Source: Bacteroidota bacterium (GTDB lineage: Bacteria > Bacteroidota > Bacteroidia > SXHM01). From it: a stretch of 64,000 nucleotides of DNA. Numbering within the stretch: position 1 is the first letter of the stretch; the number at the start of each line of letters is the position of its first letter. The stretch is from positions 20,488-84,487 of the forward strand of contig CANKAM010000011.1 of NCBI GenBank assembly GCA_947479755.1, written 5' to 3'. A model generated the notes under the pieces. It was not told the origin of the DNA. It searched no databases and was given only the letters and a program-made list of their open reading frames with translations. This document shows, in pieces, positions 1 to 64,000 of the stretch. The position numbers were made by a program, and so were the translations under genes.

Positions 1-1
1 A

Positions 2-685
2 ACCTATCGCGAAATTCCGTTTGATATTGTTGACGATGTTGTTTTAGTTGATGATGCCAGTCCTGATAACACAATAGAAGTTGGAAAGCAACTCGGAATT
101 AAACACATCATCCGCCATGAGAAAAACAAAGGTTATGGCGGCAACCAGAAATCCTGCTATGATAAAGCACTTGAACTGAATGCAGACATTGTAATCATGT
201 TGCATCCCGATTACCAATACACACCAACACTAATTCCGGTGATGGCACATATTATTGCGTCAGACCTTTATCCTGTTGTTCTTGGTTCTCGTATCCTTGG
301 AAAGGGAGCGCTGAAAGGCGGAATGCCGATGTATAAGTATATCTTCAATCGCTGCCTCACACTTACTCAAAACATTTTGATGGGCCAGAAATTGAGTGAA
401 TACCACACCGGCTACCGCGCCTTTTCAAAAGAAGTTTTGAAAGGAATTAATTACCATGCCAACAGCGATGATTTCGTGTTCGACAATCAAATGCTGGCAC
501 AGATATTCTATGCTGATTTTGAAATAGCTGAAGTTACCTGCCCAACAAAATATTTTGAAGAAGCTTCGTCAATCAATTTTAAACGCAGCAGCATTTACGG
601 GTTTGGAGTGCTATGGACTTCCTTACAATATTTTTTTGCTAAACTTGGAGTTGCAAAGCCCAAAATATTTTCCCAAGCTAAATAA
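2..685 (+). CDS. Glycosyltransferase family 2 (polyprenyl-phosphate sugar synthase, DPM1/ArnC-like). 5' partial; the frame is open from the window edge.
   Basis: Translation from pos 2 reads TYREIPFDIVDDVVLVDDASPDNT...GYGGNQKSCY...ADIVIMLHPDYQYTP, the classic GT2 DxD/DDxSxDxT N-terminal region. The ORF track only shows the part from the first internal Met at 197. Confidence 0.7.
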   Translation, partial: TYREIPFDIVDDVVLVDDASPDNTIEVGKQLGIKHIIRHEKNKGYGGNQKSCYDKALELNADIVIMLHPDYQYTPTLIPVMAHIIASDLYPVVLGSRILGKGALKGGMPMYKYIFNRCLTLTQNILMGQKLSEYHTGYRAFSKEVLKGINYHANSDDFVFDNQMLAQIFYADFEIAEVTCPTKYFEEASSINFKRSSIYGFGVLWTSLQYFFAKLGVAKPKIFSQAK

Positions 686-691
686 AATTGC

Positions 692-2329
692 ATGAAACGC
701 ATAAGCATTGACTATTATTTTATTGGTCTGCTTGGTGTTATTGCTGCTGTTATAGCTTTTAAATTCCCTCATCTTTCATTACCTTATTTCTGGGACGAAG
801 CCTGGGTGTATGCACCGGCAGTTCTTGAAATGCATAAAAGTGGACTAAGCCTTTTGCCCGATGCTATTCCGCCTGAATTGTCAAGAGGACATCCATTATT
901 ATTTCATTTTCTTGCTGCCGGTTGGGTAAAAATTTTCGGAACAAGCTTTTTTGCTGTTCACAGCTTTGCATTAACTGTTTCGGTTGCTTTATTAGTTGCT
1001 GTCTATTTTTTCTGTAAAGAATTCTTTTCGCCATTGGTTGGACTGCTATCTGCTCTGATGCTGGCTGTTCAGCCACTATTTCTTGCACAAAGCTCCTTTC
1101 TGCTTCCCGAAGTTATGATGGCGTTGTGGACGGTTCTTGTGCTTTATTATTACCTGAAAGAAAAATGGATTTTATTTATTGTTTTTGCATCACTGATGCT
1201 GCTGACCAAAGAAAGTGGCATTGTATTGTTGGGCACAATTGGCTTATGGACATTATTTGAAAATGTGTTTCTGAAAAAGGAACCATTATTCAAACCAGAA
1301 GCACTTAAAACCTATGTATTGATTGCATCTCCGCTAATGGTTGCAGGAGTTTATTTTATAATCCAAAAGCTGCAATACGGTTGGTTTCTATATCCTGAGC
1401 ACATTGGAATGATGACGTTTGGCTGGACAATATTCCACAAGAAACTTCTGGATGTCTATGGTTTTCTTTTGCAGGGACAAGGGCGTTATTTACTTTTTAT
1501 CTCCTTCTTTTTTTGTGTTTCATTTTTCTGGAAATCACTTTCATGGATAGAGAAAATATTCATCCCTTTTGCATATCTGGCTGTAACTTACATATTGTTT
1601 AATCTATGGGGTGCAGATGATAAATTATCAATTGTACTCATCTTGATAATTTTTGCAAGACTATTTCAAACACTATTTATTAAAATTTACACTGAAGATA
1701 TTTTAACGGGAAGGGTGCTATCCATATCAGCGCTCTTTGTTTTTCTCTATTTTATTTTCACTCAATTAAACTTTCTTTCGCTTCGCTATTTACTCCTTAT
1801 AGTTCCAGTTATTATCCTAATTATATTTGGGTTCATTTATAGAATTCTTAAGGACAAGAAATGGTTATTTATTCTCGTTGCAGTGCTTTCAATAGCCAAT
1901 TGCTTACGCCAGATTCATAAATATGAAAATGTCGGAGATTATAACTTAAGTTATATTGACGCTATAAAAACTCAGCAGCAATTGGTAAACTATTGCGAAG
2001 AAAATAAATTACATGAAAATAAAATATTTGCAAGTTTTATTCTGAATAATTCTTTGAGTAATCCCATAGCCGGTTTTTTATCTGCTTCTAAATCATTTAC
2101 AGAACTTACCGATACATTAACTTCTGATGTAGAATACTGTTTATTTACGAATATCGATTTACAGGAAGAAAATGATTCTCTTTTAAATGTTATTAAACTG
2201 GAAAAGGTAAAAAGTTTTGAAACCAATAAGGTATGGATTGATGTTTATAAGTTTCATGGTTTTATAAATGATAGCATCGGCAAAGGGACTAATGCTAATC
2301 TGATAAAAAGAAAACTGAAGAAGATTTAG
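692..2329 (+). CDS. Polytopic membrane glycosyltransferase of the GT-C superfamily (ArnT/PMT/GT39-like)
   Basis: 545 aa with at least 10 predicted TM helices. N-terminal FWDEAW...RGHPLLF pattern parallels the DE...PPL motifs of ArnT/PMT-type GT-C enzymes. Sits directly after the GT2 gene with a 6-nt gap. Confidence 0.5.
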   Translation: MKRISIDYYFIGLLGVIAAVIAFKFPHLSLPYFWDEAWVYAPAVLEMHKSGLSLLPDAIPPELSRGHPLLFHFLAAGWVKIFGTSFFAVHSFALTVSVALLVAVYFFCKEFFSPLVGLLSALMLAVQPLFLAQSSFLLPEVMMALWTVLVLYYYLKEKWILFIVFASLMLLTKESGIVLLGTIGLWTLFENVFLKKEPLFKPEALKTYVLIASPLMVAGVYFIIQKLQYGWFLYPEHIGMMTFGWTIFHKKLLDVYGFLLQGQGRYLLFISFFFCVSFFWKSLSWIEKIFIPFAYLAVTYILFNLWGADDKLSIVLILIIFARLFQTLFIKIYTEDILTGRVLSISALFVFLYFIFTQLNFLSLRYLLLIVPVIILIIFGFIYRILKDKKWLFILVAVLSIANCLRQIHKYENVGDYNLSYIDAIKTQQQLVNYCEENKLHENKIFASFILNNSLSNPIAGFLSASKSFTELTDTLTSDVEYCLFTNIDLQEENDSLLNVIKLEKVKSFETNKVWIDVYKFHGFINDSIGKGTNANLIKRKLKKI

Positions 2330-3969
2330 TTTTTTCTCAGATAAAAAACAAAACCATTTTTTCTGTACAGAACCTCTAATTTAGGATTATAGTACAGGAT
2401 TTGTGTTTCCTTAGTATTCTTACTTACAAAATAGACAGGCTTATCAATCTCACCTTTCAATAGCCATTTAAGTTCAAGGCTTTTAAGATTATCCGGATTC
2501 TGCTTTTTGGTGTAGAAAAGATATGCGTAGCTCTTAAAGTCAAGTGTCTCAACGTAACAATCTTTATCTTTCAATGATTCATAAAAATCAATTGCTGCAC
2601 GTTGAGTATATTGTTCAGCCTTGGGGACAATTAATAATGAAGCAAACCATGTCGCCAGCATTGTAGATAAAAGCAGCAGGTAGAATCCTTTTTCAAATAA
2701 TCGCCACTTTACACAAAATACAAAAGCGATAACTCCGCTAAATAACAATATGCCGGTAAAAAATTCATAGCCTGTCCATTCTACGTGGGACATAATATTG
2801 GCGACTGCGAAATCATCTTTTATAATATTGAGTGCTATAATCTTTTCTTTGAAATTTTCAACAAACTGAAGGCTCGTAAGCACCAACGCAACCAAACCGC
2901 CAGTAGCGAGCAAAGCAAACGAATTACGTGTGCGCCATACAATTTCATCAGCAGAAACTTTCATTGCAACCCAGGCGGCAAGAAAGGTTAGAGGAAAATA
3001 GGTTAGTGATGAGTAATGGACTATTTTGGTTTTTACCATAGAGAATAAAACCAATACCACCCAGAACATAATCTGCATCCATACTTTAAAGTGGCGCTGC
3101 TCATCACTGTCACTTTCGCTGCGTTTAAACGACAGAAAAAACAAAATTGAAACCGGAAAACAACCAAATAACAAAACAATGAAATGATAGTAGAATGGCT
3201 GCCCATGTCCAGCTTCGCCTTCTGAATAAAGCCGAATTTGGTATTCAATAAATTCCTGAATCACTTCTCCTCTTCCTCTCAGAACTTCAATAATAAACCA
3301 TGAGAAACCTGTGAGAAGAACAAGTGCAGAAAAAAGAAAAAAGTGTTTCAAAGAAATAATATACCAAGAACCTTCTTTTGCCAAAAGAAAGAAAACAACA
3401 CACAAACCAAAAATCAGCAGCGCTACAGGACCTTTGGTAAGAATTCCTAGACCAATAAAAATAGCCGAAAGAATTAAGTTTTTAAATCTACTATCAGCAA
3501 CAGATGAGGTGTAAATAATTGCCTGATAAATTCCCAGAAAAATAAAAAGATTAAACCACGGATCAATAATTCCTGAGCGAAAATAAAACTGTGGTAACAG
3601 GGAGCCTGCGTATGCTAAAACCCAGAGCAAGCCAAAATTCCTATTGTATAATTTGCTTCCTATATTGAATAAAACCAGCAAAGTAGCTACTCCGCAGATA
3701 GCATTTGGAAAGCGGGCAGCAAATTCATTTACTCCGAATACTTTCATACTTACAACCTGCATCCAGAGAAACAAAGGTGGCTTTTCCCAGAAAGGCTGGA
3801 AGTTGATTTGTACGCGAGAATAATCGCCTGTGAGAATCATTTCTCTGGCAGCTTCTGCAAAATTTATTTCGTCCCAGTCAAAGAGATGAACACTTCCGAG
3901 AAACGGGAGAAACAGCAGCAGCGCAGCTAAAGCTATAATTACATTCCATTGAAGTGATGTTAGCTTCAT
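2326..3969 (-). CDS. ArnT-like GT39/GT83 family glycosyltransferase (undecaprenyl-phosphate-sugar dependent)
   Basis: N-terminus HLFDWDEINFAEAAREMILTGDY...FWEKPPLFLWMQ is the canonical ArnT/PMT signature. Multi-TM protein. Its stop overlaps the stop of the convergent 692..2329 gene. Confidence 0.75.
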   Translation of the reverse strand: MKLTSLQWNVIIALAALLLFLPFLGSVHLFDWDEINFAEAAREMILTGDYSRVQINFQPFWEKPPLFLWMQVVSMKVFGVNEFAARFPNAICGVATLLVLFNIGSKLYNRNFGLLWVLAYAGSLLPQFYFRSGIIDPWFNLFIFLGIYQAIIYTSSVADSRFKNLILSAIFIGLGILTKGPVALLIFGLCVVFFLLAKEGSWYIISLKHFFLFSALVLLTGFSWFIIEVLRGRGEVIQEFIEYQIRLYSEGEAGHGQPFYYHFIVLLFGCFPVSILFFLSFKRSESDSDEQRHFKVWMQIMFWVVLVLFSMVKTKIVHYSSLTYFPLTFLAAWVAMKVSADEIVWRTRNSFALLATGGLVALVLTSLQFVENFKEKIIALNIIKDDFAVANIMSHVEWTGYEFFTGILLFSGVIAFVFCVKWRLFEKGFYLLLLSTMLATWFASLLIVPKAEQYTQRAAIDFYESLKDKDCYVETLDFKSYAYLFYTKKQNPDNLKSLELKWLLKGEIDKPVYFVSKNTKETQILYYNPKLEVLYRKNGFVFYLRKN

Positions 3970-4628
3970 GGTTTATTATTTTTAAATAACGCCTTTTCTA
4001 AACCTTGATTTTGCACATTTTTTTGAAACAGATAATATACAAGCAACGCAAACAAAACACCAATCAGTGAACCAATAAATACATCGTCAAGAAAATGCTG
4101 ACTTAAATAAATCCGTGAAAAGCCTATGAGCGCTGCAGTAATTAAAAAAAGAAAACATGTATTCTTATTTTTTGCCATCAAAGCAAAGCAGGTAAAAACA
4201 CAAAAAGCTGTTGCCGTGTGTCCTGATGGCATGCTATTTTGCAGATAATTTTCAACTCCCGGAACAAGTCGCAATTCATAAATATTTTCAAAATATTTTT
4301 TAGGGCGAAGCGAAGCATCAAACACCTGTGTTTTCAGAATAAAAGTCAGTATTCCGGAAAACAGATTACTGAGCAATAAAATTAAAACAAAGCGATACTT
4401 AATGAAGAGTAAAATCAAGGCATACACAACCAGCATTCTTCCATCACCCAAATAAGTCAGGTATTTAAAAAATACATCAGCAAAAGGGTGATTTCTTTGA
4501 TTAATGGCAATGTGCAAACCTTCCTTATCAAAAAGCAGCAAAGCAAATGCACAGAAAAATAAAAAAGTTAAATACGGCAGAAAGAATGCCTTGTTGGCAG
4601 AAACGATTTTTAAAATATCGCGCAACAT
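3966..4628 (-). CDS. PAP2-family phosphatase (lipid phosphate or undecaprenyl-PP phosphatase type, LpxE/LpxF/PgpB-like)
   Basis: PAP2 motifs KxxxxxxRP-like (LRPKKYF), PSGH (MPSGHTATAF), and SRxxxxxHxxxD (SRIYLSQHFLDDV). Membrane protein. 4-nt overlap with the ArnT-like gene. Confidence 0.75.
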   Translation of the reverse strand: MLRDILKIVSANKAFFLPYLTFLFFCAFALLLFDKEGLHIAINQRNHPFADVFFKYLTYLGDGRMLVVYALILLFIKYRFVLILLLSNLFSGILTFILKTQVFDASLRPKKYFENIYELRLVPGVENYLQNSMPSGHTATAFCVFTCFALMAKNKNTCFLFLITAALIGFSRIYLSQHFLDDVFIGSLIGVLFALLVYYLFQKNVQNQGLEKALFKNNKP

Positions 4629-4642
4629 AAAAAGCGAAAAGC

Positions 4643-5476
4643 TTATGAACCCAAAATGTGCATTAATTCATGCACCTGACTATCCCACAAGAGTTGCGAT
4701 TCGTTTTCATCACCTTTCTCCACATAATCGGTAACAATAAGGGCAACCTCATTCGTAATTCCGTCAATTTTTATGCGAAATTCAAAAAAGCAATCTTTAG
4801 GTTGGGTAAGCCAACGGAAACGAACAAATTCATTATCCTCTTTTTCAATCAGAACAGCAGATTCTTCTGAACTATCCCATTTGAATGTGAACAGATTATC
4901 CATTGAATCAACATAATCTGCAAACCATGCAGAAAGCCCGCTGGCATTACTGACACTGCTGAAAAGTACACCTACAGATGAGCGTGTATAATATTCAAAC
5001 TGAACTTTTGTCCAACCGGGAACAATAGGATCAGGCTTAACTTCCGGAACTACTTTTTTAACCGGAGCAGCAAGTTTCTTCTTTACTACAGCAACCTGTT
5101 TTTTAGGTTCTGCAACCTTTTCAGGTGCTGCTGCAACCTGCTTTTTTGCGGGTGCAACAACCTTTTTAGTCGGAGCAGCAACTACCTTTTTCTTAGCAAC
5201 TGTAGCTTTTTTAACTGGTTTTGCAACTATTTTTTTCTTAGCAACTGCAACTTTCTTCGCTTGTTTAGCAACTACCTTTTTCTTAGGCTTAGGCTTAGCC
5301 ACTTTTTTAGCTGGCTTCGCAACCACCTTTTTCTTTGCAGGTGCTACTTTTTTCTTAGCTGCAGGAGCAACTTTCTTTTTCTGCGCTGGCAGTTTTTTCT
5401 TGCTTGCTACAACCTTTTTCTTTGCAGGTTTCACAGCTTTTTTCTTTGTAACTGCCGATGTCTTTTTCTTTTTCAT
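4643..5476 (-). CDS. Lys/Ala-rich histone-H1-like repeat protein with a C-terminal globular domain of unknown family, about 135 aa
   Basis: About 140-aa N-terminal region of KKKVVA/AKKKVAP repeats, encoded by tandem DNA repeats at 5040-5470. The ORF-track start at 5485 is a TTG; the first ATG is at 5476. C-terminal part (PGWTKVQFEYY...HELMHILGS) is non-repetitive. Confidence 0.6.
   Translation of the reverse strand: MKKKKTSAVTKKKAVKPAKKKVVASKKKLPAQKKKVAPAAKKKVAPAKKKVVAKPAKKVAKPKPKKKVVAKQAKKVAVAKKKIVAKPVKKATVAKKKVVAAPTKKVVAPAKKQVAAAPEKVAEPKKQVAVVKKKLAAPVKKVVPEVKPDPIVPGWTKVQFEYYTRSSVGVLFSSVSNASGLSAWFADYVDSMDNLFTFKWDSSEESAVLIEKEDNEFVRFRWLTQPKDCFFEFRIKIDGITNEVALIVTDYVEKGDENESQLLWDSQVHELMHILGS
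5040..5470. repeat. In-frame tandem DNA repeats (about 21-27 bp units) encoding the K/A-rich repeat region of the 4643..5476 protein
   Basis: Visible recurrence of gcaac(t/c)ttttt(c/t)ttagc(t/a)g / cttttt(t/c)gc(a/g)gg motifs, which also keep the opposite-strand frame open (shadow ORF 5261..5563). Confidence 0.7.
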
Positions 5477-5542
5477 CAGGCGCAAGGTATAAAAATATCT
5501 TTTGCTACAAAAAAAGAGGTTGTTTATTTGTTTTCATTGCTG

Positions 5543-5550
5543 TATGTTTG
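5543..5550 (+). promoter_or_regulatory. Candidate Bacteroidota sigma-A -7 box (TAnnTTTG) for the tRNA gene
   Basis: TATGTTTG ends 19 nt before the tRNA 5' end. Same tttgcaccc context as the candidate box upstream of def. Confidence 0.3.
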
Positions 5551-5569
5551 CACCCCTTTTTGAAAATAT

Positions 5570-5643
5570 GGCGAGGTAGCTCAGGTGGTTAGAGCGCAGG
5601 ATTCATAACCCTGAGGTCGGGGGTTCAATTCCCCCTCTCGCTA
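5570..5643 (+). tRNA. tRNA-Met (anticodon CAT; could alternatively be tRNA-Ile2/lysidine)
   Basis: Cloverleaf folds by hand: acceptor GGCGAGG/TCTCGCT (two G-U), D arm GCTC/GAGC, anticodon stem CAGGA/CCCTG with one 31-39 mismatch, loop TTCATAA (CAT), T arm GGGGG-TTCAATT-CCCCC, discriminator A. No encoded CCA. Confidence 0.85.
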
Positions 5644-5673
5644 CTACAAATTCTCTAGGTTTTTGTTGTAGCC

Positions 5674-6330
5674 ATGCTTATTCAAGCCCAAAACATTCAT
5701 AAATCTTACGGTGCACTAAACGTGCTGAAAGGTGTTAGTATTGAAATTCAACGCAAAGAAGTGGTAAGTATTGTTGGCCCTTCCGGTGCAGGTAAATCAA
5801 CGCTGCTGCATATTATTGGCACATTGGATAAACCTGATTCTGGTTTAGTGAGGGTAAATGATATGGACATCAACAGTCTTAAAGACAAACAACTTTCTGC
5901 GTTTAGAAACAAACATATTGGTTTTGTTTTTCAGTTTCATCACCTGTTGCCTGAGTTTACTGCATTGGAAAATATCTGCATTCCTGCATTTATAGCTAAA
6001 ACAAGCAAAGAAGAAGCGGAGAAAAAAGCGATGGAGCTCCTTTCCTTTCTTGGTCTGGAACAACGCAAAAACCATAAACCTTCTGAACTTTCGGGTGGCG
6101 AACAACAGCGTATTGCTGTTGCCCGTGCTTTAATTAACAATCCTGATGTGGTGCTGGCTGATGAGCCTTCAGGTAATCTAGATTCCGCTTCTGCAAAAGA
6201 ATTGCATCAACTGTTCTTTACGCTACGCGAAAAATTCGGGCAAACCTTTGTGATTGTAACACACAATAATGAACTGGCAGGTATGACTGACCGTGTGCTT
6301 ACGATGCGTGATGGTATGATTGTTTCTTAA
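5674..6330 (+). CDS. ABC transporter ATP-binding protein (LolD/MacB-type)
   Basis: Walker [13 protein letters not shown] signature [15 protein letters not shown], Walker [13 protein letters not shown]. 218 aa, typical LolD size. Confidence 0.85.
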
Positions 6331-6333
6331 CGA

Positions 6334-7134
6334 TTAAGGTTTTGTAGGAGGCTGCTGCCCGCCATACATTTTCATCAAGTCTTCCATCATTTTCTTCTGC
6401 TCTTCTGGAGTCATATTTTTCAGATCTTGCATGCTTTTAGGCATGTTGCTCAAATCCATGGTAGCTGCTTTTTTATAGCCTGCCGGAATTTCAAACATAG
6501 ATGATGGAACAGTTTTTTTCTCGGCCTTAACAAGGTCCATTTGCATACCGCCCGACATGCCGGCTTCACTCATTTTCATGCGCACAGGAAAACCATCTGC
6601 GCCTTTCTCTGCCATTTTTGCAAATAAATTATCATCGTCAAAGTATTTGCTTCCTTTCATGCCTGAAAAGCCTGGGAAGCACGGAACATCTTTGCTGGTC
6701 CACCATTCGTTACGCATCTTTCCGGAGTTTTTAAACTTGGCAATAACATGGGTGCAACTGTATCCGTTAACGGTTTCTTTGCCTACCACTGTAACCTCAA
6801 ATGGTTCTGTGCTCTTTTTTTCCTGTGGTTCATATTCTTCGTAGCTTATTTCGGTGTAGGTTTTATTGGAGGGAGTTAGTTTAGTGATGACGTTGGGCTT
6901 ATCCTGACGGGTAATGGTAATGGTATTCATTGCTCCTGTGGGCAATCCGGCAATATTCATTTCCATTTCGCTGCGGCTGTTACCATCCTGATGCCAGGTT
7001 TTATTATTGCCGCTCATGGATTCTTCTGCTTTACCCGAAGATATTTTGTATTCAACATAAACGCCTTGTGCATTGGAAGTGATAATTGACAATGAACAAT
7101 TGGCAATGAATATAAGTGTAAGTAGTTTTTTCAT
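6334..7134 (-). CDS. Secreted protein or lipoprotein of unknown function (possibly DUF4412-like)
   Basis: N-terminal signal peptide MKKLLTLIFIANCSLSIITSNAQG. Met/Lys-rich C-terminus. No catalytic motif recognised. Confidence 0.5.
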   Translation of the reverse strand: MKKLLTLIFIANCSLSIITSNAQGVYVEYKISSGKAEESMSGNNKTWHQDGNSRSEMEMNIAGLPTGAMNTITITRQDKPNVITKLTPSNKTYTEISYEEYEPQEKKSTEPFEVTVVGKETVNGYSCTHVIAKFKNSGKMRNEWWTSKDVPCFPGFSGMKGSKYFDDDNLFAKMAEKGADGFPVRMKMSEAGMSGGMQMDLVKAEKKTVPSSMFEIPAGYKKAATMDLSNMPKSMQDLKNMTPEEQKKMMEDLMKMYGGQQPPTKP

Positions 7135-7205
7135 TTGGTATTTTTTTTCAAAAGTAATAAAGAGTTTAATTCACTACTCTTCCAATATGTAAAGGATGAC
7201 AAATA

Positions 7206-7937
7206 TCAGTAACGCCTTCCGCTGCCATACTTATCATACACCTGATAACGCGATTTGATATACATTGCAAAATCGTATTGCGATGAGTGTTTAATCATAT
7301 CATCAGAAACGGCACAGAAATCAATGAAATCATCAAAGGCTTCGTCATGCAGACTGATGATGTCGGCTTCTACATATTTGGTAAGCAGCTCTTTTAAGAG
7401 CGAACGCATACGGTCTTCATTTTCCAGTTCTGCCACTAATTTGCGTGAGCGTTCTCTGCGGCTGAACATCTGGTACAGCGCAGTAATCGGACTTTCAAAT
7501 GCATTTACTCCTTCCAGCATGGTTTCATCTTTTTTAACGCCCAGCTTTTCAATATCGCGTTGTATTTCGTTCAGGTCGCGGGGACTAAGAATGGTAACGC
7601 TTCGCAGCTCTACCGAAACCTTTTTCAGGTAAAGCGTTACGTTGTATTCAGACTGTGGCGTTGAATCGTGCAAGCAAAATTTAATGGTATTGTACCCAAC
7701 TGAGTTTACCATAATGGTATCGCTGATGCGGGCATAAATAACAAACTCTCCGTTTTGATTTCCAAATACACCCTCGGCACTGGTTTTATTTACCACCAGC
7801 AGATTATAAAACTGAAGCGAAGGATTGTCTGCGTCTATTACCTTACCCGAAATTTTCAGAGGCTTATAAGCATTGAACTGCGCAAAGGCAGCAATACCCG
7901 GAAACAGAAGCAGTAACAGTATTAAACTCTTTCTCAT
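7206..7937 (-). CDS. Secreted hypothetical protein with an N-terminal carboxypeptidase-regulatory-like beta-sandwich
   Basis: Signal peptide MRKSLILLLLLFPGIAAFAQ, then the KISGKVID...VVNKTSAEGVFGNQNGEF pattern typical of CarboxypepD_reg-like domains. Confidence 0.45.
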   Translation of the reverse strand: MRKSLILLLLLFPGIAAFAQFNAYKPLKISGKVIDADNPSLQFYNLLVVNKTSAEGVFGNQNGEFVIYARISDTIMVNSVGYNTIKFCLHDSTPQSEYNVTLYLKKVSVELRSVTILSPRDLNEIQRDIEKLGVKKDETMLEGVNAFESPITALYQMFSRRERSRKLVAELENEDRMRSLLKELLTKYVEADIISLHDEAFDDFIDFCAVSDDMIKHSSQYDFAMYIKSRYQVYDKYGSGRRY

Positions 7938-8059
7938 TTATTAATGCTGTAAATGTGGGATTATTATCAGGATGCGGAAAGGGATTAACAAAAATTAACC
8001 CAACATTTTTACCTCAGAGGTCGCAGAGTAGGCGCAGCGAACTCAGAGAGAAACGAAAC

Positions 8060-8443
8060 TCATTTTTTCTCAGCCTTTGGCTCCATAAGAAAGAGAACCA
8101 AAGACATTAACATAAACAATCCACTGATAATAATTCCCGGCAGTGGTGAAGCCAAAACTGTAAGTGTCATCAAAACTGAAAGCAGTAAAACACAGACAAC
8201 AAGTATCATCCAGATAATCCTGTTGATGAAAATAATTTGAAAAACAAGAATTGCATCAGGTATACCCCATACAAGAACATGCATCGTTGTAAAGTTTGTA
8301 CTGAATGCAGGCTCATCTAAATCATCGCCCCACATCATTGTTGTCCACAATAAAATACCCAAACAATAAAACAATCGTTGAATTTCTACGTCCTGAAAAA
8401 TACTTTTGATTTGGTTAATCATTTTCACTTTTTTGATTAGCAA
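8060..8443 (-). CDS. Small integral membrane protein, unknown function
   Basis: 3-4 hydrophobic helices. The ORF-track start is TTG; the first ATG gives a 120-aa product from 8422. Confidence 0.4.
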   Translation of the reverse strand: MLIKKVKMINQIKSIFQDVEIQRLFYCLGILLWTTMMWGDDLDEPAFSTNFTTMHVLVWGIPDAILVFQIIFINRIIWMILVVCVLLLSVLMTLTVLASPLPGIIISGLFMLMSLVLFLMEPKAEKK

Positions 8444-8482
8444 TACTAAACAAAAGCTCCGCGATTGCTAAACTTTGTTTCT

Positions 8483-8745
8483 GTTGCGGAATTTATTTTG
8501 TAAAATAATTTTCAAGTGGTCTTTGCTGGTGTGTATAATCCGAACAATATGAACATTTACCATTTTTTAGCTGCACTTCCAATGCATTCTGCGTAATAAA
8601 TTTTCCGGATTTATGTCGCTTTTTAGCCTCTTTTAAACTTTTATTAAGTGCTGATTTGTTATAGCTTTTTCATCAATATCATAGCCTACAACAGTATTCT
8701 CTTTTGTTTCTAGTAGTTCTTTTAACTGAACCAAATATTGACATC
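8483..8745 (-). pseudogene. Decayed, frameshifted coding remnant, possibly a Zn-ribbon-containing protein
   Basis: Minus-strand reading gives ...YLVQLKELLETKENTVVGYDIDEKAITNQHLIKV(stop), then after a frameshift ...KEAKKRHKSGKFITQNALEVQLKNGKCSYCSDYTHQQRPLENYFTK(stop). Protein-like text with no start codon and no single intact frame. Confidence 0.3.
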
Positions 8746-8843
8746 ATCAATATGTGTAATGCGTTCTATAATGTTGATTTTTTATGAATGGATATTCATG
8801 TGTTTTATATTTTACAAATATATGCCTTTATAAAAAAAAGTAA

Positions 8844-9062
8844 CAGATACTTGTTATCGGTCTGTTTACAGGATATTTCTTTAACCCCGCTTATAAAGTA
8901 AGCGACCTCAAAGGCACTGTAGTAGCGCGTTTAGAAAAGGAGCCATCGTTCTGGGGCCGCAAATTTACGGTAACCAAACTTACCGACATCAGCGCAGCTG
9001 AGCAGGAACGCATTGTTCTTGCCATGATGATGATGATTTTGCTGGAAAGAAGAAGGGGTTAA
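8844..9062 (+). pseudogene. C-terminal gene fragment lacking a start (QILVIGLFTGYFFNPAYKVSDLKGTVVARLEKEPSFWGRKFTVTKLTDISAAEQERIVLAMMMMILLERRRG)
   Basis: 72-codon open frame bounded upstream by a stop, with no Met until near the end. Protein-like composition. Lies in a 676-bp stretch with no intact gene. Confidence 0.25.
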
Positions 9063-9119
9063 TTGGAGGATAAATAATCTTCTTACCTTTACTTTTACAA
9101 TCCATAGTTAAACGTTGTT

Positions 9120-9530
9120 ATGAAGTTATTTAAAACACTAATTCTTTTCTCATCAGTACTTTGTTACAGTACCGGAGTTTTTTCACAAAGTATACCAAAT
9201 GAGGTAATCGGTAGGTGGTCGGGCCAGGTGGTAGAAGAAGGACGCAGTGATTATTATACCGTAAAAATGCAGGTAAATGCAGGTGAGGTTGGCAGTATAA
9301 CAGCCACCATTGACTACCCCGGTTATGGTTGTGGCGGTAACCTCCAACTGATTGAAATTACTCAGGCTGAGCTTACCGAAGTAACATTTCTGGAGGTACT
9401 CAGCTACGGAAACGAGTTGTGTATTGACCAAGGTGAGGTAGTAATAGCCCGAGAAAATGGACGCCTTAGATTTCAATGGTCGAAAAGCGGCCTTGATTTT
9501 TTTGCACAAGGCTATCTCGACAGGGATTAA
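9120..9530 (+). CDS. Secreted hypothetical protein
   Basis: Signal peptide MKLFKTLILFSSVLCYSTGVFSQ. 136 aa. No recognised motif. Confidence 0.45.
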   Translation: MKLFKTLILFSSVLCYSTGVFSQSIPNEVIGRWSGQVVEEGRSDYYTVKMQVNAGEVGSITATIDYPGYGCGGNLQLIEITQAELTEVTFLEVLSYGNELCIDQGEVVIARENGRLRFQWSKSGLDFFAQGYLDRD

Positions 9531-9647
9531 TCCTCAAAAAAAATTATCAGCAGGGCTTACCCGCCATTACTCAATAAGGTATGAGCAAAATCATTTGCTG
9601 CTCCCTGATTGCAACCTACACTTGCAGTATTATTCTTTTGATATAAC

Positions 9648-10559
9648 ATGAAAGCCCTGATTATTCTGCTCATTGCCCTGCTGCCTTTTACAGGCATAGG
9701 CCAAACAGCAGAAGAGTATTTTGAACGCGGCCTTGAAAAAGATTCACTTAAGGATTACAGAGGTGCTATAGCCAGCTACAACAAGGTAATTGAATTTGAC
9801 CCTGCAAATGCCGAGGCATATAATAACAGAGGTATAGCGCGGCATATGCTGCATAACTACAACGAGGCTATTGCAGACTTCAATAAGGCAATAGAACTAA
9901 ATCCCAATCTGGCAAAACCGTATTATAACAGGGGCGCATCAAAAGACGAACTCAACAACCCTGCAGGGGCAATAACAGACTACAACAGTGCAATTGAAAT
10001 GGAGCCGAACTATGTAAAAGCCTATTCAAACCGCGGTGCTTCAAAACACCTGCTTAAGGATTACAAGGGAGCAATAGCAGACCTGACTAAGGCAATAGAA
10101 CTGGACCCCTATAACGCTGTGGCCTATAACAACAGAGGTACTTCACTAAAAAGTATGCAGAACTATAAAGCAGCCATGGAAGACTTTACACAGGCAATTG
10201 AAATAAGCCCTGAGCAGGCTGCAGTAAGTTATACCAACAGAGGTCTTACAAAAATTATTCTTCAGGAAATGAAAGGGGCCATTGCAGACTTCAGTAAGGC
10301 AATAGATATTGACCCTAAACATACGGATGCCTATTTACAAAGAGGACTTGCAAAAGCCAGTCTTCAGAACCACAAAGCGGCCATATCAGACTTCTCTAAG
10401 GTAATTGAAATTGACACTGAAAATACATTGGCTTTCTACAACAGAGGTCTTTCAAAAGTGCAGATAAAGCAAAACGAGAGCGGTTGCCTGGATTTAAACA
10501 AGGCTAAAAAAGCAGGTTACAGAGATGCTGTTGAAGCAGTAAGGCAATATTGCAGGTAA
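9648..10559 (+). CDS. Secreted tetratricopeptide-repeat protein
   Basis: Signal peptide plus about 8 consecutive 34-aa TPR units with the recurring A..YN.RG/AY..RG pattern (AEAYNNRGIARHMLHNYNEAIADFNKAIELNP...). Confidence 0.8.
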   Translation: MKALIILLIALLPFTGIGQTAEEYFERGLEKDSLKDYRGAIASYNKVIEFDPANAEAYNNRGIARHMLHNYNEAIADFNKAIELNPNLAKPYYNRGASKDELNNPAGAITDYNSAIEMEPNYVKAYSNRGASKHLLKDYKGAIADLTKAIELDPYNAVAYNNRGTSLKSMQNYKAAMEDFTQAIEISPEQAAVSYTNRGLTKIILQEMKGAIADFSKAIDIDPKHTDAYLQRGLAKASLQNHKAAISDFSKVIEIDTENTLAFYNRGLSKVQIKQNESGCLDLNKAKKAGYRDAVEAVRQYCR

Positions 10560-10591
10560 GGAGGATTTCCTTAATTAAAAACAAAACTTAT

Positions 10592-10819
10592 TTAAGCGGC
10601 TTTAAGGCGTATTACTTCCAGTTCTGTTCCGCTTTTAAAACGCTCATCGGCCAGTGCCAATACTTTACGGGTGGTTTCCTGGTCAAGCAGATAGTTGGCG
10701 CAGGTATCACACACTTCAGCATCTACATCTTTAATAAGTACAATTGCGTCATTGCGTTCTAACTTAACAGTTACTTTTCCTGCTTTATAGGTACCATGTT
10801 TACAGATTACACAATTCAT
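10592..10819 (-). CDS. YgiT-type zinc-ribbon protein, MqsA-family antitoxin lacking an HTH domain
   Basis: CxxC...CxxC zinc ribbon: MNCVICKHGTYKAGKVTV...AEVCDTCANYLLD. The ATG at 10819 gives a 4-nt gap to the upstream toxin. A longer form from the ATG at 10876 would overlap the toxin by 53 nt. Confidence 0.6.
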   Translation of the reverse strand: MNCVICKHGTYKAGKVTVKLERNDAIVLIKDVDAEVCDTCANYLLDQETTRKVLALADERFKSGTELEVIRLKAA

Positions 10820-10823
10820 TTTA

Positions 10824-11108
10824 TTATTTTTTTCTGGTTTTGTTATCCGATTCAAATTTATCTGCTGAGGGTTCATAAGCAGTAATAACTACACATAGTT
10901 TGTTTTCTGCATTATAACCCAACACTAAATGTATTGGTTTCCCCGATACATATGCCAACAAAAGACAACTGGGTAAAGGCTTGTCATCATCATAATTTTC
11001 AATTACCTCTCTCTCTTTTGCAACGCACTCAACCTGCTGTTCGGTAATGCCGCGAGCTGCCATAAATTCAACTGCATGGTTAGTATATTTAATAGATTCG
11101 CAGTTCAA
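10824..11108 (-). CDS. DUF4258-family toxin-like protein, partner of the YgiT zinc-ribbon antitoxin
   Basis: 94 aa. The IKYTNHAVEFMAARGITEQQVECV N-terminus resembles the DUF4258 consensus (tdHAleRmeeRgIteeeVe). The ORF-track start is TTG; the first ATG at 11063 would truncate the conserved N-terminus. Confidence 0.55.
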   Translation of the reverse strand: MNCESIKYTNHAVEFMAARGITEQQVECVAKEREVIENYDDDKPLPSCLLLAYVSGKPIHLVLGYNAENKLCVVITAYEPSADKFESDNKTRKK

Positions 11109-11264
11109 TTATCTTTTGTTTATTCAGTAGCAAATGTAGTTTTTTTTCAGAACATTACCTCCTTTAGCCTATAGGAATATCATACTTGCATTGTTTCTAA
11201 GAAACAACAATCTAAATCTTTAAAAACAAATAATATTACCAACAATCAATTCCTGCTTTCTTCG

Positions 11265-11272
11265 TAGGTTTG
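11265..11272 (+). promoter_or_regulatory. Candidate -7 box TAGGTTTG immediately upstream of mscS (possible leaderless transcript)
   Basis: Matches the Bacteroidota TAnnTTTG consensus. Ends 5 nt before the ATG at 11278. Confidence 0.25.
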
Positions 11273-11277
11273 AGCCC

Positions 11278-12114
11278 ATGGAATTTATCACGGAGCATAA
11301 ATCATTTTTCAGCGCAGCGATAGTAATACTGGTTGCCATTATAGCCTCGCGCATTATACGCAGGCTGCTGAAACGTTTTTTTGACCAGAGCTCGGAGCAC
11401 CTGAATGTTGACCCTACACGCTACCGCTTTTTCCGCAACATGGTTGACCTTGTTATTTTTACCCTTGCCGGCATGCTGGTGGTTTACAGCATACCTGCCC
11501 TGCGCACCTTAGGTCTTACGCTGTTTGCGGGTGCGGGTATTATTGCAGCCATTGTGGGTTTTGCATCACAGCAGGCATTCAGCAATATCATCAGCGGTAT
11601 ATTCATTGTTATATTTCGTCCTTTTCGCGTAAACGATATTATTAAAGTAGGCAGTTTCGACAGCGGAATAGTGGAAGACATAACGCTGCGCCATACTGTT
11701 ATCCGCAGTTTTGAAAACCGCAGACTTGTTATTCCCAACGGGGTTATAAGTGAACAAACGGTTTTAAACTCAAGCCTTGTGGATGAACATGTGTGCATGC
11801 TTATTGACATTGGTATAAGCTACGAAAGTGATGTGGACAAAGCGCTTTTAATTTTGCAGGACGAATGCCTGAAACATCCGTCTTGTGATGACAGACGCAA
11901 TCCGGATGAAAAAAATGCAAGTGAACCTATAGTAGAAGTAAAGGTTCTGGAACTTAGTGATACCGCTGTAATCATTCGTGCAAGTGTTTGGGCAGATGAT
12001 GCCATCAAGGGTTTTGATATGAAATGTGATTTGCTGTTGGCAGTAAAAAAACGATTTGACACTGAAGGCATTGAATTTCCTTTTCACCACCGCACAACTG
12101 TTTTTAAAAACTAA
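11278..12114 (+). CDS. mscS: Small-conductance mechanosensitive channel (MscS family)
   Basis: Three N-terminal TM helices, then the conserved MscS beta-domain text GIIAAIVGFASQQAFSNIISGIFIVIFRPFRVNDIIKVG...GIVEDITLRHTVIRSFENRRLVIPNG. Confidence 0.85.
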   Translation: MEFITEHKSFFSAAIVILVAIIASRIIRRLLKRFFDQSSEHLNVDPTRYRFFRNMVDLVIFTLAGMLVVYSIPALRTLGLTLFAGAGIIAAIVGFASQQAFSNIISGIFIVIFRPFRVNDIIKVGSFDSGIVEDITLRHTVIRSFENRRLVIPNGVISEQTVLNSSLVDEHVCMLIDIGISYESDVDKALLILQDECLKHPSCDDRRNPDEKNASEPIVEVKVLELSDTAVIIRASVWADDAIKGFDMKCDLLLAVKKRFDTEGIEFPFHHRTTVFKN

Positions 12115-12117
12115 CAG

Positions 12118-13179
12118 ATGGGAAAAAGCAATAAAAGAAAAAAACGCGAAAGTCTTCCCTTCGGAACACTGGTTCCCGTTGGCGATAAGCCAGGAATAGA
12201 ACAGGTACTTATCAGCAACATCAGCTACACACCCGGTTTTTATAACGAAAATCATGCGGTGGATGTAAACAACCTTGCAAAAGAAATTACCGAAGATAAA
12301 TTTCACTGGATAAACATCAACAGCCTTTACGACCTTAATCTGCTTGAAAAAGTGGGCAAACATTTCGGGCTGCATAACCTGTTGCTGGAAGATATTCTGC
12401 AAACCGAACACATACCTAAATACGAAGAGTTTGATAAACATCTGTTCATCACATTGAAAATGATTTCGGTTACGGAAGAAGGGGAAATTGAATTTGAACA
12501 GGTGGCCGTGGTACTGGGAAAGAACTATGTTATATCGTTTCAGGAACAGCCCGGTGATTTTTTCGACCCAGTGCGCAAACGACTGCTGGACCCTACAGCG
12601 CAGGTGCGCAATAAAACTTCAGACTTTCTTTTTTTTAGGCTCATTGACGTGGTGGTTGACAATTATTTTGTGGTGCTTGAAAGCATTGCCGACCAGATGG
12701 AGGAAATGGAAACCAAAACCTTGAATGAAACGGAAGAGAGCAATCTGCGCGAAATACTTAATGTTAAGAAAGATCTGATTTACCTGCGTAAATCTGTTTT
12801 CCCTTTGCGCGAGGCATTATCAAAACTGAGCAAAACAGAATCAGATGTAATTCAGGAAAACAACCTGAAATACCTTACTGATATTTACGACCATACCATC
12901 CACGTTATTCAGTCCATTGAAACCTACCGCGATTTGGTTTCAAGTCTGATGGACCTGCACCTTTCCAGCATCAGCTACCGTATGAATGTGGTGATGAAAG
13001 TACTGACTATTATCTCTACTATTTTTATTCCGCTCACCTTTCTGGCAGGGGTTTACGGTATGAATTTTAAATACTTCCCTGAACTGCAATGGCAATACGC
13101 CTACCCTGCTTTCTGGGGAATTTGCATTGCACTTTTTATCGGCATGATGTTTTATTTCAAAAAGAAAAAGTGGTTATAA
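12118..13179 (+). CDS. corA: Mg2+/Co2+ transporter CorA
   Basis: C-terminal two TM helices with the signature YGMNF (GMN motif) in LAGVYGMNFKYFPEL. 353 aa. Confidence 0.9.
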   Translation: MGKSNKRKKRESLPFGTLVPVGDKPGIEQVLISNISYTPGFYNENHAVDVNNLAKEITEDKFHWININSLYDLNLLEKVGKHFGLHNLLLEDILQTEHIPKYEEFDKHLFITLKMISVTEEGEIEFEQVAVVLGKNYVISFQEQPGDFFDPVRKRLLDPTAQVRNKTSDFLFFRLIDVVVDNYFVVLESIADQMEEMETKTLNETEESNLREILNVKKDLIYLRKSVFPLREALSKLSKTESDVIQENNLKYLTDIYDHTIHVIQSIETYRDLVSSLMDLHLSSISYRMNVVMKVLTIISTIFIPLTFLAGVYGMNFKYFPELQWQYAYPAFWGICIALFIGMMFYFKKKKWL

Positions 13180-13608
13180 ATGGGTAGAATACTGGCAATA
13201 GATTTTGGAACAAAACGCACCGGCATTGCGGTTACCGATACCTCAAAAATTATAGCCACCGGTCTGGCAACTGTTGCAACAAACGAAGCAATTGATTTTC
13301 TGAAAAAGTACCTTGCAAAAGAAGAAGTGGAATGCATTGTTGTAGGCGAACCCAAACGCATGAACAATCAGCCCGCACAGGCAGCAGCCGGTACAGAGCT
13401 GTTTATAAAACAACTGCAAAAGCATTTTCCAAATCACAAGATTGAACGTGAAGACGAACGCTTTACTTCCAAGATGGCTTTCCAGACCATGATTGATGGT
13501 GGACTGGGTAAAAAAGCACGGCAGAATAAAGAACTGGTAGATACCATTAGCGCAACAATAATCCTGCAAAGTTATATGGAGCGATTAAGCTCATCAACGA
13601 ATAGCTAA
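13180..13608 (+). CDS. ruvX: Holliday-junction resolvase-like RuvX/YqgF
   Basis: N-terminus MGRILAIDFGTKRTGIAVTD is the YqgF/RuvX signature. 142 aa. Confidence 0.9.
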   Translation: MGRILAIDFGTKRTGIAVTDTSKIIATGLATVATNEAIDFLKKYLAKEEVECIVVGEPKRMNNQPAQAAAGTELFIKQLQKHFPNHKIEREDERFTSKMAFQTMIDGGLGKKARQNKELVDTISATIILQSYMERLSSSTNS

Positions 13609-13690
13609 TCCTTTACGAATATACGAATGAGGAATTTCGACATCCGTATATTCGTTTTAATAATTCGTTATTCGTTGATAAACACAATCT

Positions 13691-13698
13691 CTATCTTT
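13691..13698 (+). promoter_or_regulatory. Candidate -7 box TATCTTTG for def, preceded by a hairpin with ACGAATATACG/CGTATATTCGT inverted repeats
   Basis: TAnnTTTG consensus 20 nt upstream of the def ATG. The inverted repeat at 13616-13660 may terminate ruvX. Confidence 0.3.
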
Positions 13699-13718
13699 GC
13701 ACCCTTAAAATTAAATAA

Positions 13719-14276
13719 ATGATTCTTCCCATAGTAGCCTACGGTGACCCCGTTCTTAAAAAAGTAGCCGAAGAAATTGACAGTGATTATCCCGGTCTTG
13801 ATAAGCTGATTACTGATATGTTTGAGACCATGTACTCAAGCAAAGGCGTGGGATTAGCGGCACCGCAAATCAACAAATCCATTCGCCTGTTTATTATTGA
13901 CGCATCACCCTTTGCTGACGAATATCCTGAACTGGAAGGCTGGAAAAAAACATTTATCAATCCCCGCATTCTGGAAGAAGAAGGCGAAGAATGGGATTTT
14001 AACGAAGGTTGTCTGAGCATTCCCGGCATACGCGAAGATGTGGAACGCAAACCCGAATTAATTCTGGAATACGAAGACGAAAACTTTGAACTGCACGAAG
14101 AAAAATTCGATGGTATTATTGCCCGCGTTATCCAGCATGAATACGACCACCTGGAAGGTATCCTTTTTACCGACCATCTGAGCCCGCTGAAAAAGCGTTT
14201 ACTCAAAGGCAAGCTCAATGATATTTCAAAAGGCATTGTGGATGTAAATTACAAAATGAAATTTCCGAAGAGATAA
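13719..14276 (+). CDS. def: Peptide deformylase
   Basis: Motifs GVGLAAPQI, EGCLSIPG and HEYDHLEG, the three Fe-binding PDF motifs. Confidence 0.9.
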   Translation: MILPIVAYGDPVLKKVAEEIDSDYPGLDKLITDMFETMYSSKGVGLAAPQINKSIRLFIIDASPFADEYPELEGWKKTFINPRILEEEGEEWDFNEGCLSIPGIREDVERKPELILEYEDENFELHEEKFDGIIARVIQHEYDHLEGILFTDHLSPLKKRLLKGKLNDISKGIVDVNYKMKFPKR

Positions 14277-14282
14277 TTTAAT

Positions 14283-14344
14283 GTCACCCTGAGCATAGTC
14301 GAAGGGTAATAATAGTGCCTCGACTACGCTCGGCATGACAAAAC
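14283..14344. repeat. Long imperfect hairpin element with termini GTCACCCTGA...GCATGACAAAAC; 22-bp arms
   Basis: Arm 1 is GTCACCCTGAGCATAGTCGAAGG (14283-14305). Arm 2 is CCTCGACTACGCTCGGCATGAC (14318-14339), an imperfect reverse complement. Related copies at 40405-40472 and 47657-47679. Confidence 0.6.
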
Positions 14345-14357
14345 AAATAACTAACAA

Positions 14358-14897
14358 ATGAAACAATACCTACTACCTACTGCCTGCTGCCTGCTACTTA
14401 CTTTAGCCTCCTGCACCAGCGAACAGCAAAAACTACAACAGTCCATTGATGCAAAAGAAAAAGAACTCTATGGCGATTCAACCATGGTAATGGACTTTGC
14501 AAAAGCCAAAGACATGATTGCGTTGTATGCCGATTTTGTAAAAAAATACCCTGAGAACGAAAAAGCAGAAGATTATCTTTTCAAAGCAGGTGAGGTAAGC
14601 ATGGGTGCCATGCAAAGCAATGTTGCCATCAAATATTTTGAGCAGTACTACGAGAAATACCCAAAAGCCGACAAGGCGCCTTACAGTCTTTTTATGCAGG
14701 GCTTTATTTACGAAACGCAGGTAAAGAATATAGAAAAAGCAAAATGGTGTTACGAGAAATTTATCCTTGATTTTCCTACTCACAAATTAGCGGAAGATGC
14801 TAAATACTCCATTGCCAACCTTGGCAAAAGTGAGGAAGACTTGATACGCGAGTTTGAAGCAAAGCTGAAAGGCGATTCTGCCACCGCAGGCAAGTAA
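14358..14897 (+). CDS. Lipoprotein, TPR-like helical
   Basis: Lipobox LTLASC. Helical repeats rich in Y/K/E with YxxA patterns. Confidence 0.45.
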   Translation: MKQYLLPTACCLLLTLASCTSEQQKLQQSIDAKEKELYGDSTMVMDFAKAKDMIALYADFVKKYPENEKAEDYLFKAGEVSMGAMQSNVAIKYFEQYYEKYPKADKAPYSLFMQGFIYETQVKNIEKAKWCYEKFILDFPTHKLAEDAKYSIANLGKSEEDLIREFEAKLKGDSATAGK

Positions 14898-15056
14898 CGC
14901 TGAATTAAATCTGCTTTTAATATCCCTTAACTGACATTATTATAGTGTCGGCTTCTGATATTATTTCTCTGTCGAAAAATATTTTTCCAATCACCCAACC
15001 ATTTAGCTTTACAGCACGTTTACAATTTGATAACATTAATTTAACTTATACCCCGA

Positions 15057-16700
15057 ATGACAAAACTTTACGCCTCTCTACTTTTTCCTTTTGTTGCAGT
15101 AAGTGCTTTTGCACAATGGAATACTGACCCCTCTATTAACAACCTTATCTGCACACAACCGCAGGACCAGCAGGATGCGCGCATTGTAACCGATACCAAA
15201 GGTGGTGCTATTATCAGTTGGGTTGACTTCCGTAACGATGCCAATCAATTAGTAGCCGATATTTTTGCACAACGCGTAAACTCTGTTGGAACTAATATGT
15301 GGACCAACAACGGTGTAGCAGTTTGCACCAACAGTGCCGATCAGACAGCATCCGTATTAACCGAAGACGGAGTAGGTGGAACAATCATTACCTGGCAAGA
15401 CTGGCGCAGCGGAAACCGCGACATTTATGCACAACGCATTGATTCATCCGGAAATGTTTTGTGGACTGCAAATGGTGTTGATGTGGCAGTAAAAAACTTT
15501 CAGCAGCAGGGGCCTCGCATTATCAGTGATGGTGCAGAAGGAGCCATAATTGTTTGGGAAGATTCTATAAACGGAAACTGGGATATTTTTGCACAGCACA
15601 TCAATAGCAGTGGCGTTACACAATGGACAGCAGGGGGTGTTGCCGTTTGCACTTCATCACAAAATCAGGTTAATCCTAAAATAGTTGGAGATGCAACAGG
15701 CTCAACCTATATTGTATGGCAAGACAGACGCAACGGAAATGATTATGATGTTTATTGCCAGAAACTGAACTCATCAGGCGCAGTGCAATGGACCGCTAAT
15801 GGTGTTGCCGTTTGTACAGCAGGCAATTCACAGACAAATCCAAAAATGGTATTGGATAATTCGGGTGCAATAGTTATTGCTTGGCAACATTTCAATACAG
15901 GCGCGGGTTACGATGTATATGCTCAACGCTTAAACTCATCAGGTGCTGTGCAATGGACAGCAAACGGTATTGCGATTTGTGCACAGCCTAATAATCAGAG
16001 TGCCATTGATATGACAGCTGAAGATATTACTGACGGTGTTATTATTTCATGGAAAGATGCAAGAAATCCAACTAATGTAAATATCTATTGCCAGAAAGTT
16101 GATTTCAGCGGCAACGGAATTTGGACAACAAACGGTGTCTTGCTTTCAAATGCTTCACGCAACCAGATCAATCCTAATATTGTTGGCGATGGCAATGGCG
16201 GAGGAATTATTGTGTGGCAGGATTCTATTGCCGGAATATGGGATGTTTATGCACAGCGTATCTCTTCATTAGGCGCTGCTGTTTGGGCAAGCGGTGGAGT
16301 TGCCGTAGGTATTGCAGCAGATAACCAGACCGGACCTAAAAATGTAAGTGACGGAACTGGCGGTTCAATTTTCTCTTTTCAGGATAAACGTTCAGGAGAT
16401 TTTGATATTTATGCTTACAAGATTGCAGGAGATACTACCACCGGAATTGAGACACTTACTGAATTAAAGAATAACATTTCTGTCTTTCCAAATCCTTTCT
16501 CAGAAAACACAACCATTTATTTACCCGAAGGAAAACACAATCTGCGCCTGTATGATTTAGCAGGAAGAGAAATGCTGACTGTACTTAACATAAGTAATAG
16601 TAATTATGTATTTAAAAAAGGAAACCTTGCAAGCGGAACGTATTTACTTTCTGTTAGCTCAGAAAAAACTAATTATTCAAAACTAATTATCATTAACTAA
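15057..16700 (+). CDS. T9SS-secreted protein built of 8 tandem 54-aa repeats (possible beta-propeller) plus a C-terminal T9SS sorting domain
   Basis: Signal peptide. Eight repeats of consensus n.(Q/M)WT(A/T)NGVAVCT...Q..PKIV.D..GG.II.WQD.R.GN.DIYAQR(L/I)NSSG. C-terminal SVFPNPFSENTTIYL...KLIIIN is a T9SS type-A CTD. Confidence 0.6.
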   Translation: MTKLYASLLFPFVAVSAFAQWNTDPSINNLICTQPQDQQDARIVTDTKGGAIISWVDFRNDANQLVADIFAQRVNSVGTNMWTNNGVAVCTNSADQTASVLTEDGVGGTIITWQDWRSGNRDIYAQRIDSSGNVLWTANGVDVAVKNFQQQGPRIISDGAEGAIIVWEDSINGNWDIFAQHINSSGVTQWTAGGVAVCTSSQNQVNPKIVGDATGSTYIVWQDRRNGNDYDVYCQKLNSSGAVQWTANGVAVCTAGNSQTNPKMVLDNSGAIVIAWQHFNTGAGYDVYAQRLNSSGAVQWTANGIAICAQPNNQSAIDMTAEDITDGVIISWKDARNPTNVNIYCQKVDFSGNGIWTTNGVLLSNASRNQINPNIVGDGNGGGIIVWQDSIAGIWDVYAQRISSLGAAVWASGGVAVGIAADNQTGPKNVSDGTGGSIFSFQDKRSGDFDIYAYKIAGDTTTGIETLTELKNNISVFPNPFSENTTIYLPEGKHNLRLYDLAGREMLTVLNISNSNYVFKKGNLASGTYLLSVSSEKTNYSKLIIIN

Positions 16701-17086
16701 TGAAAAATAGCGGCTTACTTATTATTGGTTTAGTTCTCCTCTTTTCTTCTTGTACAAAAGAAGAGGGTGTTGGAGGAACATCAACCATTTCAGGAAAAGT
16801 ATATGCAAAAGAATTTTCTTCAGCCGGTAATCTCTTGGCTGAATATTATGCGCAGGAAGAGCGTGTGTATATTATTTATGGTGATGGCACAACGTATGAC
16901 AATGATTTCCGGACCAGCTACGATGGCTCTTACAAGTTTCAATACCTGAACAAAGGAACTTATAAAGTATTCTGTTATTCCAATTGCGACACTTGTGCAT
17001 CAGGGAGTATAGCCGTGATTAAGGAAGTTGAAATAACTTCCAATAACTCAACAGTAGAAGTAGAAGATATCGTTATCAGGAAATGA
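16700..17086 (+). CDS. Small lipoprotein, unknown function
   Basis: Lipobox LLFSSC. Start overlaps the upstream stop (TAATG). Its stop overlaps the downstream start (ATGA). Confidence 0.45.
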   Translation: MKNSGLLIIGLVLLFSSCTKEEGVGGTSTISGKVYAKEFSSAGNLLAEYYAQEERVYIIYGDGTTYDNDFRTSYDGSYKFQYLNKGTYKVFCYSNCDTCASGSIAVIKEVEITSNNSTVEVEDIVIRK

Positions 17087-17877
17087 GCGAGAACACCACG
17101 GCAAACCTTATAGTTCCTGCTTTACAAACCTTTCGCCCTATTACATTGAGCGAGATGGATAACGTGCAGTTGCTTAACCGCATGGATACAAAGTTTGTTT
17201 TTCCGGTTGACAAGCTCTTGCCGTTTCTTGAAAAAATAAAAGACGGATACCGCCTGCTGGAAACCAATCCGCTGCGTTACTCAGACTACAACTCACTTTA
17301 TTATGACACACCGGATTCAAAACTATACTTCACGCATCACCGTGGAAAGTCAGGGCGCTATAAAATTCGTTTCCGCAGTTACAACGACACAAAATTATTT
17401 TTCCTGGAAATAAAACACAAGAACAACAAAGGACGAACCGATAAGTCAAGAAAAAGAAAAACCGAAATAGAACAAACACTTTCTGCCGAATCGATTGAAT
17501 ACATCAACCGCAAAACAAATCTTGATGCTACACAATTAGAAGCAAAACTGCAGGTTGAATTTTCACGCCTCACCTTTGTAAACAACGAAGAAAACGAACG
17601 CGCTACTATTGATTTCAATTTGCGTTTCAGTCATAACGGAAAGCAGGTTGGCCTTCCCGGCATAGTGGTAGCAGAAATAAAACAAAGTAAATTTTCGGTA
17701 AAGAGCGGAGCAATATCAGCGCTCAGAGAATTAAAGATACGCGAAGACAACATGAGTAAATACTGCATTGGCACAGCGTTGATATATTCAGATATCAAAC
17801 AAAATAATTTCAAACAAAAAATATACACCATAAATAAACTTCAGAACCATGGAATTTTTAGGAACCAAGCTGCTTAA
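17083..17877 (+). CDS. VTC-domain protein (polyphosphate-polymerase-like catalytic domain, CYTH/triphosphate-tunnel fold)
   Basis: Basic tunnel-like pattern RYSDYNSLYYDTPDSKLYFTHHRGKSGRYKIRFRSYNDTKLFFLEIKHKNNKGRTDKSRKRK, resembling the Vtc4 catalytic core (R/K ladder around FLEIK). No TM segments. ATGA overlap with the upstream gene. Confidence 0.65.
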   Translation: MSENTTANLIVPALQTFRPITLSEMDNVQLLNRMDTKFVFPVDKLLPFLEKIKDGYRLLETNPLRYSDYNSLYYDTPDSKLYFTHHRGKSGRYKIRFRSYNDTKLFFLEIKHKNNKGRTDKSRKRKTEIEQTLSAESIEYINRKTNLDATQLEAKLQVEFSRLTFVNNEENERATIDFNLRFSHNGKQVGLPGIVVAEIKQSKFSVKSGAISALRELKIREDNMSKYCIGTALIYSDIKQNNFKQKIYTINKLQNHGIFRNQAA

Positions 17878-18499
17878 CGACAACGATTTTTTAGAATTGC
17901 TTGTCAGATTTTTCTTAAATATTACCGTGATGTTGGTAATAGTGCGTCTTCTCTATTATCCTAATCAACGCAGAAAAGACTATTTGTTTACCTACGTTAT
18001 TTTTAACGTGCTTATTTTCCTCATCTGCTTTTTGCTTAGCAGTGTAAAACTGGAACTTGGTTTTGCGTTTGGTTTATTTGCTGTGTTCGGCATTTTGCGT
18101 TACCGCACAGAAGCTGTGCCTATTAAGGAAATGACCTATCTGTTTATAGTAATAGGCATTGCCGTAATCAATTCACTGAGTAATAAAAAAATAAGCTGGG
18201 CCGAACTTGCCTTTACCAATGCTGCAATCCTGGGTGCCACTTATGCACTTGAAAAAATGTGGCTGCTGCGCCACGAAACACAGAAATTGGTGATCTATGA
18301 TAATATTGAACTTATAAAACCCGAACACAGAGCGAAATTGATTGAAGACCTGAATAAACGCACAGGACTTACCATTACCCGCACCCGCCTGGAGAAAATT
18401 GACTTTCTGCGTGATGTTGCTTTTCTCTACATCTACTATTTTGAAGATAAAACTCCGGGCTATAATAACCCGGCTGACGACAGCGATGATGACGATTAG
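17849..18499 (+). CDS. DUF4956-like integral membrane protein
   Basis: 4-5 TM helices (VMLVIVRLLYYP, FTYVIFNVLIFLICFLL, GFAFGLFAVFGIL, YLFIVIGIAVINSL) and an acidic DDSDDDD C-terminus. Overlaps the VTC gene by 29 nt. Family assignment is from memory of this gene neighbourhood and is unverified. Confidence 0.5.
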   Translation: MEFLGTKLLNDNDFLELLVRFFLNITVMLVIVRLLYYPNQRRKDYLFTYVIFNVLIFLICFLLSSVKLELGFAFGLFAVFGILRYRTEAVPIKEMTYLFIVIGIAVINSLSNKKISWAELAFTNAAILGATYALEKMWLLRHETQKLVIYDNIELIKPEHRAKLIEDLNKRTGLTITRTRLEKIDFLRDVAFLYIYYFEDKTPGYNNPADDSDDDD

Positions 18500-19232
18500 A
18501 AACAGTTCTTTCATCTTTATTTTTCTGTTGGGTGCGCTTACTTCTTTTGCACAGACAAACGATTTTCAAACCTGGGCATGGGTTACATTGAAAACCGATA
18601 TTTCAAAAAAGTTCAGCGCAAGTGTTCAGTGTCAGTTACGGATGAAGGACAATTCAACGCGACCCGGCACCGTTTTTTTTGAGCCCGACCTTGGATTTAA
18701 AGTAAATAAATACCTGAAATTAGGTGTAGGATATCGTTTCTCTATGCGTTACAGTTCAGACAACATTAACACCACTGCGCACCGCTATAACATTGATGCC
18801 GAAGGCAGAAAAAAATTCGGCAAACTAACACTCAAGCTACGCACCCGTTTTCAGAAAGGTTTTACTGATTTAGTTTACAACGAAAATCGCGAACCCTACT
18901 CCTACCCTGCTTACAACCGCAACAAACTATCAATGGAATATGAAGTAAACAAACGCTTCAGTCCTTATGCAGAGTTTGAATTATTTCTACCGCTTAATAA
19001 CCCGCGCCAGCGCAATTTTGACCGCTACCGTGCAACCATCGGCTCTTCATTTGATTTAAAAAACCGCAACTCAATTGATTGTTTTTTTCGTGTGCAACAG
19101 GAGTTGAACACTGCCAATCCCAAAACAGATTTCATCATTGGTCTTGGCTATGCTTATGATGTAAAACTGAGTAAGAAGAAAAAGAAAGACAAGGATAAGA
19201 AAGAGGAAAAGCCTGATTCTAAAAAGAAATAA
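18486..19232 (+). CDS. Predicted outer-membrane beta-barrel protein (DUF2490-like), K/D-rich C-terminal tail
   Basis: Signal peptide MMTIRNSSFIFIFLLGALTSFAQ from the ATG at 18486. The ORF-track upstream extension overlaps DUF4956. Alternating hydrophobic beta-strand pattern (LGVGYRFSMRY, FDLKNRNSIDCFFRV, FIIGLGYAYDV). Confidence 0.45.
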   Translation: MMTIRNSSFIFIFLLGALTSFAQTNDFQTWAWVTLKTDISKKFSASVQCQLRMKDNSTRPGTVFFEPDLGFKVNKYLKLGVGYRFSMRYSSDNINTTAHRYNIDAEGRKKFGKLTLKLRTRFQKGFTDLVYNENREPYSYPAYNRNKLSMEYEVNKRFSPYAEFELFLPLNNPRQRNFDRYRATIGSSFDLKNRNSIDCFFRVQQELNTANPKTDFIIGLGYAYDVKLSKKKKKDKDKKEEKPDSKKK

Positions 19233-19238
19233 GATAGG

Positions 19239-21275
19239 ATGAAAAAGGCTATCATTTTAGTTGTTGTGCTTATCTCATTCAGCACGCTGCACATATCTGC
19301 ACAAACCTTTACAGGCAGCACCGGAACCATACTTGACGATGGCAGCGACAATTATTATCCTTTAACAGTAAGCGGTGTTGTTCCTGCAACGATGGATGCC
19401 AATTACGGACTGGAAACGGTTTGCATCAACCTTACCCATACCTGGGATGACGACATTGTTATTTCATTGATAGCACCTGACGGCAGTGAGTTTTTGCTGG
19501 CCGGCAGACTGGGCGGTGATGGCGACAACTATACCGATGCTTGCTTTAACTACAGTGCAGCCCAATACATTTATGAAGTGGGCGCACCCTTTACCGGAAC
19601 CTACAAACCGCAAGGAACCATGTCGGTAGTAAACAACGGACAAAATCCAAATGGCCTCTGGAAACTGCATATTTTAGATACCTATCCCTTTGCCGATACA
19701 GGCGATTTACTGGGTTGGTCGCTTACGTTTGGCAATAGTCCTGCAAGGCCTTTTCCTTTCAGTTCAACGCAACTGCCATTGGTATTAATACAAACAAGCG
19801 GTGGATTAATTCATGACGAGCCTAAGATTATGGCCGACATGAAGATTATCAGAAACGCCAACGGTGCGCCAAACTTCACAACCGATTTGCCAAACATTTA
19901 TAACGGCAAAATAGGAATTGAGCAGCGTGGAAACAGCTCGGGCGGAATGCCTAAAAAATCATACAACTTTGAAACACGCAACGCTGACAGCAGCAATCTT
20001 GATGTTTCGTTGCTTGATATGCCAATAGAAAACGACTGGACGTTGATTGCCAACTATTCTGACAAAACGTTGTTACGCAATTATTACAGCTACCGTCTTT
20101 TCCGTAAAATGGGACACTGGGCTCCGCGCATGGAATTTTGCGAGGTACTTATTGACGGAGAGTATCAGGGCATTTACCTACTGGGCGAGCGGATAAAGAA
20201 AGATTCCAGCCGTGTTGACATTGCAAGCAACACTATTGCAGACACCACTGGAGCTGAACTTACAGGCGGCTACATTTTTAAAGTGGATTGGATTGACGGG
20301 GGCGATGTGACCTGGCAATCTGAATTTCCTGATTTTAACAATGTAAATGCAATCACTTATATTCTTGATTATCCAAAGCCCGAAAATGTACAGCCTCAGC
20401 AGCTTGATTACATTAAGGCGTATGTTGACAGCTTTGAACTTGCCATGAATTCTCCTGATTTCAGCGATACCATTACCGGCTTCCGCAAATACATCAGTCA
20501 GCAGAGTTTTATTGATTACATCATTTTGGATGAGTTTACCAAAAACGTTGATGGCTACCGTTTGAGCACCTTTTTCTATAAAGAAAAGAACGGAAAAATA
20601 AAAGCCGGCCCTCCCTGGGATTATGACTTATCGTGGGGCAATGCCGACTACATGGACGGATGGTATCCGGGTGGGTGGGACTATGAAGCACAAACCACCT
20701 ATACCGACCAATGCCCATTCTGGTGGAGCCGCTTTTTCGAAGATGAATTATTTATGAACCGCCTGCGTTGCCGTTGGGAAGAGTTACGCCAAACGGCTTT
20801 AAACCCCGACACCATTAAAAGCGAGATTGATTCGCTGGCTGAAATACTGAGCGGGGCTACCGACCGGAACTTTACCAAATGGCCTATACTTGGGGTGTAT
20901 GTATGGCCCAACCCGCAACCTATTCCACAAGATTATCAGGGCGAAATTGATAAACTGAAAGACTGGACAGGCTTCCGAATTACGTGGCTGGACGAGCACT
21001 GGACAGGCACCTGCGATATTGTTACTGCAGTTGCTGAAAACGGTGATGAAAATAAAGCTGGTGTATATCCAAATCCTACTGACAATATTCTGAACTTCAG
21101 AGAAAAAAACGTGACTGAAATTATGGTCTGTAACTTAACAGGGCAAGCTGTTTTGAAAAAGAAAGTTAATAATAATGAACGTAAAGTCTACCTTGAAAAT
21201 CTTGCTTCAGGAAATTATATAATTCAGTTAATTTCTGAGGACAGAATTGTAAGATATAAGTTTGTTAAGCAATAG
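19239..21275 (+). CDS. Secreted CotH-family atypical kinase with an N-terminal P-domain-like beta-sandwich and a C-terminal T9SS sorting domain
   Basis: Signal peptide. P-domain-like region VCINLTHTWDDDIVISLIAPDGSEFLL...GLWKLHILDTYPFADTGDLLGWSLTF. CotH core KKSYNFETRN...KTLLRNYYSYRLFRKMGHWAPRMEFCEVLIDGEYQGIYLLGERIKKD...WDYDLSWGN. T9SS CTD GVYPNPTDNILNF...YKFVKQ. Confidence 0.75.
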   Translation: MKKAIILVVVLISFSTLHISAQTFTGSTGTILDDGSDNYYPLTVSGVVPATMDANYGLETVCINLTHTWDDDIVISLIAPDGSEFLLAGRLGGDGDNYTDACFNYSAAQYIYEVGAPFTGTYKPQGTMSVVNNGQNPNGLWKLHILDTYPFADTGDLLGWSLTFGNSPARPFPFSSTQLPLVLIQTSGGLIHDEPKIMADMKIIRNANGAPNFTTDLPNIYNGKIGIEQRGNSSGGMPKKSYNFETRNADSSNLDVSLLDMPIENDWTLIANYSDKTLLRNYYSYRLFRKMGHWAPRMEFCEVLIDGEYQGIYLLGERIKKDSSRVDIASNTIADTTGAELTGGYIFKVDWIDGGDVTWQSEFPDFNNVNAITYILDYPKPENVQPQQLDYIKAYVDSFELAMNSPDFSDTITGFRKYISQQSFIDYIILDEFTKNVDGYRLSTFFYKEKNGKIKAGPPWDYDLSWGNADYMDGWYPGGWDYEAQTTYTDQCPFWWSRFFEDELFMNRLRCRWEELRQTALNPDTIKSEIDSLAEILSGATDRNFTKWPILGVYVWPNPQPIPQDYQGEIDKLKDWTGFRITWLDEHWTGTCDIVTAVAENGDENKAGVYPNPTDNILNFREKNVTEIMVCNLTGQAVLKKKVNNNERKVYLENLASGNYIIQLISEDRIVRYKFVKQ

Positions 21276-21277
21276 AC

Positions 21278-22375
21278 TTACACATTAAACCTGAAGTGCA
21301 TCACATCCCCATCCCCTACTACATACTCCTTACCTTCAATGGTAAGTTTTCCGTTTTCGCGGGCAGCGGCCTCTGAGCCAAAGGTTACAAAGTCGTTGTA
21401 TTTAATAGTCTCGGCACGGATAAATCCTTTCTCAAAATCGCTGTGGATAACACCGGCAGCCTGCGGGGCAGTCATGCCTTTGGTAATGGTCCATGCACGC
21501 ACTTCTTTTACCCCTGCAGTGAAATACGTTGAAAGATTAAGCAGGCGGTAAGCCGCTTTAATCAATTTATTTACTCCGGGTTCGCTTAAACCTAAGTCAG
21601 CAAGAAATTCCTTGCGGTCGTCAGGGCTATCCATTGATGCAATTTCTGATTCAATAGCAGCAGAAATCAGGAGCACTTCGGCACCTTCGTTCTTCACTGC
21701 TTCTTTTACTACCTCTGAATGTTTATTTCCGTTCACTACCGAAGCCTCATCCACATTGCAAACGTAAAGCATCGGCTTGTCGGTAAGCAAATGAATGTCG
21801 TCAATAACAAAACGGTCTTTACCCTCAACAGGTGCGCTGCGGGCAGATTTACCTTGCTCTAAGTGGTTCTTGAAGATGCTTAATAACTCGTATTCTTTCT
21901 TGGCATCTTTATCACCCGTTTTTGCAGAACGCTCCAGTTTTTGCATTTTTTTCTCCACCGATTCCAAGTCTTTCAATTGCAACTCAAAATCGATAGTTTC
22001 TTTATCACGGATAGGATTTACAGAGCCATCAACGTGAACAACATTTCCATCGTCAAAGCAGCGCAGTACATGAATAATGGCGTTGGTATCTCTGATGTTA
22101 GCAAGGAATTTATTTCCCAGTCCTTCACCTTTACTCGCTCCTTTCACCAGACCTGCAATATCTACAATCTCAATAACGGTAGGCACTACACGCTCAGGTT
22201 TTACAAACTCACTCAGCTTGTTGAGCCGCTCGTCAGGAACGGTAATCACTCCCACATTCGGCTCAATGGTGCAGAACGGAAAATTAGCCGCCTGCGCCTT
22301 GGCATTTGATAAACAGTTAAACAAGGTTGATTTACCCACGTTTGGCAAACCCACTATTCCGCATTGTAATCCCAT
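21278..22375 (-). CDS. ychF: Ribosome-binding ATPase YchF
   Basis: MGLQCGIVGLPNVGKSTLFN (G1), DIAGLV (G3), and the C-terminal TGS domain text are all characteristic. 365 aa. Confidence 0.9.
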   Translation of the reverse strand: MGLQCGIVGLPNVGKSTLFNCLSNAKAQAANFPFCTIEPNVGVITVPDERLNKLSEFVKPERVVPTVIEIVDIAGLVKGASKGEGLGNKFLANIRDTNAIIHVLRCFDDGNVVHVDGSVNPIRDKETIDFELQLKDLESVEKKMQKLERSAKTGDKDAKKEYELLSIFKNHLEQGKSARSAPVEGKDRFVIDDIHLLTDKPMLYVCNVDEASVVNGNKHSEVVKEAVKNEGAEVLLISAAIESEIASMDSPDDRKEFLADLGLSEPGVNKLIKAAYRLLNLSTYFTAGVKEVRAWTITKGMTAPQAAGVIHSDFEKGFIRAETIKYNDFVTFGSEAAARENGKLTIEGKEYVVGDGDVMHFRFNV

Positions 22376-22396
22376 AGTTTATTTTTAAAAAGCGCG

Positions 22397-22404
22397 CAAA
22401 GATA
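22397..22404 (-). promoter_or_regulatory. Candidate -7 box (TATCTTTG on the minus strand) for ychF
   Basis: Plus-strand caaagata is the reverse complement of the TAnnTTTG consensus, about 20 nt upstream of the ychF start. Confidence 0.25.
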
Positions 22405-22471
22405 TATGAATTTTAACGCCCTAATTCTTTTCAAAAATTATTAACACACCAATTCTCACCTATCAATTAAA

Positions 22472-22479
22472 CTACTTTT
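22472..22479 (+). promoter_or_regulatory. Candidate -7 box TACTTTTG for the transketolase operon
   Basis: TAnnTTTG consensus 27 nt upstream of the ATG at 22507. Confidence 0.25.
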
Positions 22480-22506
22480 GAAACCTGAACAAATCCAACC
22501 CATCTT

Positions 22507-23352
22507 ATGCCAACTACAGACGAACTAAAACGTATTGCTTCTCAAACCAGACGCGACATTCTGCGCATGGTTCATGCCGTTAACTCAGGTCATCCAGGTG
22601 GCTCACTCGGTTGTACTGATTTTTTTGTAGCCCTTTATCATGAAGTTATGAAGCCTGATGCCAAAAACTTTACGATGGATGGCATTGGCGAAGATCTTTT
22701 CTTTCTTTCAAACGGGCATATTTCGGCTGTTTGGTATAGCGTTCTGGCGCATTACGGCTATTTCCCTGTAAGTGAACTGGCAACATTTCGTAAACTGAAT
22801 ACCCGTTTGCAGGGACACCCTACAACCCACGAAGGTTTACCGGGTGTGCGCATTGCTTCGGGTTCATTGGGGCAGGGACTTTCAGTAGGTATTGGTGCTG
22901 CGCTTGCTAAAAAACTGAACAACGATAAATCACTTATTTATACCCTGCATGGTGACGGTGAAATGCAGGAAGGACAAATTTGGGAAGCAGCTATGTACGC
23001 AGCTGCCAACAAAGTGGACAATATTATTGCTACAATTGACGTTAACGGAAGGCAGATAGATGGAGATACCGATCAGGTACTTAATATGGGCAGCCTTGAA
23101 GCAAAATGGCAGGCTTTTGGTTGGGATGTGATGCACATGAACGGAAATGATATGCAGGAAGTAGTAAATGGTTTGAACAAAGCCAAAACATTAACCGGCA
23201 AAGGGAAACCAGTTATGATTTTAATGAAAACCGAAATGGGAGCCGGAGTTGATTTCATGATGGGAAGTCATGAATGGCATGGTATAGCACCTAACGATGC
23301 TCAATTGGAAAAAGCTTTAGGTCAATTAGAACAAACACTTGGAGATTACTAA
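22507..23352 (+). CDS. Transketolase, N-terminal (TPP-binding) subunit of a split enzyme
   Basis: GHPGGSLG TPP motif, HGDGEMQEGQIWEA. 281 aa, the typical split-tkt N-subunit size. Confidence 0.85.
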   Translation: MPTTDELKRIASQTRRDILRMVHAVNSGHPGGSLGCTDFFVALYHEVMKPDAKNFTMDGIGEDLFFLSNGHISAVWYSVLAHYGYFPVSELATFRKLNTRLQGHPTTHEGLPGVRIASGSLGQGLSVGIGAALAKKLNNDKSLIYTLHGDGEMQEGQIWEAAMYAAANKVDNIIATIDVNGRQIDGDTDQVLNMGSLEAKWQAFGWDVMHMNGNDMQEVVNGLNKAKTLTGKGKPVMILMKTEMGAGVDFMMGSHEWHGIAPNDAQLEKALGQLEQTLGDY

Positions 23353-23392
23353 TAGAATAATGAATATCGAACAAGGAATATTGAATTTTGAA

Positions 23393-24787
23393 ATGAAGAA
23401 AATACTTCGCCATTCGTTATTCTTTGTTCTGTATTCACTGTTTTCCTTTTCTTCTTCGGCTCAGGAACCACAAAAAAAGCCTCAGCCACTTACCCGCATT
23501 TTATTTGTATTTGATGGTTCGCAAAGCATGTTCGGTCAATGGCAAAGCGGGATGAAAATTGATATTGCAAAAAAATTATTGGGCGAGTTACTTGACAGTT
23601 TGCAAACTGTGCCAAATATTGAGTTGGCGCTGCGTTGCTATGGGCACCAAAGCCAATATATATCAAGTTCACAGCGCGATTGCAAAGACACCAAACTGGA
23701 AGTCCCTTTTTATAAAAACAATATTCCTGCAATAAAAAACAAGATTAATTCCATAACCCCAAAAGGAACAACACCTATCGCCTATTCACTGGAACAAACC
23801 GGTAATGATTTTCCAAAATGTGATGACTGCCGCAACATCATTATCCTTATCACCGATGGCATAGAAGAATGCGATGGCGATCCTTGTGCAGTTTCTGCAG
23901 CCTTGCAGAAAAATGGAATTGTTCTTAAACCGTTTGTAATCGGTGTTGGTTTAGATGAAGACATACTGAAACAGTTTGATTGCGTTGGTAATTACTACGA
24001 TGCCAGCAACGAGAAAACATTTAAAACCGTTCTGAACGTAGTAATCTCACAAGCATTGAACAATACTACTGCACAAGTAAATTTACTTGACATTTACAGC
24101 AAGCCTACAGAAACCAACGTGAACATGACGTTCTATGATAGTTTTTCGGGCAAAATGAAATACAATTTCATTCACACTATTAATAACCGCGGCAACCCTG
24201 ACACCCTGATTATTGACCCCCTGCCTACTTATAAAATTGTAGTTCACACTATTCCCGAAGTTGTAAAAGACAGCATAAAACTTACTCCCGGAAAACACAC
24301 CATCATAGCCATTGATGCACCGCAAGGCGATTTAGAATTAAAAGTAAACGGCACAAGTGATTACAAAACTTTACAATGTATTATCCGCAAACAAGGCGAA
24401 ATGCAGACACTGAATATTCAGGAATTTAATCAGAAAGAGAAATATATTATTGGCAAATATGATGTGGAAATTTTGTGTCTCCCACGAATGTATGTATACA
24501 ATGTAGATATCTCGCAAAGCAAGACGACAACAGTTGCTATCCCACAACCGGGAAGAGCCAACATACTTAAAAACACTGCCGGATACGGAGGTGTTTATCT
24601 TGAAGGCAACAATAAACTTACCTTAGTATATAATCTGAAACCTGAAAATATTCAGGAAAACTTAGTGCTTCAACCCGGAAAATACCGCGCTGTTTTCCGT
24701 CCAAAAAACTCAAAAGAATCAGAATACACACTTGAAAAATCATTTACCATACTTTCGGGAAGTTCGGAAGTTGTAAAACTTTACTAA
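23393..24787 (+). CDS. Secreted von Willebrand factor type A (VWA) domain protein
   Basis: Signal peptide MKKILRHSLFFVLYSLFSFSSSAQ from the internal ATG at 23393; the ORF-track start at 23339 is TTG. MIDAS motif DGSQSM, then ...TPIAYSL...ITDGIE. About 300-aa beta-rich C-terminal region. Confidence 0.7.
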   Translation: MKKILRHSLFFVLYSLFSFSSSAQEPQKKPQPLTRILFVFDGSQSMFGQWQSGMKIDIAKKLLGELLDSLQTVPNIELALRCYGHQSQYISSSQRDCKDTKLEVPFYKNNIPAIKNKINSITPKGTTPIAYSLEQTGNDFPKCDDCRNIIILITDGIEECDGDPCAVSAALQKNGIVLKPFVIGVGLDEDILKQFDCVGNYYDASNEKTFKTVLNVVISQALNNTTAQVNLLDIYSKPTETNVNMTFYDSFSGKMKYNFIHTINNRGNPDTLIIDPLPTYKIVVHTIPEVVKDSIKLTPGKHTIIAIDAPQGDLELKVNGTSDYKTLQCIIRKQGEMQTLNIQEFNQKEKYIIGKYDVEILCLPRMYVYNVDISQSKTTTVAIPQPGRANILKNTAGYGGVYLEGNNKLTLVYNLKPENIQENLVLQPGKYRAVFRPKNSKESEYTLEKSFTILSGSSEVVKLY

Positions 24788-24788
24788 C

Positions 24789-25772
24789 ATGGAAAAAACA
24801 CTACCTATGAGCATTGAAATAGTATCGGAAGATAAAGACACACGCAGCGGATTTGGTGCGGGTTTACATGAACTCGGAAAGAAAAACAAAAACGTAGTTG
24901 CGCTGTGTGCCGACCTTACCGGTTCACTGAAAATGGATGCCTTCAAAAAAGAATTCCCTGACCGCTTTTTTCAAGTTGGAATTGCAGAAGCCAATATGAT
25001 TGGTATTGCAGCGGGATTAACCATTGGAGGAAAAATTCCGTTCACCGGAACATTTGCAAACTTTTCTACAGGAAGAGTTTATGACCAAATACGTCAATCA
25101 GTTGCTTACTCAGACAAAAATGTAAAAATCTGTGCTTCACATGCAGGCTTAACATTGGGTGAAGACGGAGCTACTCACCAAATTCTAGAAGACATCGGCA
25201 TGATGAAAATGCTGCCGGGAATGAGTGTTATCAATCCTTGTGATTATAACCAGACAAAAGATGCAACACTTGCTATTGCCGATATTCACGGGCCTGTTTA
25301 CCTGCGCTTCGGAAGACCGAAAGTTCCAAATTTTACCGGAGGTCAATACCCGTTTGTGTTTGGCAAAGCCCTGAAATTCTTTGACGGTACAGATGTAACC
25401 ATCTTTGCAACCGGCCATATGGTATGGAAAGCGCTGGAAGCAAAAAAGATTTTAGAAGAAAAAGGAATCAGCGCTGAAATAATAAACATACACACGATTA
25501 AACCATTAGATGTGGAGGCTGTCATAGCATCAGTCAGGAAAACAAAAAGTGTGGTAACAGCAGAAGAACATCAGATGAACGGAGGACTTGGCGACAGCAT
25601 CGCTCAGGTTCTTGCGCAGCATTTTCCGGCTCCCATTGAAATGGTAGCGGTGAACGACAGTTTTGGCGAAAGCGGAACTCCGGAACAATTGCTCAAAAAA
25701 TACGGACTCGATACTCCCAATATAGTGCAGGCGGCAGAAAAAGTAATAGCGAGAAAAAACGCGGGAAATTAG
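24789..25772 (+). CDS. Transketolase, C-terminal (pyrimidine-binding) subunit
   Basis: FFQVGIAEANMIGIAAGL and EDGATHQILEDIGMM motifs of the transketolase Pyr and C-terminal domains. 327 aa. Confidence 0.85.
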   Translation: MEKTLPMSIEIVSEDKDTRSGFGAGLHELGKKNKNVVALCADLTGSLKMDAFKKEFPDRFFQVGIAEANMIGIAAGLTIGGKIPFTGTFANFSTGRVYDQIRQSVAYSDKNVKICASHAGLTLGEDGATHQILEDIGMMKMLPGMSVINPCDYNQTKDATLAIADIHGPVYLRFGRPKVPNFTGGQYPFVFGKALKFFDGTDVTIFATGHMVWKALEAKKILEEKGISAEIINIHTIKPLDVEAVIASVRKTKSVVTAEEHQMNGGLGDSIAQVLAQHFPAPIEMVAVNDSFGESGTPEQLLKKYGLDTPNIVQAAEKVIARKNAGN

Positions 25773-25840
25773 AATTCAGCAGTTCAGATGATGTGCTTAT
25801 AGCAGACACTTTTGTTTCCTTCAACATAAATTGAAACAGC

Positions 25841-26386
25841 ATGGAAACAGAAGACAAACAATTGCTCGAACAGTTTCGCAACGAGGGAACCCGCAACAGC
25901 GCATTTAATTCTATCCTCAGTAAATATCAGAAACGGCTTTACTGGCACATCCGCAAAATGGTCATCGACCATGATGATACGGATGACCTACTGCAAAACA
26001 CCTTTATAAAAGCTTGGAAAAATCTGGAAGATTTCCGGGAAGATGCTCAGCTTTATACCTGGCTGTATCGTATTGCTACCAACGAATGCCTGACTTTTCT
26101 GAAGAAGAAAAAAAACAGCAACACCATTTCCATCAATGAAGTGGAATATGGTCTGCACGAAAAAATTGACAGCGAACGAAACTACACAGGCGAAGAAATT
26201 CAGCGCAAGCTGCAGAAGGCAATTTTAACACTTCCCGAGAAACAAAGGCTTGTATTTAACATGAAATACTTTGACGCCATGAAATACGATGAAATGAGCG
26301 TGGTACTTGATACCTCAGTGGGCGCCTTGAAAGCATCTTACCATCATGCCGTTAAAAAAATCGAACATTTTATAACCAAGGATTAA
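25841..26386 (+). CDS. ECF-type RNA polymerase sigma factor (sigma-70 family group 4)
   Basis: Region 2 LLQNTFIKAWKNLEDFRE...TWLYRIATNECLTFLKKKK and region 4 LPEKQRLVFNMKYFDAMKYDEMS. Confidence 0.85.
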   Translation: METEDKQLLEQFRNEGTRNSAFNSILSKYQKRLYWHIRKMVIDHDDTDDLLQNTFIKAWKNLEDFREDAQLYTWLYRIATNECLTFLKKKKNSNTISINEVEYGLHEKIDSERNYTGEEIQRKLQKAILTLPEKQRLVFNMKYFDAMKYDEMSVVLDTSVGALKASYHHAVKKIEHFITKD

Positions 26387-26418
26387 ACCTTTTCAAACCA
26401 AATGAATCTTAGTAGCAA

Positions 26419-26907
26419 ATGAGCACGAAAAACAACGATACAGAATTTGATGACGGGAAGTTGGAGTATGAAAGTCCATTACTTTCAAAACTAAAACAAT
26501 CACCCATTGATTTTAAGGAGCCCGAAGGCTATTTTGAAGAGTTCAACCGCAAATTGAATGAGCGGATAAACTATGAACAGCCAGTTCTTACTCCGGTAAA
26601 AAAACGCGGTATTATCATCACGCTTTTACAACCGCGCTATGCCATTGCTGCAGCTTTAATAACAGCAATATGTATTATTGGCTTCAAGTTTATTAAAGAA
26701 GGAAAACCTTTAACTCAAAACGATATTGCAGAAGTAGTTTCATTCGAAAAAATTGAAAGTATGGATGAAGAAGTGTTGATAGAAGCTATTGAAATTGAAA
26801 CACTGGACGAAAACGAAATGCTGAATGAAGAAGAAATTACTAACGATGTAATTATTGACTACTTAGTTGAAAACGATATTGATTTGGATTTAATAAACGA
26901 ACTATAA
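26419..26907 (+). CDS. Putative anti-sigma factor (single-pass membrane protein with an acidic C-terminus)
   Basis: Immediately downstream of the ECF sigma gene. One TM helix (IAAALITAICIIGF). Assignment is by position only. Confidence 0.35.
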   Translation: MSTKNNDTEFDDGKLEYESPLLSKLKQSPIDFKEPEGYFEEFNRKLNERINYEQPVLTPVKKRGIIITLLQPRYAIAAALITAICIIGFKFIKEGKPLTQNDIAEVVSFEKIESMDEEVLIEAIEIETLDENEMLNEEEITNDVIIDYLVENDIDLDLINEL

Positions 26908-26918
26908 ATAATTAAAAC

Positions 26919-27386
26919 ATGAACACTTCAAAAATGAAAACCGCCTTACTGACATTAGTTACTATCATCGGCTTTACCGGAACTTCAATCGCTCAACCCG
27001 GACCAAAACACGAGGAGAAAAAAGAAAAAGTAGAAGCCATGAAAATTGGGTTCATCACGCAACAGATGAATCTTACACCTGAAGAAGCGCAGAAATTCTG
27101 GCCCGTTTATAATCAGATGAATAATGAAATTGAAAACCTTCGTAAAGAACGTCAGTTATCGCGCGAAAATGTCAAAGACAACTTTGAAACCATGACTGAC
27201 CCTGAATTTGAGAAATTAATCAACGATGAGTTAGCAAGCCGTCAAAAGGAATTTGATATTCAGAAAAAATACGTGGCACAGTTTAAAGCTGTGGTATCTA
27301 TAAAGAAAGTAGCGCAGTTCTACAGAGCAGAAGAACAGTTCAAGCGCAAACTGTTAGAGAAAATTCAGGAGAAGAAACAGGAGTAG
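26919..27386 (+). CDS. Periplasmic Spy/CpxP-like LTXXQ-motif protein
   Basis: Signal peptide. MNLTPEEAQKFWPVYNQ contains the LTxxQ motif. Helical K/E-rich protein in the third position of the ECF sigma operon, as is common in Bacteroidota. Confidence 0.45.
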   Translation: MNTSKMKTALLTLVTIIGFTGTSIAQPGPKHEEKKEKVEAMKIGFITQQMNLTPEEAQKFWPVYNQMNNEIENLRKERQLSRENVKDNFETMTDPEFEKLINDELASRQKEFDIQKKYVAQFKAVVSIKKVAQFYRAEEQFKRKLLEKIQEKKQE

Positions 27387-28985
27387 CTATCTCTTTGTTC
27401 CGAAGTTCCCTTCGCTCGTAAAATTAAATTCAATCTTAGGATATTGTTCTTTCGCCATTTGCAAACCCCATGCTGAGTCGGCAAGGAAGACAGGATTGCC
27501 GTCTTTGTCTTCGCTTATATGATCGCCCTTGCGCTCCATAAAAGTTGCAAGCGCAACTTTGTCTTCACTGCTTATCCAGCAAGCTTTATGCAGGTTAATG
27601 GGTTGATAGCGACATGAAGCTGCATACTCATGCAACAAACGGAATTGAATTACTTCAAACTGAAGCGCACCAACTGTTCCGATAATTTTTCTGCCGTTCC
27701 ATTTGCTGGTGAATAGTTGCGCCACACCTTCGTCCATTAGTTGTTCCAGGCCTTTTGCAAGCTGTTTGCTTTTCATCGGGTCGGCATTTTCAACGTAACG
27801 GAAAAGCTCGGGTGAGAAACTGGGGATGCCTTTGAAATGCAATTGTTCTCCTTCAGTCAATGTGTCACCGATCTTGAAGTTGCCGCTATCGGGCAGACCA
27901 ACAATATCACCGGGAAATGCTTCGTCAATGATTTCTTTTTTATCAGCCATGAAAGAAGTGGGCGATGAAAAACGAAGTTGTTTAGCCAGCCTTACATGCA
28001 AATAGTTTTTGCTGCGCACAAACTTACCTGAACACACACGCACAAAGGCAATGCGGTTGCGGTGGTTCGGATCCATGTTGGCATGTATCTTAAAAATAAA
28101 GCCGCTGAATTTTTCTTCATCGGGGGCAACGGCACGCTCTTCGGTTGTGCGGCCAACGGGTGATGGTGCAATTTCAATAAAGCAATCCAACAACTCACGC
28201 ACACCGAAATTATTGATGGCGCTACCAAAGAAGACAGGTGAAATATCTCCTGCTAAATAATCGCTGACCTTAAACTCAGGATAAACACCTTCTACCAATT
28301 CCGAATCTTCGCGCAGCTTCGCAGCTGCTCTTTCGCCTATTTGATTTTCTAATTCAGGACTATTGATATCGGTTATGCGGATGGTTTCCTCATCTTTCTG
28401 TTTCCCGTGAGGATTAAAAAGGTTTAGCGTTTTTTCCCAGATGGTATATACGCCTTTAAAATCCTGTCCCATGCCGATGGGCAAACTGAGCGGACGAACT
28501 TTGATGAAGAGTTTCTTTTCGATATCGTCCATCAGGTCGAAAGGGTCAATTCCCTCGCGGTCAAGTTTGTTGATGAAAACAATGATGGGGGTTTTGCGCA
28601 TACGGCAAACCTCAACAAGCTTTATCGTTTGCGGCTCTACACCTTTCGCTGCATCAATAACAACGATAACGCTGTCAACAGCAGTGAGTGTGCGGAACGT
28701 GTCTTCTGCAAAATCCTGGTGGCCGGGTGTATCAAGGATGTTTATCTTTTTGCCTTTGTAATCAAACGCCATTACCGAAGTGGCAACGGAAATTCCGCGC
28801 TGCTTCTCAATCTCCATCCAGTCGCTGGTGGCGGTTTTCTTAATCTTGTTTGATTTTACGGCACCGGCAATCTGTATCGCGCCACCAAATAAAAGCAGCT
28901 TCTCAGTAAGCGTGGTCTTCCCCGCATCAGGGTGACTGACGATGGCAAAGGTTCTTCTACGTAAAATTTCTTCTTTAAATGTCAT
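27387..28985 (-). CDS. prfC: Peptide chain release factor 3
   Basis: [23 protein letters not shown] (G1), DTPGHQDF (G3), NKLDR (G4). The ATG at 28985 gives [11 protein letters not shown]; the ORF-track start at 29009 is GTG. Confidence 0.9.
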
Positions 28986-29059
28986 GTTGTTTTTTACCAC
29001 TAAGGTCACAAGAGCACTTAGAATAAACTTAGTGAACTTGTGTTCTTAGTGGTGAATAT

Positions 29060-30004
29060 TTATTCCATTAGTCCTCTTCCTGATTTCTGAATTTTATCTT
29101 CACGTTTGAAATCCGTGAGCAGTTTATCCAAGATACCATTGATGAAGAGTTTACTTTGCGGTGTGCTGTAATCTTTTGAGATTTCAATGTACTCGTTCAT
29201 GCTTACTTTGGTGGGCACCGAAGGGAAATTCAGAAATTCAGAGATGGCCATTTTCATCAGGAGCACATCCATCATAGCTACCCGTTCCATTTCCCAGTTC
29301 TGCAATTTTGGTTTAATCAGTTCATCGTATTCCTTTTCGTGAATAATGGTTTTGTGAAAAAGGTCGAGCATAAATCTACGGTCGTCATCATCTTTTAATA
29401 AAGGAAGCAGCGGTGTATTTTCATTTGCCTGCTCGTTGAGCAAACCAAGTGTTTTCACCACCATGCTATTGATGAATTCCAAATCATCCACCCAATAAAT
29501 GCTTTTGTCTTCAAAGAGTGAATGCAGACGTTCTTCGGTAGCAACGTATTTTTTGAAAACACTTTGAACAAACTTTTGCTCCACAAGATAACTCTTGTCT
29601 TCATTGTTCATATAGGCGGCAAACTCTTCGCTGTCCACAATGCTGTTGTAAATCTTTTTAATCAGTTCGGGTTCGTCTGCCCACGAAAGTTTACGCACTT
29701 CAGCTTCTCTGCGCAAGGCATTGTTGTTAGAGAGTTTCGCAAGTAAAGGGTTCTCTACAAATCGGGTATTAGGATTTAAATCCTCAGGATTAGGAATGCG
29801 CTTTTGCTTGCGCTCGTCAATGCGGGCTTTGCCGAATTCAATGAGCTCGGGCAGGAGCAGCAGTATAAAAATGTAGAGGTCATAAATCTTGTTGACGCCT
29901 TTCATCAATTCTTTTTCGCCTTTGGCGAGGTCGGTGTTATCGCCTTGAAGGAATGCATAAATGGCTTGCATTACCTTAATTCTCAGGTGTCGTCTGCTCA
30001 ACAT
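29060..30004 (-). CDS. nusB: Transcription antitermination factor NusB (long Bacteroidota form)
   Basis: N-terminus MLSRRHLRIKVMQAIYAF is the NusB signature. The 314-aa length matches the extended Bacteroidota NusB. Confidence 0.8.
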   Translation of the reverse strand: MLSRRHLRIKVMQAIYAFLQGDNTDLAKGEKELMKGVNKIYDLYIFILLLLPELIEFGKARIDERKQKRIPNPEDLNPNTRFVENPLLAKLSNNNALRREAEVRKLSWADEPELIKKIYNSIVDSEEFAAYMNNEDKSYLVEQKFVQSVFKKYVATEERLHSLFEDKSIYWVDDLEFINSMVVKTLGLLNEQANENTPLLPLLKDDDDRRFMLDLFHKTIIHEKEYDELIKPKLQNWEMERVAMMDVLLMKMAISEFLNFPSVPTKVSMNEYIEISKDYSTPQSKLFINGILDKLLTDFKREDKIQKSGRGLME

Positions 30005-30040
30005 GATTTAAAGAACGGGGTTTATTTTAGTTTCTATTTA

Positions 30041-30092
30041 TTAGCTGATGGTATGATTAGCTGATTAGCTGATGATATGATTAGCTAATGGT
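30041..30092. repeat. Left inverted-repeat flank (TTAGCTGAT iterations) of the four-helix-bundle gene cassette
   Basis: ttagctgatggtatgattagctgattagctgatgatatgattagctaatgg is the reverse-complement partner of 30481-30517. Confidence 0.6.
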
Positions 30093-30457
30093 TGTTTGAC
30101 ATTATTTTTTGATGTTCCAATTATTTTATTCAGGACTTTAGAAATTGATGTTAGCTTCACTATAAGTTCTGTAGGAGTAGGGTAATTTTCAGAATGTTTG
30201 CACAGTAATAACCAATACTCCGTTTCATCCGATTCTTTCAATGCAATTTTTATTTTATGAATAAAATCAGCTTTGCTTTCTGCATTCTGAGCTTCTTTCA
30301 CATTTGCTCCAATACTGGTTCCGCTTCTGAATAATTGCCTTGCAAGATTATATCTTTTTCTATTTTCCAATTCTTCAGTAAATGAAATAACAGAAAGCGA
30401 AAACTCAAATGTAAGTTTAACAATCAGGTTGTCCTTGTATTTAGGATTTTCAGACAT
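30065..30457 (-). CDS. Four-helix-bundle protein (23S rRNA intervening-sequence protein family)
   Basis: 130 aa, helical. Pattern ...ARQLFRSGTSIGANVKEAQNAESKADFIHKIKIALKESDETEYWLLLC is the family signature (GANIAEG...E...W-like). Confidence 0.7.
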   Translation of the reverse strand: MSENPKYKDNLIVKLTFEFSLSVISFTEELENRKRYNLARQLFRSGTSIGANVKEAQNAESKADFIHKIKIALKESDETEYWLLLCKHSENYPTPTELIVKLTSISKVLNKIIGTSKNNVKQPLANHIIS

Positions 30458-30480
30458 TTATTTTCAATAGTTCATCTTCC

Positions 30481-30517
30481 TCATCAGCTAATTAGCTAAT
30501 CCGCTAATTGACTAATT
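30481..30517. repeat. Right inverted-repeat flank (ATCAGCTAA iterations) of the four-helix-bundle cassette
   Basis: tcatcagctaattagctaatccgctaattgactaatt. The reverse complement matches the left flank (ATTAGCTAATTAGCTGATGA). Also supplies the stop codon of the adjacent dehydrogenase gene. Confidence 0.6.
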
Positions 30518-31581
30518 CTCTCCATTGCTACATTCAATGCTGCCCGGGCAGTGGTGATGTTTTGTTCTTTTGCTGTGTTTAATATGTTTAAGGTAGTATC
30601 GTAAATCCTGGCGGTTTCTTCCATTGTCTTTTGCATGTTGTAGCCTTCTACTTCGGAATAAACGGAAATTATTCCTCCGGCATTGATTAAAAAATCGGGG
30701 GCATAAACAATTCCTCGGTCTTTGAGCATTTGTCCGTGCAGCTTCTCATCCAGCAACTGGTTATTGGCTGCGCCCGAAACAATGGCGCAACGCAATTGCG
30801 GAATTGTTTCGCTGTTCAGGGTAGCACCTAAGGCGCAGGGAGCGTAAATGTCTACTTCCTCGGCATAGATATTTCCGGTAACGGCTATGGCATTGTATTT
30901 TGCAACAATGGTTTTTACGCGTTCTTCGTTTATATCGTTTACAAAAACTATTGCTTTTTCTTTGGTCAGGTAATCAATAAGGGTTTCGCCAACGTGACCT
31001 GTTCCCTGCACCAATACTTTTTTTCCGGCAAGCGAATCAGTGCCCCACACAAATCTGGCGCTGGCTTTCATGCCCATATACACGCCATAAGCGGTAACAG
31101 GAGACGGATTTCCGTTACCACCCATTTCAACGGGTAAGCCGGTAACATAGTTGGTTTCTTTCTTGATGAAAACCATGTCCTGCGTTTCCATGCCCACATC
31201 TTCGGCAGTGATGTATTTGCCGCCCAGCGTTTGCACAAACTTTCCGAACCTGCGCATGAGAGCTTCGTTCTTCTGTGTTTTGGCATCGCCTATAATCACT
31301 GCTTTTCCGCCACCCAGTTTTAGTCCGGTTATGGCTGCTTTAAAGGTCATTCCGCGCGAAAGGCGCAACACATCATTGAGGGCTTCTTCTTCGGTAGCGT
31401 AGTTCCACATGCGGGTGCCGCCCAGGGCAGGGCCAAGCACGGTGTTGTGTATGGCTATAATGGCTTTCAATCCTGTTTCTTTGTCGTGACAAAAAAGTAC
31501 CTGCTCGTGTTCCATTTCGGCCATTTGCGCCAATACGCCTTTGGCAATGGAAGCGGAAACGGTTGTTGTTTTGAACGACAT
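30496..31581 (-). CDS. Glu/Leu/Phe/Val-family amino-acid dehydrogenase (leucine or phenylalanine dehydrogenase-like)
   Basis: GGGKAVIIGD catalytic-lysine motif and the Rossmann GxGxxG region VQGTGHVGETL. The ATG at 31581 gives MSFKTTTVSAS...; the ORF-track start is TTG. Confidence 0.85.
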   Translation of the reverse strand: MSFKTTTVSASIAKGVLAQMAEMEHEQVLFCHDKETGLKAIIAIHNTVLGPALGGTRMWNYATEEEALNDVLRLSRGMTFKAAITGLKLGGGKAVIIGDAKTQKNEALMRRFGKFVQTLGGKYITAEDVGMETQDMVFIKKETNYVTGLPVEMGGNGNPSPVTAYGVYMGMKASARFVWGTDSLAGKKVLVQGTGHVGETLIDYLTKEKAIVFVNDINEERVKTIVAKYNAIAVTGNIYAEEVDIYAPCALGATLNSETIPQLRCAIVSGAANNQLLDEKLHGQMLKDRGIVYAPDFLINAGGIISVYSEVEGYNMQKTMEETARIYDTTLNILNTAKEQNITTARAALNVAMERISQLAD

Positions 31582-31589
31582 GATTTTTT

Positions 31590-31722
31590 GATTTTTAAGC
31601 GGGGGCAAAAGTAGTAAATCGAATGATAGAAAATAGCGAATGATAGAAAATAGCAAATAGATGATATGAAATAGAAAATTGAAGGCAGTTTGTTCCTATT
31701 TTCTGTTTGCTATTTGCTATTT
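31590..31722. repeat. Low-complexity palindromic region (GATAGAAAATAGC direct repeats mirrored by GCTATTTTCTAT)
   Basis: aatgatagaaaatagcgaatgatagaaaatagcaaatag ... ctattttctgtttgctatttgctattttctat can form a long AT-rich hairpin between two minus-strand genes. Confidence 0.5.
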
Positions 31723-31723
31723 T

Positions 31724-33196
31724 CTATAATTTCTTTTTCAGCCAGATAATCAGTTCCTCAAGCCCCAACAGGTTTTTGTTTTCGGGACGACTAAAGAGTT
31801 CTTCCAGTTTTGAAAGAAAGACTGCTTTTTGATTTTTTGACTTAATAAGCAGTGGGATATTTTCAAGAACAATTTGTTCCAGCTCATAGAGCTTATTGCC
31901 ATACTTCAGGCGGTCGCGGGTGTTGCGCACTTCATATTCAACAAGGTCGTGCTTGCCGGTTTGGTAAAGCAGAATAATTTTAAAGATGCCGGACATATCC
32001 CGCAAATCGGTTCGCACCTCGTGTTTGCGGTTGGCAGTTATAATGCTGTTAAAGCTTTGCATGGCCTCTGCATATTTTTCATTCAGAAAATAGGTGATGG
32101 CTATGTTATACATAAAGCCGGATTTGCGCATCGGGTTTATTGAATTGTCATATTGCTTCAGACCTTTTTCAATTTTTGGGTTTAGCTCCAGCGCCTTTTC
32201 AAACTGCCCGTTGTTCAGCATATATAGCTGCTGCAAAAAATATACTTCCCTGAAAAGAACTGCATTATCTCCCTTGCTGCCTCCTGAAATGCTTTCTATG
32301 CGGCTTATGATGTCATCAAAATCCAGCGGTGTTTTTGCTGTAATACTTTTTGTCAGCAGGTTCGCTAAATCCGAACGGTAGCGGATAATGTATTCCGTTT
32401 TCATTTGAGGATACATATCCCATAATTCTATTATTCTTTTCCGGTATTGAAAAGCTTTTACATAATCACCACATAGGTCGTGGTATGTTGAATATAAATG
32501 ATTAAATATAAGTTTAGCGCTGAAGCTGAGCGCATTGTTTTCATCACTGAGCAAGGGTTCCTGCATCAGTTTTTCAAGCTCTTCTTTTTTTTCGGAGGTT
32601 TTAAGCGTATGCAATTCTATGTACATAACCTGCACCTTATCTTTTATATAAGTTAGGCTGTCTTTATTTTCTATTTTTTTCAGCAGATATCTTTTCTCTC
32701 GATAAATTTCCTCTATCAATTTCCCCAGATTTACATAGGTGGAATTATTCAGCAATATCCGGTGGATGTTATTAATCTCCAGTAGCAAAAAAAGCTTTTC
32801 GTAATGCAGGGCAAGCGCCCGCGCCTTAACCACTAATTTAAGTGCCTGCTGATAAAGTTGCTTTTCGCGTAAAGAATCAATGGCTTCAATCAGGCGGTGC
32901 AGGCGACTGTTTACCGTTGTGCTGCTTTTATAAGCCACAAGGCTGTCCACCACCAGAGTGGATAAATTTGTTTTATGATACGCAAAGCGTTTTAGAAAAG
33001 CGGGATTTTTAAAAGAGGATTTTACTTCACTCTCTTTATATTCTTCCAGTCCTCTGATGAGTTTAAAGAGTTGAATGTATTCATCCCCTTCCTTAATACG
33101 GCTGCGGTTTATGTATTGAATAAAATAACCGGCCTCTGCCTTATTAAAACTTTTAACAAGGTTGAAAATTTCATCCGATGGTTGTTTTGTTTTCAT
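31724..33196 (-). CDS. Large all-helical cytoplasmic protein of unknown function (TPR-like)
   Basis: About 490 aa with no signal peptide, TM helix, NTPase or HTH motif. The first ATG at 33196 gives MKTKQPSDEI; the ORF-track start is TTG. Confidence 0.4.
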   Translation of the reverse strand: MKTKQPSDEIFNLVKSFNKAEAGYFIQYINRSRIKEGDEYIQLFKLIRGLEEYKESEVKSSFKNPAFLKRFAYHKTNLSTLVVDSLVAYKSSTTVNSRLHRLIEAIDSLREKQLYQQALKLVVKARALALHYEKLFLLLEINNIHRILLNNSTYVNLGKLIEEIYREKRYLLKKIENKDSLTYIKDKVQVMYIELHTLKTSEKKEELEKLMQEPLLSDENNALSFSAKLIFNHLYSTYHDLCGDYVKAFQYRKRIIELWDMYPQMKTEYIIRYRSDLANLLTKSITAKTPLDFDDIISRIESISGGSKGDNAVLFREVYFLQQLYMLNNGQFEKALELNPKIEKGLKQYDNSINPMRKSGFMYNIAITYFLNEKYAEAMQSFNSIITANRKHEVRTDLRDMSGIFKIILLYQTGKHDLVEYEVRNTRDRLKYGNKLYELEQIVLENIPLLIKSKNQKAVFLSKLEELFSRPENKNLLGLEELIIWLKKKL

Positions 33197-33325
33197 AATG
33201 ACCAAAGTCAAATTATTGCCTGCAAATCCGTTTTTGCACAGGTAAATTTATTGAAATATTTGCCGGCACAACAACCTGAGCACTATGTCAAAATTACTTT
33301 TATCATTTATGCCTGCCGCCACCCA

Positions 33326-33535
33326 TAATTTGCCGGCAAAGCCTGAGCGTGGGATGGCAAAAAGTCAGCCCGTGACGGCAAATTCTGGTGCAGGGACGGC
33401 AAATTCCCGAACAGTGACGGCACGGACTGAGGCCGGGAGGGCAAACCGCCACACCGGGAGAGCAAAAACTCAGCCCGTGATGGCAAAACCTCAGGCGGGG
33501 ATGGCAAAACCTCAGGCTGTGAGGGCAATGGGGCA
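33326..33535. repeat. Ten 21-bp tandem units in exact register (consensus GGCAAAnnnyCAGnCnGkGAn), bracketed by TTGCCGGCAA-type palindromes
   Basis: Units start at 33326, 33347, ..., 33515. Perfect 10-bp palindrome TTGCCGGCAA at 33321-33330, a 9/10 copy at 33260-33269, and TTGCCGCTAA at 33531-33540. Sits in the divergent region between the 31724..33196 and 33626..34369 genes. Confidence 0.7.
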
Positions 33536-33625
33536 GCATTTGCCGCTAAAAAGCACTCTTTTACGTTCATTTTATATATAAACCAATCAAACAATCAATA
33601 ATTAACCTAAAAAAAAACAGAAACC

Positions 33626-34369
33626 ATGGCAAAAGATTTTGTAAAAAGTAACGATGTACAATTTGTAGCACAACTTAACACCTTTAAAGCTAACCTGCCC
33701 TCTCATGCAATGTTATTTGGCTTAACACCTGCACAAATTGCTTCTGTGCAAGCCGATGCCGATTGGATGGCTTTTATAGTGCTGCGCAACAACGCTGCAC
33801 CCGGCTTTGCACAGGACTGGACAAAGCTAAAAGATCAGGTTCGCCACGGGGGCGATGGAAGTATTATTCCACCCTTCCCAACTCCACCGGATGTTGTTAC
33901 CCCACCAATGGGTACTATACAGCCCGATGTGGAAGGGCGTTTTCGCCAATTGGCAGCTCAACTGAAAGCAAACAGCAACTACAGCAAAGCTATTGGCGAA
34001 AACTTAGGTATTGAAGCAGATGAAACCAGCTTTGATGCCGGAAATTATAAACCCGAAGGCAGCGCAAAAGCGGTATTGAATGTGGTAACTATCAAGTTCA
34101 CTAAAAAAGGAGTGGATGGTCAGGCTATCTACAGCAAGGTAACAACAGGGGTGAGCACACTGCCCTCTACACCGGGCTCTCCGGCACCGGCTACGCTTAG
34201 TCAGTACACCAAAATAGCCATAGACTTCCATAGTCCTTATGTTGATAACCGTGCACTTACCATTGCCGGGCAGCCCGAACTGCGGGAATATTACCTGCGT
34301 GGTGTACTCAGTGATGCCGAGATTGGTGTACCCTCTGATATAATCAGAGTAATAGTGGGAACTATCTAA
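33626..34369 (+). CDS. Hypothetical cytoplasmic protein with a Pro/Thr-rich central segment (PPFPTPPDVVTPPMGTIQP)
   Basis: 247 aa. Good start context (aaaccATGgc). No signal peptide. No recognised family. Confidence 0.5.
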   Translation: MAKDFVKSNDVQFVAQLNTFKANLPSHAMLFGLTPAQIASVQADADWMAFIVLRNNAAPGFAQDWTKLKDQVRHGGDGSIIPPFPTPPDVVTPPMGTIQPDVEGRFRQLAAQLKANSNYSKAIGENLGIEADETSFDAGNYKPEGSAKAVLNVVTIKFTKKGVDGQAIYSKVTTGVSTLPSTPGSPAPATLSQYTKIAIDFHSPYVDNRALTIAGQPELREYYLRGVLSDAEIGVPSDIIRVIVGTI

Positions 34370-34373
34370 AGTA

Positions 34374-34409
34374 AAAATCCCTCTCGCCTTTGGCGAGGGG
34401 GATTTTTGT
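34374..34409 (+). terminator. Rho-independent terminator hairpin AAAATCCCTCTCGCC-TTT-GGCGAGGGGGATTTTTG
   Basis: GC-rich stem plus T-tract, 5 nt after the stop at 34369. Confidence 0.7.
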
Positions 34410-34461
34410 TATGCCTTTATCAAAAAAATTACTATACTTTTGAACAACTAAAACTGAAACC

Positions 34462-36438
34462 ATGAAAAAAATATTTACACTCTTAAGCCTCGCAGTTTGT
34501 ATGAATGCAACTGCGCAAACATGCTTTACAACTGCAAGTTATCCGGTAGGTGGCGCAACCACAACAATTGCTGTTGCAGATTTTAACAATGACGGACATC
34601 TTGATATTGTTGCATCAAATGATGGAGGGCCTGGAGGTTCTGTTTACATGTTACCCGGTACAGGAACAGGAACTTTCGGAACTGTTATTCTTGCTGTTGA
34701 TGGTGGTGATAGTTTATTTTCAGTTTCATCACATTCTATAAGCGCTTCTGATTTTAATGCAGATAGTAATGCAGACCTGGCCATAGCTACAGGTACTGAT
34801 GTAAAAGTTCTACTTGGTGATGGTACAGGTCATTTTGCTCCCCCAACTGTTCATGTGGTTGGCAGTTATCCTTATGCTGCATGCATAGCAGATTTTAACG
34901 GAGATGGTGACATGGATATAGCATCTGCAAATGATGGTAATGTATCTGTTTTGTTAGGAAACGGAGCAGGCAATTTCAGTTCCCATGTTGATTTTTCTGC
35001 CGGTCCTGAAATGTATGCTATAACAATCGGTGATTTTAACGGAGACGGAGATGTGGATTTGGCTGCAACCAGCAATGCCAATGGTGGCGGGCTTGATAGT
35101 GTATGGGTATTGCTTGGCAATGGAACTGGTGGTTTCGGAACAGCCGCAAAATATTTAGCAGGGGAAGGGCCATATTCGGTTTGCAGTTCAGACTTTAATG
35201 ATGATGGATTTGATGATATAGCCGTTGCCAATACCAATTCCCAAAATGTTTCTGTATTATTAAGTCAGGGAGTTTCAGGCATATTTTCTCCTGCTGAAAA
35301 TTTCACAACACTTCATACTCCTTTTTCAGTTGTCAGTGCTGATTTTAACGTTGATGGAATTCCTGACTTGGCTACCGGAGCCCAGGGAAATGATGTATCA
35401 GTATTGTTGGGTACTGATTCGGCCTACTTTGGACCACCCGCTCTTTTTTCCTGCCCGGGTTTTCCATGGGAAATTGCCACCGGTGATTTCAATGAAGATG
35501 GCAGACCTGACCTTGCAGCAGCAAGTCATGATGCCTCTTCTGTTAAAGTATTACTAAACGTTGAAGTAGTGAACTGCACAGGCTGTGCATTAAATAACGG
35601 AGTTACAGTTCCTGATATTTGCATGGTATCAACCGATAGTGCATCATACTATCAATACAATGTTATTATTTGGGATAATTCGCTTTATACCAATGTTGAC
35701 AGTTTTATTGTGTATAGAAAAGATGCAATTACCTCAACCTATTTACGTATAGGAGCAACAAGCAAAGATTCGTTAAGCCTGTTTGTTGATACACAATTCA
35801 ATATTGGCGGTCCCAATGGAGGAAATCCAATGTACTCAAGTTGGTTTTACAAACTGGCAATACGTGATACCTGCGGCAACATCGGTGAAAAAAGTCCATA
35901 CCATCAAACAATGTTCTTTCAGCAGAATGGTGCCAATTTTTCGTGGAATGCTTATACCGTTGAAAGCGGACAAACCAACCCTGTAACAGGTTATTCATTT
36001 TTAAGAGACGATAATAATAACGGAAACTGGAATGTGTTGGTAAATACGGTAGGTCTTTCCACCACTGATCCTGACTACGCAAATTATCCAAACGGAAATT
36101 GGCGCATAGATGCATTAGGTTTTAGTTGCACACCAACCAATAAAACCTATATGGTGGCACAAAGCAATCCTATTAAACCAATAGTTGCAGGCATAGAGCA
36201 GTTATCATTAAATAAGGTAATAGTCTACCCTAACCCAGCCACCAACACACTAACCATTGAAACAGAAAGTGGCAATAGCATTTACCAATTGCAAGATTTA
36301 ACAGGCAAGGTATTGTTAAGCGGCAGTGTAACAGCAACTAAGTTTAGTTTAGATATTAGCGCACTAAGCAAAGGCATTTATTTACTAAGCCTTATTGATG
36401 GCGAGCAGCAGGTAAACAGGAAGGTTGTGAAAGATTAG
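34462..36438 (+). CDS. FG-GAP/VCBS-repeat protein with a T9SS C-terminal sorting domain
   Basis: Signal peptide. At least eight DFN(G/N/D)DG..D(I/L)A calcium-binding FG-GAP-like repeats. CTD VIVYPNPATNTLTIET...NRKVVKD. Confidence 0.75.
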   Translation: MKKIFTLLSLAVCMNATAQTCFTTASYPVGGATTTIAVADFNNDGHLDIVASNDGGPGGSVYMLPGTGTGTFGTVILAVDGGDSLFSVSSHSISASDFNADSNADLAIATGTDVKVLLGDGTGHFAPPTVHVVGSYPYAACIADFNGDGDMDIASANDGNVSVLLGNGAGNFSSHVDFSAGPEMYAITIGDFNGDGDVDLAATSNANGGGLDSVWVLLGNGTGGFGTAAKYLAGEGPYSVCSSDFNDDGFDDIAVANTNSQNVSVLLSQGVSGIFSPAENFTTLHTPFSVVSADFNVDGIPDLATGAQGNDVSVLLGTDSAYFGPPALFSCPGFPWEIATGDFNEDGRPDLAAASHDASSVKVLLNVEVVNCTGCALNNGVTVPDICMVSTDSASYYQYNVIIWDNSLYTNVDSFIVYRKDAITSTYLRIGATSKDSLSLFVDTQFNIGGPNGGNPMYSSWFYKLAIRDTCGNIGEKSPYHQTMFFQQNGANFSWNAYTVESGQTNPVTGYSFLRDDNNNGNWNVLVNTVGLSTTDPDYANYPNGNWRIDALGFSCTPTNKTYMVAQSNPIKPIVAGIEQLSLNKVIVYPNPATNTLTIETESGNSIYQLQDLTGKVLLSGSVTATKFSLDISALSKGIYLLSLIDGEQQVNRKVVKD

Positions 36439-36451
36439 GGGAGTAGTAGTT

Positions 36452-36494
36452 AAAACAAAAGTCCCTCGCCTAAGGCGAGGGACTTTTGTTTTTC
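36452..36494 (+). terminator. Bidirectional-capable terminator with a 19-bp perfect stem, AAAACAAAAGTCCCTCGCC-TAAG-GGCGAGGGACTTTTGTTTT
   Basis: Perfect inverted repeat with A- and T-tracts on both sides. Shares the CCCTCGCC...GGCGAGGG core with the 34374 terminator. Confidence 0.75.
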
Positions 36495-36691
36495 TGAATT
36501 TGAAACAATTAAACATTCAAGCGGTTGCCACATAGCTACGCCTGAGATGAACTGTGGTAATACCCCTGCAAAAAACTGACCACAAGACCATAACATAATT
36601 AACTTTACCAACCGTAAAACTTAAAAGTGCGGGCGGACTCTTTGGCGACACTGACTCGACCTTTCATTTGGAATAATAAGAAATAAATACC

Positions 36692-37888
36692 ATGAAAATT
36701 TTTATTATTATTTTATTTTTGCTGAGTTCCTTCCAAGCGTTTGCTCAAATAGATTGGGTTGTATATAATACTTCCAATTCTGGAATTCCTCACAATGTAG
36801 TTGAGGACATTACGTTTGATGCCAGTGGTAATATTTGGGTAGCAACCTATGGCGGTGTGGGGAAATTCGATGGGGCAAATTGGACTGCATATACCACCGC
36901 AAATTCTATTCTACCAAGTAACGTATGCTATTCGATTAAAGCTGATGCTGATACTATTTGGATTGGCTCAGTATATGGTTTAATAAAATTTGATGGCACG
37001 AATTGGACAAGTTATCCTTATGGATATGTGGTTTCAATGGCATTTGAAGAGAATGGAACGAAATGGTTTGGCGGGTATCAGACAGGATTAGTAAAATACG
37101 ATGGAAGTACTTGGACCCGATATGATGCTTCCAACTCTGATCTTACAGACAGTACCTATTATTCAATTAATATTGATAGTGTGAATAATAAATGGTTTGC
37201 TACCCCAGAGGGGGTATTCAAATTTGATGATATCGATTGGACACAATTTACTATAGGAAATTCTGATATACCCGGGAATATTATTGTAGCTCTTAGTATT
37301 GATGCAAATGATACGAAATGGATTGGGGTTGCAGAATTGGGCATGGGGCAATTTGATGATGTTATCTGGATCGGCTATGACACCCTCAATTCGGGGTTGC
37401 CTTCAAATTATGTGAATGCAGAAATTGCTTTTGATGAGAATGGTGATAAATGGATTGGTACTTCTACCAAAGGACTTGCATTTTTTGATAATACCACATG
37501 GACTACCTTTAATATGACGAATTCGGAATTACCATCAAATGCAGTCGAAGCAGTTTCAGTAGATAATGTAGGTAATAAATGGATAGGAACCTATGGTGAA
37601 GGTTTAGCGGTGTATCGTGAAAATGGGGTTATTCTATCAAACAATGATATTGCAAAGTCACAACCTGCAATTTATGTTTATCCTAATCCTGCAACTAATT
37701 ACTCTACAGTTGTAACTTCATTTAAGGGCACTTACCAATTGCAAGATATAACCGGCAAGGTATTGTTAACCGGCAGCGTAACTGCAACCAAGTTTAGTTT
37801 AGATATAAGCGCACTCAGCAAAGGCATTTATTTACTAAGCCTTTTTGATGGTGAGCAGCAGGTGAACAGGAAGGTGGTAAAAGAGTAA
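36692..37888 (+). CDS. Two-component-regulator-propeller-like repeat protein (NWT.Y...NS.LPSN.V..I..D..GN.WIGT) with a T9SS C-terminal sorting domain
   Basis: Signal peptide. At least seven repeats of about 45 aa with W-T-Y/F and WIGT motifs. The CTD is near-identical, at the DNA level too, to that of the preceding gene. Confidence 0.65.
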   Translation: MKIFIIILFLLSSFQAFAQIDWVVYNTSNSGIPHNVVEDITFDASGNIWVATYGGVGKFDGANWTAYTTANSILPSNVCYSIKADADTIWIGSVYGLIKFDGTNWTSYPYGYVVSMAFEENGTKWFGGYQTGLVKYDGSTWTRYDASNSDLTDSTYYSINIDSVNNKWFATPEGVFKFDDIDWTQFTIGNSDIPGNIIVALSIDANDTKWIGVAELGMGQFDDVIWIGYDTLNSGLPSNYVNAEIAFDENGDKWIGTSTKGLAFFDNTTWTTFNMTNSELPSNAVEAVSVDNVGNKWIGTYGEGLAVYRENGVILSNNDIAKSQPAIYVYPNPATNYSTVVTSFKGTYQLQDITGKVLLTGSVTATKFSLDISALSKGIYLLSLFDGEQQVNRKVVKE

Positions 37889-38011
37889 GCTATTTAAGAT
37901 TTAATAAGTAAGAGGTAATATTTGCTGGCGGTCTGCCTGTAACTATTACCTCTTACTTTTTACCTAATACATCTTTTTATAAGGCGTATATTTGTGCAAA
38001 CAAAATATACT

Positions 38012-38251
38012 ATGAGCACAACAGAAATAAAACAGCACCTTCACCAATACATAGATAAAGCAGACCAACGCTTTCTCAATATGATTTATGCTTTAACAAA
38101 AGAATATGCGAACTATACCGTTGTTTTGAGTGACGAAGAAAAAAAAGCTGCCGACAAGGGTTTAGCCTCCATAGCAAAAGGAAAAACGGTTCCTCATGCT
38201 AAGGTTATTTCAACCATGAAAAAGAAATATCCTTCCCTTAAGTTCAAATGA
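38012..38251 (+). CDS. Putative addiction-module antitoxin component (CHP02574-like)
   Basis: 79 aa from the ATG at 38012; the ORF-track start is GTG. MSTTEIKQHLHQYIDKADQRFLNMIYAL fits the small helical antitoxin pattern (EIK..L...ID.ADD..L..IY.L). Its TGA stop overlaps the ATG of the downstream RelE/ParE-like gene (ATGA). Confidence 0.5.
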   Translation: MSTTEIKQHLHQYIDKADQRFLNMIYALTKEYANYTVVLSDEEKKAADKGLASIAKGKTVPHAKVISTMKKKYPSLKFK

Positions 38252-38537
38252 AGAAAATAATCTGGTCAGCAGATGCTGTTTCTGATTATGAGCAAAATAT
38301 TGAATATTTGCTTGACGAATGGGGCATTAAAGAAACACAACAATTTATTGATTAAATAGCTGAAATGCTGAATACTATTTCTAAAATGCCCGAATTATTT
38401 CCGTTGAGTGATTATCGCGACATCAGAAAATGTGTGGTTCGCAAACAGATCAGCATTATATACACCGTTAAAGATGATAAGATTGAACTCGTAAGGGTTT
38501 GGAATAACAAACAAAATCCAAAAAAGCTGAAGGATTA
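38248..38537 (+). pseudogene. RelE/ParE-family toxin gene interrupted by an in-frame TAA at codon 36 (38353-38355)
   Basis: Single continuous frame MKKIIWSADAVSDYEQNIEYLLDEWGIKETQQFID-stop-IAEMLNTISKMPELFPLSDYRDIRKCVVRKQISIIYTVKDDKIELVRVWNNKQNPKKLKD. The stop replaces an expected Lys (gat TAA ata, where AAA is expected). The rest is intact and RelE/ParE-like. Confidence 0.6.
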
Positions 38538-38582
38538 AAAAACAAATTCTGCCTCCTGCTGTTTACCTGTTCGGGTATATAA

Positions 38583-40391
38583 ATGAAACACCTCTTCTAC
38601 CTCAATAAATATTTTATTCGTTATAAAGGACTGCTCATCATGGGCATTCTGTTTGTAACCATCTCTAATCTGTTTGCCATTTTTCCGGCACAGATTATTC
38701 GTCATGCGCTGGATGTGGTGGTGCAGACCATCAGCGTTTATAATCTTTTCTATGGTTTTGAAATGCAAAGTCCCTTAGGCGATTTACTGGATAAAACGCT
38801 ATTGATTTTTGGGATGGTGGTTATTTCGCTTGCCTTGCTGAAAGGAGTGTTCATGTTCTTTATGCGGCAAACCATTATCGTCATGTCGCGCCACATTGAG
38901 TACGACCTGAAGAACGATATTTATGAGCAATACCAACGCCTGAGCCTTGCCTTTTTCAAGCGCAACAACACAGGCGATTTAATGGCGCGCATCAGCGAAG
39001 ATGTAAGCCGTGCGCGCATGTATGTGGGTCCTGCAGTGATGTATTCCATTAACCTGGTGGTGCTTGCTGTGCTGTGTATTTGGGCCATGCTGAGCGTAAA
39101 TGTGGAACTAACTTTATTTGTCTTGCTGCCACTCCCCTTTCTTTCAATTGCCATCTATTATGTAAGCACCATGATAGACCAAAAAAGCGAACAGGTACAG
39201 GCGCAACTCTCCCGCCTTTCCACCTTTGTGCAAGAAACCTTTTCGGGCATTCGGGTGATAAAAGCCTACACCCGCGAAAAGGAAATGGAGCAGGAGTTTG
39301 TTAAAGAAACCAACGAGTATAAAGACAAGAGCATGGAGTTGGTGCGCATCAATTCGCTCTTCTTTCCTATTATGCTTTTGCTCATTGGATTAAGCACCCT
39401 GCTAACCATTTACATTGGCGGGAAACAGGTTATTGCAGGAAAAATAACATCGGGAAACATTGCCGAATTCATCATCTACATCAACATGCTTACCTGGCCT
39501 TTTACCGCAGTGGGTTGGGTAACTTCCATTATCCAACGTGCGGCAGCATCACAGCGCAGGATTAATGAATTTCTGCTACAGAAACCTGAAATAGAAAACC
39601 CATCCTCACAACCCACCGAGGTTAAAGGCGAGATTGTTTTTGATAACGTGAGTTTTGTTTATCCCGACTCGGGAATACAGGCGTTGAAGAATGTGTCCTT
39701 TAAAGTAGAGCCCGGAAAATCATTAGCCGTAATCGGTCGCACCGGCTCAGGTAAATCAACCATTGCTGCCCTGATTACCCGCCTTTACGACACAACCCAG
39801 GGCAACCTTTTTATTGACGGCAAAAACATACGCGAAAGCAACCTGTATGAATTGCGCAAACAAACAGGATATGTTCCGCAGGAAGTTTTTCTGTTCTCGG
39901 ATAATGTGTTTAACAACATTGCGTTCGGGATTAAGAAGGAAAGCTTTACAGGAAATCTTAAAGAAGCCGTTGAGCAAGCAGCAAAAGATGCCGCGGTGTA
40001 TGACAACATAATGGATTTCCCCGCAAAGTTCGACACCATGCTGGGCGAAAGAGGAATTACCCTTTCAGGCGGACAAAAACAGCGTGTTTCCATAGCCCGC
40101 GCCATTATCCAAAACCCTCGTATCCTTATTTTTGATGACTGCCTGAGTGCGGTTGATACCGAAACCGAAGAGATAATTCTGGGCAACCTGCGCAGGATTA
40201 TGAAAGGGAAAACATCGATTATTATCAGTCACCGCGTGTCATCTGTAAAAGATGCTGATACTATTATTGTATTGGATGGAGGAGAAATTATTGAGCGCGG
40301 AACGCATCAAGATTTGATGCAATCTAAAGGTGCTTACTACGAACTTTACCAGAAACAACTCCTGGAAGAGGAGAAAACAGAAGCTGCTTAG
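38583..40391 (+). CDS. ABC exporter, fused permease-ATPase (MsbA-like)
   Basis: Six N-terminal TM helices, then Walker A GRTGSGKST, signature LSGGQKQRVSIARA, and Walker B ILIFDDCLSAVD. 602 aa. Confidence 0.9.
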   Translation: MKHLFYLNKYFIRYKGLLIMGILFVTISNLFAIFPAQIIRHALDVVVQTISVYNLFYGFEMQSPLGDLLDKTLLIFGMVVISLALLKGVFMFFMRQTIIVMSRHIEYDLKNDIYEQYQRLSLAFFKRNNTGDLMARISEDVSRARMYVGPAVMYSINLVVLAVLCIWAMLSVNVELTLFVLLPLPFLSIAIYYVSTMIDQKSEQVQAQLSRLSTFVQETFSGIRVIKAYTREKEMEQEFVKETNEYKDKSMELVRINSLFFPIMLLLIGLSTLLTIYIGGKQVIAGKITSGNIAEFIIYINMLTWPFTAVGWVTSIIQRAAASQRRINEFLLQKPEIENPSSQPTEVKGEIVFDNVSFVYPDSGIQALKNVSFKVEPGKSLAVIGRTGSGKSTIAALITRLYDTTQGNLFIDGKNIRESNLYELRKQTGYVPQEVFLFSDNVFNNIAFGIKKESFTGNLKEAVEQAAKDAAVYDNIMDFPAKFDTMLGERGITLSGGQKQRVSIARAIIQNPRILIFDDCLSAVDTETEEIILGNLRRIMKGKTSIIISHRVSSVKDADTIIVLDGGEIIERGTHQDLMQSKGAYYELYQKQLLEEEKTEAA

Positions 40392-40404
40392 TGTCTCGTA
40401 AGTC

Positions 40405-40472
40405 GTCACCCTGAACTTGTTTCAGGGTCTTATTAAGAGAGATACTGAAACAAGTTCAGCATGACAAACTGC
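40405..40472. repeat. Second member of the GTCACCCTGA...GCATGACAAA hairpin family; 21-bp arms with 2 mismatches and a 19-nt loop
   Basis: GTCACCCTGAACTTGTTTCAG (40405-40425) pairs with CTGAAACAAGTTCAGCATGAC (40445-40465). The termini are identical to the 14283 element, but the inner stem sequence is different and compensatory. Confidence 0.55.
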
Positions 40473-40482
40473 ATAAAAAAAG

Positions 40483-40521
40483 CGTCCCGTCTGCCTGAGG
40501 CAGACGGGACGCTTTTTTATT
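40483..40521 (+). terminator. Rho-independent terminator GCGTCCCGTCTGCC-TGA-GGCAGACGGGACGC plus a T-tract; bidirectional, with an A-tract on the other side
   Basis: 14-bp perfect GC-rich stem flanked by aaaaaaa and tttttta. Lies between the convergent ABC exporter (+) and rpmE2 (-). Confidence 0.8.
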
Positions 40522-40536
40522 TAATTGAAGTTATTT

Positions 40537-40821
40537 CTATCCTTCAGTAGTTGTTTCAGGTCTTGCAGACTCTGTACGACCTTTGTAACGGTTACGGAAT
40601 TTATCAACGCGACCTGCAGTGTCAACCAATTTCATTTTACCTGTATAGAACGGGTGAGATTTATCAGAAATCTCTAATTTCACTAATGGATACTCAACAC
40701 CATCTTCATGTGTAATGGTTTCTTTTGTCTCAACAGTTGAGCGGCAAACGAATGAATAATCCATTGACATGTCTTTAAATACAACAAGTCTGTAGTTAGC
40801 TGGGTGTAATTCTTTTTTCAT
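40537..40821 (-). CDS. rpmE2: 50S ribosomal protein L31, type B (zinc-independent paralogue)
   Basis: [17 protein letters not shown]...[13 protein letters not shown] with no CxxC pair. The ATG at 40821 is taken as the start; the ORF-track start is TTG. Confidence 0.75.
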
Positions 40822-40953
40822 CTTCTTATTTTTTAGAGGGCGCAAATATAGATATTTCATTTTACCTGCCAAATATATTTACTGACTAAGTAACAAATAT
40901 TAGGTGTCTTATTCAGGAAAAAATATATTTTTGCGCCCTCAATTATCAAAAAC

Positions 40954-41634
40954 ATGGCAAAAGTAAAGGAAAACGAAGAAGTAATTATCAATGCAGAAAG
41001 CGCTTACGATAAGACTGAGCAGTTTTTTGAGGACAATCAAAAAATCATTATTGGCGTTGTGGCTGCACTCATCATAATTATTGGCGGTTATGTAGGATAC
41101 AAAAAATTCATTGTTGCTCCTAAACAAACTGAAGCTGCTTCACAAATGTTCCGTGCCGAGCAGTATTTTCAACAAGATTCTTTCCGCATTGCTTTGGACG
41201 GCAAAGGACAATACCCCGGTTTCCTTCAAATCATTGATGATTACAGTATGACGGAGGCTGCCAACCTTTCTTATTACTATGCCGGTGTTAGTTACCTGCA
41301 CCTTGGCGAATACGAAAATGCTATTGAATACTTAGGCAAATTTGATTCAGATGATGAAGTACTGAGCGTTATTGCAGATGGAGCACAAGGAGATGCTTAC
41401 ATGGAATTAGGCGAAACCGATAAAGCTATCAGTGCATACATTGCAGCTGCTGACGATAACAATAACAAATTCACCTCACCTGTTTACCTGATGAAAGCCG
41501 CACAGGCTTTAGAAGGCAAAGGCGAAACTGAAAAAGCAGTCAAATTATACGAGCGTCTGGAAAAAGAATTTCCTACTTCAAACGAAGGCCGCTCTGCCGA
41601 GAAGTATAAAGCAAGAGCGAAAGCATCGTTATAA
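40954..41634 (+). CDS. Membrane-anchored TPR-like protein
   Basis: One N-terminal TM helix (IIIGVVAALIIIIGGYVGY), then helical repeats (YYAGVSYLHLGEYENAIEYL..., GDAYMELGETDKAISAY). Confidence 0.5.
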   Translation: MAKVKENEEVIINAESAYDKTEQFFEDNQKIIIGVVAALIIIIGGYVGYKKFIVAPKQTEAASQMFRAEQYFQQDSFRIALDGKGQYPGFLQIIDDYSMTEAANLSYYYAGVSYLHLGEYENAIEYLGKFDSDDEVLSVIADGAQGDAYMELGETDKAISAYIAAADDNNNKFTSPVYLMKAAQALEGKGETEKAVKLYERLEKEFPTSNEGRSAEKYKARAKASL

Positions 41635-41643
41635 GCCCATCAC

Positions 41644-42135
41644 TTGGCTTCTGCACTAAAAAATTTATCAAAGCACGACAGCAGCAAAATCCCTACTGCA
41701 AAAGGAATGCGGTTTGCCCTTGTTGTTTCGGAATGGAACGATGAGATTACCTACGCTCTGCGCGATGGAGCCATTAATACACTTGCACAATACGGAGCAA
41801 AAGAGAAAAACATTTCGGTACATTATGTTCCCGGAAGTTTTGAACTGACTGCCGGAGCCAAATGGGTAGCCGACACAAAAAAGTTTGATGCTATTATATG
41901 CCTTGGTTGCGTGATACAAGGCGAAACCCGCCACTTTGACTTTATCTGCAACGCGGTTGCCATTGGTCTTACTGACTTAAATACCACTTACAGTTTACCC
42001 TTCATTTTCGGAGTACTTACACCCGAAAACATGCAGCAGGCAAAAGCCCGTGCAGGAGGGAAACATGGTAATAAAGGTGTGGAAGCTGCAGTGACTGCTA
42101 TTAAGATGGTGGCGTTGAAAAAGAGCCTCACCTAA
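41644..42135 (+). CDS. ribH: 6,7-dimethyl-8-ribityllumazine synthase
   Basis: RFALVVSEWNDEIT, GSFEL, and AIICLGCVIQGETRHFDFIC are lumazine synthase signatures. The conserved N-terminus (MASALKNLS) requires the TTG start at 41644. Confidence 0.9.
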   Translation: MASALKNLSKHDSSKIPTAKGMRFALVVSEWNDEITYALRDGAINTLAQYGAKEKNISVHYVPGSFELTAGAKWVADTKKFDAIICLGCVIQGETRHFDFICNAVAIGLTDLNTTYSLPFIFGVLTPENMQQAKARAGGKHGNKGVEAAVTAIKMVALKKSLT

Positions 42136-42137
42136 AT

Positions 42138-42160
42138 CCTCTCCAAAGGAGAGGACTTTT
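42138..42160 (+). terminator. Terminator hairpin CCTCTCC-AAA-GGAGAGG plus a T-tract after ribH. A second hairpin CCCTTCTCC-TTA-GGAGAAGGG at 42192-42212 may serve the convergent gene.
   Basis: Perfect 7-bp GC stem followed by acTTTT. The second hairpin has a 9-bp perfect stem. Confidence 0.5.
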
Positions 42161-42225
42161 CCAATAACTTTCTTATGAGTATCACTCTGTTCCCTTCTCC
42201 TTAGGAGAAGGGTTAGGGATGAGGC

Positions 42226-44127
42226 TTAATATAATACTCTGAATCGTATCGTGTGGTCAATTTTCTTGAACTCACTGATAACATCCTCATTATACTCTTT
42301 ATCTATATCAGTAATCAGGTAGCCGATGCTGCCTGTTGTTTTAAGATATTGCCCGAGTATATTAATTCCGTAACGAGCAAAAATACTGTTGATTTTTGCC
42401 ATAATACCTGGAACATTTTTATGCAAATGCAACAGACGATGTGCCTTATTCAGTTCTGGCAATTGAAGATTGGGGAGATTTACACTTGTAAAAGAGTTTC
42501 CTGTGTTGATGTATTTAATGATGTGCTCTGGCACATAGGCAGCAATGTTGCGTTGCGCTTCTTCAGTACTGCCGCCAACATGCGGAGTAAGAATGGTGTT
42601 GGGCAAGCCACGTAATTCTGTTTTAAATTCCTCATCATTTGTCTTCGGTTCATACGGATAAACATCAACTCCTGCTCCGCGTATTTTTCCGTTCTTAATG
42701 TATTTTTCCAAAGCCTTAATATCCACCACATGACCGCGACTGAGGTTTAGGAAAATGATTCCATCTTTCATCATTTTGAATTCATCTTCGCCAATAAGGT
42801 TGGTATTTGTTTCGCTGCCGTCAACGTGAAGCGTAATGATATCGGCTTTCTTTAACAATTCACGAAGTGAGCCACATTTGTATGCATTTCCGAGTGAAAG
42901 TTTTTCCATTGTATCATAATACATCACCTGCATTCCCAGTGATTCAGCAAGGACAGAAAGTTGGGAGCCTATGTTTCCGTAACCAATAATTCCCAATTTT
43001 TTTCCTCGTATTTCAAAACTTCCTTTTGCTGATTTGTCCCATTTGCCTTCGTGCAACATTTTGCTTTTATCGGTGATATTGCGTTGCAGCATAATTATTT
43101 CACCAATGGCTAACTCAACCACACTGCGGGTATTACTGTACGGGGCATTAAAAACTGCTACACCTTTTTTCAACGCTTCATCCAAATCAATCTGATTAGT
43201 ACCAATGCAGAAAGCGCCAATAGCCAACAACCTGTCTGCATTTTTCAGTACTTCTTTTGTTACCATTGTTTTTGAGCGAATGCCCAAAACAGAAACACCT
43301 TTAATGGCTTCTGAAAGTTCGGCTTCGGTCATTGCCCCTGAGTGGGTTTCGACCTGATAACCTTCTTCTTTCATAATTTCCAATGCATCAGTATGTACGT
43401 TCTCAAGCAAGAGAACTTTAATGCGGTTTTTGGGATACGAGATATTCATGGGCAATTTATTTACGTAAAGAAATTCATCAAAACTTGGTGTGATATGATC
43501 GGCACGATCGAGAATATTGGCGCGCTCAATATTTTCGGTATAGGCAAAAAATTTGTGCGCAAGTCCTGCCTCACGCATCTGATAGTCGCTATAACCATCA
43601 CCGATTACATATATTTCTCCATCAAGGTTCAACTCTTTTAGCTGACCAATTTTCCCGTTGGGTTGTGCGAGGTGATTGTTGCGGTCGAAGCCAATGATGT
43701 TATCTTCCTCATCAAAGGTGAATGTGTTGGCATACACACGTTCCGAAGGGATTTTGTATGCAGCAACAATTGGGTCTACAAACTCTTTGAAGCCACCGGA
43801 TATGACATAGATATTTTCAGAATTTTTGCGAAAGAACTCTTTGTTGCTTTTAATGGATTTAGAAATTTTACTCTTCAACTTCTTCACCAAAACATCAAGG
43901 TGTTCGCGCTTTGCATGGAGCAAAAGAATTCTTCGTTCGAGCGATTCGGTAAATGTGATGGTGCCGTCAACTCCAAGGTCGGTGATATGACCAATTTCTT
44001 TTACTACTTTGTTTTTATCCTTGTTGCCTTTGAGCGCTATGGCTGCTAATTCTTCAAACGCTTCAACAGCAGTGAGCGTGCTGTCGAAATCAAAGACATA
44101 GTATTTTTGTTTAGGAACTATTTGCAT
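42226..44127 (-). CDS. Fusion protein: HAD-family phosphoserine-phosphatase-like domain (N) plus D-3-phosphoglycerate dehydrogenase with a C-terminal ACT domain
   Basis: N-terminal HAD motifs FDFDSTLT (DxDxT), ...VISGGF, GDGYSD. Then 2-hydroxyacid dehydrogenase text (GKKLGIIGYGNIGSQL Rossmann, catalytic R/E/H region) and an ACT-like tail. Confidence 0.8.
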   Translation of the reverse strand: MQIVPKQKYYVFDFDSTLTAVEAFEELAAIALKGNKDKNKVVKEIGHITDLGVDGTITFTESLERRILLLHAKREHLDVLVKKLKSKISKSIKSNKEFFRKNSENIYVISGGFKEFVDPIVAAYKIPSERVYANTFTFDEEDNIIGFDRNNHLAQPNGKIGQLKELNLDGEIYVIGDGYSDYQMREAGLAHKFFAYTENIERANILDRADHITPSFDEFLYVNKLPMNISYPKNRIKVLLLENVHTDALEIMKEEGYQVETHSGAMTEAELSEAIKGVSVLGIRSKTMVTKEVLKNADRLLAIGAFCIGTNQIDLDEALKKGVAVFNAPYSNTRSVVELAIGEIIMLQRNITDKSKMLHEGKWDKSAKGSFEIRGKKLGIIGYGNIGSQLSVLAESLGMQVMYYDTMEKLSLGNAYKCGSLRELLKKADIITLHVDGSETNTNLIGEDEFKMMKDGIIFLNLSRGHVVDIKALEKYIKNGKIRGAGVDVYPYEPKTNDEEFKTELRGLPNTILTPHVGGSTEEAQRNIAAYVPEHIIKYINTGNSFTSVNLPNLQLPELNKAHRLLHLHKNVPGIMAKINSIFARYGINILGQYLKTTGSIGYLITDIDKEYNEDVISEFKKIDHTIRFRVLY

Positions 44128-44212
44128 ATCAGGCGCAAAAATACCATTGCAAGAGGACAGATTGCACTGAAAAAATAAAAATCATCAACATCGATTGTTG
44201 AAAATAGAAACT

Positions 44213-45436
44213 TCAATTCAAGGCCTCTTCAACCACTTCCGACAATGGCTTTACACCTTCAAAATAAGACAATATTTTTTTGAGCACTGCATCAACTATT
44301 GCATCAGGGCAAGATGCTCCGCTGGTTATTGCGATGTTTACTATAGCTTTATCGGGAAGATAGTTTGATGAGATTTTAAGTTCTTGCGTATGAAAATTGC
44401 TATGGCGGATTTCTTTCTCTGATATAATTTCTTTTTCGGAACTAATGAAATAGGTTGGAAATTTACGCTCGCATAATTCAACTAAGTGCGATGTATTAGA
44501 ACTATTGTAACCTCCTACTACTATTGCTATATCTGCATCCTGTTCCAATAAACCATAAGTGGCTTGCTGGTTGTCGTTGGTAGCATAACAGAGTGTGTCG
44601 CGGGTGTCTGCAAAATGATTTTTCAAATCTGCTTCACCGAATTTTTGAAGCATTATATTTTTCAGGTAATCAGCAATCTCCTGAGTTTCCGAAGCAAGCA
44701 TGGTGGTTTGGTTTACTACTCCAATTCTATCTAAATCCCTTTCCGGGTTAAAGTTGGAAGAAGACCTGCTGCCAAAATGTTTATCAAATTCTGACAAGGG
44801 AAGTTTGCCAAGAATAATATCACCCAGAATTATTGTCTCTTCAATATTTTTTACAACCAATGTTGGTGCAGTCTGGTCGCTATGTGAAAATGTTGCGCGC
44901 GTTTCTTCATGATTAGATTTTCCGTGAATGATGATGGTATGATTTTCCTGACCGAGTTTTTCTGATTTCTTCCAAACGCGCTCTACAAAAGGACAAGTGG
45001 TATTATAGGTTTGCGGATTAATTCCGATATCATTCAACTTTTTTTCAATTTCCAGTGTTGTTCCGAAAGCAGGAATTATCACAATGTCATCGCTATTCAA
45101 TTCACTCCAGGGAATGAATTGGTTGCCTTCGGTATCCATGATAAATTTAATCCCACGCTGCTGCAAGTCATTATTTACATCGGGATTATGAATCATTTGA
45201 CTAAGTAGAAAAATTCGTTTATCAGGATTTTCTTCTAAAGCTCGGTAGGATATTTCAATGGCATTTTCAACTCCGTAACAAAATCCAAAATGCCTTGCGA
45301 TAAAAAAACGTACAGGTCCAAAGTCAAGCACCGTTGGCGCAAAATCCTTTTTGCGCGGGTCGCTGTCTTTGCGATTTTGTTTTATAGACCCAATTACTGA
45401 AGAGCGGTAAAAGGCTGGTATGTTAAACTCTTTCAT
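44213..45436 (-). CDS. ispH: 4-hydroxy-3-methylbut-2-enyl diphosphate reductase (long Bacteroidota form)
   Basis: Three Fe-S cysteine contexts GFCYGV, TTCPFV and SGASCPD, plus the HNxxV motif (MIHNPDVN). 407 aa. Confidence 0.9.
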   Translation of the reverse strand: MKEFNIPAFYRSSVIGSIKQNRKDSDPRKKDFAPTVLDFGPVRFFIARHFGFCYGVENAIEISYRALEENPDKRIFLLSQMIHNPDVNNDLQQRGIKFIMDTEGNQFIPWSELNSDDIVIIPAFGTTLEIEKKLNDIGINPQTYNTTCPFVERVWKKSEKLGQENHTIIIHGKSNHEETRATFSHSDQTAPTLVVKNIEETIILGDIILGKLPLSEFDKHFGSRSSSNFNPERDLDRIGVVNQTTMLASETQEIADYLKNIMLQKFGEADLKNHFADTRDTLCYATNDNQQATYGLLEQDADIAIVVGGYNSSNTSHLVELCERKFPTYFISSEKEIISEKEIRHSNFHTQELKISSNYLPDKAIVNIAITSGASCPDAIVDAVLKKILSYFEGVKPLSEVVEEALN

Positions 45437-45448
45437 TTAGGGTGCAAT

Positions 45449-45568
45449 TTATAGGAAGAAAACAGAAGCAAGAATAAATATCGCAATCATGGCTATTAAA
45501 GTCCACAACATATCATTCTGGATATAGACTTTATAGGTTTCCCAGAATTTCTTCAATTCGTTCTTCAT
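45449..45568 (-). CDS. 39-aa single-TM peptide (MKNELKKFWETYKVYIQNDMLWTLIAMIAIFILASVFFL), translationally coupled to the mazG-like gene
   Basis: Its ATG overlaps the TGA of the upstream gene (ATGA). Ends 12 nt before the ispH start. Not in the ORF track because it is under 60 aa. Confidence 0.35.
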   Translation of the reverse strand: MKNELKKFWETYKVYIQNDMLWTLIAMIAIFILASVFFL

Positions 45569-45891
45569 TTTAGTTTCGGGTTATTCTTGTGGCGCTCAGT
45601 ATCTCGCTTGGTTTTCTTCTCAAGGTTTTTATTCAGTTCAGTTGTTAAGTCAACACCTGTCTGGTTGGCTATGCAAAGCAACACAAATAAAACATCAGCC
45701 AACTCTTCACCTAATTCATATTTTTTATCGCTTTCCTTGAAACTTTGTTCACCATATTTACGCGACATAATCCGAGCAACTTCTCCCACTTCTTCGGTTA
45801 GAATTGCCATATTGGTTAGTTCATTGTAATAACGAACTCCGTTTGTTTTAATCCATTCGTCAACGGTTTGCTGGGCTTGGGATATAGTCAT
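45565..45891 (-). CDS. MazG-like nucleotide pyrophosphohydrolase (single-domain)
   Basis: LTEEVGEVARIM...ELGEELADVLFVLLCIANQTGVDL is the MazG/NTP-PPase EExxE...ELxD motif pair. 108 aa. Confidence 0.75.
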   Translation of the reverse strand: MTISQAQQTVDEWIKTNGVRYYNELTNMAILTEEVGEVARIMSRKYGEQSFKESDKKYELGEELADVLFVLLCIANQTGVDLTTELNKNLEKKTKRDTERHKNNPKLK

Positions 45892-45950
45892 GTTAAATGT
45901 TTTCGCAAAAGTAAAAACTTTAAATTTGCCTTTCCATTTAATTTCCCAAA

Positions 45951-47654
45951 ATGAAAAAACATTACTCGTTCTTGTTTCTTGCTTCTTGCCTCTTGTCTCT
46001 CAGCAGTTTTGCACAACAAATAATCTCGATTGATTTTTTACGCTCGTTTACTACAGATCAAATTGATTCAACGTTTACAGCAAACGGAATACCTTTATTA
46101 GTTGTTCCAACAACCTATGCAGTAAATGCCTATAAAATAACTTACAATACAGTAAGCTATGACGGAACAACGCCAACCTTTGCTACAGGCGCACTTTTAG
46201 TTCCGCAAGGAGTTCCCTGCAAAACTCCTTTAATCAGTTACCAACATGGAACCACTACGTTACGTTACGGTGTTCCCTCCTATTTATCAGGCGAAATTGT
46301 AATTGGGCTGGCTGAAGCAACAGATGGCTATACCATTGCAATGCCTGATTTCCTTGGACTTGGTGATAGCCCGGGTATTCATCCTTATATTCATGCTGCT
46401 TCAGAAGCCACTGCATCTTTAGATTTGTTAAGAGCAACACGAGAAGCTCAAGACAGTCTTGATTTTTCACTAAACGGACAATTATTTTTAGTGGGTTATT
46501 CGCAAGGCGGACATGCTACCATGGCTTTGCACCGTATGATAGAAACTGATTTTTCGGATGAATTTACAGTTACTGCTTCTGCGCCTATGTCAGGACCTTA
46601 TGATGTTTCAGGTGTGCAGGCTGATGTGATTTTGAATGACAGTGTTTATTCGCAGCCGGGTTATTTGCCGTATATATTACAATCATACAATACGGTTTAC
46701 AATTTATTTATTGATTATGCAGATGTTTTTCAGTCGCCTTATGATGTTACGCTGCCTCCTCTGCTGGATGGAACACACGGCATGGGCGAATTGAATGCTG
46801 CTATGCCAAGCATACCCAATCAGATTATGATTCCTGAAGTATTGGATTCATTTATTAATAATCAGGATCACTACTTCAGAGTTGCTTTGCGGGATAATGA
46901 TGTATATGACTGGACACCTGTTTCGCCCGTAAAAATGTTTTACTGCGAAGCTGATGATGAAGTGTATTACATGAATGCAATTGTGGCTTACGATAAATTT
47001 ATTGAAAATGGTGCTACCTCTGTAGAAATGATGAGTGCCGGTGAAAATTTCGGGCATTTTGAATGTGCGTTTTATGCTTTGTCGGGCGGGAAGACTTGGT
47101 TTGATACGTTTAGGAATGATGGGATAGAATTGACTTTTAATGTTCAAAATTCATACGGTGATATTAATGATGGCTCTGCAAGCATTGACAGTATTATTGG
47201 TGGAATGCCACCTTACACTTACCAATGGAATATTGATAGCCTGATTAATTTCCCATCTTCTTATTATTTTTCTGACCAAACTGATAGCACTTTACAAAAC
47301 ATAAACTATCTATGGCCAGGATATTATTCTGTAGTAGTAACCGATTCTAACGGATGTACTTCAAATGGATCTGTTTATGTAGATGTGATTGAAGGAATCT
47401 CAGAAAGTATTAAAGTGAACTTCCAACTCTTCCCCAATCCCTTCACCGAAACAACAACCATTAAATTTGATGAAACTCCTGCCAACGCAATGCTTGATAT
47501 AATTGACCTGAGCGGAAAATTATTGCAAAGTGAAAACATTTCAGGGAAGAAACAGGTTGTGATAGAACGCAAAGGTTTGAGTAGTGGAACGTATTTTCTG
47601 AGGATTGCTAAAAAAGACAAATCTCCATCTTTTGCGAAATTGATAATTAATTAA
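45951..47654 (+). CDS. Secreted alpha/beta-hydrolase (secretory-lipase-like) with a T9SS C-terminal sorting domain
   Basis: Signal peptide. Nucleophile elbow GYSQGG. CTD FQLFPNPFTETTTIKFD...AKLIIN. Confidence 0.7.
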   Translation: MKKHYSFLFLASCLLSLSSFAQQIISIDFLRSFTTDQIDSTFTANGIPLLVVPTTYAVNAYKITYNTVSYDGTTPTFATGALLVPQGVPCKTPLISYQHGTTTLRYGVPSYLSGEIVIGLAEATDGYTIAMPDFLGLGDSPGIHPYIHAASEATASLDLLRATREAQDSLDFSLNGQLFLVGYSQGGHATMALHRMIETDFSDEFTVTASAPMSGPYDVSGVQADVILNDSVYSQPGYLPYILQSYNTVYNLFIDYADVFQSPYDVTLPPLLDGTHGMGELNAAMPSIPNQIMIPEVLDSFINNQDHYFRVALRDNDVYDWTPVSPVKMFYCEADDEVYYMNAIVAYDKFIENGATSVEMMSAGENFGHFECAFYALSGGKTWFDTFRNDGIELTFNVQNSYGDINDGSASIDSIIGGMPPYTYQWNIDSLINFPSSYYFSDQTDSTLQNINYLWPGYYSVVVTDSNGCTSNGSVYVDVIEGISESIKVNFQLFPNPFTETTTIKFDETPANAMLDIIDLSGKLLQSENISGKKQVVIERKGLSSGTYFLRIAKKDKSPSFAKLIIN

Positions 47655-47656
47655 AC

Positions 47657-47679
47657 CCTTCGACTACGCTCAGGGTGAC
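47657..47679. repeat. Single-arm copy (reverse orientation) of the GTCACCCTGAGCGTAGTCGAAGG hairpin-family arm, 4 nt upstream of the UbiD-family start
   Basis: CCTTCGACTACGCTCAGGGTGAC is the reverse complement of the 14283 arm, with one A/G difference. Confidence 0.5.
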
Positions 47680-47682
47680 AAT

Positions 47683-49497
47683 ATGGGATACAGCAGTTTA
47701 CGTGAGTGCATCAATGATCTTGAAAAACACAAGCATCTTGTTCGCATAAAAGAAGAGGTTGATCCTAACCTTGAGATGGCTGCTATTCATTTGCGGGTGT
47801 TTGAAGCAGGCGGTCCTGCTGTTTATTTTGAGAATATAAAAGGTTGCAATTTTCCGGCAGTTTCAAATCTGTTTGGAACAACAGAACGCAGTCGTTTTAT
47901 TTTTCGTGACACTTTAGAAACTGTAAAAAAGTTAGTCGCACTGAAAGCTGACCCGACTGCATTTCTGAAAAATCCATTTCAGTATGCAGAACTTCCTTTT
48001 CATGCTTTCAATGCGCTGCCAAGAAAGAAATATCGTATTCCTCATCTCAGTGCAAACATCTCCGACTTACCACAGATAAAATGCTGGGAAAAAGATGGTG
48101 GTGCATTTATAACACTTCCACAAGTATTTACTGAAGACATTGATAAGCCCGGAGTAATGAACGGAAACCTGGGAATGTATCGCATTCAGTTAAGCGGCAA
48201 TGATTATGTGCAGGACAAAGAAATTGGCTTGCATTATCAATTACATCGCGGTATTGGCGTGCATCAAACCAAAGCCAATTCAAAAGGACAACCGCTGAAA
48301 GTGAGCATTTTTGTGGGCGGACCTCCCTCCCACTCATTTGCAGCGGTGATGCCGCTTCCCGAGGGTTTGAGTGAACTGACTTTTGCAGGGGTTTTAGGTG
48401 CAAGACGTTTTCGTTACACGGTGGTTGATGGTTATGTTATTTCCTGCGATGCCGATTTTGTAATTACCGGAGAAGTTTATCCGAATGAAAATAAACCTGA
48501 AGGTCCGTTTGGCGACCACTTGGGATATTACAGTTTGAAACACGACTTCCCGTTGATGCGTGTTCACAAAGTTTATCACCGCAAAGATGCCATCTGGCCT
48601 TTTACTGTTGTTGGTCGCCCACCACAGGAAGACACAGCTTTCGGAAATATGATTCACGAAATAGCAGGCGCAATGATTCCTGCATCCATTCCGGGTTTGC
48701 ACGATGTTCATGCTGTGGATGCAAGCGGAGTACATCCACTTTTGTTGGCGCTAGGCAGCGAGCGTTATACTCCTTACATTAAAGAACGCAAGCCACAGGA
48801 AATTTTGACGATTGCAAATCACATTTTGGGTTTTAACCAAATGTCATTAGCAAAGTATTTATTCATTGCTGCAAAAGATGACAACCCAGATTTAGATACG
48901 CACGATGTTCCTGGATTTTTTAAACATATTTTAGAGCGCGTTGACTGGACACGGGATTTACACTTCCATACCCGCACTACTATTGATACACTTGATTACA
49001 GCGGAACTGACATTAACAGCGGAAGTAAAGTAGTGGTAGCAGCAGCGGGCGAAAAGAAACGTGAACTCGGAACAAAATTGCCAACTGATTTTTCATTGCC
49101 TGATGATTTTTCTAATCCTAGAATTGCAATGCCGGGAGTAGTTGTTTTGGAAGTTAGTAGCTGGAAATTAGAAGTTGAAAAATTGGAAGAATATCTAATT
49201 TCTAACTTACAACTTCTAACCTCCTTCCCTCTCATCGTTCTTGCCGATAACAGCGATTTTACTGCCAAAACGCTGAATAACTTTCTTTGGGTAACATTTA
49301 CCCGCAGCAATCCTTCACACGATATTTATGGTATTGATTCATTTACAGAACACAAGCACTGGGGCTGCAGAGGTTCATTAATAATTGATGCGCGCATAAA
49401 GCCACACCACGCACCTGTGCTTGAAAAAAATCCAGAAATTGAAAAACGCGTGGATGCTTTTGGCGCAAAAGGAAAATCCCTGCACGGGATTATTTAA
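47683..49497 (+). CDS. UbiD-family (prenylated-FMN-dependent) decarboxylase, menaquinone/ubiquinone-biosynthesis type
   Basis: N-terminus LRECINDLEKHKHLVRIKEEVDPNLEMAAIHLRVFEAGGPAVYFENIKG parallels UbiD (LRDFL..LE..GEL.RI...VDP.LE.TEI.DR...AGGPALLFENPKG). 604 aa. Confidence 0.85.
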   Translation: MGYSSLRECINDLEKHKHLVRIKEEVDPNLEMAAIHLRVFEAGGPAVYFENIKGCNFPAVSNLFGTTERSRFIFRDTLETVKKLVALKADPTAFLKNPFQYAELPFHAFNALPRKKYRIPHLSANISDLPQIKCWEKDGGAFITLPQVFTEDIDKPGVMNGNLGMYRIQLSGNDYVQDKEIGLHYQLHRGIGVHQTKANSKGQPLKVSIFVGGPPSHSFAAVMPLPEGLSELTFAGVLGARRFRYTVVDGYVISCDADFVITGEVYPNENKPEGPFGDHLGYYSLKHDFPLMRVHKVYHRKDAIWPFTVVGRPPQEDTAFGNMIHEIAGAMIPASIPGLHDVHAVDASGVHPLLLALGSERYTPYIKERKPQEILTIANHILGFNQMSLAKYLFIAAKDDNPDLDTHDVPGFFKHILERVDWTRDLHFHTRTTIDTLDYSGTDINSGSKVVVAAAGEKKRELGTKLPTDFSLPDDFSNPRIAMPGVVVLEVSSWKLEVEKLEEYLISNLQLLTSFPLIVLADNSDFTAKTLNNFLWVTFTRSNPSHDIYGIDSFTEHKHWGCRGSLIIDARIKPHHAPVLEKNPEIEKRVDAFGAKGKSLHGII

Positions 49498-50075
49498 CCC
49501 GCCTTCTTAACAAACTTGGTCAGTATTACAATCGTCTGACCATTCACTCTGCCTTCAATCTGCTCAGCATTATCCCAAACGAGATTAATGTTGCGAACCG
49601 ATGTTCCCCGCTTAGCTGCAAATATTGAACCTTTGATATCTAAATCTTTTATGATTACAACGGTATCACCATTTTGCAATACAGAACCATTGCTGTCAAT
49701 GTGTTTTACTTTATCATCGTTGTTAGCAGCTTCATCCTGTCCGGTCTGTGCCCATTTCAGGGTTTCTTCATCCAGATATATTGTGTCCAGCAAGTCTTGT
49801 GTCCAACCTTGTGAGCGCAGGCGGGTAAGCATTCGCCATGCCATTACCTGCACGGCAGGAACTGTGCTCCACATACTATCATTCAGGCAACGCCAGTGAT
49901 TAGCTTCTTCTGTTCCCGGATTATTAATTTGTGATGTACAGGTTTCGCAAATCAGGATACTTTTATCTGCACTTTCGTCTGAAGGAGCAACAGCAAAAAC
50001 TGTTAATCCATTTGTGTTTCCACATAATTCACAGCTTGATGCGCTGCGTTCTTTCAATTCATTTTCCACGCTCAT
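49494..50075 (-). CDS. phnA: PhnA/YjdC-family zinc-ribbon protein with an N-terminal extension
   Basis: CELCGN...CETC zinc ribbon. C-terminal GDTVVIIKDLDIKGSIFAAKRGTSVRNINLV...GRVNGQTIVILTKFVKK aligns to E. coli PhnA. Confidence 0.75.
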   Translation of the reverse strand: MSVENELKERSASSCELCGNTNGLTVFAVAPSDESADKSILICETCTSQINNPGTEEANHWRCLNDSMWSTVPAVQVMAWRMLTRLRSQGWTQDLLDTIYLDEETLKWAQTGQDEAANNDDKVKHIDSNGSVLQNGDTVVIIKDLDIKGSIFAAKRGTSVRNINLVWDNAEQIEGRVNGQTIVILTKFVKKAG

Positions 50076-50084
50076 TATTTCTTT

Positions 50085-51146
50085 TTACTTAAAACTTATT
50101 TCACTCAATTCAATTGTTTTTTCAATCCGTTGCTCGTCATTAATATCCCATATTTCCATTTTTATTTTGGGAGTTAATTCTTTCCAGTCAATGGTGATTA
50201 ACCCAAAATGATTTTCCATAATTGGCCCTTCAATTCTGTTATTATTAGGACAAGCAAATTTCCAGGTTGATGATAAGCCACTGGAAGTAACATCGTAAAT
50301 CGGATACAAATCAGGTTCAATAAGTTTTGAGATTTCTGCATAATGCACATCACCTGTTATAAATATAACACCGTTCGCACGTGTCTTTTTAACTAGGTTA
50401 AGAAAACGCTTTTGTTCATGTGGCATGTTTGCCCATGCCTCGTAGCCATTAAATTCAATACCGAACTGTGTACCTGAACCAATTATGCGGACGTCAGCAG
50501 GTTTGCTTAGTTCACCTTCCAGCCATTTCCATTGCTCTTCGCCCAAAAAAGTTTTGGTGGTATCGGTGTGGGGGGCATAATCGAGATTATAGAAATAACG
50601 TTTATCGCGACTGAATTGTCCGGTGTAAGGTTTTAAATCATCACGAAAGGTGCGGTTGTCAACCAGAATAATTTGCAGTTTTTTACCGTTGGTTTCATAC
50701 ATGTAGGAAGTATAAATTCCTTCGTGTTTGCGCCTTTCAGAATCCTTTGGTTCATTGAAAAACTCCAGGAATATTTCTTTCGATTCTGCTTTAAAAGGAT
50801 AATGTCGGCCTGCATCATTCTTTCCGTAGTCATGGTCGTCCCAGGTTGCTATAATCGGGACATTTTTTTTTAAGTTTTGAAAAGTTGATTTTGCTCCAAG
50901 CGTAGCATAATCTGCTTTCAGATCATCCATATTTCTGGTATCGCCATACAAATTATCGCCAAGGAAAATAAATAAATCGGGTTGGTGTTTTATCACCACA
51001 TCAAAAATGGGTAATGGGCTATCCTGACTACCACAAGAGCCAAAAGCAATTTTTGAAACAGCAGTTTGCGACAACACATTTTGAAATACAGCCTGAAGAA
51101 AAAAGCAAGCTAACAGAGAGAAAAAACTATTTTTAGTTAATAGCAT
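50085..51146 (-). CDS. Secreted PhoD-like metallophosphatase (alkaline phosphatase D family)
   Basis: Signal peptide. Metallophosphoesterase motifs GDNLYGD and TWDDHDYGKND, plus GDVHYAE. Confidence 0.75.
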   Translation of the reverse strand: MLLTKNSFFSLLACFFLQAVFQNVLSQTAVSKIAFGSCGSQDSPLPIFDVVIKHQPDLFIFLGDNLYGDTRNMDDLKADYATLGAKSTFQNLKKNVPIIATWDDHDYGKNDAGRHYPFKAESKEIFLEFFNEPKDSERRKHEGIYTSYMYETNGKKLQIILVDNRTFRDDLKPYTGQFSRDKRYFYNLDYAPHTDTTKTFLGEEQWKWLEGELSKPADVRIIGSGTQFGIEFNGYEAWANMPHEQKRFLNLVKKTRANGVIFITGDVHYAEISKLIEPDLYPIYDVTSSGLSSTWKFACPNNNRIEGPIMENHFGLITIDWKELTPKIKMEIWDINDEQRIEKTIELSEISFK

Positions 51147-51876
51147 ATTTGTGATTTAAAATTCCATCGGCAATCATGTATTCAGCTAGTGCATAAGTGC
51201 TGAAAATAGCAAAGCCTGCATAATAAGTTGGCTCCGAAAGTACAAGAAAGTTAATGGCAATAAGTGAATCGGAAATAACAAAAATGCAGGCACCAATAAA
51301 TGTGAGCCAGAAACTTTTTGCAGTTGTTTTTCCATAACGGTTAAGAGCTATTGCTGCCATGCTTACCAATACCCCTGAATAAATAATAACAGGAATGGTT
51401 GCCGCTTTTTTCTCAGGATCTGACTGCAAAGCAGGCAGAATAATGAATAACATTAGTATCCAGAAAATAAAAAAAATCAGGTAATACAGTTTGTTTACAG
51501 GAGCTCCTGTTTGTTCTACACTTTCAGATTTCCTGTAAGATGTAAGGAACAGAATTTGTGTTACTAAGAAAGAACCTAATCCGCCAAGAAAGTAATTTTT
51601 ATTTTTAGCAATACCCATAATGTGCGTATCACTTAAGGTTTCCGGTGTCAGCATCAGAAAAATATCACCAAACCATGAGAACAAAAATGCAACAAGCATT
51701 AACTTGTGGACAGCCGATAAACTGCCTTTTACTGAACTGAAAAAATAAAACGCAATTAAGGGCAACACCAAGGGTTTGGTGAAAAACACCAGCTTGCTGT
51801 CATGTATAAACTCTGCGTAAATTTCTATTAACGAAACAAACAGAATTACATAACGAATAAGAGCAGGATTACCCAT
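51133..51876 (-). CDS. YhhN/TMEM86-family lysoplasmalogenase-like membrane protein
   Basis: Eight TM helices. FSWFGDIFL fits the YhhN-family conserved segment. Confidence 0.5.
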   Translation of the reverse strand: MGNPALIRYVILFVSLIEIYAEFIHDSKLVFFTKPLVLPLIAFYFFSSVKGSLSAVHKLMLVAFLFSWFGDIFLMLTPETLSDTHIMGIAKNKNYFLGGLGSFLVTQILFLTSYRKSESVEQTGAPVNKLYYLIFFIFWILMLFIILPALQSDPEKKAATIPVIIYSGVLVSMAAIALNRYGKTTAKSFWLTFIGACIFVISDSLIAINFLVLSEPTYYAGFAIFSTYALAEYMIADGILNHKYAIN

Positions 51877-51890
51877 GCTTTAATTGACGG

Positions 51891-52343
51891 TTACTTTGTT
51901 TTTTTAACCTTTACGGCATTCATTCCTTTTATGCCGCGCTCCAGTTCAAAGCTCACATGATCATCGGCAACAATTTCTTCGGTTACTCCTGTTATGTGTA
52001 CAAAAAACTTCTCTCCTGTACCGATCTCATTAATAAATCCGTAGCCTTTGCTTGCGTCAAAGAACGCAACTTTGCCCTGACGTTCAGCAGGAACTTCATC
52101 ACCTTCCTGTTTGCGGGGAATACCTATTTCAATGCTGGAAGCATCTACTTTTTGCTTGCGGGCAGGATCCGGAGGAGTATCTGTAATTCTTCCGTATTCA
52201 TCCACATAAGCAATCATGCTTTCAAAGCCACCACTTCCAGCGTTTGCTTTGCGTTCTTCTTTCTTCTGTTCTTTTTCCTGACGCTTCTTTAGGCGTTTAG
52301 TTTCTTTTTCTTTTTTAGCGTAGGTAGCTTGTGATTTTGCCAT
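51891..52343 (-). CDS. Cold-shock-domain protein with an N-terminal Lys/Glu-rich extension
   Basis: C-terminal GKVAFFDASKGYGFINEIGTGEKFFVHITGV is a CspA-type CSD containing the RNP1-like GYGFI. The N-terminal 40 aa read KKEKETKRLKKRQEKEQKKEERK. Confidence 0.7.
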   Translation of the reverse strand: MAKSQATYAKKEKETKRLKKRQEKEQKKEERKANAGSGGFESMIAYVDEYGRITDTPPDPARKQKVDASSIEIGIPRKQEGDEVPAERQGKVAFFDASKGYGFINEIGTGEKFFVHITGVTEEIVADDHVSFELERGIKGMNAVKVKKTK

Positions 52344-52370
52344 TGATTATTTAGTGATTGTTTAGTTTAA

Positions 52371-53510
52371 TTATTCTTTTACCATTTTAAGTACTTCATT
52401 AACCATAACATGAAAATCAGGTGAATGATTATCGTCTTCTGGTGGGATTCGCTGATGCCCCAATCTTACAATTACAGTATTAAATTCGGGAATGCTGATA
52501 ATGTATTGACCTAAAATTCCTCGTTGATAAAATACTTTTGTGCCGTGCGATTCATCTAACCAAAAAGAGTAGCCGTAATATGGAACCAATGCACCTGTTG
52601 TTGCCAATTGTACAAAAGCAGTATCAAGAATTTGTGTGCCGTTCCAATTGCCTTGATGCAACATCATTTTTCCGAAGCGGGCAAAATCGCGGGCATTAGA
52701 ATTGAAGCAGCAATAAGCAAGGTCAGTACCAACTTCATCGGTGTGCCACTTAGCTGCGTTCTTTGCCTGCATGGGTTTCCACAACCATTCAGATGCCAGT
52801 TCAGCCAATGTTTTTCCTGTAGCCTGCATAACGCAAAGACCAAGTAATTGCGTTGAACCGCTTTGATAATTATATTTTTTTCCTGGCTCATCAACAATGG
52901 GAAGTGAAAGCATCAGTTCTTTTACATCATCGCCATAATATGCTTTAGCTGTAACGCTGAAAGGGTCTTTGTATTTTTCGTCCCACTCCAATCCGGAACT
53001 CATGGTGCTTAAGTGCCAAAGCTCCAATTCATCGGCATGTGCGCCTTTAATTTCGGGGAGAATAGTTTTTACTTTTTGATTCCATCCTTGCAGCATTCCC
53101 TTCTGAATGGCTATTTGTGCCAGCATAGTGGTTATGCTTTTAGCCATTGAAAAAGAATTTGTTTGTGAATTGGCTGAATAATCATCCCAATAATTTTCAG
53201 TCAGAATGCTGTCGTTTTGAATAACCAGAAAACTAACGGTCTGAATTTGTTCCAGCGTTGTTTTAAGTTCAGAACTTAAGGACGTTTTGTTATAGTTGCT
53301 GTGCAAATTCCATTCTTTCGGTTGTGGGGAAGCTTCAATAACATGAGTATCAAAAAACTTAGCATCATCAATTGTAGCTGAGTTGTTACCGTGCAGATAG
53401 CTTGCCCACAAGCCTTTTACAAGATAGCCATTACCACTGAATTTTGATGCGGAAAACAGCAACACAAAAAACAGTACAATGCCTGTAATAATTTTTAAAA
53501 GACTTTTCAT
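52371..53510 (-). CDS. Serine hydrolase of the class-C beta-lactamase/PBP fold
   Basis: Signal/anchor N-terminus. SxxK motif SFSMAKS. About 380 aa. Confidence 0.75.
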   Translation of the reverse strand: MKSLLKIITGIVLFFVLLFSASKFSGNGYLVKGLWASYLHGNNSATIDDAKFFDTHVIEASPQPKEWNLHSNYNKTSLSSELKTTLEQIQTVSFLVIQNDSILTENYWDDYSANSQTNSFSMAKSITTMLAQIAIQKGMLQGWNQKVKTILPEIKGAHADELELWHLSTMSSGLEWDEKYKDPFSVTAKAYYGDDVKELMLSLPIVDEPGKKYNYQSGSTQLLGLCVMQATGKTLAELASEWLWKPMQAKNAAKWHTDEVGTDLAYCCFNSNARDFARFGKMMLHQGNWNGTQILDTAFVQLATTGALVPYYGYSFWLDESHGTKVFYQRGILGQYIISIPEFNTVIVRLGHQRIPPEDDNHSPDFHVMVNEVLKMVKE

Positions 53511-53664
53511 TCTCCTTAGTTTTTTCTGAGAGAATGCGAATGTAAGTAAAATAAGTTGGTGTTTTATGTCTTCCTTGCTTTTGTTTGAAGAGCAATTTCT
53601 TTTACACTAAACTTTACAATGTTTGCAATTAGGGTAAATAATATTTGGCTGGCAAATGGGGGAA

Positions 53665-55392
53665 TTATTGCTTTATGAATTTCATTTGCTGAAATTCATT
53701 ACCCGACCTGATTTGAAAAAAGTAAATGCCACTGGTTAACGAATCAACATCAATTCTTGCTGTATTAATATTGTTAATCTTTGAAGATACAACTACTTCG
53801 CCAAGTAAATTGATAATGGTTAGTTCTGCCGAAGAAATCTGATTTTCAAACTTTATTGAAATGAAATTTTGAGCAGGATTAGGATAAATAATAAACTTGG
53901 TTTTCTCTACTGTAGAGATTCCTGCTGAAGTTGTATCTATTACTGTAAAACTTCCCATCATTCCATCATCTTCGTGGTGCAATAAATGGCAGTGATACAT
54001 ATAGGGAATCATATCGTCTGCAAAATCTTCAAACTTTGTTATAAACTCAACATATTGCATGGGCATAACCAACACCACATCTTTTTTACCCTGTTCATAA
54101 TCAGGAACCGCACCTCCATTAATATTCAACAGATAAAAGTGCATATCGTGAATATGAAACGGATGTGCAATGCCTGTATTATTGCTTATTTTCCACTTTT
54201 CGGTAGTGTTGAGGTACGTAGAAAAATTGATTGTGTTCATATCAAAATGAACTCCGTTGATGTTAAAAGGACCTGCTACTTGTCCCAATGGACTCATCAT
54301 GGTATCGGGTTGAAGGTTAAAATTTCTTGCAACGGTGAAAGAAGTCCATGGTGCATTTGTTATAAGTGAACCCGGCATAGTTGTAACCGGATTAACTGTT
54401 GGTGCAACAACATTAAGCTGTAACACCCCGAAATCAGCACCATTCAAAGGATTTAAGTTATAGTTGGGAATGGTTCCTCCCATCATTCCGGTCACTGTTG
54501 CTGCACCATAAATCCCGTTTGGCATTTCAGAACTAAAACTGATGAGGTTAATTGTCTGCCCGGTCATGCCCTGAAGATCAAGTACTATTTCTGCACGCTC
54601 ACCGGGGCTTAATAAGATGCGTGTTAATGAAACTGCATTATCTAAAAGGCCTGCATCACCTGCAATCATTTTAAATGATTTATTATCAGTAAAACCAAAA
54701 TTATAGCTGCGCGATGATGAGCCATTGAGTAATCGCAGACGTATAACTTGTGCCGGGGCATTTAAGTACGGATGTATTGTTCCATTCACACAAACGGCAG
54801 TATCCATTTCGGTAGAAATGGCAATCTGATTTAAAATGTCAAATGCTTTTGTTTGAACAATAACCGGAAAATCATCTACGCCATAGGTTCGTGGCAGAGT
54901 TAATTCTGCTTCGGCACTATCTTTTACAACCAACATTCCTGCTATGCCTTTTGAAACATGGCGGTCGGTTTTATTATCGCCATGCGGATGATACCAAAAT
55001 GTACCTGCCGAATTAAGAATTTGAAAATTCGGGCTCCAGGTTGAGCCCTGTTCTATAATCTGATGAGGGCCTCCATCATCCATTGCAGGCACATGCAAAC
55101 CGTGCCAGTGAATAGTAGTTGAATTACCCGAACCGGCTAGATTATTAGTAACATTCATTGTTACCCAATCCCATTTATTTACAATTAAGGTAGGGCCCAG
55201 TAATGCACCGTTTATTCCGTAAGTAGGCGTATTAATACCCGGATAAAACTGGGTTATTCCGTTCTGAATATTCAGGTCAAATGATGTGCCCGATAGTGTT
55301 AACGGAATAAACAGCGGATTTTGAGCAACAGATAAGTCAACAGTGAAAAATAATAATACTACTGAAAAAACTATTTGCCGGACTGCATTCAT
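53665..55392 (-). CDS. Multicopper oxidase (CueO/laccase-like) with a T9SS C-terminal sorting domain
   Basis: Copper-site motifs HWHGLHV, WYHPHGD, HPFHIHDMHF and YHCHLLHHEDDGMMG. CTD IIYPNPAQNFISIKF...MKFIKQ. Confidence 0.85.
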   Translation of the reverse strand: MNAVRQIVFSVVLLFFTVDLSVAQNPLFIPLTLSGTSFDLNIQNGITQFYPGINTPTYGINGALLGPTLIVNKWDWVTMNVTNNLAGSGNSTTIHWHGLHVPAMDDGGPHQIIEQGSTWSPNFQILNSAGTFWYHPHGDNKTDRHVSKGIAGMLVVKDSAEAELTLPRTYGVDDFPVIVQTKAFDILNQIAISTEMDTAVCVNGTIHPYLNAPAQVIRLRLLNGSSSRSYNFGFTDNKSFKMIAGDAGLLDNAVSLTRILLSPGERAEIVLDLQGMTGQTINLISFSSEMPNGIYGAATVTGMMGGTIPNYNLNPLNGADFGVLQLNVVAPTVNPVTTMPGSLITNAPWTSFTVARNFNLQPDTMMSPLGQVAGPFNINGVHFDMNTINFSTYLNTTEKWKISNNTGIAHPFHIHDMHFYLLNINGGAVPDYEQGKKDVVLVMPMQYVEFITKFEDFADDMIPYMYHCHLLHHEDDGMMGSFTVIDTTSAGISTVEKTKFIIYPNPAQNFISIKFENQISSAELTIINLLGEVVVSSKINNINTARIDVDSLTSGIYFFQIRSGNEFQQMKFIKQ

Positions 55393-55395
55393 TGT

Positions 55396-56178
55396 TTAAT
55401 GCGAAACGGTAAACTTTTGGGTTGCGGTATTTTCGTTTGTCAGAATACGGGCAATATAATTACCGTTAGGCAAAGTAGCAGTGTTTATTTGCTTTGTTAT
55501 TAGTCCTTTTTGCTTTTCATCTGAAATAAGGGCAACCTGTTTTCCGGTTATGTCGGTAATACTTATTGTGTAATCTGACGTTTCGGTTAATGTAAACGTA
55601 ACACTTACATTATCATTTGCCGGATTAGGAAATACGTTGAATGAATTTACGCCTCCCTGCAAATTCTGAATACTGTTAGCTGTGTTAAACAATGCCAGAA
55701 TACTATCTCTCATAATAGTAGTATCACTTGACGAGAAACTCTGTGTTGAAAATAACACTCTGTGGTCCATACCGCCCAATAAAACAACTGTTGGCATACC
55801 AAAACCACCGTAATGGGCTACCTGTGCCTCACCATTAGCCATTGCGGTATAAATTGTTGAAACGTTACTTGTATTAACCCAGTTATCAGCAACAATGCAA
55901 CTTGAGTTATCAAAAGGAAATGCATAGCCCTTAACTTTTCCAGGAAACACGGCATTTATTTTATTGGCCATTTTTTGAATACGTTGTGCCGGAGGGGGAC
56001 AAGCACCGCAGTTAGGCATAAAGAAATGCAGCAAAACTGCTTTGCCTGCATCCAGATCGGCAAAAAGGTCAACCGCATCGCCACTGCAACTATTGCCGCT
56101 GAACTGCATTGCTGTTTGTGCATTTGATAAGTTTATTACAAATAGAAGAGCAATGGATAAAAGGAAAGATTTTGTCAT
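55396..56178 (-). CDS. Secreted thioredoxin-fold-like protein (CGAC motif) with a T9SS C-terminal sorting domain
   Basis: Signal peptide. LLHFFMPNCGACPP resembles a redoxin CxxC active site. CTD VFPNPANDNVSVTF...KFTVSH. 3-nt gap to the multicopper oxidase gene. Confidence 0.45.
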   Translation of the reverse strand: MTKSFLLSIALLFVINLSNAQTAMQFSGNSCSGDAVDLFADLDAGKAVLLHFFMPNCGACPPPAQRIQKMANKINAVFPGKVKGYAFPFDNSSCIVADNWVNTSNVSTIYTAMANGEAQVAHYGGFGMPTVVLLGGMDHRVLFSTQSFSSSDTTIMRDSILALFNTANSIQNLQGGVNSFNVFPNPANDNVSVTFTLTETSDYTISITDITGKQVALISDEKQKGLITKQINTATLPNGNYIARILTNENTATQKFTVSH

Positions 56179-56240
56179 TTTTTTTATTATTTAGTTTTTC
56201 AACTCAATGCAAAAGTGGTAAATTAGAATGAAGTTCATTA

Positions 56241-56759
56241 CTAATCGCCATCAAACTCTTCCTGTAACTTATTTTCTTCTAATTCAATTTTATGAAATGT
56301 GGCAAATTGCTTCTGCGCTTCCTGAAATTTCTTATCGACAATAGCTTCGCCATCCTGAACTTTCAGAAGAACGACATTCAGCTTTTCCATGTCAGGTGCA
56401 GGTTTATACAATTCATCAATAAGCAACGGGTAATCGTCACTCATGGTGGTTTTATAAAACTCAAATAAATTTTGTGAATTAACGCGCAGACTAAATTCAT
56501 TTTCAATGGGTTTTATTGATTTTACTGCTGCAATAGCATTATCACATTCTGCTATAACTTTTTTTAATTGTGCGTTAACAATGGCTTTGTCTTCGGGCAG
56601 ATTATCAAACATGCCAATCAGTTTAAGTAATTCATTACCTATTTTATTCTGATTGTTTACAAAATAATCGTTGTATTCAACAGGCTCGGTTATGGTTTGA
56701 GCTGAGGCTGTAAAAGCAATAAACAGAAGCAGTAATGTGTATCTGAATTTATTCATCAT
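56241..56759 (-). CDS. Secreted helical hypothetical protein
   Basis: Signal peptide MMNKFRYTLLLLFIAFTASAQ. 172 aa. No motif recognised. Confidence 0.4.
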   Translation of the reverse strand: MMNKFRYTLLLLFIAFTASAQTITEPVEYNDYFVNNQNKIGNELLKLIGMFDNLPEDKAIVNAQLKKVIAECDNAIAAVKSIKPIENEFSLRVNSQNLFEFYKTTMSDDYPLLIDELYKPAPDMEKLNVVLLKVQDGEAIVDKKFQEAQKQFATFHKIELEENKLQEEFDGD

Positions 56760-56822
56760 TAGGAGGTTGTTATTTTGGTGTAAAAGTAGCTTTTTGAAAT
56801 ACTGATCTGAATAGTCAGGATG

Positions 56823-57485
56823 TTAATGATTTACAATTAGTTTTCGCGTGGCTATTCCTTGCTTTGTCTTAATGTAAACGATGTATACACCGTTGTTTTC
56901 CAGATGCAACCTCATTGTTTTTTGTGTTGCTTGTGTATGGATTACTTCTTTTCCCAGCATGTCTGTAATGCTAATTTCAGCATAGTCTGTTGGAAGAGAA
57001 AGTGTAAACTGTCCGCTTGTTGGATTAGGGAACATTTGCACTAAAGAAGCAGTAAGTTCATTTACCGAAGTATTTAAAGTACCATACGTAAAACTGAAAG
57101 GGTAACTGCAATCAAAGGATTTATCGTTGGGGTCGTTGATGGTTAAGATGCCGGTAAATACCGTGTTTAATGGAACGGTAGCTTCTTGGGCAATTGTGCC
57201 GTTAAAGCTGCCCAGGGTATACCCGTTATTGCCATCACCCGGCACACTTAAAAAAGTAGGAATCATCAACGTATCGCTCATTACTATATAGGGATTGGCA
57301 TCAAGAAGGGCAGTAAAAAAAGGATACGCAATAAAATGAGTGCTGCTGTTATATACCTCGACATAAAGCATATTTGCATCAAGGTAGGCTGTATCAACAT
57401 CCATTGAATCGCATAGGGTTTGGGCACTTGACTTTACAGTACCAAGCAGCAATGCTGCACTTAGAATAAGTATAATTTTTTTCAT
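56823..57485 (-). CDS. Secreted hypothetical protein with a T9SS C-terminal sorting domain
   Basis: Signal peptide. CTD QMFPNPTSGQFTLSL...RKLIVNH. Confidence 0.5.
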   Translation of the reverse strand: MKKIILILSAALLLGTVKSSAQTLCDSMDVDTAYLDANMLYVEVYNSSTHFIAYPFFTALLDANPYIVMSDTLMIPTFLSVPGDGNNGYTLGSFNGTIAQEATVPLNTVFTGILTINDPNDKSFDCSYPFSFTYGTLNTSVNELTASLVQMFPNPTSGQFTLSLPTDYAEISITDMLGKEVIHTQATQKTMRLHLENNGVYIVYIKTKQGIATRKLIVNH

Positions 57486-57580
57486 TGTATTGCTGATTAA
57501 TAATTCAGCAGCAAAGCTAACTAAAATCAGAAAAGATTAAACGATATAACACCTGAGAAAGTCTCGTGTAAAAGAACTTC

Positions 57581-59689
57581 TTACTTGCTTAAAAAAATCT
57601 TTTTAAACAAGGTTCTGTCATCAATAGTTAAGTGACAGATATAGATGCCGCTTGCAAGATTTGCAGGTGACCATTTGTAGCGTTCCGTTCCGGGGTACAA
57701 AACTTCTGAATTGAAATTCTTAACTGTATGACCCATTACATCATGAATGGAAAGGCTTACGCGACTCTGCTTATTCACATTCACTTCCATGGTAAGTTCA
57801 TTTGAAAACGGATTGGGATAACAATTAAAAACGGTTTCGTTTTCTGCTGTATTACCGGGGTTAACTGATAGCGGGGTGTAATATCCAAAGTGCAAAATAA
57901 CTCCGTTGTCATCCCAGCCGGATTGAATAACAGCAATGGGATTACCTAAATCATCCTGTGCTTTAATCAGGGCAAGGTCTTGTCCGTTATCAACAATAAA
58001 ACTTAGTGCAGAATCAAGTGGTAATAAGGTATGCGGAATAATTACCGTTAGCGAATCATTGCTTAACAGTGTTTGAAATTCAATGCTGTTTCTGCCTGTC
58101 CAGAAATCGGCATAGGTTTCAAAATCGCAAACCATCATATCATCGGGCAGTTGATTTATAAAATCCTGTTCGGCCTGTAGTTTAAATACCCGCGTTGGGT
58201 GTATGAGCAAAACACTGGGTGCATAATTGGCTTTGTTTTTTGAAACTACGTCTAACCATATCGCTACTTTTTCGTGGTAGTTTTCGGGTGAAATAACATC
58301 GTCATGAAAGATATCCGAAATAGTTACGGGAATTTCCCATACATCGGATAATACACCACTGCTTAATCTGTCTTTAAAGGATTGGAAAGGAAAATTGGTA
58401 AGCACATCATTTGCCGAAGCAGTTGTGTTGTATTGATAATCCAGCGTGTCCAGTGCATTGGTAAGTTTATCATTGAAACATAAGTAACCTGCACGGAAGG
58501 TGCGGATGGAAACTCCGAATAATGATTCCAACAGATTTTTTGAGACCTCTGTTTCGCCAAGAACGGTTGAGCCCATGGTGGGTGTGGCTATGCATGAATC
58601 AAAAGGAAGGTAATTGCTGGTGGTATTTCCAAGGGTGCCTAAGGGTGCAATCAGTTCGTCATTGAAATCAATAAAATGCCCTACCGAGTGACTTGCCAGT
58701 TTATGTCCCTTGTCAAGCAGGTATTGCACTTTGGGATAATTGCCGGGTTTAAAATAGTCGGCCATACACTCATCATCAAGGTAATGGGTGGTAATAAGGT
58801 AGGTGGATGAAAATCCTCTTGCCTGTTCATAATCTGCATACAGGTGCATGGTGTCAAAAGCGGATGTGGCATCTACATCGTGGGTAACCATAAGGGTTGC
58901 ACTGCTTTCAAAAGGACTGGTGTGCAGCCATACCGAATTTGAAATTGTTTGGGCGCAAATGCCTTTTATAAATAATATAAGGGCATCGCTGGTGGGCTCA
59001 AATCCATTGGAATAAACGCGCTGCGCTTCATAATCACGGTTGGTTTGGTTCACTGCTATCAGGCTTTTGAACGAAAAACCAAGGGCATAGCTTTTTCCTG
59101 AACCATAGGTGTGTTTTGTAATGGCGGTTTCGCTATCATTATATACAGCCAATGAAGTTGCACCCGATGTTGTATAGCTGCGTGTATTTAAAAATGTGGC
59201 GAACTGAGACGAATCACCAAGACTTATGGTTTGTTCAAGTGTATCATTGAGCCAGCGAAACGAGGGCTCACCCAACGATATATCAAATGAGATATTGAAA
59301 TGCAAATCTGAATTTACCGAGCTTGAAATACCGAACAGGGCAAACAGATAAGGGTCACGTACATTGGGTGCAATAAGGCAGCCACCGTTTGACACATAGC
59401 TTATTAAGGTATCCTTTTCAACGGTGCTCAGCGAAAATGTTTCCAGTTTGGAAGAGGCAATAACTACACCATATTGAACAGCAGAATCAACATTGGTGGT
59501 TATACTAAAAGGCAAGCCCGCTACTTTTAGTATGTGGGTTATTGAGTATAATTCGGCTACTCCGGTTTCTGAATTATTAACCGTAAGGTCAAGAACAGCA
59601 ATGGTTCGCGGATAGATTACTGATGCAAATGAGCTTATGTTTCCTGTCAGCAGCAATAACAGGAGAACTGCTTTTAAAGTCTTTAACAT
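57581..59689 (-). CDS. Secreted polysaccharide-deacetylase-like (CE4/NodB-fold) protein with a large N-terminal domain and a T9SS C-terminal sorting domain
   Basis: Central region has CE4-like motifs THDVD (TFDDG position), HSVGH, and RAGYL (RxxY). CTD NCYPNPFSNELTMEV...KKIFLSK. The ATG at 59689 is taken as the start; the ORF-track start is GTG. Confidence 0.5.
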   Translation of the reverse strand: MLKTLKAVLLLLLLTGNISSFASVIYPRTIAVLDLTVNNSETGVAELYSITHILKVAGLPFSITTNVDSAVQYGVVIASSKLETFSLSTVEKDTLISYVSNGGCLIAPNVRDPYLFALFGISSSVNSDLHFNISFDISLGEPSFRWLNDTLEQTISLGDSSQFATFLNTRSYTTSGATSLAVYNDSETAITKHTYGSGKSYALGFSFKSLIAVNQTNRDYEAQRVYSNGFEPTSDALILFIKGICAQTISNSVWLHTSPFESSATLMVTHDVDATSAFDTMHLYADYEQARGFSSTYLITTHYLDDECMADYFKPGNYPKVQYLLDKGHKLASHSVGHFIDFNDELIAPLGTLGNTTSNYLPFDSCIATPTMGSTVLGETEVSKNLLESLFGVSIRTFRAGYLCFNDKLTNALDTLDYQYNTTASANDVLTNFPFQSFKDRLSSGVLSDVWEIPVTISDIFHDDVISPENYHEKVAIWLDVVSKNKANYAPSVLLIHPTRVFKLQAEQDFINQLPDDMMVCDFETYADFWTGRNSIEFQTLLSNDSLTVIIPHTLLPLDSALSFIVDNGQDLALIKAQDDLGNPIAVIQSGWDDNGVILHFGYYTPLSVNPGNTAENETVFNCYPNPFSNELTMEVNVNKQSRVSLSIHDVMGHTVKNFNSEVLYPGTERYKWSPANLASGIYICHLTIDDRTLFKKIFLSK

Positions 59690-59862
59690 CACTAAAATTC
59701 AGGTGGGGATTTGTACAGCAAAACATTTGCTACGAAGGTAGGTGATTATTGTTCAGCTATTGCAGAACATTTGCCTGTTTTGACTACCGGCTTATTCAAC
59801 GTTCAGGAGGCATCTGTCCCGTAAAACATAGCGAACTGTTACACTTTACGGGTTAACGGGCT

Positions 59863-61605
59863 CTAAAACATTCTTATGGCTCTTACCACACCACCATATG
59901 AATTAGCATCACTCTTTGGAATATTACCTATGTAACCGGTATAAGAAGGATAATTATTAAAGTTTATATTGGCGTTATTCGCACTGAATTGATTGGAAGT
60001 CCAGTATCCCTGTGCATTGCTGATTCCATTGATGAGTACTAAGTTTAAATCCATTGCAATCCATTCATTATCCGATGGCAGAAACCAATCGGAATAACTA
60101 TTTAACACCAAGCTGTTGCAAAGCTCGGCAGCAATTCCGGGGGTATTGCACCCGGCTATAATATCTAAGGTATTTTGTGCGCCATCGCCAATTAATGTTC
60201 CGTTTGCGCCTGTAATTAATGTTCCTTCACAACCCCATACTACCCCTGTTCCTATATTACTTTGTGAAATAATAATTCCGTGCAGTACATTGATATCATA
60301 TCCCGGGTCGCCATTTTGTAAAAAGTATCCGATTATACCGCCCTGATGGTAACTGCCGATAGAAAGTGTTGAGGTAGTTGTAAATGTATATTCGTTACCG
60401 TATGACGTTCCTGCAATATTGGTAGCATAGGCTCTGAGATAATACGTTGTGCTTATTACTAAGCCATTTGCAATACTGGAGAATGAACCGTTGCCAAATC
60501 CATCAACAGTTTTGCTGTTTGCAATTGTTGGTGAGGGTGAGGTGCTCCAGCAAACGCCTTTTGCGGTTACGTTTGCTCCTCCGTCAGCGGATACGTTTCC
60601 GCCTGAATAGGCTACACCGCCTGTAACACCTGTTACTGGTGTTGTGGTTACGGTTGGCAGAGATGGATTGAAGGTGCTGAAACTAACCTGATTGCCATAC
60701 GCAACTCCTGCACTGTTAATAACATAGGCACGAACGAAATAAGTAGTACCGGGAGCTAAATTAGTAAGATAGGAATTAAAAGCACCTACCGTTATATTGC
60801 TCTGGTAGTAAGAATAATCATCTGCCATAGTAGGATTTGGAGAAGTGCTCCAAACCATACCATATCCAAAAACAGGAGAACCTCCGGAAGCGGTGATACC
60901 GGTATTGCTAAGATTTCCACCGGCACCGTTGTAAGCAGAAAAATAAACCTGCGAAGGTATAGGGTCGGTGGTTAAGGTTGCCAACCCTCCTCCTGTCCAA
61001 GTGGGGACATTGGTAGCATCTACCTGTAGAAATTGTCCGGGTGTTCCAATGGGTATCATCACCCATGAAGTTCCGTTCCAGTATTGCATATCGCCCGGGT
61101 TTGTTCCGGCCGGAAAAGCGCCTGTTGCTCCGGTTGCCCCTGCACTGCCTGTTGCTCCGGGCGCACCTGTTGCACCGGTTGCTCCTGTATTTCCGCTGGT
61201 TTTAGCATACAGTGCATAGGGAACCGAAACCAGTTGTGATGTTCCCATGTTCTGATAATTTGTTCCTCCTGCAGCATCCATTTCTGACTGTATGTAAAAC
61301 ACATCGCTGCCCCAGCTGATGGTGCTGAATGTTCCGCTTACTACTGTTCCATCACCAATTTTAATATCAAATAATCCAAAAGCATTGGTGGCTGTGGCCT
61401 GCGTTTCCTGATACACAACAGGTCCGCCAGCGCTGGTGCTGTGCAGTGTTAATCTTAAACCTATGTTTTGGTTAGGCAATACGTTTCCGCTAAGGTCGCG
61501 AGCAACGCCCTGATAATTCATTTTTTCGGGGGCCTGGGCGAAGGCAGATGTGAGACAGGAGATATGAGATATGAGACAGGCGAGAAAGAGGAATAGTTGC
61601 TTCAT
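59863..61605 (-). CDS. Secreted collagen-like (Gly-X-Y) repeat protein with a C-terminal DUF1566-like (Lcl C-terminal type) domain
   Basis: Signal peptide MKQLFLFLACLISHISCLTSAFAQ from the ATG at 61605. Gly-X-Y run GNTGATGATGAPGATGSAGATGATGA. C-terminal YSDWFLPSDNEWIAM resembles the W(R/F)LP..EL motif of DUF1566. Confidence 0.55.
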   Translation of the reverse strand: MKQLFLFLACLISHISCLTSAFAQAPEKMNYQGVARDLSGNVLPNQNIGLRLTLHSTSAGGPVVYQETQATATNAFGLFDIKIGDGTVVSGTFSTISWGSDVFYIQSEMDAAGGTNYQNMGTSQLVSVPYALYAKTSGNTGATGATGAPGATGSAGATGATGAFPAGTNPGDMQYWNGTSWVMIPIGTPGQFLQVDATNVPTWTGGGLATLTTDPIPSQVYFSAYNGAGGNLSNTGITASGGSPVFGYGMVWSTSPNPTMADDYSYYQSNITVGAFNSYLTNLAPGTTYFVRAYVINSAGVAYGNQVSFSTFNPSLPTVTTTPVTGVTGGVAYSGGNVSADGGANVTAKGVCWSTSPSPTIANSKTVDGFGNGSFSSIANGLVISTTYYLRAYATNIAGTSYGNEYTFTTTSTLSIGSYHQGGIIGYFLQNGDPGYDINVLHGIIISQSNIGTGVVWGCEGTLITGANGTLIGDGAQNTLDIIAGCNTPGIAAELCNSLVLNSYSDWFLPSDNEWIAMDLNLVLINGISNAQGYWTSNQFSANNANINFNNYPSYTGYIGNIPKSDANSYGGVVRAIRMF

Positions 61606-61932
61606 GGTTATTGTTTTTAGGTTGCACAAATATAGAAAAGTTTTAAAGCGAAGTATTAATTGGGTTTAAAGATGGTATTTATACACCTACTAAATTACAG
61701 CTTATGCAGGCGGTATTTGCCTTACACAATGTCCATACGTCAAAGGCTGCTGTTGCAATCAGCAACAGTCATTTAGCTTGAAATAGAATTTGTTTTTAAA
61801 AACCACCAATACCCATAAAGTTTAATATCACCTAAGATTATTAACCAACCACCCGTGAATATCATTTTTTGGTATCTTAAAAAAAGTTTATAATTTTGCC
61901 TTAACACGGTGTTAAAAATAAGGTGATTAATC

Positions 61933-62664
61933 ATGGATTACTTTGACAGAGACATGCAGCGCGTGATGAAGAGGATGAGGGAGAAGCTGAACCTTGGCAA
62001 CATAAGCCGGGGTAATGACCTTCATTTGCTGGAAGAGTTAGCTGCCACCTTTAATTTCTGCATTGTTTTACACCATCCCGGTTCGGTTGATGCCTTCTTT
62101 GCAAGCAGGCGTTTCTTTAATTTGCTTGGCAAAAAGAAAGGTGCAAGTGAGTATGTGTATGCCGATTATAATGAGGCATTTAAGCAAAGCAGCAATATGG
62201 CTTATCATGCCTTGTTTCTGCAACACTTCAGCACCCCTGCTGCCGACACCCACCGAGGCAGTTATAAGTTTAAAGATGTTAAGGCAAAGGTATTCTGGCT
62301 CAACTCCTGCTCCTGCCTTATGGATACCGGAACGGGTAACAAACCCATTATACTTACCCTGCTGTATCAGGCACAGCAGACCATGAGCACCGACCACCAG
62401 ATACTGAATGACCTTATCAGAGGTCTGGACTTAGATGAGCTGATGAGTAAAATCAATAAACTAAGCGACCGCGAACTGGAGGTATTTGAATACCTGGCAC
62501 AAGGCACCGATAAAAAAACGGCAAGTGATGAATTATTCATTTCGGAAGATACATTTATTACCCACCGTAAAAACCTGAGAAAGAAAATAGGCTCGCCCTA
62601 TAACGACAAACTGTTGCTCAGTTACTTATCCAACAAGTATTACCGCCTTTTACACAACCTGTAA
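61933..62664 (+). CDS. LuxR-family (FixJ/NarL-type HTH) transcriptional regulator with an N-terminal domain of unknown function
   Basis: C-terminal LSDRELEVFEYLAQGTDKKTASDELFISEDTFITHRKNLRKKIG is a LuxR-type HTH. No receiver-domain Asp pocket was recognised in the N-terminal 170 aa. Confidence 0.75.
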   Translation: MDYFDRDMQRVMKRMREKLNLGNISRGNDLHLLEELAATFNFCIVLHHPGSVDAFFASRRFFNLLGKKKGASEYVYADYNEAFKQSSNMAYHALFLQHFSTPAADTHRGSYKFKDVKAKVFWLNSCSCLMDTGTGNKPIILTLLYQAQQTMSTDHQILNDLIRGLDLDELMSKINKLSDRELEVFEYLAQGTDKKTASDELFISEDTFITHRKNLRKKIGSPYNDKLLLSYLSNKYYRLLHNL

Positions 62665-62676
62665 ATTACCCTTTTA

Positions 62677-62726
62677 AGGGTAGGGCAAGTAGGGTGCCAA
62701 GCCATAACATTACCCTGGAAAGGGTA
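62677..62726. promoter_or_regulatory. Two 16-bp palindromes TACCC-N6-GGGTA (62677-62692 and 62711-62726), 34 bp apart; candidate operator pair
   Basis: tacccttttaagggta and taccctggaaagggta sit immediately downstream of the LuxR-family gene and upstream of the 21-bp array. Confidence 0.35.
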
Positions 62727-62756
62727 TGCCTCTGCCCTGCTCTATGGTATTTCTTT

Positions 62757-62834
62757 GCGCTGTCAATAAAACTCACCCCCTACCCCTCTCTTTGAAATAA
62801 AGAGAGGGGAGAATGGAAAAGCAATTGACAGCGC
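62757..62834. promoter_or_regulatory. Nested inverted repeat: outer GCGCTGTCAAT/ATTGACAGCGC, inner CCCCTCTCTTT-GAAAT-AAAGAGAGGGG (62784-62809)
   Basis: A perfect 11-bp outer arm pair encloses a perfect 11-bp inner hairpin. Could be a terminator for the LuxR gene or a structured regulatory RNA/DNA element. Confidence 0.5.
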
Positions 62835-62982
62835 TCTTTGACATATTGAAAAACAACCGAAGACTTTAATTACAAGTCGTAAGAGCTTAACTGCTCAACC
62901 AAATACCTTGTTTACACTACACAATGCCTTAAACGGGCAGCAAAATACCTTACGGGCAGCACAGAAAGCTTTAATTGATGCA

Positions 62983-63213
62983 CACAAGACCTTAAATGCT
63001 GAACTTAAGACCTTAAGCGGTGAACTTAAGACCTTAAATCAAAGACTTAATTCATTAAATGCAAGACTTAAGACCTTAAACGCTGAACTTAAAACCTTAA
63101 CTGCAAGACTTAAGATCTTAAGCGCTGAACGCAAGACCTTAAGTGCAAGGTTTAAGACCTTAAATGCTGTACGCATGACCTTAACGCTTAAACGCAAGGC
63201 ATTTTATCAGTAA
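62983..63213 (+). repeat. Eleven 21-bp tandem units (core CTTAAGACCTTAAnnGnnGAA, each containing the inverted pair TTAAG-AC-CTTAA). Open in one frame as a leucine-zipper heptad array (LNAELKT x10) that starts at TTG 62908.
   Basis: Units start at 62983, 63004, ..., 63193 in exact register. Translation gives LxxxLxx heptads with L at the a/d positions. No ATG start; only a TTG at 62908. The ORF track lists it as a 101-aa ORF. Confidence 0.6.
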
Positions 63214-63347
63214 ACAGTAAACAATTGACAGTTGATATGGACTATGAACTGTGGACTATTGACTGTGACTACCGACCATGAATTACTAATTTAATTAAAC
63301 AACATAACTAAATAATAACTAATAACTAACAACTAATAACTAAACAA
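63214..63347. repeat. AT-rich low-complexity spacer: TGGACTAT(G/T)(A/G)ACTG x2, then (A)TAACTAA heptamer-like iterations
   Basis: tggactatgaactgtggactattgactgtgactac ... aactaaataataactaataactaacaactaataactaaacaac, immediately upstream of the ATG at 63348. Confidence 0.5.
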
Positions 63348-64000
63348 CATGGCAAACTATAAAATTCGTTGCAGACTAAATTATCACATCCTTAAAATTG
63401 ATGAGATAGATTTATTTGCCGTTATTATCCGTAACGGTATTTACAATAATCCGCTTATATTTTTAACACCTCCAATTCTTCAGGCTGCTTTTCAGCTGCT
63501 GATTGATGACTTTATTACCAAACGTGCAGCTTACAAAGCAGGGGGCAGTGCACAAAAAGGGCCTTATAACGAAGCTAAAATAGCATTGATGGCAGCCCTT
63601 GACAGCCTGTCGGCCTACGTTGACACGGTGGCACTGGGCAATGCCAATACCATTACCCTTGCAGGTTTTGTACCTACCAAGGGAAGCTCAACCCCTATTA
63701 ACCCGCCTACCCAGCCGCAGGGGGCAACCCTTAGCCGTGGCCTGCCGGGCGAGCTGTATGCTGATTGCGCAGCCGCTGCAGGGGTTGACGGTTGGGGCGG
63801 ACTGCTGATAGCCAACAACCCTATTCCCGAGGGTATGGGTATCAATGAGTTGGGGCAGATAGTATCATTTTACAATTCAACTCCTATGCCTATTCCGGGG
63901 CCTATACCTGCACCGGGCAGCATTCAGTTTATTCAGGATTTGAACAAAGCCCGCAGAAAAAAATTTACAGGTCTGCAAATAGGTGTTACCTACTACTTCT
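63348..64000 (+). CDS. Hypothetical cytoplasmic protein with Pro-rich segments (PINPPTQPQG, PMPIPGPIPAPG); 3' partial, runs off the window
   Basis: Open frame of 217 codons from ATG 63348 with no stop before the window end. Absent from the ORF track only because it lacks a stop in the window. Composition is protein-like. The overlapping track ORFs 63599..63808 and 63615..63845 are shadows. Confidence 0.5.

What the first reader, a model, noticed from the sequence alone, without database searches (positions are those of the whole stretch)
1..5485. Envelope glycoconjugate-remodelling cluster: GT2 synthase, two distinct ArnT/GT39-like GT-C transferases (convergent), PAP2 phosphatase, co-transcribed with a histone-H1-like K/A-repeat protein
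Established knowledge: the combination of GT2 polyprenyl-phosphate-sugar synthase, GT-C (ArnT/FlmK-type) transferase and PAP2 phosphatase is the logic used for lipid A dephosphorylation and glycosylation. Examples are Francisella FlmF/FlmK/LpxE-F and ArnC/ArnT. In Bacteroidota the same logic may serve protein O-glycosylation.

Seen: the 2326..3969 product has the canonical ArnT N-terminal motif. The 692..2329 product has a divergent version. PAP2 motifs are intact. The minus-strand operon order is K/A-rich protein, then PAP2, then ArnT-like, with a 4-nt overlap.

Inference: two GT-C enzymes with different substrates are encoded back-to-back. The K/A-repeat protein leading the operon is unexpected.
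Basis: partly seen in the sequence, partly recalled or inferred. Interest (0 to 1): 0.6.

Follow-up and report, generated by a model that had tools for sequence, protein, structure and literature searches.

The report
Lipid A sugar-remodelling genes with lysine-rich partner
An uncultured freshwater Bacteroidota genome carries a gene cluster that most likely strips a phosphate from the outer-membrane lipid A and replaces it with a sugar. Its first gene encodes an unstudied lipid-binding-type protein with a long lysine-rich tail, and this gene arrangement recurs widely in the phylum.

Summary
All five genes are real and at the stated coordinates.
- **Plus strand:** a polyprenyl-phosphate-sugar-synthase-like GT2 (1-685, cut by the window edge), then a divergent GT-C transferase (692-2329).
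- **Minus strand:** a lysine-rich protein (4643-5476), then a PAP2 phosphatase (3966-4628), then an ArnT-family GT-C (2326-3969).

The logic matches known lipid A phosphatase plus glycosyltransferase systems such as LpxE/LpxF with RgtD/F/E. That part is a new member of a known kind, and both the sugar and the acceptor are unproven.

The "histone-H1-like" protein is really a START_2 (PF19569) domain. It is preceded by a disordered 156-residue tail of net charge +52.

This protein, the PAP2 and the ArnT-like gene form a trio that recurs across Bacteroidia in different flanks. The GT2 and the second GT-C come and go.
- In 80 metagenomic START_2 loci, every long-tailed form with enough sequence had PAP2 next (6 of 6) and the ArnT-like gene after it (5 of 5).
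- None of 49 short forms had the ArnT-like gene. Short forms sit beside LptF/G or the same PAP2 subfamily.

No paper on the family's function turned up. What the START_2 protein does is speculation. Interest is moderate.

The parts
1..685 (+). 3' part of a GT2 glycosyltransferase gene (residues 23-249 of 249). It resembles polyprenyl-phosphate hexose synthases and has no predicted membrane helices.
   Evidence: PF00535 at 55.7 bits. The full-length gene is seen in L001 4864..5613. Nearest NCBIfam models are AglJ, Dol-P-hexose transferase, PpgS, PgfS and ArnC, all far below cut-off. Best PDB match is P. furiosus Dol-P-Man synthase 5MLZ, 9e-12. It has no C-terminal TM helices; the one hydrophobic stretch flagged (residues 98-116) lies inside the GT2 domain. 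Identity is 95-97% in relatives 73-99% identical in START_2, 74-87% in L022, L025 and L026 and 77% in L032.
692..2329 (+). Divergent GT-C glycosyltransferase (GTC_A, 545 aa), 6 nt downstream of the GT2 gene.
   Evidence: PMT_2 at 41.6 bits, above the 26.1 cut-off. AlphaFold model has pLDDT 90.6 and pTM 0.91. Foldseek hits are ALG12/ALG9, PglB, STT3, ArnT and Pmt4, all at TM about 0.45-0.5. No PDB sequence hit even with a profile. It evolves fast: 63% identity in L005, absent in L004. Relatives at 42-45% identity are paired with an 87%-identical GT2 in polysaccharide loci.
2326..3969 (-). ArnT-family GT-C glycosyltransferase (GTC_B, 547 aa). It converges on GTC_A with overlapping stop codons.
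   Evidence: PMT_2 at 71.2 bits. ArnT equivalog PRK13279 scores 97.6 bits over residues 8-378, against a cut-off of 567. ArnT 5EZM is the only PDB hit: 1e-14 with the single sequence and 1.4e-20 with a profile. D33/E34, E62-K63-P64-P65 and K179 are invariant in 28 homologues. The family is very large: all 8000 scored candidates passed E 1e-10, and those listed are named Bacteroidia/Bacteroidota at 50-56% identity.
3966..4628 (-). PAP2 integral-membrane lipid phosphatase (220 aa), with a 4-nt overlap onto the GTC_B start.
   Evidence: PF01569 at 88.5 bits. Best PDB match is Aquifex LpxE 6EBU, 2e-16. Motifs are K-X8-RP, PSGH and SRX5HX3D. All NCBIfam equivalogs (SepP, BcrC-type, PgpB, LpxE) score below cut-off.
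4643..5008 (-). START_2 (SRPBCC / helix-grip) domain of the first gene of the minus-strand operon, residues 157-277 plus the stop codon. It is acidic, pI 4.4.
   Evidence: PF19569 at 106.6 bits. PDB 2LIO (B. fragilis BfR322, uncharacterised) at 2e-17. AlphaFold pLDDT is above 90 for residues 155-277. Foldseek finds 2LIO, bacterial Aha1-like proteins and PYL receptors.
5009..5476 (-). Lysine/alanine/valine/proline-rich N-terminal tail of the same protein, residues 1-156. Net charge +52, predicted disordered, no signal peptide or membrane helix.
   Evidence: Composition is K 36%, A 20%, V 19%, P 11%, pI 11.0. pLDDT is about 50-60 with no secondary structure. No Pfam or NCBIfam match. The reading frame is kept in single tblastn alignments through the tail in L003, L004 and L005 despite 54-72% identity. 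It is the only long K-rich stretch in the 64-kb window.
5177..5353 (-). Degenerate tandem repeat inside the tail-coding region (45-nt = 15-codon unit, 3.8 copies).
   Evidence: Tandem Repeats Finder: period 45, 74% matches, score 174.
5477..5569 (-). Intergenic region upstream of the K-rich START_2 gene. Presumed promoter of the minus-strand operon; not demonstrated.
   Evidence: 93 nt between the ATG and the tRNA gene. A TATTTTTA element starts 21 nt before the ATG; no full TAnnTTTG match. No Rfam cis-regulatory element.
5570..5644 (+). tRNA-Met (CAT) gene marking the boundary of the cluster. It is a conserved neighbour of the K-rich START_2 gene.
   Evidence: ARAGORN and Rfam. It is also adjacent in L005, L014, L023 and L024, in either orientation.

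Best explanation
The region holds two adjoining modules of a periplasmic-face envelope-lipid remodelling pathway. The most likely target is the lipid A end of lipopolysaccharide.

**Module 1 (minus strand, one probable operon):** the K-rich START_2 protein, then the PAP2 phosphatase, then the ArnT-family GT-C (GTC_B).

**Module 2 (plus strand):** a GT2 without membrane helices, then a divergent GT-C (GTC_A).

**Proposed steps**
1. On the cytoplasmic face, the GT2 loads a sugar from a nucleotide sugar onto undecaprenyl phosphate. The sugar is unknown; a hexose such as mannose or a hexuronic acid is the best guess.
2. The lipid-linked sugar is flipped by a flippase that is not encoded here.
3. 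The PAP2 enzyme removes a lipid A phosphate on the periplasmic face.
4. GTC_B transfers the sugar to lipid A, either onto the freed hydroxyl or onto a remaining phosphate.
5. GTC_A uses the same donor on a second acceptor. This could be a second sugar on lipid A or, judging from its relatives, an O-antigen-like polysaccharide.

The START_2 protein is a cytoplasmic accessory. It has a hydrophobic-ligand-binding fold joined to a polycationic disordered tail that would stick to anionic membrane surfaces or other polyanions. It may hold or present a lipid (polyprenyl phosphate or a lipid A precursor) to the pathway, for instance to the GT2 that lacks membrane helices.

**Shown:** the gene families, catalytic motifs, gene order and conservation.
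**Inferred:** every substrate, the operon structure and the role of the START_2 protein.
For: **Family assignments.**. [quoted passage not shown] GTC_B's only solved relative is ArnT, with the catalytic Asp and the EKPP motif invariant. The GT2's closest relatives are polyprenyl/dolichyl-P sugar synthases.

**Gene spacing.** Spacings are tight: a 4-nt overlap, a 14-nt gap and a 6-nt gap.

**Conserved trio.** START_2-PAP2-GTC_B recurs in different flanks in L012/L013, L016, L023 and L024, and in L028, L029, L031, L032 and L034.

**GT2 stays near GTC_B without GTC_A.** This is seen in L004, L022, L024 and L032.

**Independent link of START_2 to LPS.** In 60 short-form loci with enough flank, the next gene is LptF/LptG in 21 and the same K-X8-RP PAP2 subfamily in 16.

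**The tail tracks the ArnT-like gene.** It follows 5 of 5 long forms and 0 of 49 short forms.

**Known precedents.**
- LpxE/LpxF with RgtD/RgtF and RgtE; rgtE, lpxE and rgtF have consecutive locus tags (c19730, c19740, c19750) in Oligotropha (PMC7663294).
- Within the phylum, Cellulophaga lipid A carries one or two mannoses at 4' in place of phosphate, and the paper names no enzymes or genes for this (PMC11065906).
- B. fragilis lipid A is reported to be modified by a hexuronic acid, probably through its 1-phosphate.
Against: - No substrate is demonstrated.
- All equivalog-level models (ArnT, LpxE, ArnC, Und-PP phosphatases) score far below their cut-offs.
- PAP2 enzymes of this type can also dephosphorylate undecaprenyl diphosphate and PGP (PMC6581854). 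The phosphatase could therefore serve carrier-lipid recycling instead.
- No flippase and no nucleotide-sugar pathway genes lie in the cluster.
- GTC_A relatives lie in polysaccharide loci.
- The START_2 gene is absent next to PAP2-GTC_B in L022. A short, tail-less form heads the operon in L016. Neither the protein's adjacency nor its tail is therefore obligatory.
- The START_2-LptF/G adjacency sits in a broadly conserved Flavobacteriales synteny block and may be historical rather than functional.
- The 5/5 versus 0/49 contrast is not corrected for shared ancestry.
Confidence: 0.5

Rival explanations
1. The cluster decorates a surface glycan (O-antigen, capsule or another glycolipid), not lipid A. 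The GT2 makes Und-P-sugar and both GT-Cs add side-branch sugars in the periplasm, as in Gtr-type O-antigen glucosylation or YfhO/CsbB-type systems. The PAP2 merely recycles undecaprenyl diphosphate or phosphate.
For: GTC_A relatives paired with an 87%-identical GT2 lie among GT2s, a DegT aminotransferase, methyltransferases and MBOAT/AlgX genes. GTC_A's best NCBIfam hit is a 'cell surface glycopolymer formation' family. The PAP2's best NCBIfam hits are Und-PP phosphatases (SepP 35.9 bits, PRK11837 28.5 bits) rather than LpxE (17.8 bits). Aquifex LpxE itself also acts on C55-PP.
Against: GTC_B's only solved relative is the lipid A transferase ArnT. The PAP2's best solved relative is LpxE. The PAP2 is translationally coupled to GTC_B rather than sitting in a polysaccharide locus. 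The START_2 partner is otherwise linked to LptF/G. The trio occurs far from any polysaccharide genes.
Confidence: 0.25
2. One or both GT-C enzymes are protein O-glycosyl (mannosyl) transferases acting on periplasmic or surface proteins, as GT39 PMTs do in Actinobacteria and eukaryotes.
For: Both hit Pfam PMT_2, and some GTC_B homologues also hit PF02366 PMT. The GT2 resembles Dol-P-Man synthase. Bacteroidota have a general O-glycosylation system (papers listed).
Against: The GTC_B profile finds ArnT but no Pmt1, Pmt2 or Pmt4 chain in the PDB. No MIR domain or PF02366 hit appears in either window protein. GTC_A is no closer to Pmt4 than to ALG9/12, PglB or ArnT. A coupled lipid phosphatase has no role in protein mannosylation.
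Confidence: 0.07
3. The lysine-rich START_2 protein is a nucleoid- or RNA-associated basic protein. Its position before PAP2 is a genomic accident with no role in envelope remodelling.
For: The tail has the K/A/P composition of H1-like bacterial proteins and a net charge of +52. It would bind DNA or RNA non-specifically. The gene lies next to a tRNA gene in five lineages. A weak terminator-like hairpin lies at its 3' end. START_2 is not adjacent in L022.
Against: The gene order START_2-PAP2-GTC_B is kept at 39-46% PAP2 identity in at least four different flanking contexts, with 6 of 6 and 5 of 5 long forms linked. Short forms are linked to the same PAP2 subfamily or to LptF/G. The tail matches no histone-like family. 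The globular part is a ligand-binding fold, not a DNA-binding one.
Confidence: 0.12

Closest known systems
LpxE/LpxF lipid A phosphatases with RgtD/RgtF GT-C galacturonosyltransferases and the RgtE GT2 bactoprenyl-P-GalA synthase (Rhizobiales; homologues reported in Aquifex and Caulobacter)
   Same: Same three enzyme classes and same logic: a PAP2 removes a lipid A phosphate, a GT2 makes the polyprenyl-P-sugar, and an ArnT-like GT-C puts the sugar on lipid A. In Oligotropha, rgtE, lpxE and rgtF have consecutive locus tags (PMC7663294). The window's PAP2 is closest to Aquifex LpxE among solved structures.
   Different: No orthology is shown; sequences of Rgt proteins were not available to compare. 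The GT2 here lacks membrane helices. There is a second, very divergent GT-C. The operon is headed by a START_2 protein with a polybasic tail, which is not part of the Rgt system as described in that paper. The sugar is unknown.
Arn pathway (ArnC GT2 + ArnT GT-C; Ara4N on lipid A phosphates) and the Francisella FlmF/FlmK and Bordetella Lgm variants
   Same: GTC_B is homologous to ArnT over its membrane domain. It keeps the catalytic Asp, the EKPP motif and the TKG lysine. The donor comes from a GT2.
   Different: GTC_B scores 97.6 bits against a 567-bit equivalog cut-off. ArnC is only the seventh-best match of the GT2, at 17.4 bits. No ArnA/B/D-type sugar-modifying or deacetylase genes, and no ArnE/F flippase, are nearby. 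Here a phosphatase is coupled to the transferase, which suggests glycosylation of a dephosphorylated position rather than of the phosphate.
Helicobacter/Capnocytophaga LpxE-EptA operons (recalled from the literature, not checked here)
   Same: A lipid A phosphatase gene sits immediately upstream of the transferase that then modifies the same position, as PAP2 and GTC_B do here with a 4-nt overlap.
   Different: The transferase there adds phosphoethanolamine, is not a GT-C, and needs no polyprenyl-P-sugar donor.
PF19569 START_2 / PDB 2LIO (B. fragilis BfR322), within the SRPBCC (START/Bet v 1/AHSA1) superfamily
   Same: The C-terminal domain is a clear member: 106.6 bits, 2e-17 to 2LIO, and a confident helix-grip model.
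   Different: 2LIO is the short, tail-less form with no known function. The window protein adds a 156-residue polylysine-type tail and sits in a PAP2/ArnT-like operon.

Membership tests
ArnT family (lipid A 4-amino-4-deoxy-L-arabinosyltransferase; GT-C, Pfam PMT_2) - for GTC_B 2326..3969 | Homology to ArnT over the membrane domain, with the first-loop Asp motif and the E-K-P-P motif (metal and Und-P phosphate contacts in ArnT; residue roles recalled from the 5EZM/5F15 work) | tested here: met
   5EZM at E 1e-14 (single sequence) and 1.4e-20 (profile), and it is the only PDB hit. D33/E34, E62-K63-P64-P65 and K179 are invariant in 28 homologues.
ArnT family - for GTC_B | Score above the curated equivalog cut-off (NF009784, 567 bits) | tested here: not met
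   97.6 bits over residues 8-378. It is a homologue, not an ArnT equivalog.
ArnT family - for GTC_B | Genetic linkage to Ara4N synthesis genes (arnA, arnB, arnC, arnD, arnE/F) | tested here: not met
   The neighbours are PAP2, START_2, a DPM1-like GT2, a second GT-C, pntAB and tRNA-Met. ArnC is only a 17-bit match of the GT2.
ArnT family - for GTC_B | Transfers a sugar from Und-P-sugar to lipid A | not testable with these tools
   Needs lipid A mass spectrometry or an in vitro assay.
Lipid A phosphatases LpxE/LpxF (PAP2 lipid phosphatase/phosphotransferase family) - for 3966..4628 | Tripartite motif KX6RP - PSGH - SRX5HX3D | tested here: inconclusive
   PSGH and SRX5HX3D are intact. Motif 1 is K-X8-RP, a two-residue insertion relative to Aquifex LpxE. 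The insertion is conserved in 37 of 38 START_2-linked PAP2 genes.
Lipid A phosphatases LpxE/LpxF - for 3966..4628 | Closest characterised relative is a lipid A phosphatase, and the score is above the LpxE equivalog cut-off | tested here: inconclusive
   The best solved relative is Aquifex LpxE 6EBU (2e-16). NCBIfam LpxE scores 17.8 bits against a 177 cut-off, and Und-PP phosphatase models score slightly higher.
Lipid A phosphatases LpxE/LpxF - for 3966..4628 | Removes the 1- or 4'-phosphate of lipid A | not testable with these tools
   Needs expression in a Kdo2-lipid A strain plus mass spectrometry, as in PMC6581854.
Polyprenyl-phosphate sugar synthases (GT2; DPM1 / GtrB / ArnC / PpgS type) - for 1..685 | GT2 catalytic domain whose nearest curated relatives are polyprenyl/dolichyl-P sugar synthases | tested here: met
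   PF00535. AglJ 53.9, Dol-P-hexose transferase 51.1, PpgS 42.1, PgfS 26 and ArnC 17.4 bits. Dol-P-Man synthase 5MLZ at 9e-12. All are below equivalog cut-offs, so the sugar is undetermined.
Polyprenyl-phosphate sugar synthases - for 1..685 | C-terminal membrane helices, as in GtrB/ArnC and archaeal DPMS | tested here: not met
   The 249-aa full-length protein has no C-terminal hydrophobic helices. It resembles the DPM1/PpgS type that lacks membrane helices.
Protein O-mannosyltransferases (GT39 PMT) - for both GT-Cs | PF02366 PMT domain, MIR domain, and closest relatives among Pmt enzymes | tested here: not met
   Only PMT_2 hits, with no PF02366 or MIR. The GTC_B profile finds no Pmt chain. 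The GTC_A model matches Pmt4 no better than ALG9/12, PglB or ArnT.
GT-C fold superfamily - for GTC_A 692..2329 | Multi-helix GT-C membrane fold with an acidic motif in the first periplasmic loop | tested here: met
   Model pLDDT 90.6, pTM 0.91. All 21 Foldseek hits at E <= 0.001 are GT-C enzymes. W34-D35-E36 is conserved (D35/E36 invariant, W34 in at least 90%). hhalign to the GTC_B family gives 85% probability, E 6e-6, over the first 200 residues.
START_2 (PF19569) - for 4643..5476 | Score above the Pfam gathering cut-off and a helix-grip fold | tested here: met
   106.6 bits against a 23.6 cut-off. 2LIO at 2e-17. Confident model with SRPBCC hits.
Histone-H1-like / Hc1-type bacterial basic proteins - for the tail 5009..5476 | Sequence homology to a described histone-like family | tested here: not met
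   No Pfam family reached significance even with the E-value limit set to 10; the only line was PE at E 1.3. No NCBIfam match. The resemblance is compositional only (K 36%, A 20%, P 11%).
Histone-H1-like / Hc1-type bacterial basic proteins - for the tail | Binds and compacts DNA | not testable with these tools
   Needs EMSA or localisation experiments.

The most novel reading that the evidence does not exclude
The lysine-rich START_2 proteins are a so-far unrecognised cytoplasmic component of lipopolysaccharide remodelling in Bacteroidota. In this reading, a lipid-binding START-type domain is tethered to the anionic inner leaflet by a polycationic disordered tail. It captures polyprenyl phosphate (or a lipid A intermediate) and hands it to the GT2 synthase that lacks membrane helices. 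Lipid A glycosylation by the PAP2/ArnT-like pair would then depend on it. The tail-less paralogues next to LptF/LptG would play a related role in LPS export.
Probability: 0.2. Interest if true: 0.75.

Novelty: new variant of a known kind. Interest (0 to 1): 0.5.

Why it matters
Bacteroidota make lipid A forms that lack a phosphate and sometimes carry sugars. Examples are mannose at 4' in Cellulophaga and a hexuronic acid in B. fragilis. These features shape how the immune system and cationic antimicrobials see the bacteria. The structural papers read here name no enzymes for these sugars.

This locus offers a concrete, widely conserved candidate gene set: a K-X8-RP PAP2, an ArnT-family GT-C and a highly conserved 249-aa GT2. 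It can be tested directly in cultivable relatives.

It also gives the uncharacterised START_2 family (PF19569, known from one structural-genomics entry) its first functional context. Two independent gene-neighbourhood links point to lipid A and LPS enzymes. It further identifies a large class of START_2 proteins with polylysine-type tails whose presence tracks the glycosylation arm. If the link is functional, it would be a rare case of a soluble START-type lipid-binding protein taking part in bacterial outer-membrane lipid biogenesis.

Tried and rejected
**Literature**
- Searches combining ArnT/LpxE/LpxF with Bacteroidetes/Flavobacteri returned nothing on this gene set.
- A search for PF19569 found only a paper that lists the accession.
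- A search for a Bacteroidota GT39 oligosaccharyltransferase gave no relevant hit.
- My recollection that Zunongwangia lipid A carries mannose was wrong according to PMC9470727. Cellulophaga is the correct example.

**Searches that found nothing or failed**
- The PDB sequence search for GTC_A found nothing, alone or as a profile. I therefore modelled it.
It was redone with six closer sequences.
- Rfam found no regulatory RNA in 1-8000 apart from the tRNA.
- The sigma-70 promoter scan was at chance level (17 found, 17.1 expected). It is not suited to Bacteroidota.
- No LptF/G homologue is in the window, so the LptF/G link could not be checked in this genome.

**Readings rejected**
- The K-rich ORF as an annotation artefact: the frame and composition are kept across divergent homologues.
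- K-rich tails as a proteome-wide habit: this is the only long one in 64 kb.
- GTC_A as a recent duplicate of GTC_B: they share 26% identity over about 200 residues.

**Could not do**

Full report
**1. What is in the sequence**

The region holds five genes.
- **Plus strand.** A GT2 glycosyltransferase gene is cut by the window start (1..685; PF00535, 55.7 bits). Six nucleotides later comes a 545-aa multi-pass membrane protein (692..2329; PMT_2, 41.6 bits; here GTC_A).
- **Minus strand.** A K/A-rich ORF (4643..5485 as listed), a PAP2 phosphatase (3966..4628; PF01569, 88.5 bits) and a 547-aa PMT_2 protein (2326..3969; 71.2 bits; here GTC_B).

PAP2 and GTC_B overlap by ATGA. GTC_A and GTC_B converge with overlapping stop codons (TAG at 2327-2329 on the plus strand, TAA at 2328-2326 on the minus strand). 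The K/A gene ends 14 nt before the PAP2 start.

The cluster has clear boundaries. On one side is a tRNA-Met gene (5570-5644). On the other, as seen in relatives, is the transhydrogenase operon pntAB (assigned from the ORF translations, not by a family search).

The organism is an uncultured freshwater Bacteroidota. Near-identical DNA occurs in lake MAGs with inconsistent labels. T9SS sorting domains elsewhere in the window fit that phylum.

**2. Corrections to the observation**

- The K/A gene most likely begins at the ATG at 5476, giving 277 aa. Its homologues begin MKKKK at the equivalent place.
- Its last 120 residues are a START_2 domain (PF19569, 106.6 bits). The closest solved structure is the uncharacterised B. 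fragilis protein 2LIO (2e-17).
- An AlphaFold model gives pLDDT above 90 for residues 155-277, a helix-grip fold. Residues 1-150 score about 50-60 with no secondary structure.
- Foldseek returns 2LIO, bacterial Aha1-like SRPBCC proteins and PYL receptors. This is a hydrophobic-ligand-binding fold with no specific functional lead.
- The tail is 36% K, 20% A, 19% V and 11% P, with net charge +52 and pI 11. The domain has pI 4.4. There is no signal peptide or membrane helix.
- The tail contains a degenerate 15-codon tandem repeat and matches no protein family. "Histone-H1-like" therefore describes composition only.
- PAP2 motif 1 is K-X8-RP rather than K-X6-RP. The other two motifs are canonical.

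**3. The enzymes**

*GTC_B.*
- It aligns to ArnT of Cupriavidus (5EZM) over residues 7-362 (1e-14).
- A profile of 28 homologues finds ArnT alone in the PDB (1.4e-20). No Pmt, STT3/PglB or Emb chain appears.
- The ArnT catalytic Asp and the E-K-P-P motif align to invariant D33 and E62-K63-P64-P65. The roles of these residues in ArnT are from my memory of the 5EZM/5F15 paper.
- It is not an ArnT equivalog (97.6 bits against a 567 cut-off).
- It belongs to a very large family. All 8000 scored candidates passed E 1e-10. The listed hits are named Bacteroidia or Bacteroidota and sit at 50-56% identity outside the closest lineage.

*GTC_A.*
- It is a different matter. It shares 26% identity with GTC_B over about 200 residues.
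- The profile-profile match is limited to the first 200 residues, and RGHP replaces EKPP.
- It has no PDB sequence hit.
- Its confident model (pLDDT 90.6) is clearly GT-C. It is about equally far from ALG12/ALG9, PglB, STT3, ArnT and Pmt4.

*PAP2.* Its best solved relative is Aquifex LpxE (2e-16). That enzyme is a lipid A 1-phosphatase which also acts on C55-PP and PGP (PMC6581854).

*GT2.*
- It is 249 aa in full.
- It has no C-terminal hydrophobic helices.
- Its nearest curated families are all polyprenyl- or dolichyl-phosphate sugar synthases, none near its cut-off.
- Its best solved relative is a Dol-P-Man synthase.
- The class is supported. The sugar is not determined.

**4. Comparative genomics**

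*Close relatives.* The five-gene arrangement is intact in L001, L003 and L005. L004 lacks GTC_A, so its GT2 converges directly on GTC_B. Rates differ sharply. In L005 the identities are GT2 95%, GTC_B 83%, PAP2 79%, START domain 73% and GTC_A 63%.

*Further away.* The persistent unit is START_2, PAP2, GTC_B.
- L012/L013 have FloA and MPAB flanks and no GT2 nearby.
- L016 has a tail-less START_2 and both GT-Cs.
- L023 and L024 have START_2 proteins of 371-372 aa with 248-residue K-rich tails, and GTC_B at 53-54% identity. In L024 the GT2 lies 5 kb away.
- L022 has PAP2, GTC_B and a convergent GT2, but no adjacent START_2.

*GTC_A relatives.* Those at 42-45% identity follow an 87%-identical GT2 inside loci full of GT2s, a DegT aminotransferase, methyltransferases and MBOAT/AlgX genes. 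One such locus (L026) is in the same MAG as L004. That genome therefore has two GT2 copies, one beside GTC_B and one beside a GTC_A-like gene.

I read this as follows. GT2 is the donor synthase. GTC_B is the conserved core transferase coupled to the phosphatase. GTC_A is an accessory transferase that uses the same donor on another acceptor.

**5. The START_2 family**

An exhaustive HMMER search found 879 representatives (E <= 0.001).
- Of the best 150, 109 carry an N-terminal extension of at least 40 residues.
- Of those 109, 102 are at least 20% lysine, with a median net charge of +45.

The polybasic tail is thus the majority architecture among this protein's nearest relatives. It is not a peculiarity of this genome. 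It is also not a proteome-wide habit, since this is the only long K-rich stretch in the 64-kb window.

In 80 metagenomic START_2 loci the pattern is as follows.

| Form | Loci with enough flank | Next gene is PAP2 | Next gene is LptF/G | Neither | GTC_B after PAP2 |
|---|---|---|---|---|---|
| Long, K-rich (9 loci) | 6 | 6 | 0 | 0 | 5 of 5 |
| Short, about 127 aa (71 loci) | 60 | 16 | 21 | 23 | 0 of 49 |

- "Enough flank" means at least 900 bp downstream. The GTC_B column uses only loci with at least 2.5 kb downstream.
- The Fisher test on the GTC_B contrast gives p = 3e-7, not corrected for shared ancestry.
- The "neither" loci show an Aminotran_4/DUF179/fmt synteny.
- The LptF/LptG assignment is firm (PF03739, 245-270 bits) and is seen again.
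- All but one of the START_2-linked PAP2 genes share the K-X8-RP signature, so they are one subfamily.

Two independent neighbourhoods, LptF/G and a lipid phosphatase, tie START_2 to inner-membrane LPS steps. The tail appears where the glycosylation arm is present. L016 is an exception, a short form with PAP2 and two GT-Cs.

**6. Mechanism proposed**

- Shown: families, motifs, order and conservation.
- Inferred: everything about substrates.

The best fit is the known scheme in which a PAP2 enzyme removes a lipid A phosphate on the periplasmic face and an ArnT-like GT-C then adds a sugar donated by a GT2-made polyprenyl-P-sugar.

The closest described system is LpxE/LpxF with RgtD/RgtF and RgtE. 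In Oligotropha the rgtE, lpxE and rgtF genes carry consecutive locus tags (PMC7663294).

The phylum offers chemical precedents whose papers name no responsible genes:
- one or two D-mannoses at 4' in place of phosphate in Cellulophaga (PMC11065906);
- a hexuronic acid on B. fragilis lipid A, probably through its 1-phosphate.

A DPM1-like GT2, a phosphatase and one or two GT-Cs would fit the mannose case neatly, but I could not test that.

For the START_2 protein I can offer only a hypothesis. It may be a cytoplasmic lipid-binding adaptor held at the anionic inner leaflet by its tail, perhaps presenting polyprenyl phosphate to the GT2 that lacks membrane helices. From memory, DPM1 and mycobacterial Ppm1 likewise need membrane partners, and the START protein COQ10 binds an isoprenoid lipid.

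**7. Rivals**

- **Glycan decoration with Und-PP recycling.** This is supported by GTC_A's relatives and by the PAP2's slightly better NCBIfam scores to Und-PP phosphatases. It is weakened by the ArnT and LpxE affinities, the coupling of PAP2 to GTC_B and the LptF/G link.
- **Protein O-mannosylation.** This is weak. There is no PMT or MIR domain, no Pmt hit and no role for a phosphatase.
- **The K-rich protein as an unrelated nucleoid protein.** It is contradicted by the conserved trio in several flanks. It is not excluded, because the gene is missing next to PAP2-GTC_B in L022 and a weak terminator-like hairpin lies at its 3' end.

**8. Verdict**

The enzyme cluster is a new member of a known kind of lipid A remodelling system and, on its own, ordinary. 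The conserved polybasic START_2 protein at the head of the operon is real, widespread and unstudied, and makes the locus a new variant worth testing. Interest is 0.5.

Noticed in passing
window 5570-5644 (+); L005 7527-7601; L014 5861-5935; L023 3964-4038; L024 3961-4035: The same tRNA-Met(CAT) gene lies directly upstream of the K-rich START_2 gene in five lineages, including distant ones. The tRNA plus about 25 nt of its 5' flank is inverted between lineages: divergent in the window, L023 and L024, and co-directional in L005 and L014.
   Followed up: partly
L005 about 90-7420: In this relative, a roughly 7.4-kb insertion lies between the LolD remnant and the tRNA-Met gene, where the window has no insertion. 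It carries a tyrosine-recombinase-like ORF (6161-7417), a resolvase-like ORF (4738-5505) and small hypothetical genes. It looks like an integrated mobile element at the tRNA.
   Followed up: no
window 17083-21275 (+): Consecutive genes for a VTC-domain protein, a DUF2490 protein with a short K-rich patch, and a CotH-kinase protein with a proprotein-convertase P-domain and a T9SS C-terminal sorting domain. This is an unusual trio that might relate to polyphosphate or surface phosphorylation.
   Followed up: no
L025 8650-10089; L026 8690-10075 and 11678-13096: Multi-pass membrane proteins of 461-479 aa with no Pfam hit and a conserved acidic motif (DDY/RDD) near the N-terminus. They sit next to GT2 + GTC_A-like pairs in polysaccharide loci. 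They may be an unclassified GT-C-like family.
   Followed up: no
window 3966-4628 and 37 PAP2 genes in fetched loci: PAP2 genes linked to START_2 share a K-X8-RP variant of the first phosphatase motif (canonical K-X6-RP). Only L009 has the canonical spacing. This could serve as a signature for the subfamily.
   Followed up: partly
window 4658-4675 (-): A terminator-like hairpin (GTGCAT-GAATTA-ATGCAC) lies inside the last codons of the START_2 gene, followed by a T-rich 14-nt spacer before the PAP2 start. The stem coincides with the conserved peptide VHELMH, so it may be a by-product of coding, or a weak attenuator.
   Followed up: no
window 5674-7134; L014 4316-5782: A LolD-like ABC ATPase (TIGR02211, 279 bits, just below its cut-off) and a DUF4412 protein flank the tRNA side of the cluster. 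They are conserved there in relative L014.
   Followed up: no
L007 4285-4587; L008 4340-4657: A small protein whose N-terminus recalls ribosomal protein bTHX (from memory; no family search was run) carries a K/T/A-rich tail of about 70 residues in Flavobacteriales MAGs. This is another example of lysine-rich tails on small proteins in this phylum.
   Followed up: no
L001, L002, L006: Near-identical DNA is deposited under conflicting MAG names (Chitinophaga pinensis, Bacteroidia bacterium, Bacteriovoracia bacterium). This suggests mislabelled or contaminated bins.
   Followed up: no

Follow-up and report, generated by a model that had tools for sequence, protein, structure and literature searches.

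A 64,000-nucleotide stretch of contig CANKAM010000011.1 from a Bacteroidota bacterium (the window) carries six + strand open reading frames between positions 15057 and 21275 (Table 1), and public gene calls reproduce all six identically. The sequence at each junction reveals how tightly these genes are packed. ORF1 and ORF2 meet in a TAATG (stop at 16698-16700, ATG at 16700-16702) and ORF2 and ORF3 in an ATGA (17083-17086). ORF3 and ORF4 overlap by 29 nt (ATG at 17849, TAA at 17875-17877), ORF4 and ORF5 overlap by 14 nt (ATG at 18486, TAG at 18497-18499), and a gap of 6 nt (19233-19238) separates ORF5 from ORF6. The longest frame for gene 5 opens at TTG 18399, but we set its start at ATG 18486, near a second ATG at 18489; starting there gives the protein a signal peptide and agrees with the public gene calls.

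The first-pass annotation had reported these overlaps and gaps exactly, and its reading of the genes as a single operon is borne out both by the overlaps and by the preservation of gene order in relatives. We conclude that 15057-21275 forms a single conserved operon with ORF3 and ORF4 as its core. The overlaps also suggest that the six genes are translationally coupled. The operon starts 159 nt beyond a TPR-like gene and ends 2 nt short of a convergent ychF-like GTPase gene; promoter and terminator scans of the operon gave no signal above chance.

Table 1. Genes and predicted features of the operon and its neighbors.
Feature	Residues	Nucleotides	Strand	Description	HMM match, bits (cut-off)
TPR-like gene		14358-14897		upstream neighbor	
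ORF1		15057-16700	+	547 aa, predicted secreted T9SS cargo; signal peptide and type-A CTD	
ORF1 repeats	~21-463	15117-16445	+	about eight repeats of ~54 aa each	TIGR04275 63.9 (85), under cut-off
ORF1 type-A T9SS C-terminal domain	476-547	16482-16697	+		Por_Secre_tail 34.7 (27); TIGR04183 38.5
ORF2		16700-17086	+	128 aa, small lipoprotein, lipobox LFSSC/TKEEGVGGTSTISGKVY	
ORF3		17083-17877	+	264 aa, stand-alone VTC-type triphosphate-tunnel enzyme	PF09359 (VTC) 95.1 (23)
ORF4		17849-18499	+	216 aa, polytopic inner-membrane protein	PF16316 (DUF4956) 186 (30.6)
ORF5		18486-19232	+	248 aa, DUF2490 protein, signal peptide ...TSFAQ/T	PF10677 (DUF2490) 98.4 (29.8)
ORF5 Lys-rich tail	20 aa	19170-19229	+	lineage-specific	
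ORF6		19239-21275	+	678 aa, predicted secreted, T9SS-anchored CotH-family kinase; signal peptide	
ORF6 P-domain	60-164	19416-19730	+		P_proprotein 39.1 (21)
ORF6 CotH domain	227-584	19917-20990	+		CotH 206.5 (23.8)
ORF6 T9SS CTD	609-678	21063-21272	+		Por_Secre_tail 43 (27); TIGR04183 52.6
ychF-like GTPase gene		21278-22375	-	convergent neighbor	

Predicted products of the six genes

All families assigned earlier (T9SS CTD, VTC, DUF4956, DUF2490, P-domain and CotH) pass curated HMM thresholds. The proposed locations likewise agree with our predictions from sequence: the enzyme in the cytoplasm, a polytopic protein in the inner membrane, a protein likely to reside in the outer membrane, and proteins exported by the T9SS.

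ORF3 has the features expected of a cytoplasmic polyphosphate-polymerase-like enzyme, and its sequence contains no signal peptide, TM helix, hydrophobic segment or SPX domain. When its AlphaFold model (pLDDT 89.2) is compared with the PDB by Foldseek, the 12 best matches are the yeast VTC complex, Vtc4 or Vtc2 (E values of 3e-12 to 1e-10), while generic CYTH/TTM hydrolases occupy ranks 13-36, below the yeast VTC subunits. Residues R33/K37, R96/R98 and K111 align to Vtc4 R196/K200, R264/R266 and K281, in an active-site alignment that is confident for the N-terminal half alone, and are invariant in 30 homologues. The Vtc4 catalytic residues K200, R264, R266 and K281 thus have conserved equivalents. 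Triphosphatases and cyclases are TTM enzymes too, and we know of no biochemical activity for any bacterial VTC-domain protein.

The membrane partner ORF4 has four to five helices, evident as hydrophobic peaks in its sequence, with many invariant charged residues, followed by a C-terminal beta-alpha-beta-beta domain of ~55 aa and an acidic DDDD tail. Mean column identity in DUF4956 is 59% and exceeds the conservation of VTC. The invariant positions (R42-K43-D44, K67, R84-Y-R86-T, E94, K114, E119 and H142-E143) include charged intramembrane residues, suggesting a role beyond that of an anchor. The C-terminal domain bears a weak likeness to ACT/NikR-type ligand-sensing domains and has also been called ACT-like by others (PMC12345266). 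A low-confidence model of ORF4 (pLDDT 66) matched no known channel or transporter and had no detectable likeness to solved structures, VTC subunits included.

ORF5 is probably an outer-membrane beta-barrel, since its sequence has no hydrophobic helix and the C-terminus of its homologues is aromatic and beta-signal-like. It is strongly basic (47 K+R vs 26 D+E). The lipoprotein ORF2, probably a beta-sandwich, is acidic (family median net charge -7) and matches no Pfam family above cut-off, with only weak SdrD_B/SpaA prealbumin-like hints; the N-terminus of its family is conserved as SC-K-K-E-x-G-E-G-G-T-S.

The remaining two products carry T9SS sorting domains. The signal peptide of ORF1 ends in ...SAFAQ/W, and its repeat region probably forms a beta-propeller, although no PDB relative was found by sequence. 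In an alignment with Bacillus cereus CotH, D438 (N-V-D-G) and D461 (P-W-D-Y-D) of ORF6 fall on the aspartates of that protein, and mutation of the equivalent D228 and D251 of B. subtilis CotH inactivates the kinase (PMC7821199). All 18 of the 18 operon-linked CotH proteins compared retain both catalytic aspartates. Direct binding of polyphosphate by CotH and ORF1 is not favored, given the strongly acidic character of these proteins.

A conserved core with variable surface proteins

VTC followed by DUF4956 is a near-invariant core. DUF4956 adjoins VTC in 77 of the 80 loci compared, in most of them directly after VTC on the same strand and often with overlapping genes, and this adjacency spans Bacteroidota, Chloroflexota, Planctomycetota and Chlorobiota. 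Bacteroidota extend the core with the small lipoprotein, the basic DUF2490 protein and at least one T9SS-exported surface protein. Relatives with a VTC identity of 69-95% share the gene order of the window operon, and distant lineages have it in modular form. The lipoprotein adjoins VTC in 36/80 loci and DUF2490 is present in 35/80, usually directly after DUF4956. Hence lipoprotein-VTC-DUF4956-DUF2490 is the standard Bacteroidota layout rather than an unusually complete copy with DUF2490 as an extra, and the lipoprotein, which had been regarded as incidental, belongs to the conserved set.

The T9SS cargo gene may lie at either end of the operon. It usually encodes CotH, although ORF1-type proteins, a GSDH-PA14-CTD protein or a CTD protein of unknown type can take equivalent positions. 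The ORF1 family lies upstream of lipoprotein-VTC in eight loci, among them L038 and L047, which are distant. CotH had been taken for a fixed member, but it differs cleanly in presence or absence among close relatives. The gene is absent from L006, L007 and L010; it is a clean indel relative to the first two, and L007 has a ~21-nt tandem array at this spot. One near relative instead has a different CotH subtype where ORF1 would be. These two subtypes, found at different operon ends in near relatives, align at 27% identity over 99 residues only, which argues for independent recruitment. CotH occurs within the flanks of 19/58 VTC-anchored loci, and VTC within those of 10/33 CotH-anchored metagenome loci. 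The VTC-CotH link therefore holds from both sides, far above a chance linkage of ~0.5%, a figure that is our own rough estimate rather than a computed one.

Relationship to known systems

The closest described system, and the only one with genetic data, is the set of accessory genes (with or without DUF4832) of Gram-positive pel loci, where cotH, a polyphosphate-polymerase gene and DUF4956 are conserved (PMC7112168). The same three contiguous families are present there, and CotH is again predicted to be secreted. In Streptococcus intermedius the triad genes SIR_1592-1594 were deleted one by one with modest phenotypes, and loss of the DUF4956 or CotH gene changed matrix-dependent aggregation (PMC12345266). 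The triad is therefore not undescribed, as had been claimed; the families and the operon of the first-pass annotation stand, whereas its views on novelty and, as noted above, on DUF2490, CotH and the lipoprotein do not. That study reports finding no triad synteny beyond pel loci (PMC12345266); the window and about 40 further loci compared here show that it does occur beyond them. The window differs in lacking pel genes nearby and in the varying position and presence of CotH. DUF4832 was not seen, and the DUF2490 protein, the lipoprotein, the T9SS CTD on CotH and the ORF1-type propeller are diderm-specific additions.

The yeast/protist VTC complex (PDB 3G3Q, 7YTJ, 8I6V) shares PF09359 with ORF3 and is its best structural match. 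In both systems a catalytic domain has its own membrane partner; in yeast the Vtc4 TTM domain goes with the membrane subunits Vtc1/2/3. This pairing in yeast couples polyphosphate synthesis to translocation. Unlike Vtc4, ORF3 lacks an SPX domain and is a separate protein not fused to TM helices, and the bacterial system is predicted to span the envelope, whereas yeast VTC is vacuolar. ORF6 shares PF08757 and both catalytic aspartates with the Bacillus spore-coat Ser/Thr kinase CotH (PDB 5JD9/5JDA), but overall similarity to 5JD9 is weak (E 1.6e-5). Bacillus CotH acts in the mother cell, whereas ORF6 belongs to a non-sporulating phylum, has an N-terminal P-domain and is predicted to undergo Sec and T9SS export and surface anchoring. 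PPK1 and PPK2 would share with ORF3 a product, polyphosphate from NTP, without homology. These kinases are soluble or peripheral enzymes that form granules in the cytoplasm; the annotated parts of the window showed no ppk gene.

Possible functions of the operon

We tentatively favor a reading in which the inner membrane is the site of polyphosphate synthesis and the polymer crosses the envelope to the surface, where it is used or acted on. ORF3 would dock to ORF4 from the cytoplasm and polymerize the gamma-phosphate of NTP, with chain passage through ORF4 coupled to synthesis; translocation by DUF4956 is proposed purely by analogy with the yeast complex. The basic DUF2490 protein and the lipoprotein might then carry the polyanion across the periplasm and outer membrane to a T9SS-anchored partner that uses, binds or modifies it. 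Where CotH is present, the polymer could act as a scaffold or donate phosphoryl groups for the phosphorylation of surface or matrix components in a setting poor in ATP. The proteins meant to touch the polyanion are consistently basic, with median net charges of +16 for VTC, +13 for DUF2490 and +5.5 for an extra periplasmic protein (c8), which favors polyphosphate. The adjacency, frequent overlap and conservation of DUF4956 argue for physical or functional coupling to VTC, and the predicted locations of ORF1-ORF6 fit an envelope-spanning logic. Besides the points made above on TTM activities, the ORF3 alignment, the ORF4 model and the acidic CotH and ORF1 proteins, two further findings stand against this mechanism, namely the dispensability of CotH in the window's own clade and the S. 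intermedius VTC-gene deletion, which had no reported phenotype while neighboring deletions did (PMC12345266).

A somewhat unlikely alternative is that VTC-DUF4956 works on the cytoplasmic side of the membrane, where it makes or hydrolyzes a short polyphosphate or triphosphate to buffer phosphate or energy or to signal, nothing being exported and the barrel, lipoprotein and T9SS proteins being merely co-regulated, for example in a phosphate- or stress-responsive regulon. Many loci indeed consist of VTC-DUF4956 alone among housekeeping genes, with neither barrel nor CotH, so the core needs neither the export route nor the kinase. The ACT/NikR-like domain, the hydrolases among TTM folds and a ROK-family glucokinase directly upstream of VTC in L013, and possibly L015, point the same way; the ROK family includes polyphosphate-glucokinases. 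However, a purely intracellular role leaves unaccounted for a basic outer-membrane-type protein and a lipoprotein fixed in 35-36/80 loci and the repeated recruitment of secreted CotH, and the charged intramembrane residues of DUF4956 suggest more than an anchor. We also regard as unlikely a module for matrix or exopolysaccharide modification, in which CotH would be a FAM20B-like kinase of glycans or matrix proteins and VTC-DUF4956 would serve regulation or supply, polyphosphate not being the end product. In streptococci, clostridia and bifidobacteria the triad directly adjoins pelDEADAFG (PMC7112168), Pel level and aggregation are altered on deleting the DUF4956 and CotH homologues (PMC12345266), a GT2 glycosyltransferase and a response regulator lie just upstream of VTC in an L024-type Bacteroidota lineage, and operon CotH proteins bear carbohydrate-associated accessory domains (CHB_HEX_C, Fn3_assoc, LTD and P-domain). 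Yet within 10 kb of the window operon there are neither pel nor other genes for polysaccharide synthesis, most of the 80 loci lack them too, and the conserved polymerase-type active site is left unaccounted for.

The clean indel, the tandem array in L007 and the exchange of cargo at equivalent positions would also fit CotH and ORF1 as passengers, swappable at a permissive insertion site and without functional tie to VTC-DUF4956, so that the triad itself would be an artefact of that site. This is improbable, given that the reciprocal association exceeds the rough chance estimate and crosses phyla without T9SS (Chloroflexota, Planctomycetota and Gram-positives; PMC7112168), and that the two divergent CotH subtypes entered the operon in separate events. 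Chance adjacency of unrelated genes is vanishingly improbable: the genes overlap, and an order conserved across many lineages refutes it. Since the triad is published for Gram-positive pel loci, the window operon represents a diderm/T9SS variant of a known cluster; on the export reading that we favor, it would be a candidate extracellular polyphosphate/phosphorylation system.

Six overlapping genes and their products

The six-gene finding is real and correctly annotated. When the sequence was read base by base, every junction described in the first-pass annotation was borne out; three public assemblies call exactly the same six genes, and all of the proposed family assignments hold in Pfam and NCBIfam searches. 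The longest ORF for ORF5 begins at a TTG, and the downstream ATG, which yields a signal peptide, is the start in the gene calls of all three assemblies. The window proteins are 100% identical to those of an uncultured Bacteroidota MAG (GCA_947478945.1). A 159-nt gap precedes the operon, and a convergent ychF-like GTPase gene lies 2 nt downstream. Scans of positions 14300-22500 returned 21 sigma-70 promoter matches versus 18.9 in shuffled controls and 8 intrinsic-terminator matches versus 8.0, and the Bacteroidota -7 motif TAnnTTTG was neither enriched nor present in the upstream gap. Neither scan is informative on the transcription unit.

Coordinates of features in the window and, where a locus is named, in related loci
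Feature	Coordinates	Strand	Basis
ORF1, T9SS repeat protein	15057-16700	+	ORF listing
ORF1/ORF2 junction, TAATG	16698-16702	+	read base by base
ORF2, small lipoprotein	16700-17086	+	ORF listing
ORF2/ORF3 junction, ATGA	17083-17086	+	read base by base
ORF3, VTC enzyme	17083-17877	+	ORF listing
ORF3/ORF4 junction, 29-nt overlap	ATG 17849, TAA 17875-17877	+	read base by base
ORF4, DUF4956 membrane protein	17849-18499	+	ORF listing
ORF4/ORF5 junction, 14-nt overlap	ATG 18486, TAG 18497-18499	+	read base by base
ORF5, DUF2490 protein	18399 (TTG)/18486 (ATG)-19232	+	ORF listing
ORF5 Lys-rich tail	19170-19229	+	
ORF5/ORF6 junction, 6-nt gap	19233-19238	+	read base by base
ORF6, P-domain, CotH and CTD	19239-21275	+	ORF listing
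Divergent PMT_2 pair and PAP2 phosphatase	692-4628		
Split transketolase	22507-25772		
Secreted VWA-domain gene	23339-24787		
YjdM/PhnA	49494-50075		
PhoD-family phosphatase	50085-51146	-	
Run of T9SS-CTD cargo genes	53665-61629		
Multicopper oxidase in this run	53665-55392		
Counterpart of window 19239-21270 in L006	L006:5560-5648		
Counterpart of window 19239-21270 in L007	L007:8483-8856		
Tandem array in L007	L007:8578-8796		
CotH-CTD gene in L009	L009:6006-7582		
PorV/PorU in L011	L011:10535-15597		
ROK-family glucokinase in L013	L013:7034-7993		
VTC module and upstream genes in L024	L024:1417-7872		

ORF3 matches the VTC family (PF09359, 95.1 bits versus a cut-off of 23) over profile positions 1-234 of 235, and NCBI names proteins of this type ‘polyphosphate polymerase domain-containing protein’. 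When its structural model (pLDDT 89.2, pTM 0.86) was compared with the PDB by Foldseek, ranks 1-12 were all the yeast VTC complex, Vtc4 or Vtc2 (E 3e-12 to 1e-10), with E. coli YgiF and the CYTH hydrolases and cyclases below them; the model predicts a triphosphate-tunnel beta-barrel closest to the VTC subunits. With ORF3 as a single sequence, a PDB search gave no relevant match; only the family profile reached Vtc2 and Vtc4, and weakly. In a profile alignment to 3G3Q, the chain from which the Vtc4 numbering offset was derived, R33-x-x-T-K37-F aligns with Vtc4 R196-Q-T-T-K200-Y, R96-x-R98-x-Y with R264-L-R266-W-Y, and E109-x-K111 with E279-R-K281. This places K37, R96, R98 and K111 at the basic tunnel and catalytic residues K200, R264, R266 and K281 of Vtc4. 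These motifs are invariant in 30 homologues (39-78% identity), as are R162, E172-R173, E198-K200 and S225-K226-Y227 in the C-terminal half. This second half gave no significant profile alignment to Vtc4 (domain 2), whose active-site residues there we take to be Y359, R361, R373, E426, S457 and K458. As far as the significant alignment reaches, the polymerase-type catalytic residues of ORF3 are intact. The eukaryotic architecture of SPX, TTM and C-terminal TM is absent, ORF3 being a 264-aa single domain with no hydrophobic segment and no export signal. Clustered at 50% identity, the stand-alone VTC family numbers 2,437 clusters at E<=1e-30 and 4,354 at E<=1e-10. Among the 2,437 representatives, the top 150 are all about 230-320 aa and, as a weak test, include no VTC-DUF4956 fusion.

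ORF4 matches DUF4956 (186 bits); its hydrophobicity profile has four strong peaks, and its low-confidence AlphaFold model has five helices. A DUF4956 homologue has been described as an MgtC-like membrane domain with an ACT domain (PMC12345266), a description that was not reproduced with Pfam for ORF4, which has no MgtC or ACT match even at E<=10. Foldseek returned only non-significant ACT/NikR-like matches for its C-terminal domain (best E 0.08), which are not interpretable because the model is of low confidence and all E values are at least 0.08. A DUF4956 profile search against the PDB gave no match. Mean column identity is 59% for DUF4956 versus 47% for VTC, and invariant R, K, E and H residues lie within or beside the DUF4956 helices.

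The other products are secreted or envelope proteins. ORF1, ORF5 and ORF6 have signal peptides, judged by eye from the sequence for ORF1 and ORF6. T9SS C-terminal sorting domains (CTDs) were found at residues 476-547 of ORF1 (38.5 bits for TIGR04183, 34.7 for PF18962) and 609-678 of ORF6 (52.6 and 43 bits). Combining a terminal CTD with a signal peptide, both would be type-A T9SS cargo, and many further CTD proteins are encoded in the window. ORF1 has beta-propeller-like repeats, seven clear units of ~54 aa and one degenerate first unit, that score under the NCBIfam cut-off. ORF2 has a classic lipobox and no family match above cut-off in Pfam or NCBIfam. ORF5 matches PF10677 (DUF2490, 98.4 bits), shows no TM-helix peak and has a weak match to DUF481 (E 0.061). 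ORF5 homologues end in Y-x-F/Y/L, which resembles an aromatic beta-signal, and DUF2490 is presumed to be an outer-membrane beta-barrel. Sequence searches found no relatives of known structure for ORF1, ORF2 or ORF5.

ORF6 matches the full CotH profile (PF08757, positions 1-322, 206.5 bits versus a cut-off of 23.8) and a P-domain (39 bits). Residues D438 (NVDG) and D461 (PWDYD) align with the aspartates of NFDG and PWDYD in B. cereus CotH, and their equivalents are invariant in 18 of 18 full-length CotH domains adjoining VTC genes. Mutants of B. subtilis CotH at D228 and D251 are kinase inactive (PMC7821199). By these alignments, the kinase-type catalytic residues of the operon CotH are intact.

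A conserved operon with a VTC-DUF4956 core

A VTC-alignment scan of one genome per species yielded 80 loci, mostly from Bacteroidota (Flavobacteriales, Crocinitomicaceae, Bacteroidales and Chitinophagales) with some from Chloroflexota, Planctomycetota and Chlorobiota. Annotation of the 80 loci drew on tblastn and ORF clustering, together with home-made HMMs and Pfam searches of the cluster representatives. DUF4956 adjoins VTC in 77 of the 80, usually directly downstream on the same strand. An ORF2-type lipoprotein, with the conserved N-terminus C-K-K-E-x-G-E-G-G-T-S-x-I-x-G-K-V, occurs in 36, DUF2490 in 35, and an extra secreted protein of ~190 aa, termed c8 and encoded between lipoprotein and VTC, in 18. 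A first CotH HMM that included the CTD and accessory domains over-called (32 loci); with a domain-only HMM, a true CotH domain is present in 22 loci, or 23 with the truncated L005. Of the VTC loci, 58 have 3 kb or more of flank, and CotH is found in 19 of these; 28 of the 58 also carry DUF2490, and 15 of the 28 have CotH. The commonest order is CotH(CTD)-lipoprotein-(c8)-VTC-DUF4956-DUF2490; Chloroflexota loci show VTC-DUF4956-CotH, and a Planctomycetota locus carries a 1,281-aa CotH upstream of VTC. Many Crocinitomicaceae loci hold the bare core pair, VTC and DUF4956, between cytidine deaminase or pyruvate-dehydrogenase genes. The operon is a conserved one, with a VTC-DUF4956 core and envelope proteins for each compartment. 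Chance adjacency of the six genes was rejected, being ruled out by synteny.

CotH is facultative in this operon. Two VTC-anchored loci from close relatives in the window's own clade, L006 and L007, match the window nucleotides over 14001-19210 and again from about 21271, and the intervening 2.06-kb CotH gene is absent from both. In its place L006 has ~90 bp. In L007 the intergenic space between DUF2490 and ychF is filled by some 10 tandem copies of a ~21-nt unit (AAACTGTACTTAAGTCACC); positions 14000-22500 of the window contain no tandem repeats. The CotH gene is likewise absent from L010. In L009, with 86% VTC identity, a gene for a 497-aa CotH-CTD protein replaces that of ORF1, and its product can be aligned with the window CotH across 99 residues, with no more than 27% identity. 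At least two recruitments of CotH have occurred, each from its own subfamily and each at a different end of the operon. The ORF1 family occupies the partner position in 8 loci, including two lineages at only 42% VTC identity, and other T9SS cargo found there are a GSDH-PA14-CTD protein and a CTD protein without an assigned family.

Metagenomes were scanned with a narrower, upstream-type CotH alignment (the broad alignment lacks a sufficiently conserved stretch), giving 80 loci. Of these, 33 extend 3 kb or more to each side; VTC is present in 10 of the 33, also DUF4956 in 8 and also DUF2490 in 6, where by our own rough estimate chance would give ~0.5% for a single-copy gene within ±10 kb. The order CotH-lipoprotein-(c8)-VTC-DUF4956-DUF2490 was seen again among these loci. 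The association with secreted CotH is reciprocal and cross-phylum. Four CotH-anchored loci (L107, L151, L155 and L159) have VTC-like genes near CotH with no DUF4956 detectable by HMM, and may represent a different sub-architecture.

Beyond its beta-signal-like motif, ORF5 carries a 20-aa Lys-rich tail (SKKKKKDKDKKEEKPDSKKK). Such tails are confined to DUF2490 proteins of the window's clade and of the VTC-anchored loci L016 and L023, and lineages lacking them encode c8, a separate protein with a Lys-rich N-terminus. Since the substrates of B. subtilis CotH are Ser/Lys/Arg-rich repeats (PMC7821199), one may speculate that the Lys-rich segments of DUF2490 and c8 are CotH targets or bind polyphosphate (polyP). 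Across the loci, median net charge is +16 for VTC, +13 for DUF2490 (on ~200 mature residues), +5.5 for c8, -7 for the lipoprotein, -16 for the ORF1 family and -48 for upstream-type CotH, with -1 for all ORFs. Together with the invariant charged residues of DUF4956, this pattern fits polyanion handling, as circumstantial evidence.

Several other neighbours were observed. In L013 just 2 nt separate VTC from the end of an upstream ROK-family glucokinase gene, and in L015 a 311-aa ORF lies in the same upstream position. Polyphosphate glucokinases are members of the ROK family, so the L013 neighbour may hint at polyP as the product. In the L024 lineage (also L022, L027 and L040), genes for a large GT2 glycosyltransferase, a response regulator and a GSDH-PA14-Ig-CTD T9SS protein precede VTC, and those for the lipoprotein, c8, DUF4956 and DUF2490 converge on VTC from the other strand. 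Genes for PorV and PorU (C25 peptidase) are located immediately downstream of the module on the opposite strand in L011 and about eight other Flavobacteriales loci, which may be inherited synteny and not a functional link; several of the bare Crocinitomicaceae pairs also have PorV/PorU downstream. Elsewhere in the window, transketolase is split into a gene for its N-terminal half and one for its C-terminal half, on either side of a secreted VWA-domain gene, an arrangement kept in L004, L006 and L009. A PhoD-family phosphatase gene adjoins YjdM/PhnA, which puts phosphate-scavenging genes ~30 kb from the operon, and a PhoD with a T9SS CTD is encoded just past the window end, beyond a run of T9SS-CTD cargo genes that includes a multicopper oxidase. 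Two divergent PMT_2 (ArnT-like) glycosyltransferase genes and a PAP2 phosphatase gene, with a GT2 gene just beyond the window start, look like a lipid- or glycan-modification cluster.

Known relatives and a possible polyphosphate pathway

In streptococci and clostridia, pelDEADAFG is directly adjoined by a conserved set of accessory genes for CotH, poly-phosphate polymerase, DUF4956 and DUF4832, of which bifidobacteria have a variant (PMC7112168). Deletion of SIR_1592 (DUF4956) or SIR_1594 (CotH) from S. intermedius altered Pel levels and, in one medium, cut aggregation by over 50%. For the VTC homologue, SIR_1593, there was no reported phenotype, and the authors did not find CotH-VTC-DUF4956 synteny outside pel loci (PMC12345266). 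VTC-‘tubulin-like’ pairs lie beside CotH in C. perfringens NELoc-2 (PMC2879425), and DUF4956 and DUF2490 genes are adjacent in B. thetaiotaomicron BT3498-99 (PMC10434189). Our literature searches turned up neither an activity for any bacterial VTC protein nor an account of the Bacteroidota layout, and nothing relevant for locus tags BT3497-3500. The Nguyen 2016 CotH paper may already list VTC and DUF4956 as CotH neighbours. Like the Gram-positive pel-accessory cluster, the operon unites ORF3, ORF4 and ORF6, with only ORF5 between; unlike it, the operon has no pel gene among its Pfam-annotated neighbours up to 10 kb away on either side. The operon is a diderm, T9SS-linked variant of this published, unexplained cluster and no new kind of system. 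New here are the conserved lipoprotein and basic DUF2490, the modular exchange of T9SS partners and the finding of the cluster away from pel.

In textbooks, bacterial polyP is the work of PPK1/PPK2 chemistry, and VTC polymerase is treated as eukaryotic. Our leading reading of the operon is that polyP would be made by ORF3 at ORF4, cross the inner membrane by analogy with yeast VTC, and be conducted outward by ORF5 and ORF2 to the surface, where the T9SS partners would act with it. A more far-reaching proposal, to which we attach a low probability, is that bacteria have a third polyP route, eukaryote-type and vectorial, in which VTC and DUF4956 synthesise polyP and extrude it across the inner membrane, a basic DUF2490 barrel and the lipoprotein of Bacteroidota carry it to the surface, and the exported polymer is the phosphoryl donor, obligate co-substrate or scaffold for secreted CotH. 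Such a use of polyP by CotH would explain how a kinase outside the cell can act despite scarce ATP.

Bare core pairs are among the weakest links of the export reading, as are the fold and function of DUF4956, the presumed barrel of DUF2490 and the lack of a reported streptococcal VTC-mutant phenotype. Bare pairs would suit a main rival in which the pair has an intracellular or regulatory role; the lipoprotein and DUF2490 genes found with the pair elsewhere would suit export. Another main rival, matrix or polysaccharide modification by the cluster as in pel loci, has the altered Pel levels of S. intermedius on its side and the pel-free surroundings of the operon against it. CotH could also be a passenger, as its facultative presence would allow; its recruitment twice at opposite ends argues for a functional tie and against hitch-hiking.

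Stand-alone bacterial VTC proteins form a large family, almost always beside DUF4956, repeatedly joined to secreted CotH and, in diderms, also to outer-membrane components. The comparative map resolves this into testable units, namely the core pair, the Bacteroidota envelope add-ons and a swappable T9SS partner. Should the module make polyP and export it, the polyP synthases of bacteria would be joined by a new one, and polyP export would have its first dedicated route; a function would also be suggested for many secreted CotH proteins, including those in the pel biofilm loci of pathogenic streptococci and clostridia. The far-reaching proposal, if true, would define a surface polyphosphate/phosphorylation system common to Gram-positives, Bacteroidota, Chloroflexota and Planctomycetota. 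The operon is a good experimental lead to a possible eukaryote-type, vectorial polyP pathway in bacteria.

Follow-up and report, generated by a model that had tools for sequence, protein, structure and literature searches.

Tandem DNA elements beside promoters, origins and centromeres are known from several systems. The gamma origin of R6K contains seven 22-bp iterons together with inverted half-iteron operators, and the centromeres parC of R1 (10 x 11 bp) and sopC of F (12 x 43 bp) overlap their own promoters. Phased A-tracts upstream of the plc gene of Clostridium perfringens are an example of a curved-DNA promoter, and SV40 and HTLV-1 each have three 21-bp promoter repeats that are served by a fixed factor, Sp1 and CREB/Tax, respectively. 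[quoted passage not shown]

Here we compare these systems with an array of tandem repeats found in a 64,000-nucleotide stretch of DNA from a Bacteroidota bacterium, referred to as the window. The features of the locus are as follows:

33216..33269, no strand: two one-mismatch copies of the palindrome given in the next line, TTGCCTGCAA at 33216 and TTGCCGGCAC at 33260, in the conserved divergent intergenic region
33330..33339, no strand: 5' cap, a perfect 10-bp palindrome TTGCCGGCAA in which an inverted TTGCC abuts the first GGCAA
33335..33544, no strand: repeat array of ten 21-bp units
33540..33544, no strand: 3' cap, an inverted half-site TTGCC that takes the place of the GKGAn block of unit 10
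33570..33584, plus strand: AT-rich box TTTTATATATAAACC, 27-28 bp past the array end, a candidate -10/-7-like core-promoter element
33602..33612, plus strand: leader motif TTAACCTAAAA (consensus TTAACCCTTAAAA), 15-25 nt before the ATG
33626..34369, plus strand: gene for a 247-aa protein with an N-terminal helical bundle, a Pro-rich linker and a C-terminal FN3 domain
34379..34408, plus strand: hairpin CCCTCTCGCC...GGCGAGGGGG followed by a T-run, 3' of the gene, read directly from the sequence

The ten units stand in tandem between 33335 and 33544. Over this region the identity at a lag of 21 is 0.63, compared to 0.275 +/- 0.031 in shuffles (z = 11.4), and it is just 0.30 at lags of 20 and 22. 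When 210-bp windows of the 64 kb are ranked by lag-21 identity, the best two are this array and a second one, which is discussed below. The original prediction, made from the window alone, had counted ten units, and this count is confirmed; its consensus, GGCAAAnnnyCAGnCnGkGAn, likewise agrees with GGCAAnnnctsAgncnGKGAn, which we pooled from 40 orthologous units. Several of its coordinates have to be corrected, however. The units start at 33335 and not at 33326 (9 bp too low), the perfect palindrome placed at 33321 is actually TTGCCGGCAA at 33330-33339, the sole exact copy in the window, and of the two degenerate copies the one at 33260 was positioned correctly while the one given as 33531 lies at 33540 (TTGCCGCTAA). 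The copy at 33216 had not been listed. With up to one mismatch the palindrome matches six times in 64 kb, and three of the six are inside 33216-33339. The copies at 33216 and 33260 are not conserved in the orthologous locus L110, so their function is doubtful.

Every unit was also said to open with GGCAA, which is true for most of them, but units 5, 7 and 10 deviate either at GGCAA or at the 3' core. The core, G(G/T)GAnGGCAA, is 10 bp long and straddles the unit junction; in the form GNGANGGCAAA it occurs six times in the window, always within the array, as opposed to 0.78 expected. A weaker T(C/G)A is found at unit positions 10-12, one helical turn from the core, i.e. the core and the secondary conserved position are ~10.5 bp apart inside the unit, and each unit has a variable spacer of ~10-11 bp. 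The layout of unit 10 is GGCAA-N11-TTGCC. A CRISPR array, whose repeats would measure ~23 nt or more and whose unique spacers ~26 nt or more, together with cas genes, was considered and rejected, since the total period is 21 bp (core ~10 plus spacer ~11) and there are no cas genes at the locus.

The conservation of core and spacer was compared in four orthologues, namely the window, L027, L030 and L110 (82-100% protein identity). All four have exactly ten colinear units, and ten were also counted in L026 and in L027-29, within the same range of identity. The cap arrangement TTGCC-GGCAA...TTGCC, with its 5' palindrome, and the core GKGAnGGCAA are kept in four out of four, and the 3' TTGCC is found in L111 as well. 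Substitutions between the orthologues map to unit positions 6-16 and 21. Positions 3, 4, 17 and 20 are invariant, positions 2 and 19 show one variation each, and each of positions 6-16 is variable in 4 to 10 of the ten units. The flanks of the array are almost invariant. Change is thus slower in the core than in the spacers, i.e. the 10-bp core is under purifying selection while the spacers drift. The same difference between core and spacer is seen in L059, L060 and L064, where the conserved half-site is TTAGTCC.

The arrangement is not confined to close relatives. Among 65 non-redundant loci encoding relatives of the 247-aa protein, 56 have a tandem array directly upstream of the gene, and these loci span Bacteroidota, Planctomycetota, Armatimonadota and others. 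In the 65 upstream regions TRF reported periods of 21 (64 hits), 42 (30), 63 (17), 84 (13) and 105 (3), and at most two hits for any other period; the highest autocorrelation is at lags 21, 42 and 63 in ~60 loci. The strict 21-bp period thus holds over dozens of loci and, as in an operator array, the units are whole helical turns apart on one face of the DNA (21/42/63/84 bp, 56/65 loci). The median number of units is 10.3 (interquartile range 9.1-12.4), and the median distance from the array end to the ATG is 79 bp (81 bp for the window array). In a few loci this distance is just 19-29 bp, so there the array must overlap the promoter or be partly transcribed. No motif is common to all arrays, the best k-mers being 4-mers present in at most 7 of 52 arrays, but perfect inverted repeats are enriched 2.6-fold, most strongly with a 2-bp spacer (34 versus 6). 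The array of L008 adjoins a 41%-identical paralogue in another genome, yet it is closer to the window unit than is the array at the 75%-identical orthologue of that same genome, which is awkward for a simple co-evolution of binder and site.

The original prediction had left room for an expanding minisatellite, or contingency locus, which would hitch-hike with the gene while unequal crossing-over preserves the unit length. In this case one could explain why the unit sequences turn over wholly between relatives at ~75% protein identity or less, why super-periods of 42, 63 and 84 bp indicate block duplications, why L037 and L041 differ by exactly one unit and why assemblies often break at arrays. 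However, none of the four orthologues shows an indel in its ten units and the arrays of three samples are identical, i.e. the copy number does not vary among close relatives, the single-unit difference being restricted to the one other orthologous pair, L037 and L041. Arrays are still present where protein identity has fallen to 25-30%, they occur in different phyla, and a second, unrelated protein family has them too; their period essentially never drifts to 20 or 22 and their unit number clusters at about ten. Together with the slow evolution of the core and the nearly invariant flanks, this makes a neutral minisatellite improbable.

Downstream of the array, the box TTTTATATATAAACC is invariant in the window, L027, L030, L110 and L111, and boxes resembling it are present in L001, L002, L004, L008 and L033. 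The distance of 27-28 bp between the array and this box is constant: MITE-like insertions in L030 and L111 are downstream of the box, never between box and array. In both gene families the leader motif is found again in most Bacteroidota loci, and in other phyla it takes the form of a hairpin GCCCTTAAAAGGGC ahead of a Shine-Dalgarno sequence. In the phyla that use Shine-Dalgarno sequences the order is array, extended-10-like TGCTAAAAA, 5' hairpin and Shine-Dalgarno sequence. Canonical Bacteroidetes sigma-A motifs (TTTG...TAnnTTTG) are missing in most loci on either side of the array, and it is for this reason that the promoter assignment is one that we infer; a sigma-70 promoter scan is uninformative for this phylum.

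The protein encoded at 33626 has no match to Pfam, NCBIfam, PHROGs, PADLOC or PDB sequences, and its C-terminal half has the seven-strand beta-sandwich fold of FN3. Its family comprises 3045 clusters at 50% identity (E <= 1e-3); it lacks a named member, and relatives in Pfam, NCBIfam and PDB are likewise missing. With a pI of ~5-6 the product is close to neutral or acidic, and it shows no recognisable DNA-binding fold, neither winged-helix nor RHH. The hairpin and T-run that follow the gene can be read as an intrinsic terminator, in which case the gene would be monocistronic; the terminator scan reported the same inverted repeat on the minus strand only and did not call it on the plus strand. 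NusB and Leu dehydrogenase genes flank both the window locus and L004, and an all-against-all BLAST of the loci revealed no conserved neighbouring gene.

Since period and unit number are all that is conserved throughout (no k-mer in more than 7 of 52 arrays), it can be asked if the arrays are structural DNA irrespective of sequence. Repeats of 21 bp would sum small bends in one plane, giving a curved or phase-dependent upstream element, possibly a sensor of temperature or supercoiling, that activates or silences the promoter directly or via nucleoid proteins; period and length alone would matter. The arrays are indeed directly upstream of the promoter region. By a wedge model, the curvature figures of which are provisional, the window array is the most curved of all (end-to-end to contour ratio 0.48 versus 0.91 when columns are permuted), and for 12 of 51 arrays, as opposed to an expected 2, the value ranks among the lowest 4% of the permutations of the same array. 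The window array shares with the plc promoter this predicted strong curvature as well as a helically phased repeat directly upstream of the promoter. On the other hand, curvature is not general: many arrays are no more curved than their own permutations, or are straighter, L015 and L061 being predicted to be straight, and the A/T profiles lack an excess 10.5-bp harmonic. Inverted repeats and half-sites are enriched, and L110 has lost the A-tract (GGCAAC) but retained the 10-bp core and both caps. The core, and not A-tract bending as at plc, is therefore the conserved feature, which indicates selection on a specific sequence. Purely structural DNA thus appears unlikely.

Another alternative is that the array acts as RNA, i.e. 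that transcription yields a long 5' leader, or an RNA of its own, whose repeated hairpins or motifs bind an RNA-binding protein at 21-nt intervals, possibly the product of the gene itself, and that stability or translation is controlled in this way. Many units do contain short inverted repeats, some with compensatory variants, some arrays end 19-29 nt from the ATG, L005 and L006 have what we read as a promoter-like motif upstream of the array, and a conserved leader motif or hairpin is located near the ribosome-binding site. There is also a weak strand asymmetry: stop codons are slightly depleted on the plus strand and in excess on the minus strand, and CA exceeds TG on the plus strand. Nevertheless, the arrays carry no RNA signature. 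The window array, whose units have no internal inverted repeat, folds no better than shuffles (z = -0.4 and -1.3 for the two strands), and in 45 arrays the fold z-scores are equal on the two strands (-4.2 and -4.4), the plus strand being the more stable one in 20 of 45. Mismatches in stems are G.T in 38 and A.C in 31 cases, without the excess of G.U type, and in the inverted repeats with the strongest enrichment the arms are separated by 0-2 nt, a 2-bp spacer being too short for a hairpin loop. The strict 21-nt period has no obvious need in RNA. Neither the whole window nor the locus matches Rfam at the gathering threshold or at E <= 5, and the window array resembles neither an Rfam family nor a CsrB-like sponge. 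We do not consider control through RNA a likely explanation.

As 21 bp equal seven codons, the array could also encode a heptad-repeat peptide, e.g. in the 98-aa ORF 33285-33581. The three stop-free ORFs of the original prediction (33285..33581, 33303..33539 and 33307..33594) have the coordinates that it gave, and for 33285-33581 its view of an artefact is borne out by a non-coding substitution pattern; its statement that none has a credible start is not correct for this ORF, which has an ATG and is called at the same length in orthologues by public gene callers. At least one plus-strand frame is open in 42 of 46 arrays, and the second array reads as LKTLNAE heptads. Still, no coding signature was found. 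The variable columns are distributed over the codon positions as 24/15/19 and 36/26/40, without an excess at the third position, substitutions cluster in the contiguous 11-bp spacer, and no plus-strand frame is open in the remaining 4 of 46 arrays, i.e. there is neither a codon-position bias nor an open frame in all members. Moreover, relatives of the second array give unrelated peptides that are not coiled coils (translation of the L103 units). It is extremely improbable that the array encodes such a peptide. As a side observation, gene callers routinely annotate spurious ORFs of ~100 aa across arrays, and metagenome assemblies often break at them.

The similar architecture that had been noted at 62.9-63.4 kb is real and consists of the following features:

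61933..62664, plus strand: HTH regulator of the LuxR/GerE family, encoded immediately 5' of the second array (Pfam GerE, E = 3.3e-12)
62971..63196, no strand: second array, ~ten 21-bp units with a 42-bp super-period, detected by TRF (lag-21 z = 12.9)
63349..64000, plus strand: gene 3' of the second array, truncated where the window ends, of a ~240-aa family with a C-terminal FN3 signature

Each unit of the second array contains an inverted repeat, TTAAG-AC-CTTAA. The two array-linked protein families have no detectable homology (hhalign probability 0.2%), and the second one shows weak, sub-threshold fn3 matches in 7 of 13 members (best E = 0.003). L103 and L105, which are homologous to the second-array locus, have 21/42-bp arrays upstream too; a LuxR gene was looked for upstream of other second-family members and is not present in L103. 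The coupling of array and gene that is seen across phyla in the first family is therefore repeated in a second, sequence-unrelated one.

The formal resemblance to replication and partition sites is strong. Like plasmid iterons, the arrays are direct repeats about two turns apart with locus-specific sequences beside a conserved gene, and they have an inverted half-site at the edge (cf. TTGCCGGCAA). With parC and sopC they have in common ~ten tandem units at or upstream of the adjacent promoter, a high sequence diversity between systems and, if our proposal below is correct, cooperative coating into a nucleoprotein filament or ring. The array could then be an iteron-like or centromere-like site bound by the product of the adjacent gene, and 4 of 34 family members do show a very weak match to the small-terminase family PF05119 (Pfam), albeit below threshold (E at least 0.019). 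However, the module is chromosomal, syntenic (as shown by the NusB and Leu dehydrogenase genes) and present in several copies per genome, and plasmid, phage and viral collections (IMG/VR) gave no hits. The loci have no Rep, ParA/ParB, ParM or terminase genes nearby. The window array has neither a dependent replicon nor an adjacent Rep gene, and no adjacent operon of a centromere-binding protein and an NTPase. DnaA boxes and an AT-rich unwinding element are missing as well. The helical bundle and FN3 protein is neither a winged-helix, Rep-like protein nor an RHH or HTH protein of the ParR/ParB kind, and the unit is 21 bp, unlike those of parC and sopC. An origin or a centromere is thus very improbable.

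In the explanation that we favour, the array acts as double-stranded DNA, a phase-locked set of operator or activator sites abutting a putative promoter; we judge the odds for it to be about even (a probability of roughly 0.5). Concerning possible binders, one further gene has to be considered:

31724..33211, minus strand: 495-aa TPR-containing protein, putative member of the BT_2802 (RusR) family, divergent to the array, candidate regulator

For RusR itself, DNA-binding motifs are predicted and a role as a positive regulator has been proposed (10.1101/574913). The 495-aa protein matches NCBIfam NF058569 with E = 5.9e-33 over residues 12-475 of 495, and its score is 114.6 bits at a curated cut-off of 550; judged by these values it would be a distant homologue of RusR and not an equivalog. 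A RusR-like gene adjoins every GGCAA-type locus and is absent beside relatives with other arrays. In this clade the divergently encoded RusR (BT_2802)-like protein is the candidate array binder. Other regulators are encoded beside other arrays: Response_reg+GerE proteins at L037 and L041, a LytTR protein at L105, and a response regulator with a HisKA_3 kinase at L107, a locus of the cultured Flavobacterium sp. SUN046. Most loci have no adjacent regulator gene, so the factors would have to come from genes located elsewhere, or else the gene product would itself have to be the binder.

According to the operator-array proposal, ten binding units two helical turns apart would span 210 bp ahead of the putative core promoter of the 33626 gene, and the core and the T(C/G)A a helical turn away would place all contacts on one face of the helix. 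A sequence-specific DNA-binding protein would fill the units cooperatively, forming a one-sided filament, and the copy nearest the promoter would contact RNA polymerase or occlude it, so that the gene is switched on or off steeply. The same module (array of ~ten units, putative promoter, short leader, gene for a helical+FN3 protein) is present at thousands of relatives. What is conserved across the class is the phase of 21 bp and, approximately, the number of units, and nothing else; the recognised sequence turns over with the locus. Of the interpretations in the original prediction, the one that is supported is a series of reiterated binding sites, helically phased and located between divergent genes, that probably controls the downstream gene; the iteron-like and the minisatellite or contingency readings are not upheld.

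By analogy, the geometry of BvgA on ptx would fit such a one-sided occupancy. Firstly, at the BvgA-activated promoters of Bordetella (Pfha, Pptx) the units are likewise centred at intervals of two helical turns, so that they share a face of the DNA. Secondly, the sites run from far upstream to a last site that abuts the -35, to which the array described here could be likened if its putative promoter is placed correctly. Thirdly, individually weak sites act cooperatively, and BvgA belongs to the NarL/GerE family, genes of which are found beside some arrays (the second array, L037 and L041). The differences are equally clear: the arrays have ~ten units and not 3-6, they are true tandem repeats with an exact 21-bp period, and the units in the window are direct half-sites and not inverted heptads. 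In addition, the recognised sequence is lineage-specific, and across phyla the architecture goes with particular families of target genes and not with one regulon. The 21-bp repeats of SV40 and HTLV-1 have factor sites just upstream of the core promoter as well, but they are eukaryotic or viral, number three, use a fixed factor and are not related by descent to the arrays described here.

We found no described counterpart of the array in the literature or the family libraries searched, and nothing relevant in the literature on 21-bp tandem repeats in bacteria. The arrays point to a kind of DNA control element that had not been described before and that would act by way of helical phasing. We also speculate, as a tentative and rather doubtful extension, that the information lies in the phase (two turns) and the number (~ten) and not in a shared sequence. 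Such a "DNA ruler" would be inherited with the gene across phyla and would serve as the template for a nucleoprotein filament or ring on one side of the DNA, which might consist of the helical+FN3 product or of a private partner that co-evolves rapidly, so that each paralogue would have its own orthogonal address.

For the family, these results mean that a large group of proteins (3045 clusters) without a named member gains a predictive DNA element. The predictor is simple: relatives of the 33626 gene nearly always carry an upstream array of ~ten 21-bp units, and the 64-kb window has just two such arrays, each of which precedes a gene of this kind. If they are phased operator arrays, they would be the longest and most regular natural bacterial examples known, and would provide a natural set of mutually orthogonal array sequences for cooperative, switch-like regulation. 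The co-evolution of specificity and site at a constant geometry would then become testable.

The ten units are arranged head-to-tail at 33335-33544, upstream of the 33626-34369 gene, and their identity at lag 21 is 0.63 vs. 0.275 +/- 0.031 for shuffled sequences (z = 11.4), falling to 0.30 at lags 20 and 22. The G+C content is 61% in the array and 40% in the window, and the core GNGANGGCAAA occurs 6 times in the 64 kb, always within the array (0.78 expected). With ten units and a strong lag-21 period, the iterated array of the original prediction is real. Its positions had been given 9 bp too low, because the perfect palindrome TTGCCGGCAA sits at 33330; the copy listed at 33260 is correctly placed, the 3' copy is really at 33540, and an extra copy with one mismatch lies at 33216. 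The three stop-free ORFs were found at the positions originally claimed for them, and the similar architecture noted further downstream (the second array, 62971-63196) is just as periodic (z = 12.9), the two arrays being the strongest lag-21 windows of the entire 64 kb. The third-best lag-21 signal, at 5177-5353, comes from 45/51-bp coding repeats (Lys/Ala-rich, minus strand) unrelated to the arrays.

The array is conserved together with the gene family (first family) that encodes the 247-aa product of 33626-34369. Loci of relatives, numbered L001-L111, were drawn from genome and metagenome collections and by exact look-up. Across the 600 bp that precede the start codon (about 60 loci) the top three autocorrelation lags are 21, 42 and 63, and TRF analysis of 65 non-redundant upstream regions gave periods of 21 (64 hits), 42 (30), 63 (17), 84 (13) and 105 (3), every other period having at most 2 hits. 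The array is present in 56 of these 65 regions with a median of 10.3 units (IQR 9.1-12.4), and the median gap between array and ATG is 79 bp. The hosts are Bacteroidota, Planctomycetota, Fimbriimonadales and others; the cultured isolate Flavobacterium sp. SUN046 (L107) carries 12 units of TTCCCnnGGGAAAAATAATTT. There is no common unit sequence, as no 4-mer recurs in more than 7 of 52 arrays. No conserved neighbour gene was found among the relatives' loci, therefore the module consists of the array and the gene. The flanks (about 200 kb) of L001-L025 contain no other 21-bp array except a short one of 3.3 copies in L016. In public annotations an ORF of 98-111 aa is called over the array (33285-33581 in the window, with equivalents in L026, L027, L030 and L110), artefactual ORFs likewise cover arrays in many loci, and contigs frequently end at arrays (L104, L108).

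The evolution of the array can be followed in the orthologues L026, L027-29, L030 and L110 (protein identity 100, 85, 82 and 82%), all of which have ten colinear units. As the copy number is stable in these orthologues, the contingency locus considered originally finds no support. Elsewhere the copy number shifts by whole units (13 in L037, 12 in L041). Both caps are kept in the orthologues, i.e. TTGCC set directly against GGCAA at the 5' end and, at the 3' end, a TTGCC that substitutes for the final five bases of unit 10. The consensus of 40 pooled units is GGCAAnnnctsAgncnGKGAn; between orthologues positions 3, 4, 17 and 20 are invariant, 2 and 19 vary once each, and 4-10 of the ten units differ at positions 6-16. 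The conserved 10-bp core straddles the unit junction, with a secondary conserved T(C/G)A about one helical turn away. GGCAAA of the window is GGCAAC in L110, so the A-tract is dispensable and the core is not. A second trio (L059, L060, L064) behaves alike: the half-site TTAGTCC is conserved every 21 bp, the spacers are variable, and full palindromes, GGACCAAGCTTGGTCC, occur in alternate units. At protein identities of about 75% or lower the unit sequence is replaced, with traces of relatedness in L001/L031 vs. the window and in L052/L070/L075; L004 (43% identity) shares synteny with the window (NusB, Leu dehydrogenase), yet its unit is unrelated. The window's unit also resembles the array at L008, a paralogue with 41% identity from a different genome.

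A number of features agree with an action as double-stranded DNA. The period equals two B-DNA turns exactly and is essentially never 20 or 22, and the array abuts a conserved AT-rich box (33570-33584 in the window) or an extended-10-like element. Perfect inverted repeats are enriched 2.6-fold, most strongly at a 2-bp spacer (34 vs. 6), a gap that leaves no room for a hairpin loop but is typical of dimer operators. A coding function was rejected, since variable columns are distributed over codon positions as 36/26/40, which is no coding signature; 4 of 46 arrays lack any open plus-strand frame, and the LKTLNAE reading of the second array did not reappear when we translated the units of its relatives. 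Nor do folding, strand, mismatch and Rfam tests support an RNA function: the window's array folds no better than shuffled sequences, fold z-scores of 45 arrays are alike on both strands (-4.2, -4.4; plus strand more stable in only 20), G.T mismatches are no commoner than A.C in inverted-repeat columns (38 and 31), and neither the window nor the locus has an Rfam match. Intrinsic curvature of the DNA was tested as well. A wedge model, whose values are provisional, gives the window's array extreme curvature (end-to-end/contour 0.48 vs. 0.91 for column-permuted versions) and shows significant curvature in 12 of 51 arrays; however, curvature is absent in many others and does not account for the core being kept when the A-tract is lost. 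An iterated binding-site array, as originally proposed, is the best-supported reading. There is also a weak strand asymmetry relative to the gene (46 arrays, L001-L102): stop codons are over-represented on the minus strand, where 19 arrays have no open frame vs. 7.5 +/- 2.1 expected, and on the plus strand CA exceeds TG, with TCA > TGA, ATC > GAT and ACA > TGT.

Between array and gene lies a leader whose motif, TTAACCCTTAAAA / CCCTTAAAA, is common to both gene families and is found 15-25 nt before the ATG:

33602-33612 and 63330-63345: leader motif, also in the last 60 nt before the ATG in L044, L050, L051, L069 and L074

In phyla using Shine-Dalgarno sequences the motif becomes a hairpin, GCCCTTAAAAGGGC, directly before AAGGAG, and ahead of this hairpin, immediately behind the array, lies the extended-10-like TGCTAAAAA / TTGTGCTAAAAA. 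In every orthologue 27-28 bp separate the 3' cap from the AT-rich box TTTTATATATAAACC, and the flanks are almost invariant (window vs. L027, 134/135 positions upstream and 46/46 downstream). The leader length is flexible, since MITE-like insertions with CACAGATT/CACATAG repeats occur there, between the AT-rich box and the TTAACC motif, in L030 (about 2040-2110) and L111 (105-235); in L033 (840-925) the insertion is upstream of the array. Several Bacteroidia relatives carry a (GA)n microsatellite 40-60 bp upstream of the array (L001 3660-3675, L002 1-34, L004 3552-3600, L031 2607-2624, L033 1075-1110; in L033 (GAGTTTCC)5 takes its place), and the tract is absent from the window.

The gene behind the second array encodes a protein from another family, which shows no BLAST or HMM similarity to the first family and an hhalign probability of 0.2% against it. 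The protein is of the same size, with a weak C-terminal FN3 signature, and the relatives L103 and L105 likewise have 21/42-bp arrays. Ahead of the second array there is a conserved inverted repeat, GCGCTGTCAAT...ATTGACAGCGC (62757-62835; L103 about 331-372). In the window a strong inner hairpin, CCCCTCTCTTTgaaatAAAGAGAGGGG (62779-62805), separates its arms, which in L103 are only 13 nt apart. The repeat may represent an operator, or else a small insertion within an operator.

The product of 33626-34369 has no match in Pfam, NCBIfam, PHROG, PADLOC or PDB sequences. No DNA-binding fold was found in it and it is not basic, its charge being near-neutral to acidic. At E <= 1e-3 the first family comprises 3045 cluster representatives (50% identity), all of about 230 aa, and members retrieved with annotation are named only 'hypothetical protein'. 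Directly 3' of the gene a hairpin and T-run, called by the terminator scan on the minus strand only, can be read from the sequence as a putative intrinsic terminator, so the gene would be monocistronic. Downstream (34462-37888) there are two T9SS-sorted proteins, one with FG-GAP repeats and a Por_Secre_tail and the other propeller-like (398 aa), nearly identical in their C-terminal ~60 residues; T9SS cargo genes are also downstream in L107, L110 and L030. Between nusB and the gene for the Leu/Glu-type dehydrogenase there is a free-standing 23S rRNA-intervening-sequence protein gene (30065-30457, PF05635, E = 1e-22).

Candidate binders are found among the neighbouring genes:

31724-33211, minus strand: TPR protein, 495 aa, distant full-length BT_2802/RusR homologue (E = 5.9e-33, below the curated cut-off)

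DNA-binding motifs are predicted in RusR, a candidate positive regulator of transcription (bioRxiv 10.1101/574913), and a RusR-like gene adjoins the array in every GGCAA-type locus. A GerE/LuxR gene precedes the second array, and adjacent genes encode Response_reg+GerE proteins in L037 and L041, LytTR in L105, and a response regulator with a HisKA_3 kinase in L107; in most loci, however, the flanking genes are for unrelated enzymes or surface proteins. The best-documented analogue is BvgA, whose six head-to-head dimers bind 22 bp apart on a single face of the helix, the last of them directly next to the -35 element (PMC7250471).

The iteron-like variant of the original prediction is not supported, because the module is chromosomal, syntenic and multi-copy, and has no match in plasmids, phages or IMG/VR. 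The locus belongs to a widespread class that is apparently undescribed, our search of the literature on 21-bp tandem repeats in bacteria having found nothing comparable. What defines this class is an array of about 10 units, strictly 21-bp-phased and joined to the predicted promoter of genes that encode small helical+FN3 proteins; phase and unit number are kept across phyla while the presumed recognition sequence turns over.
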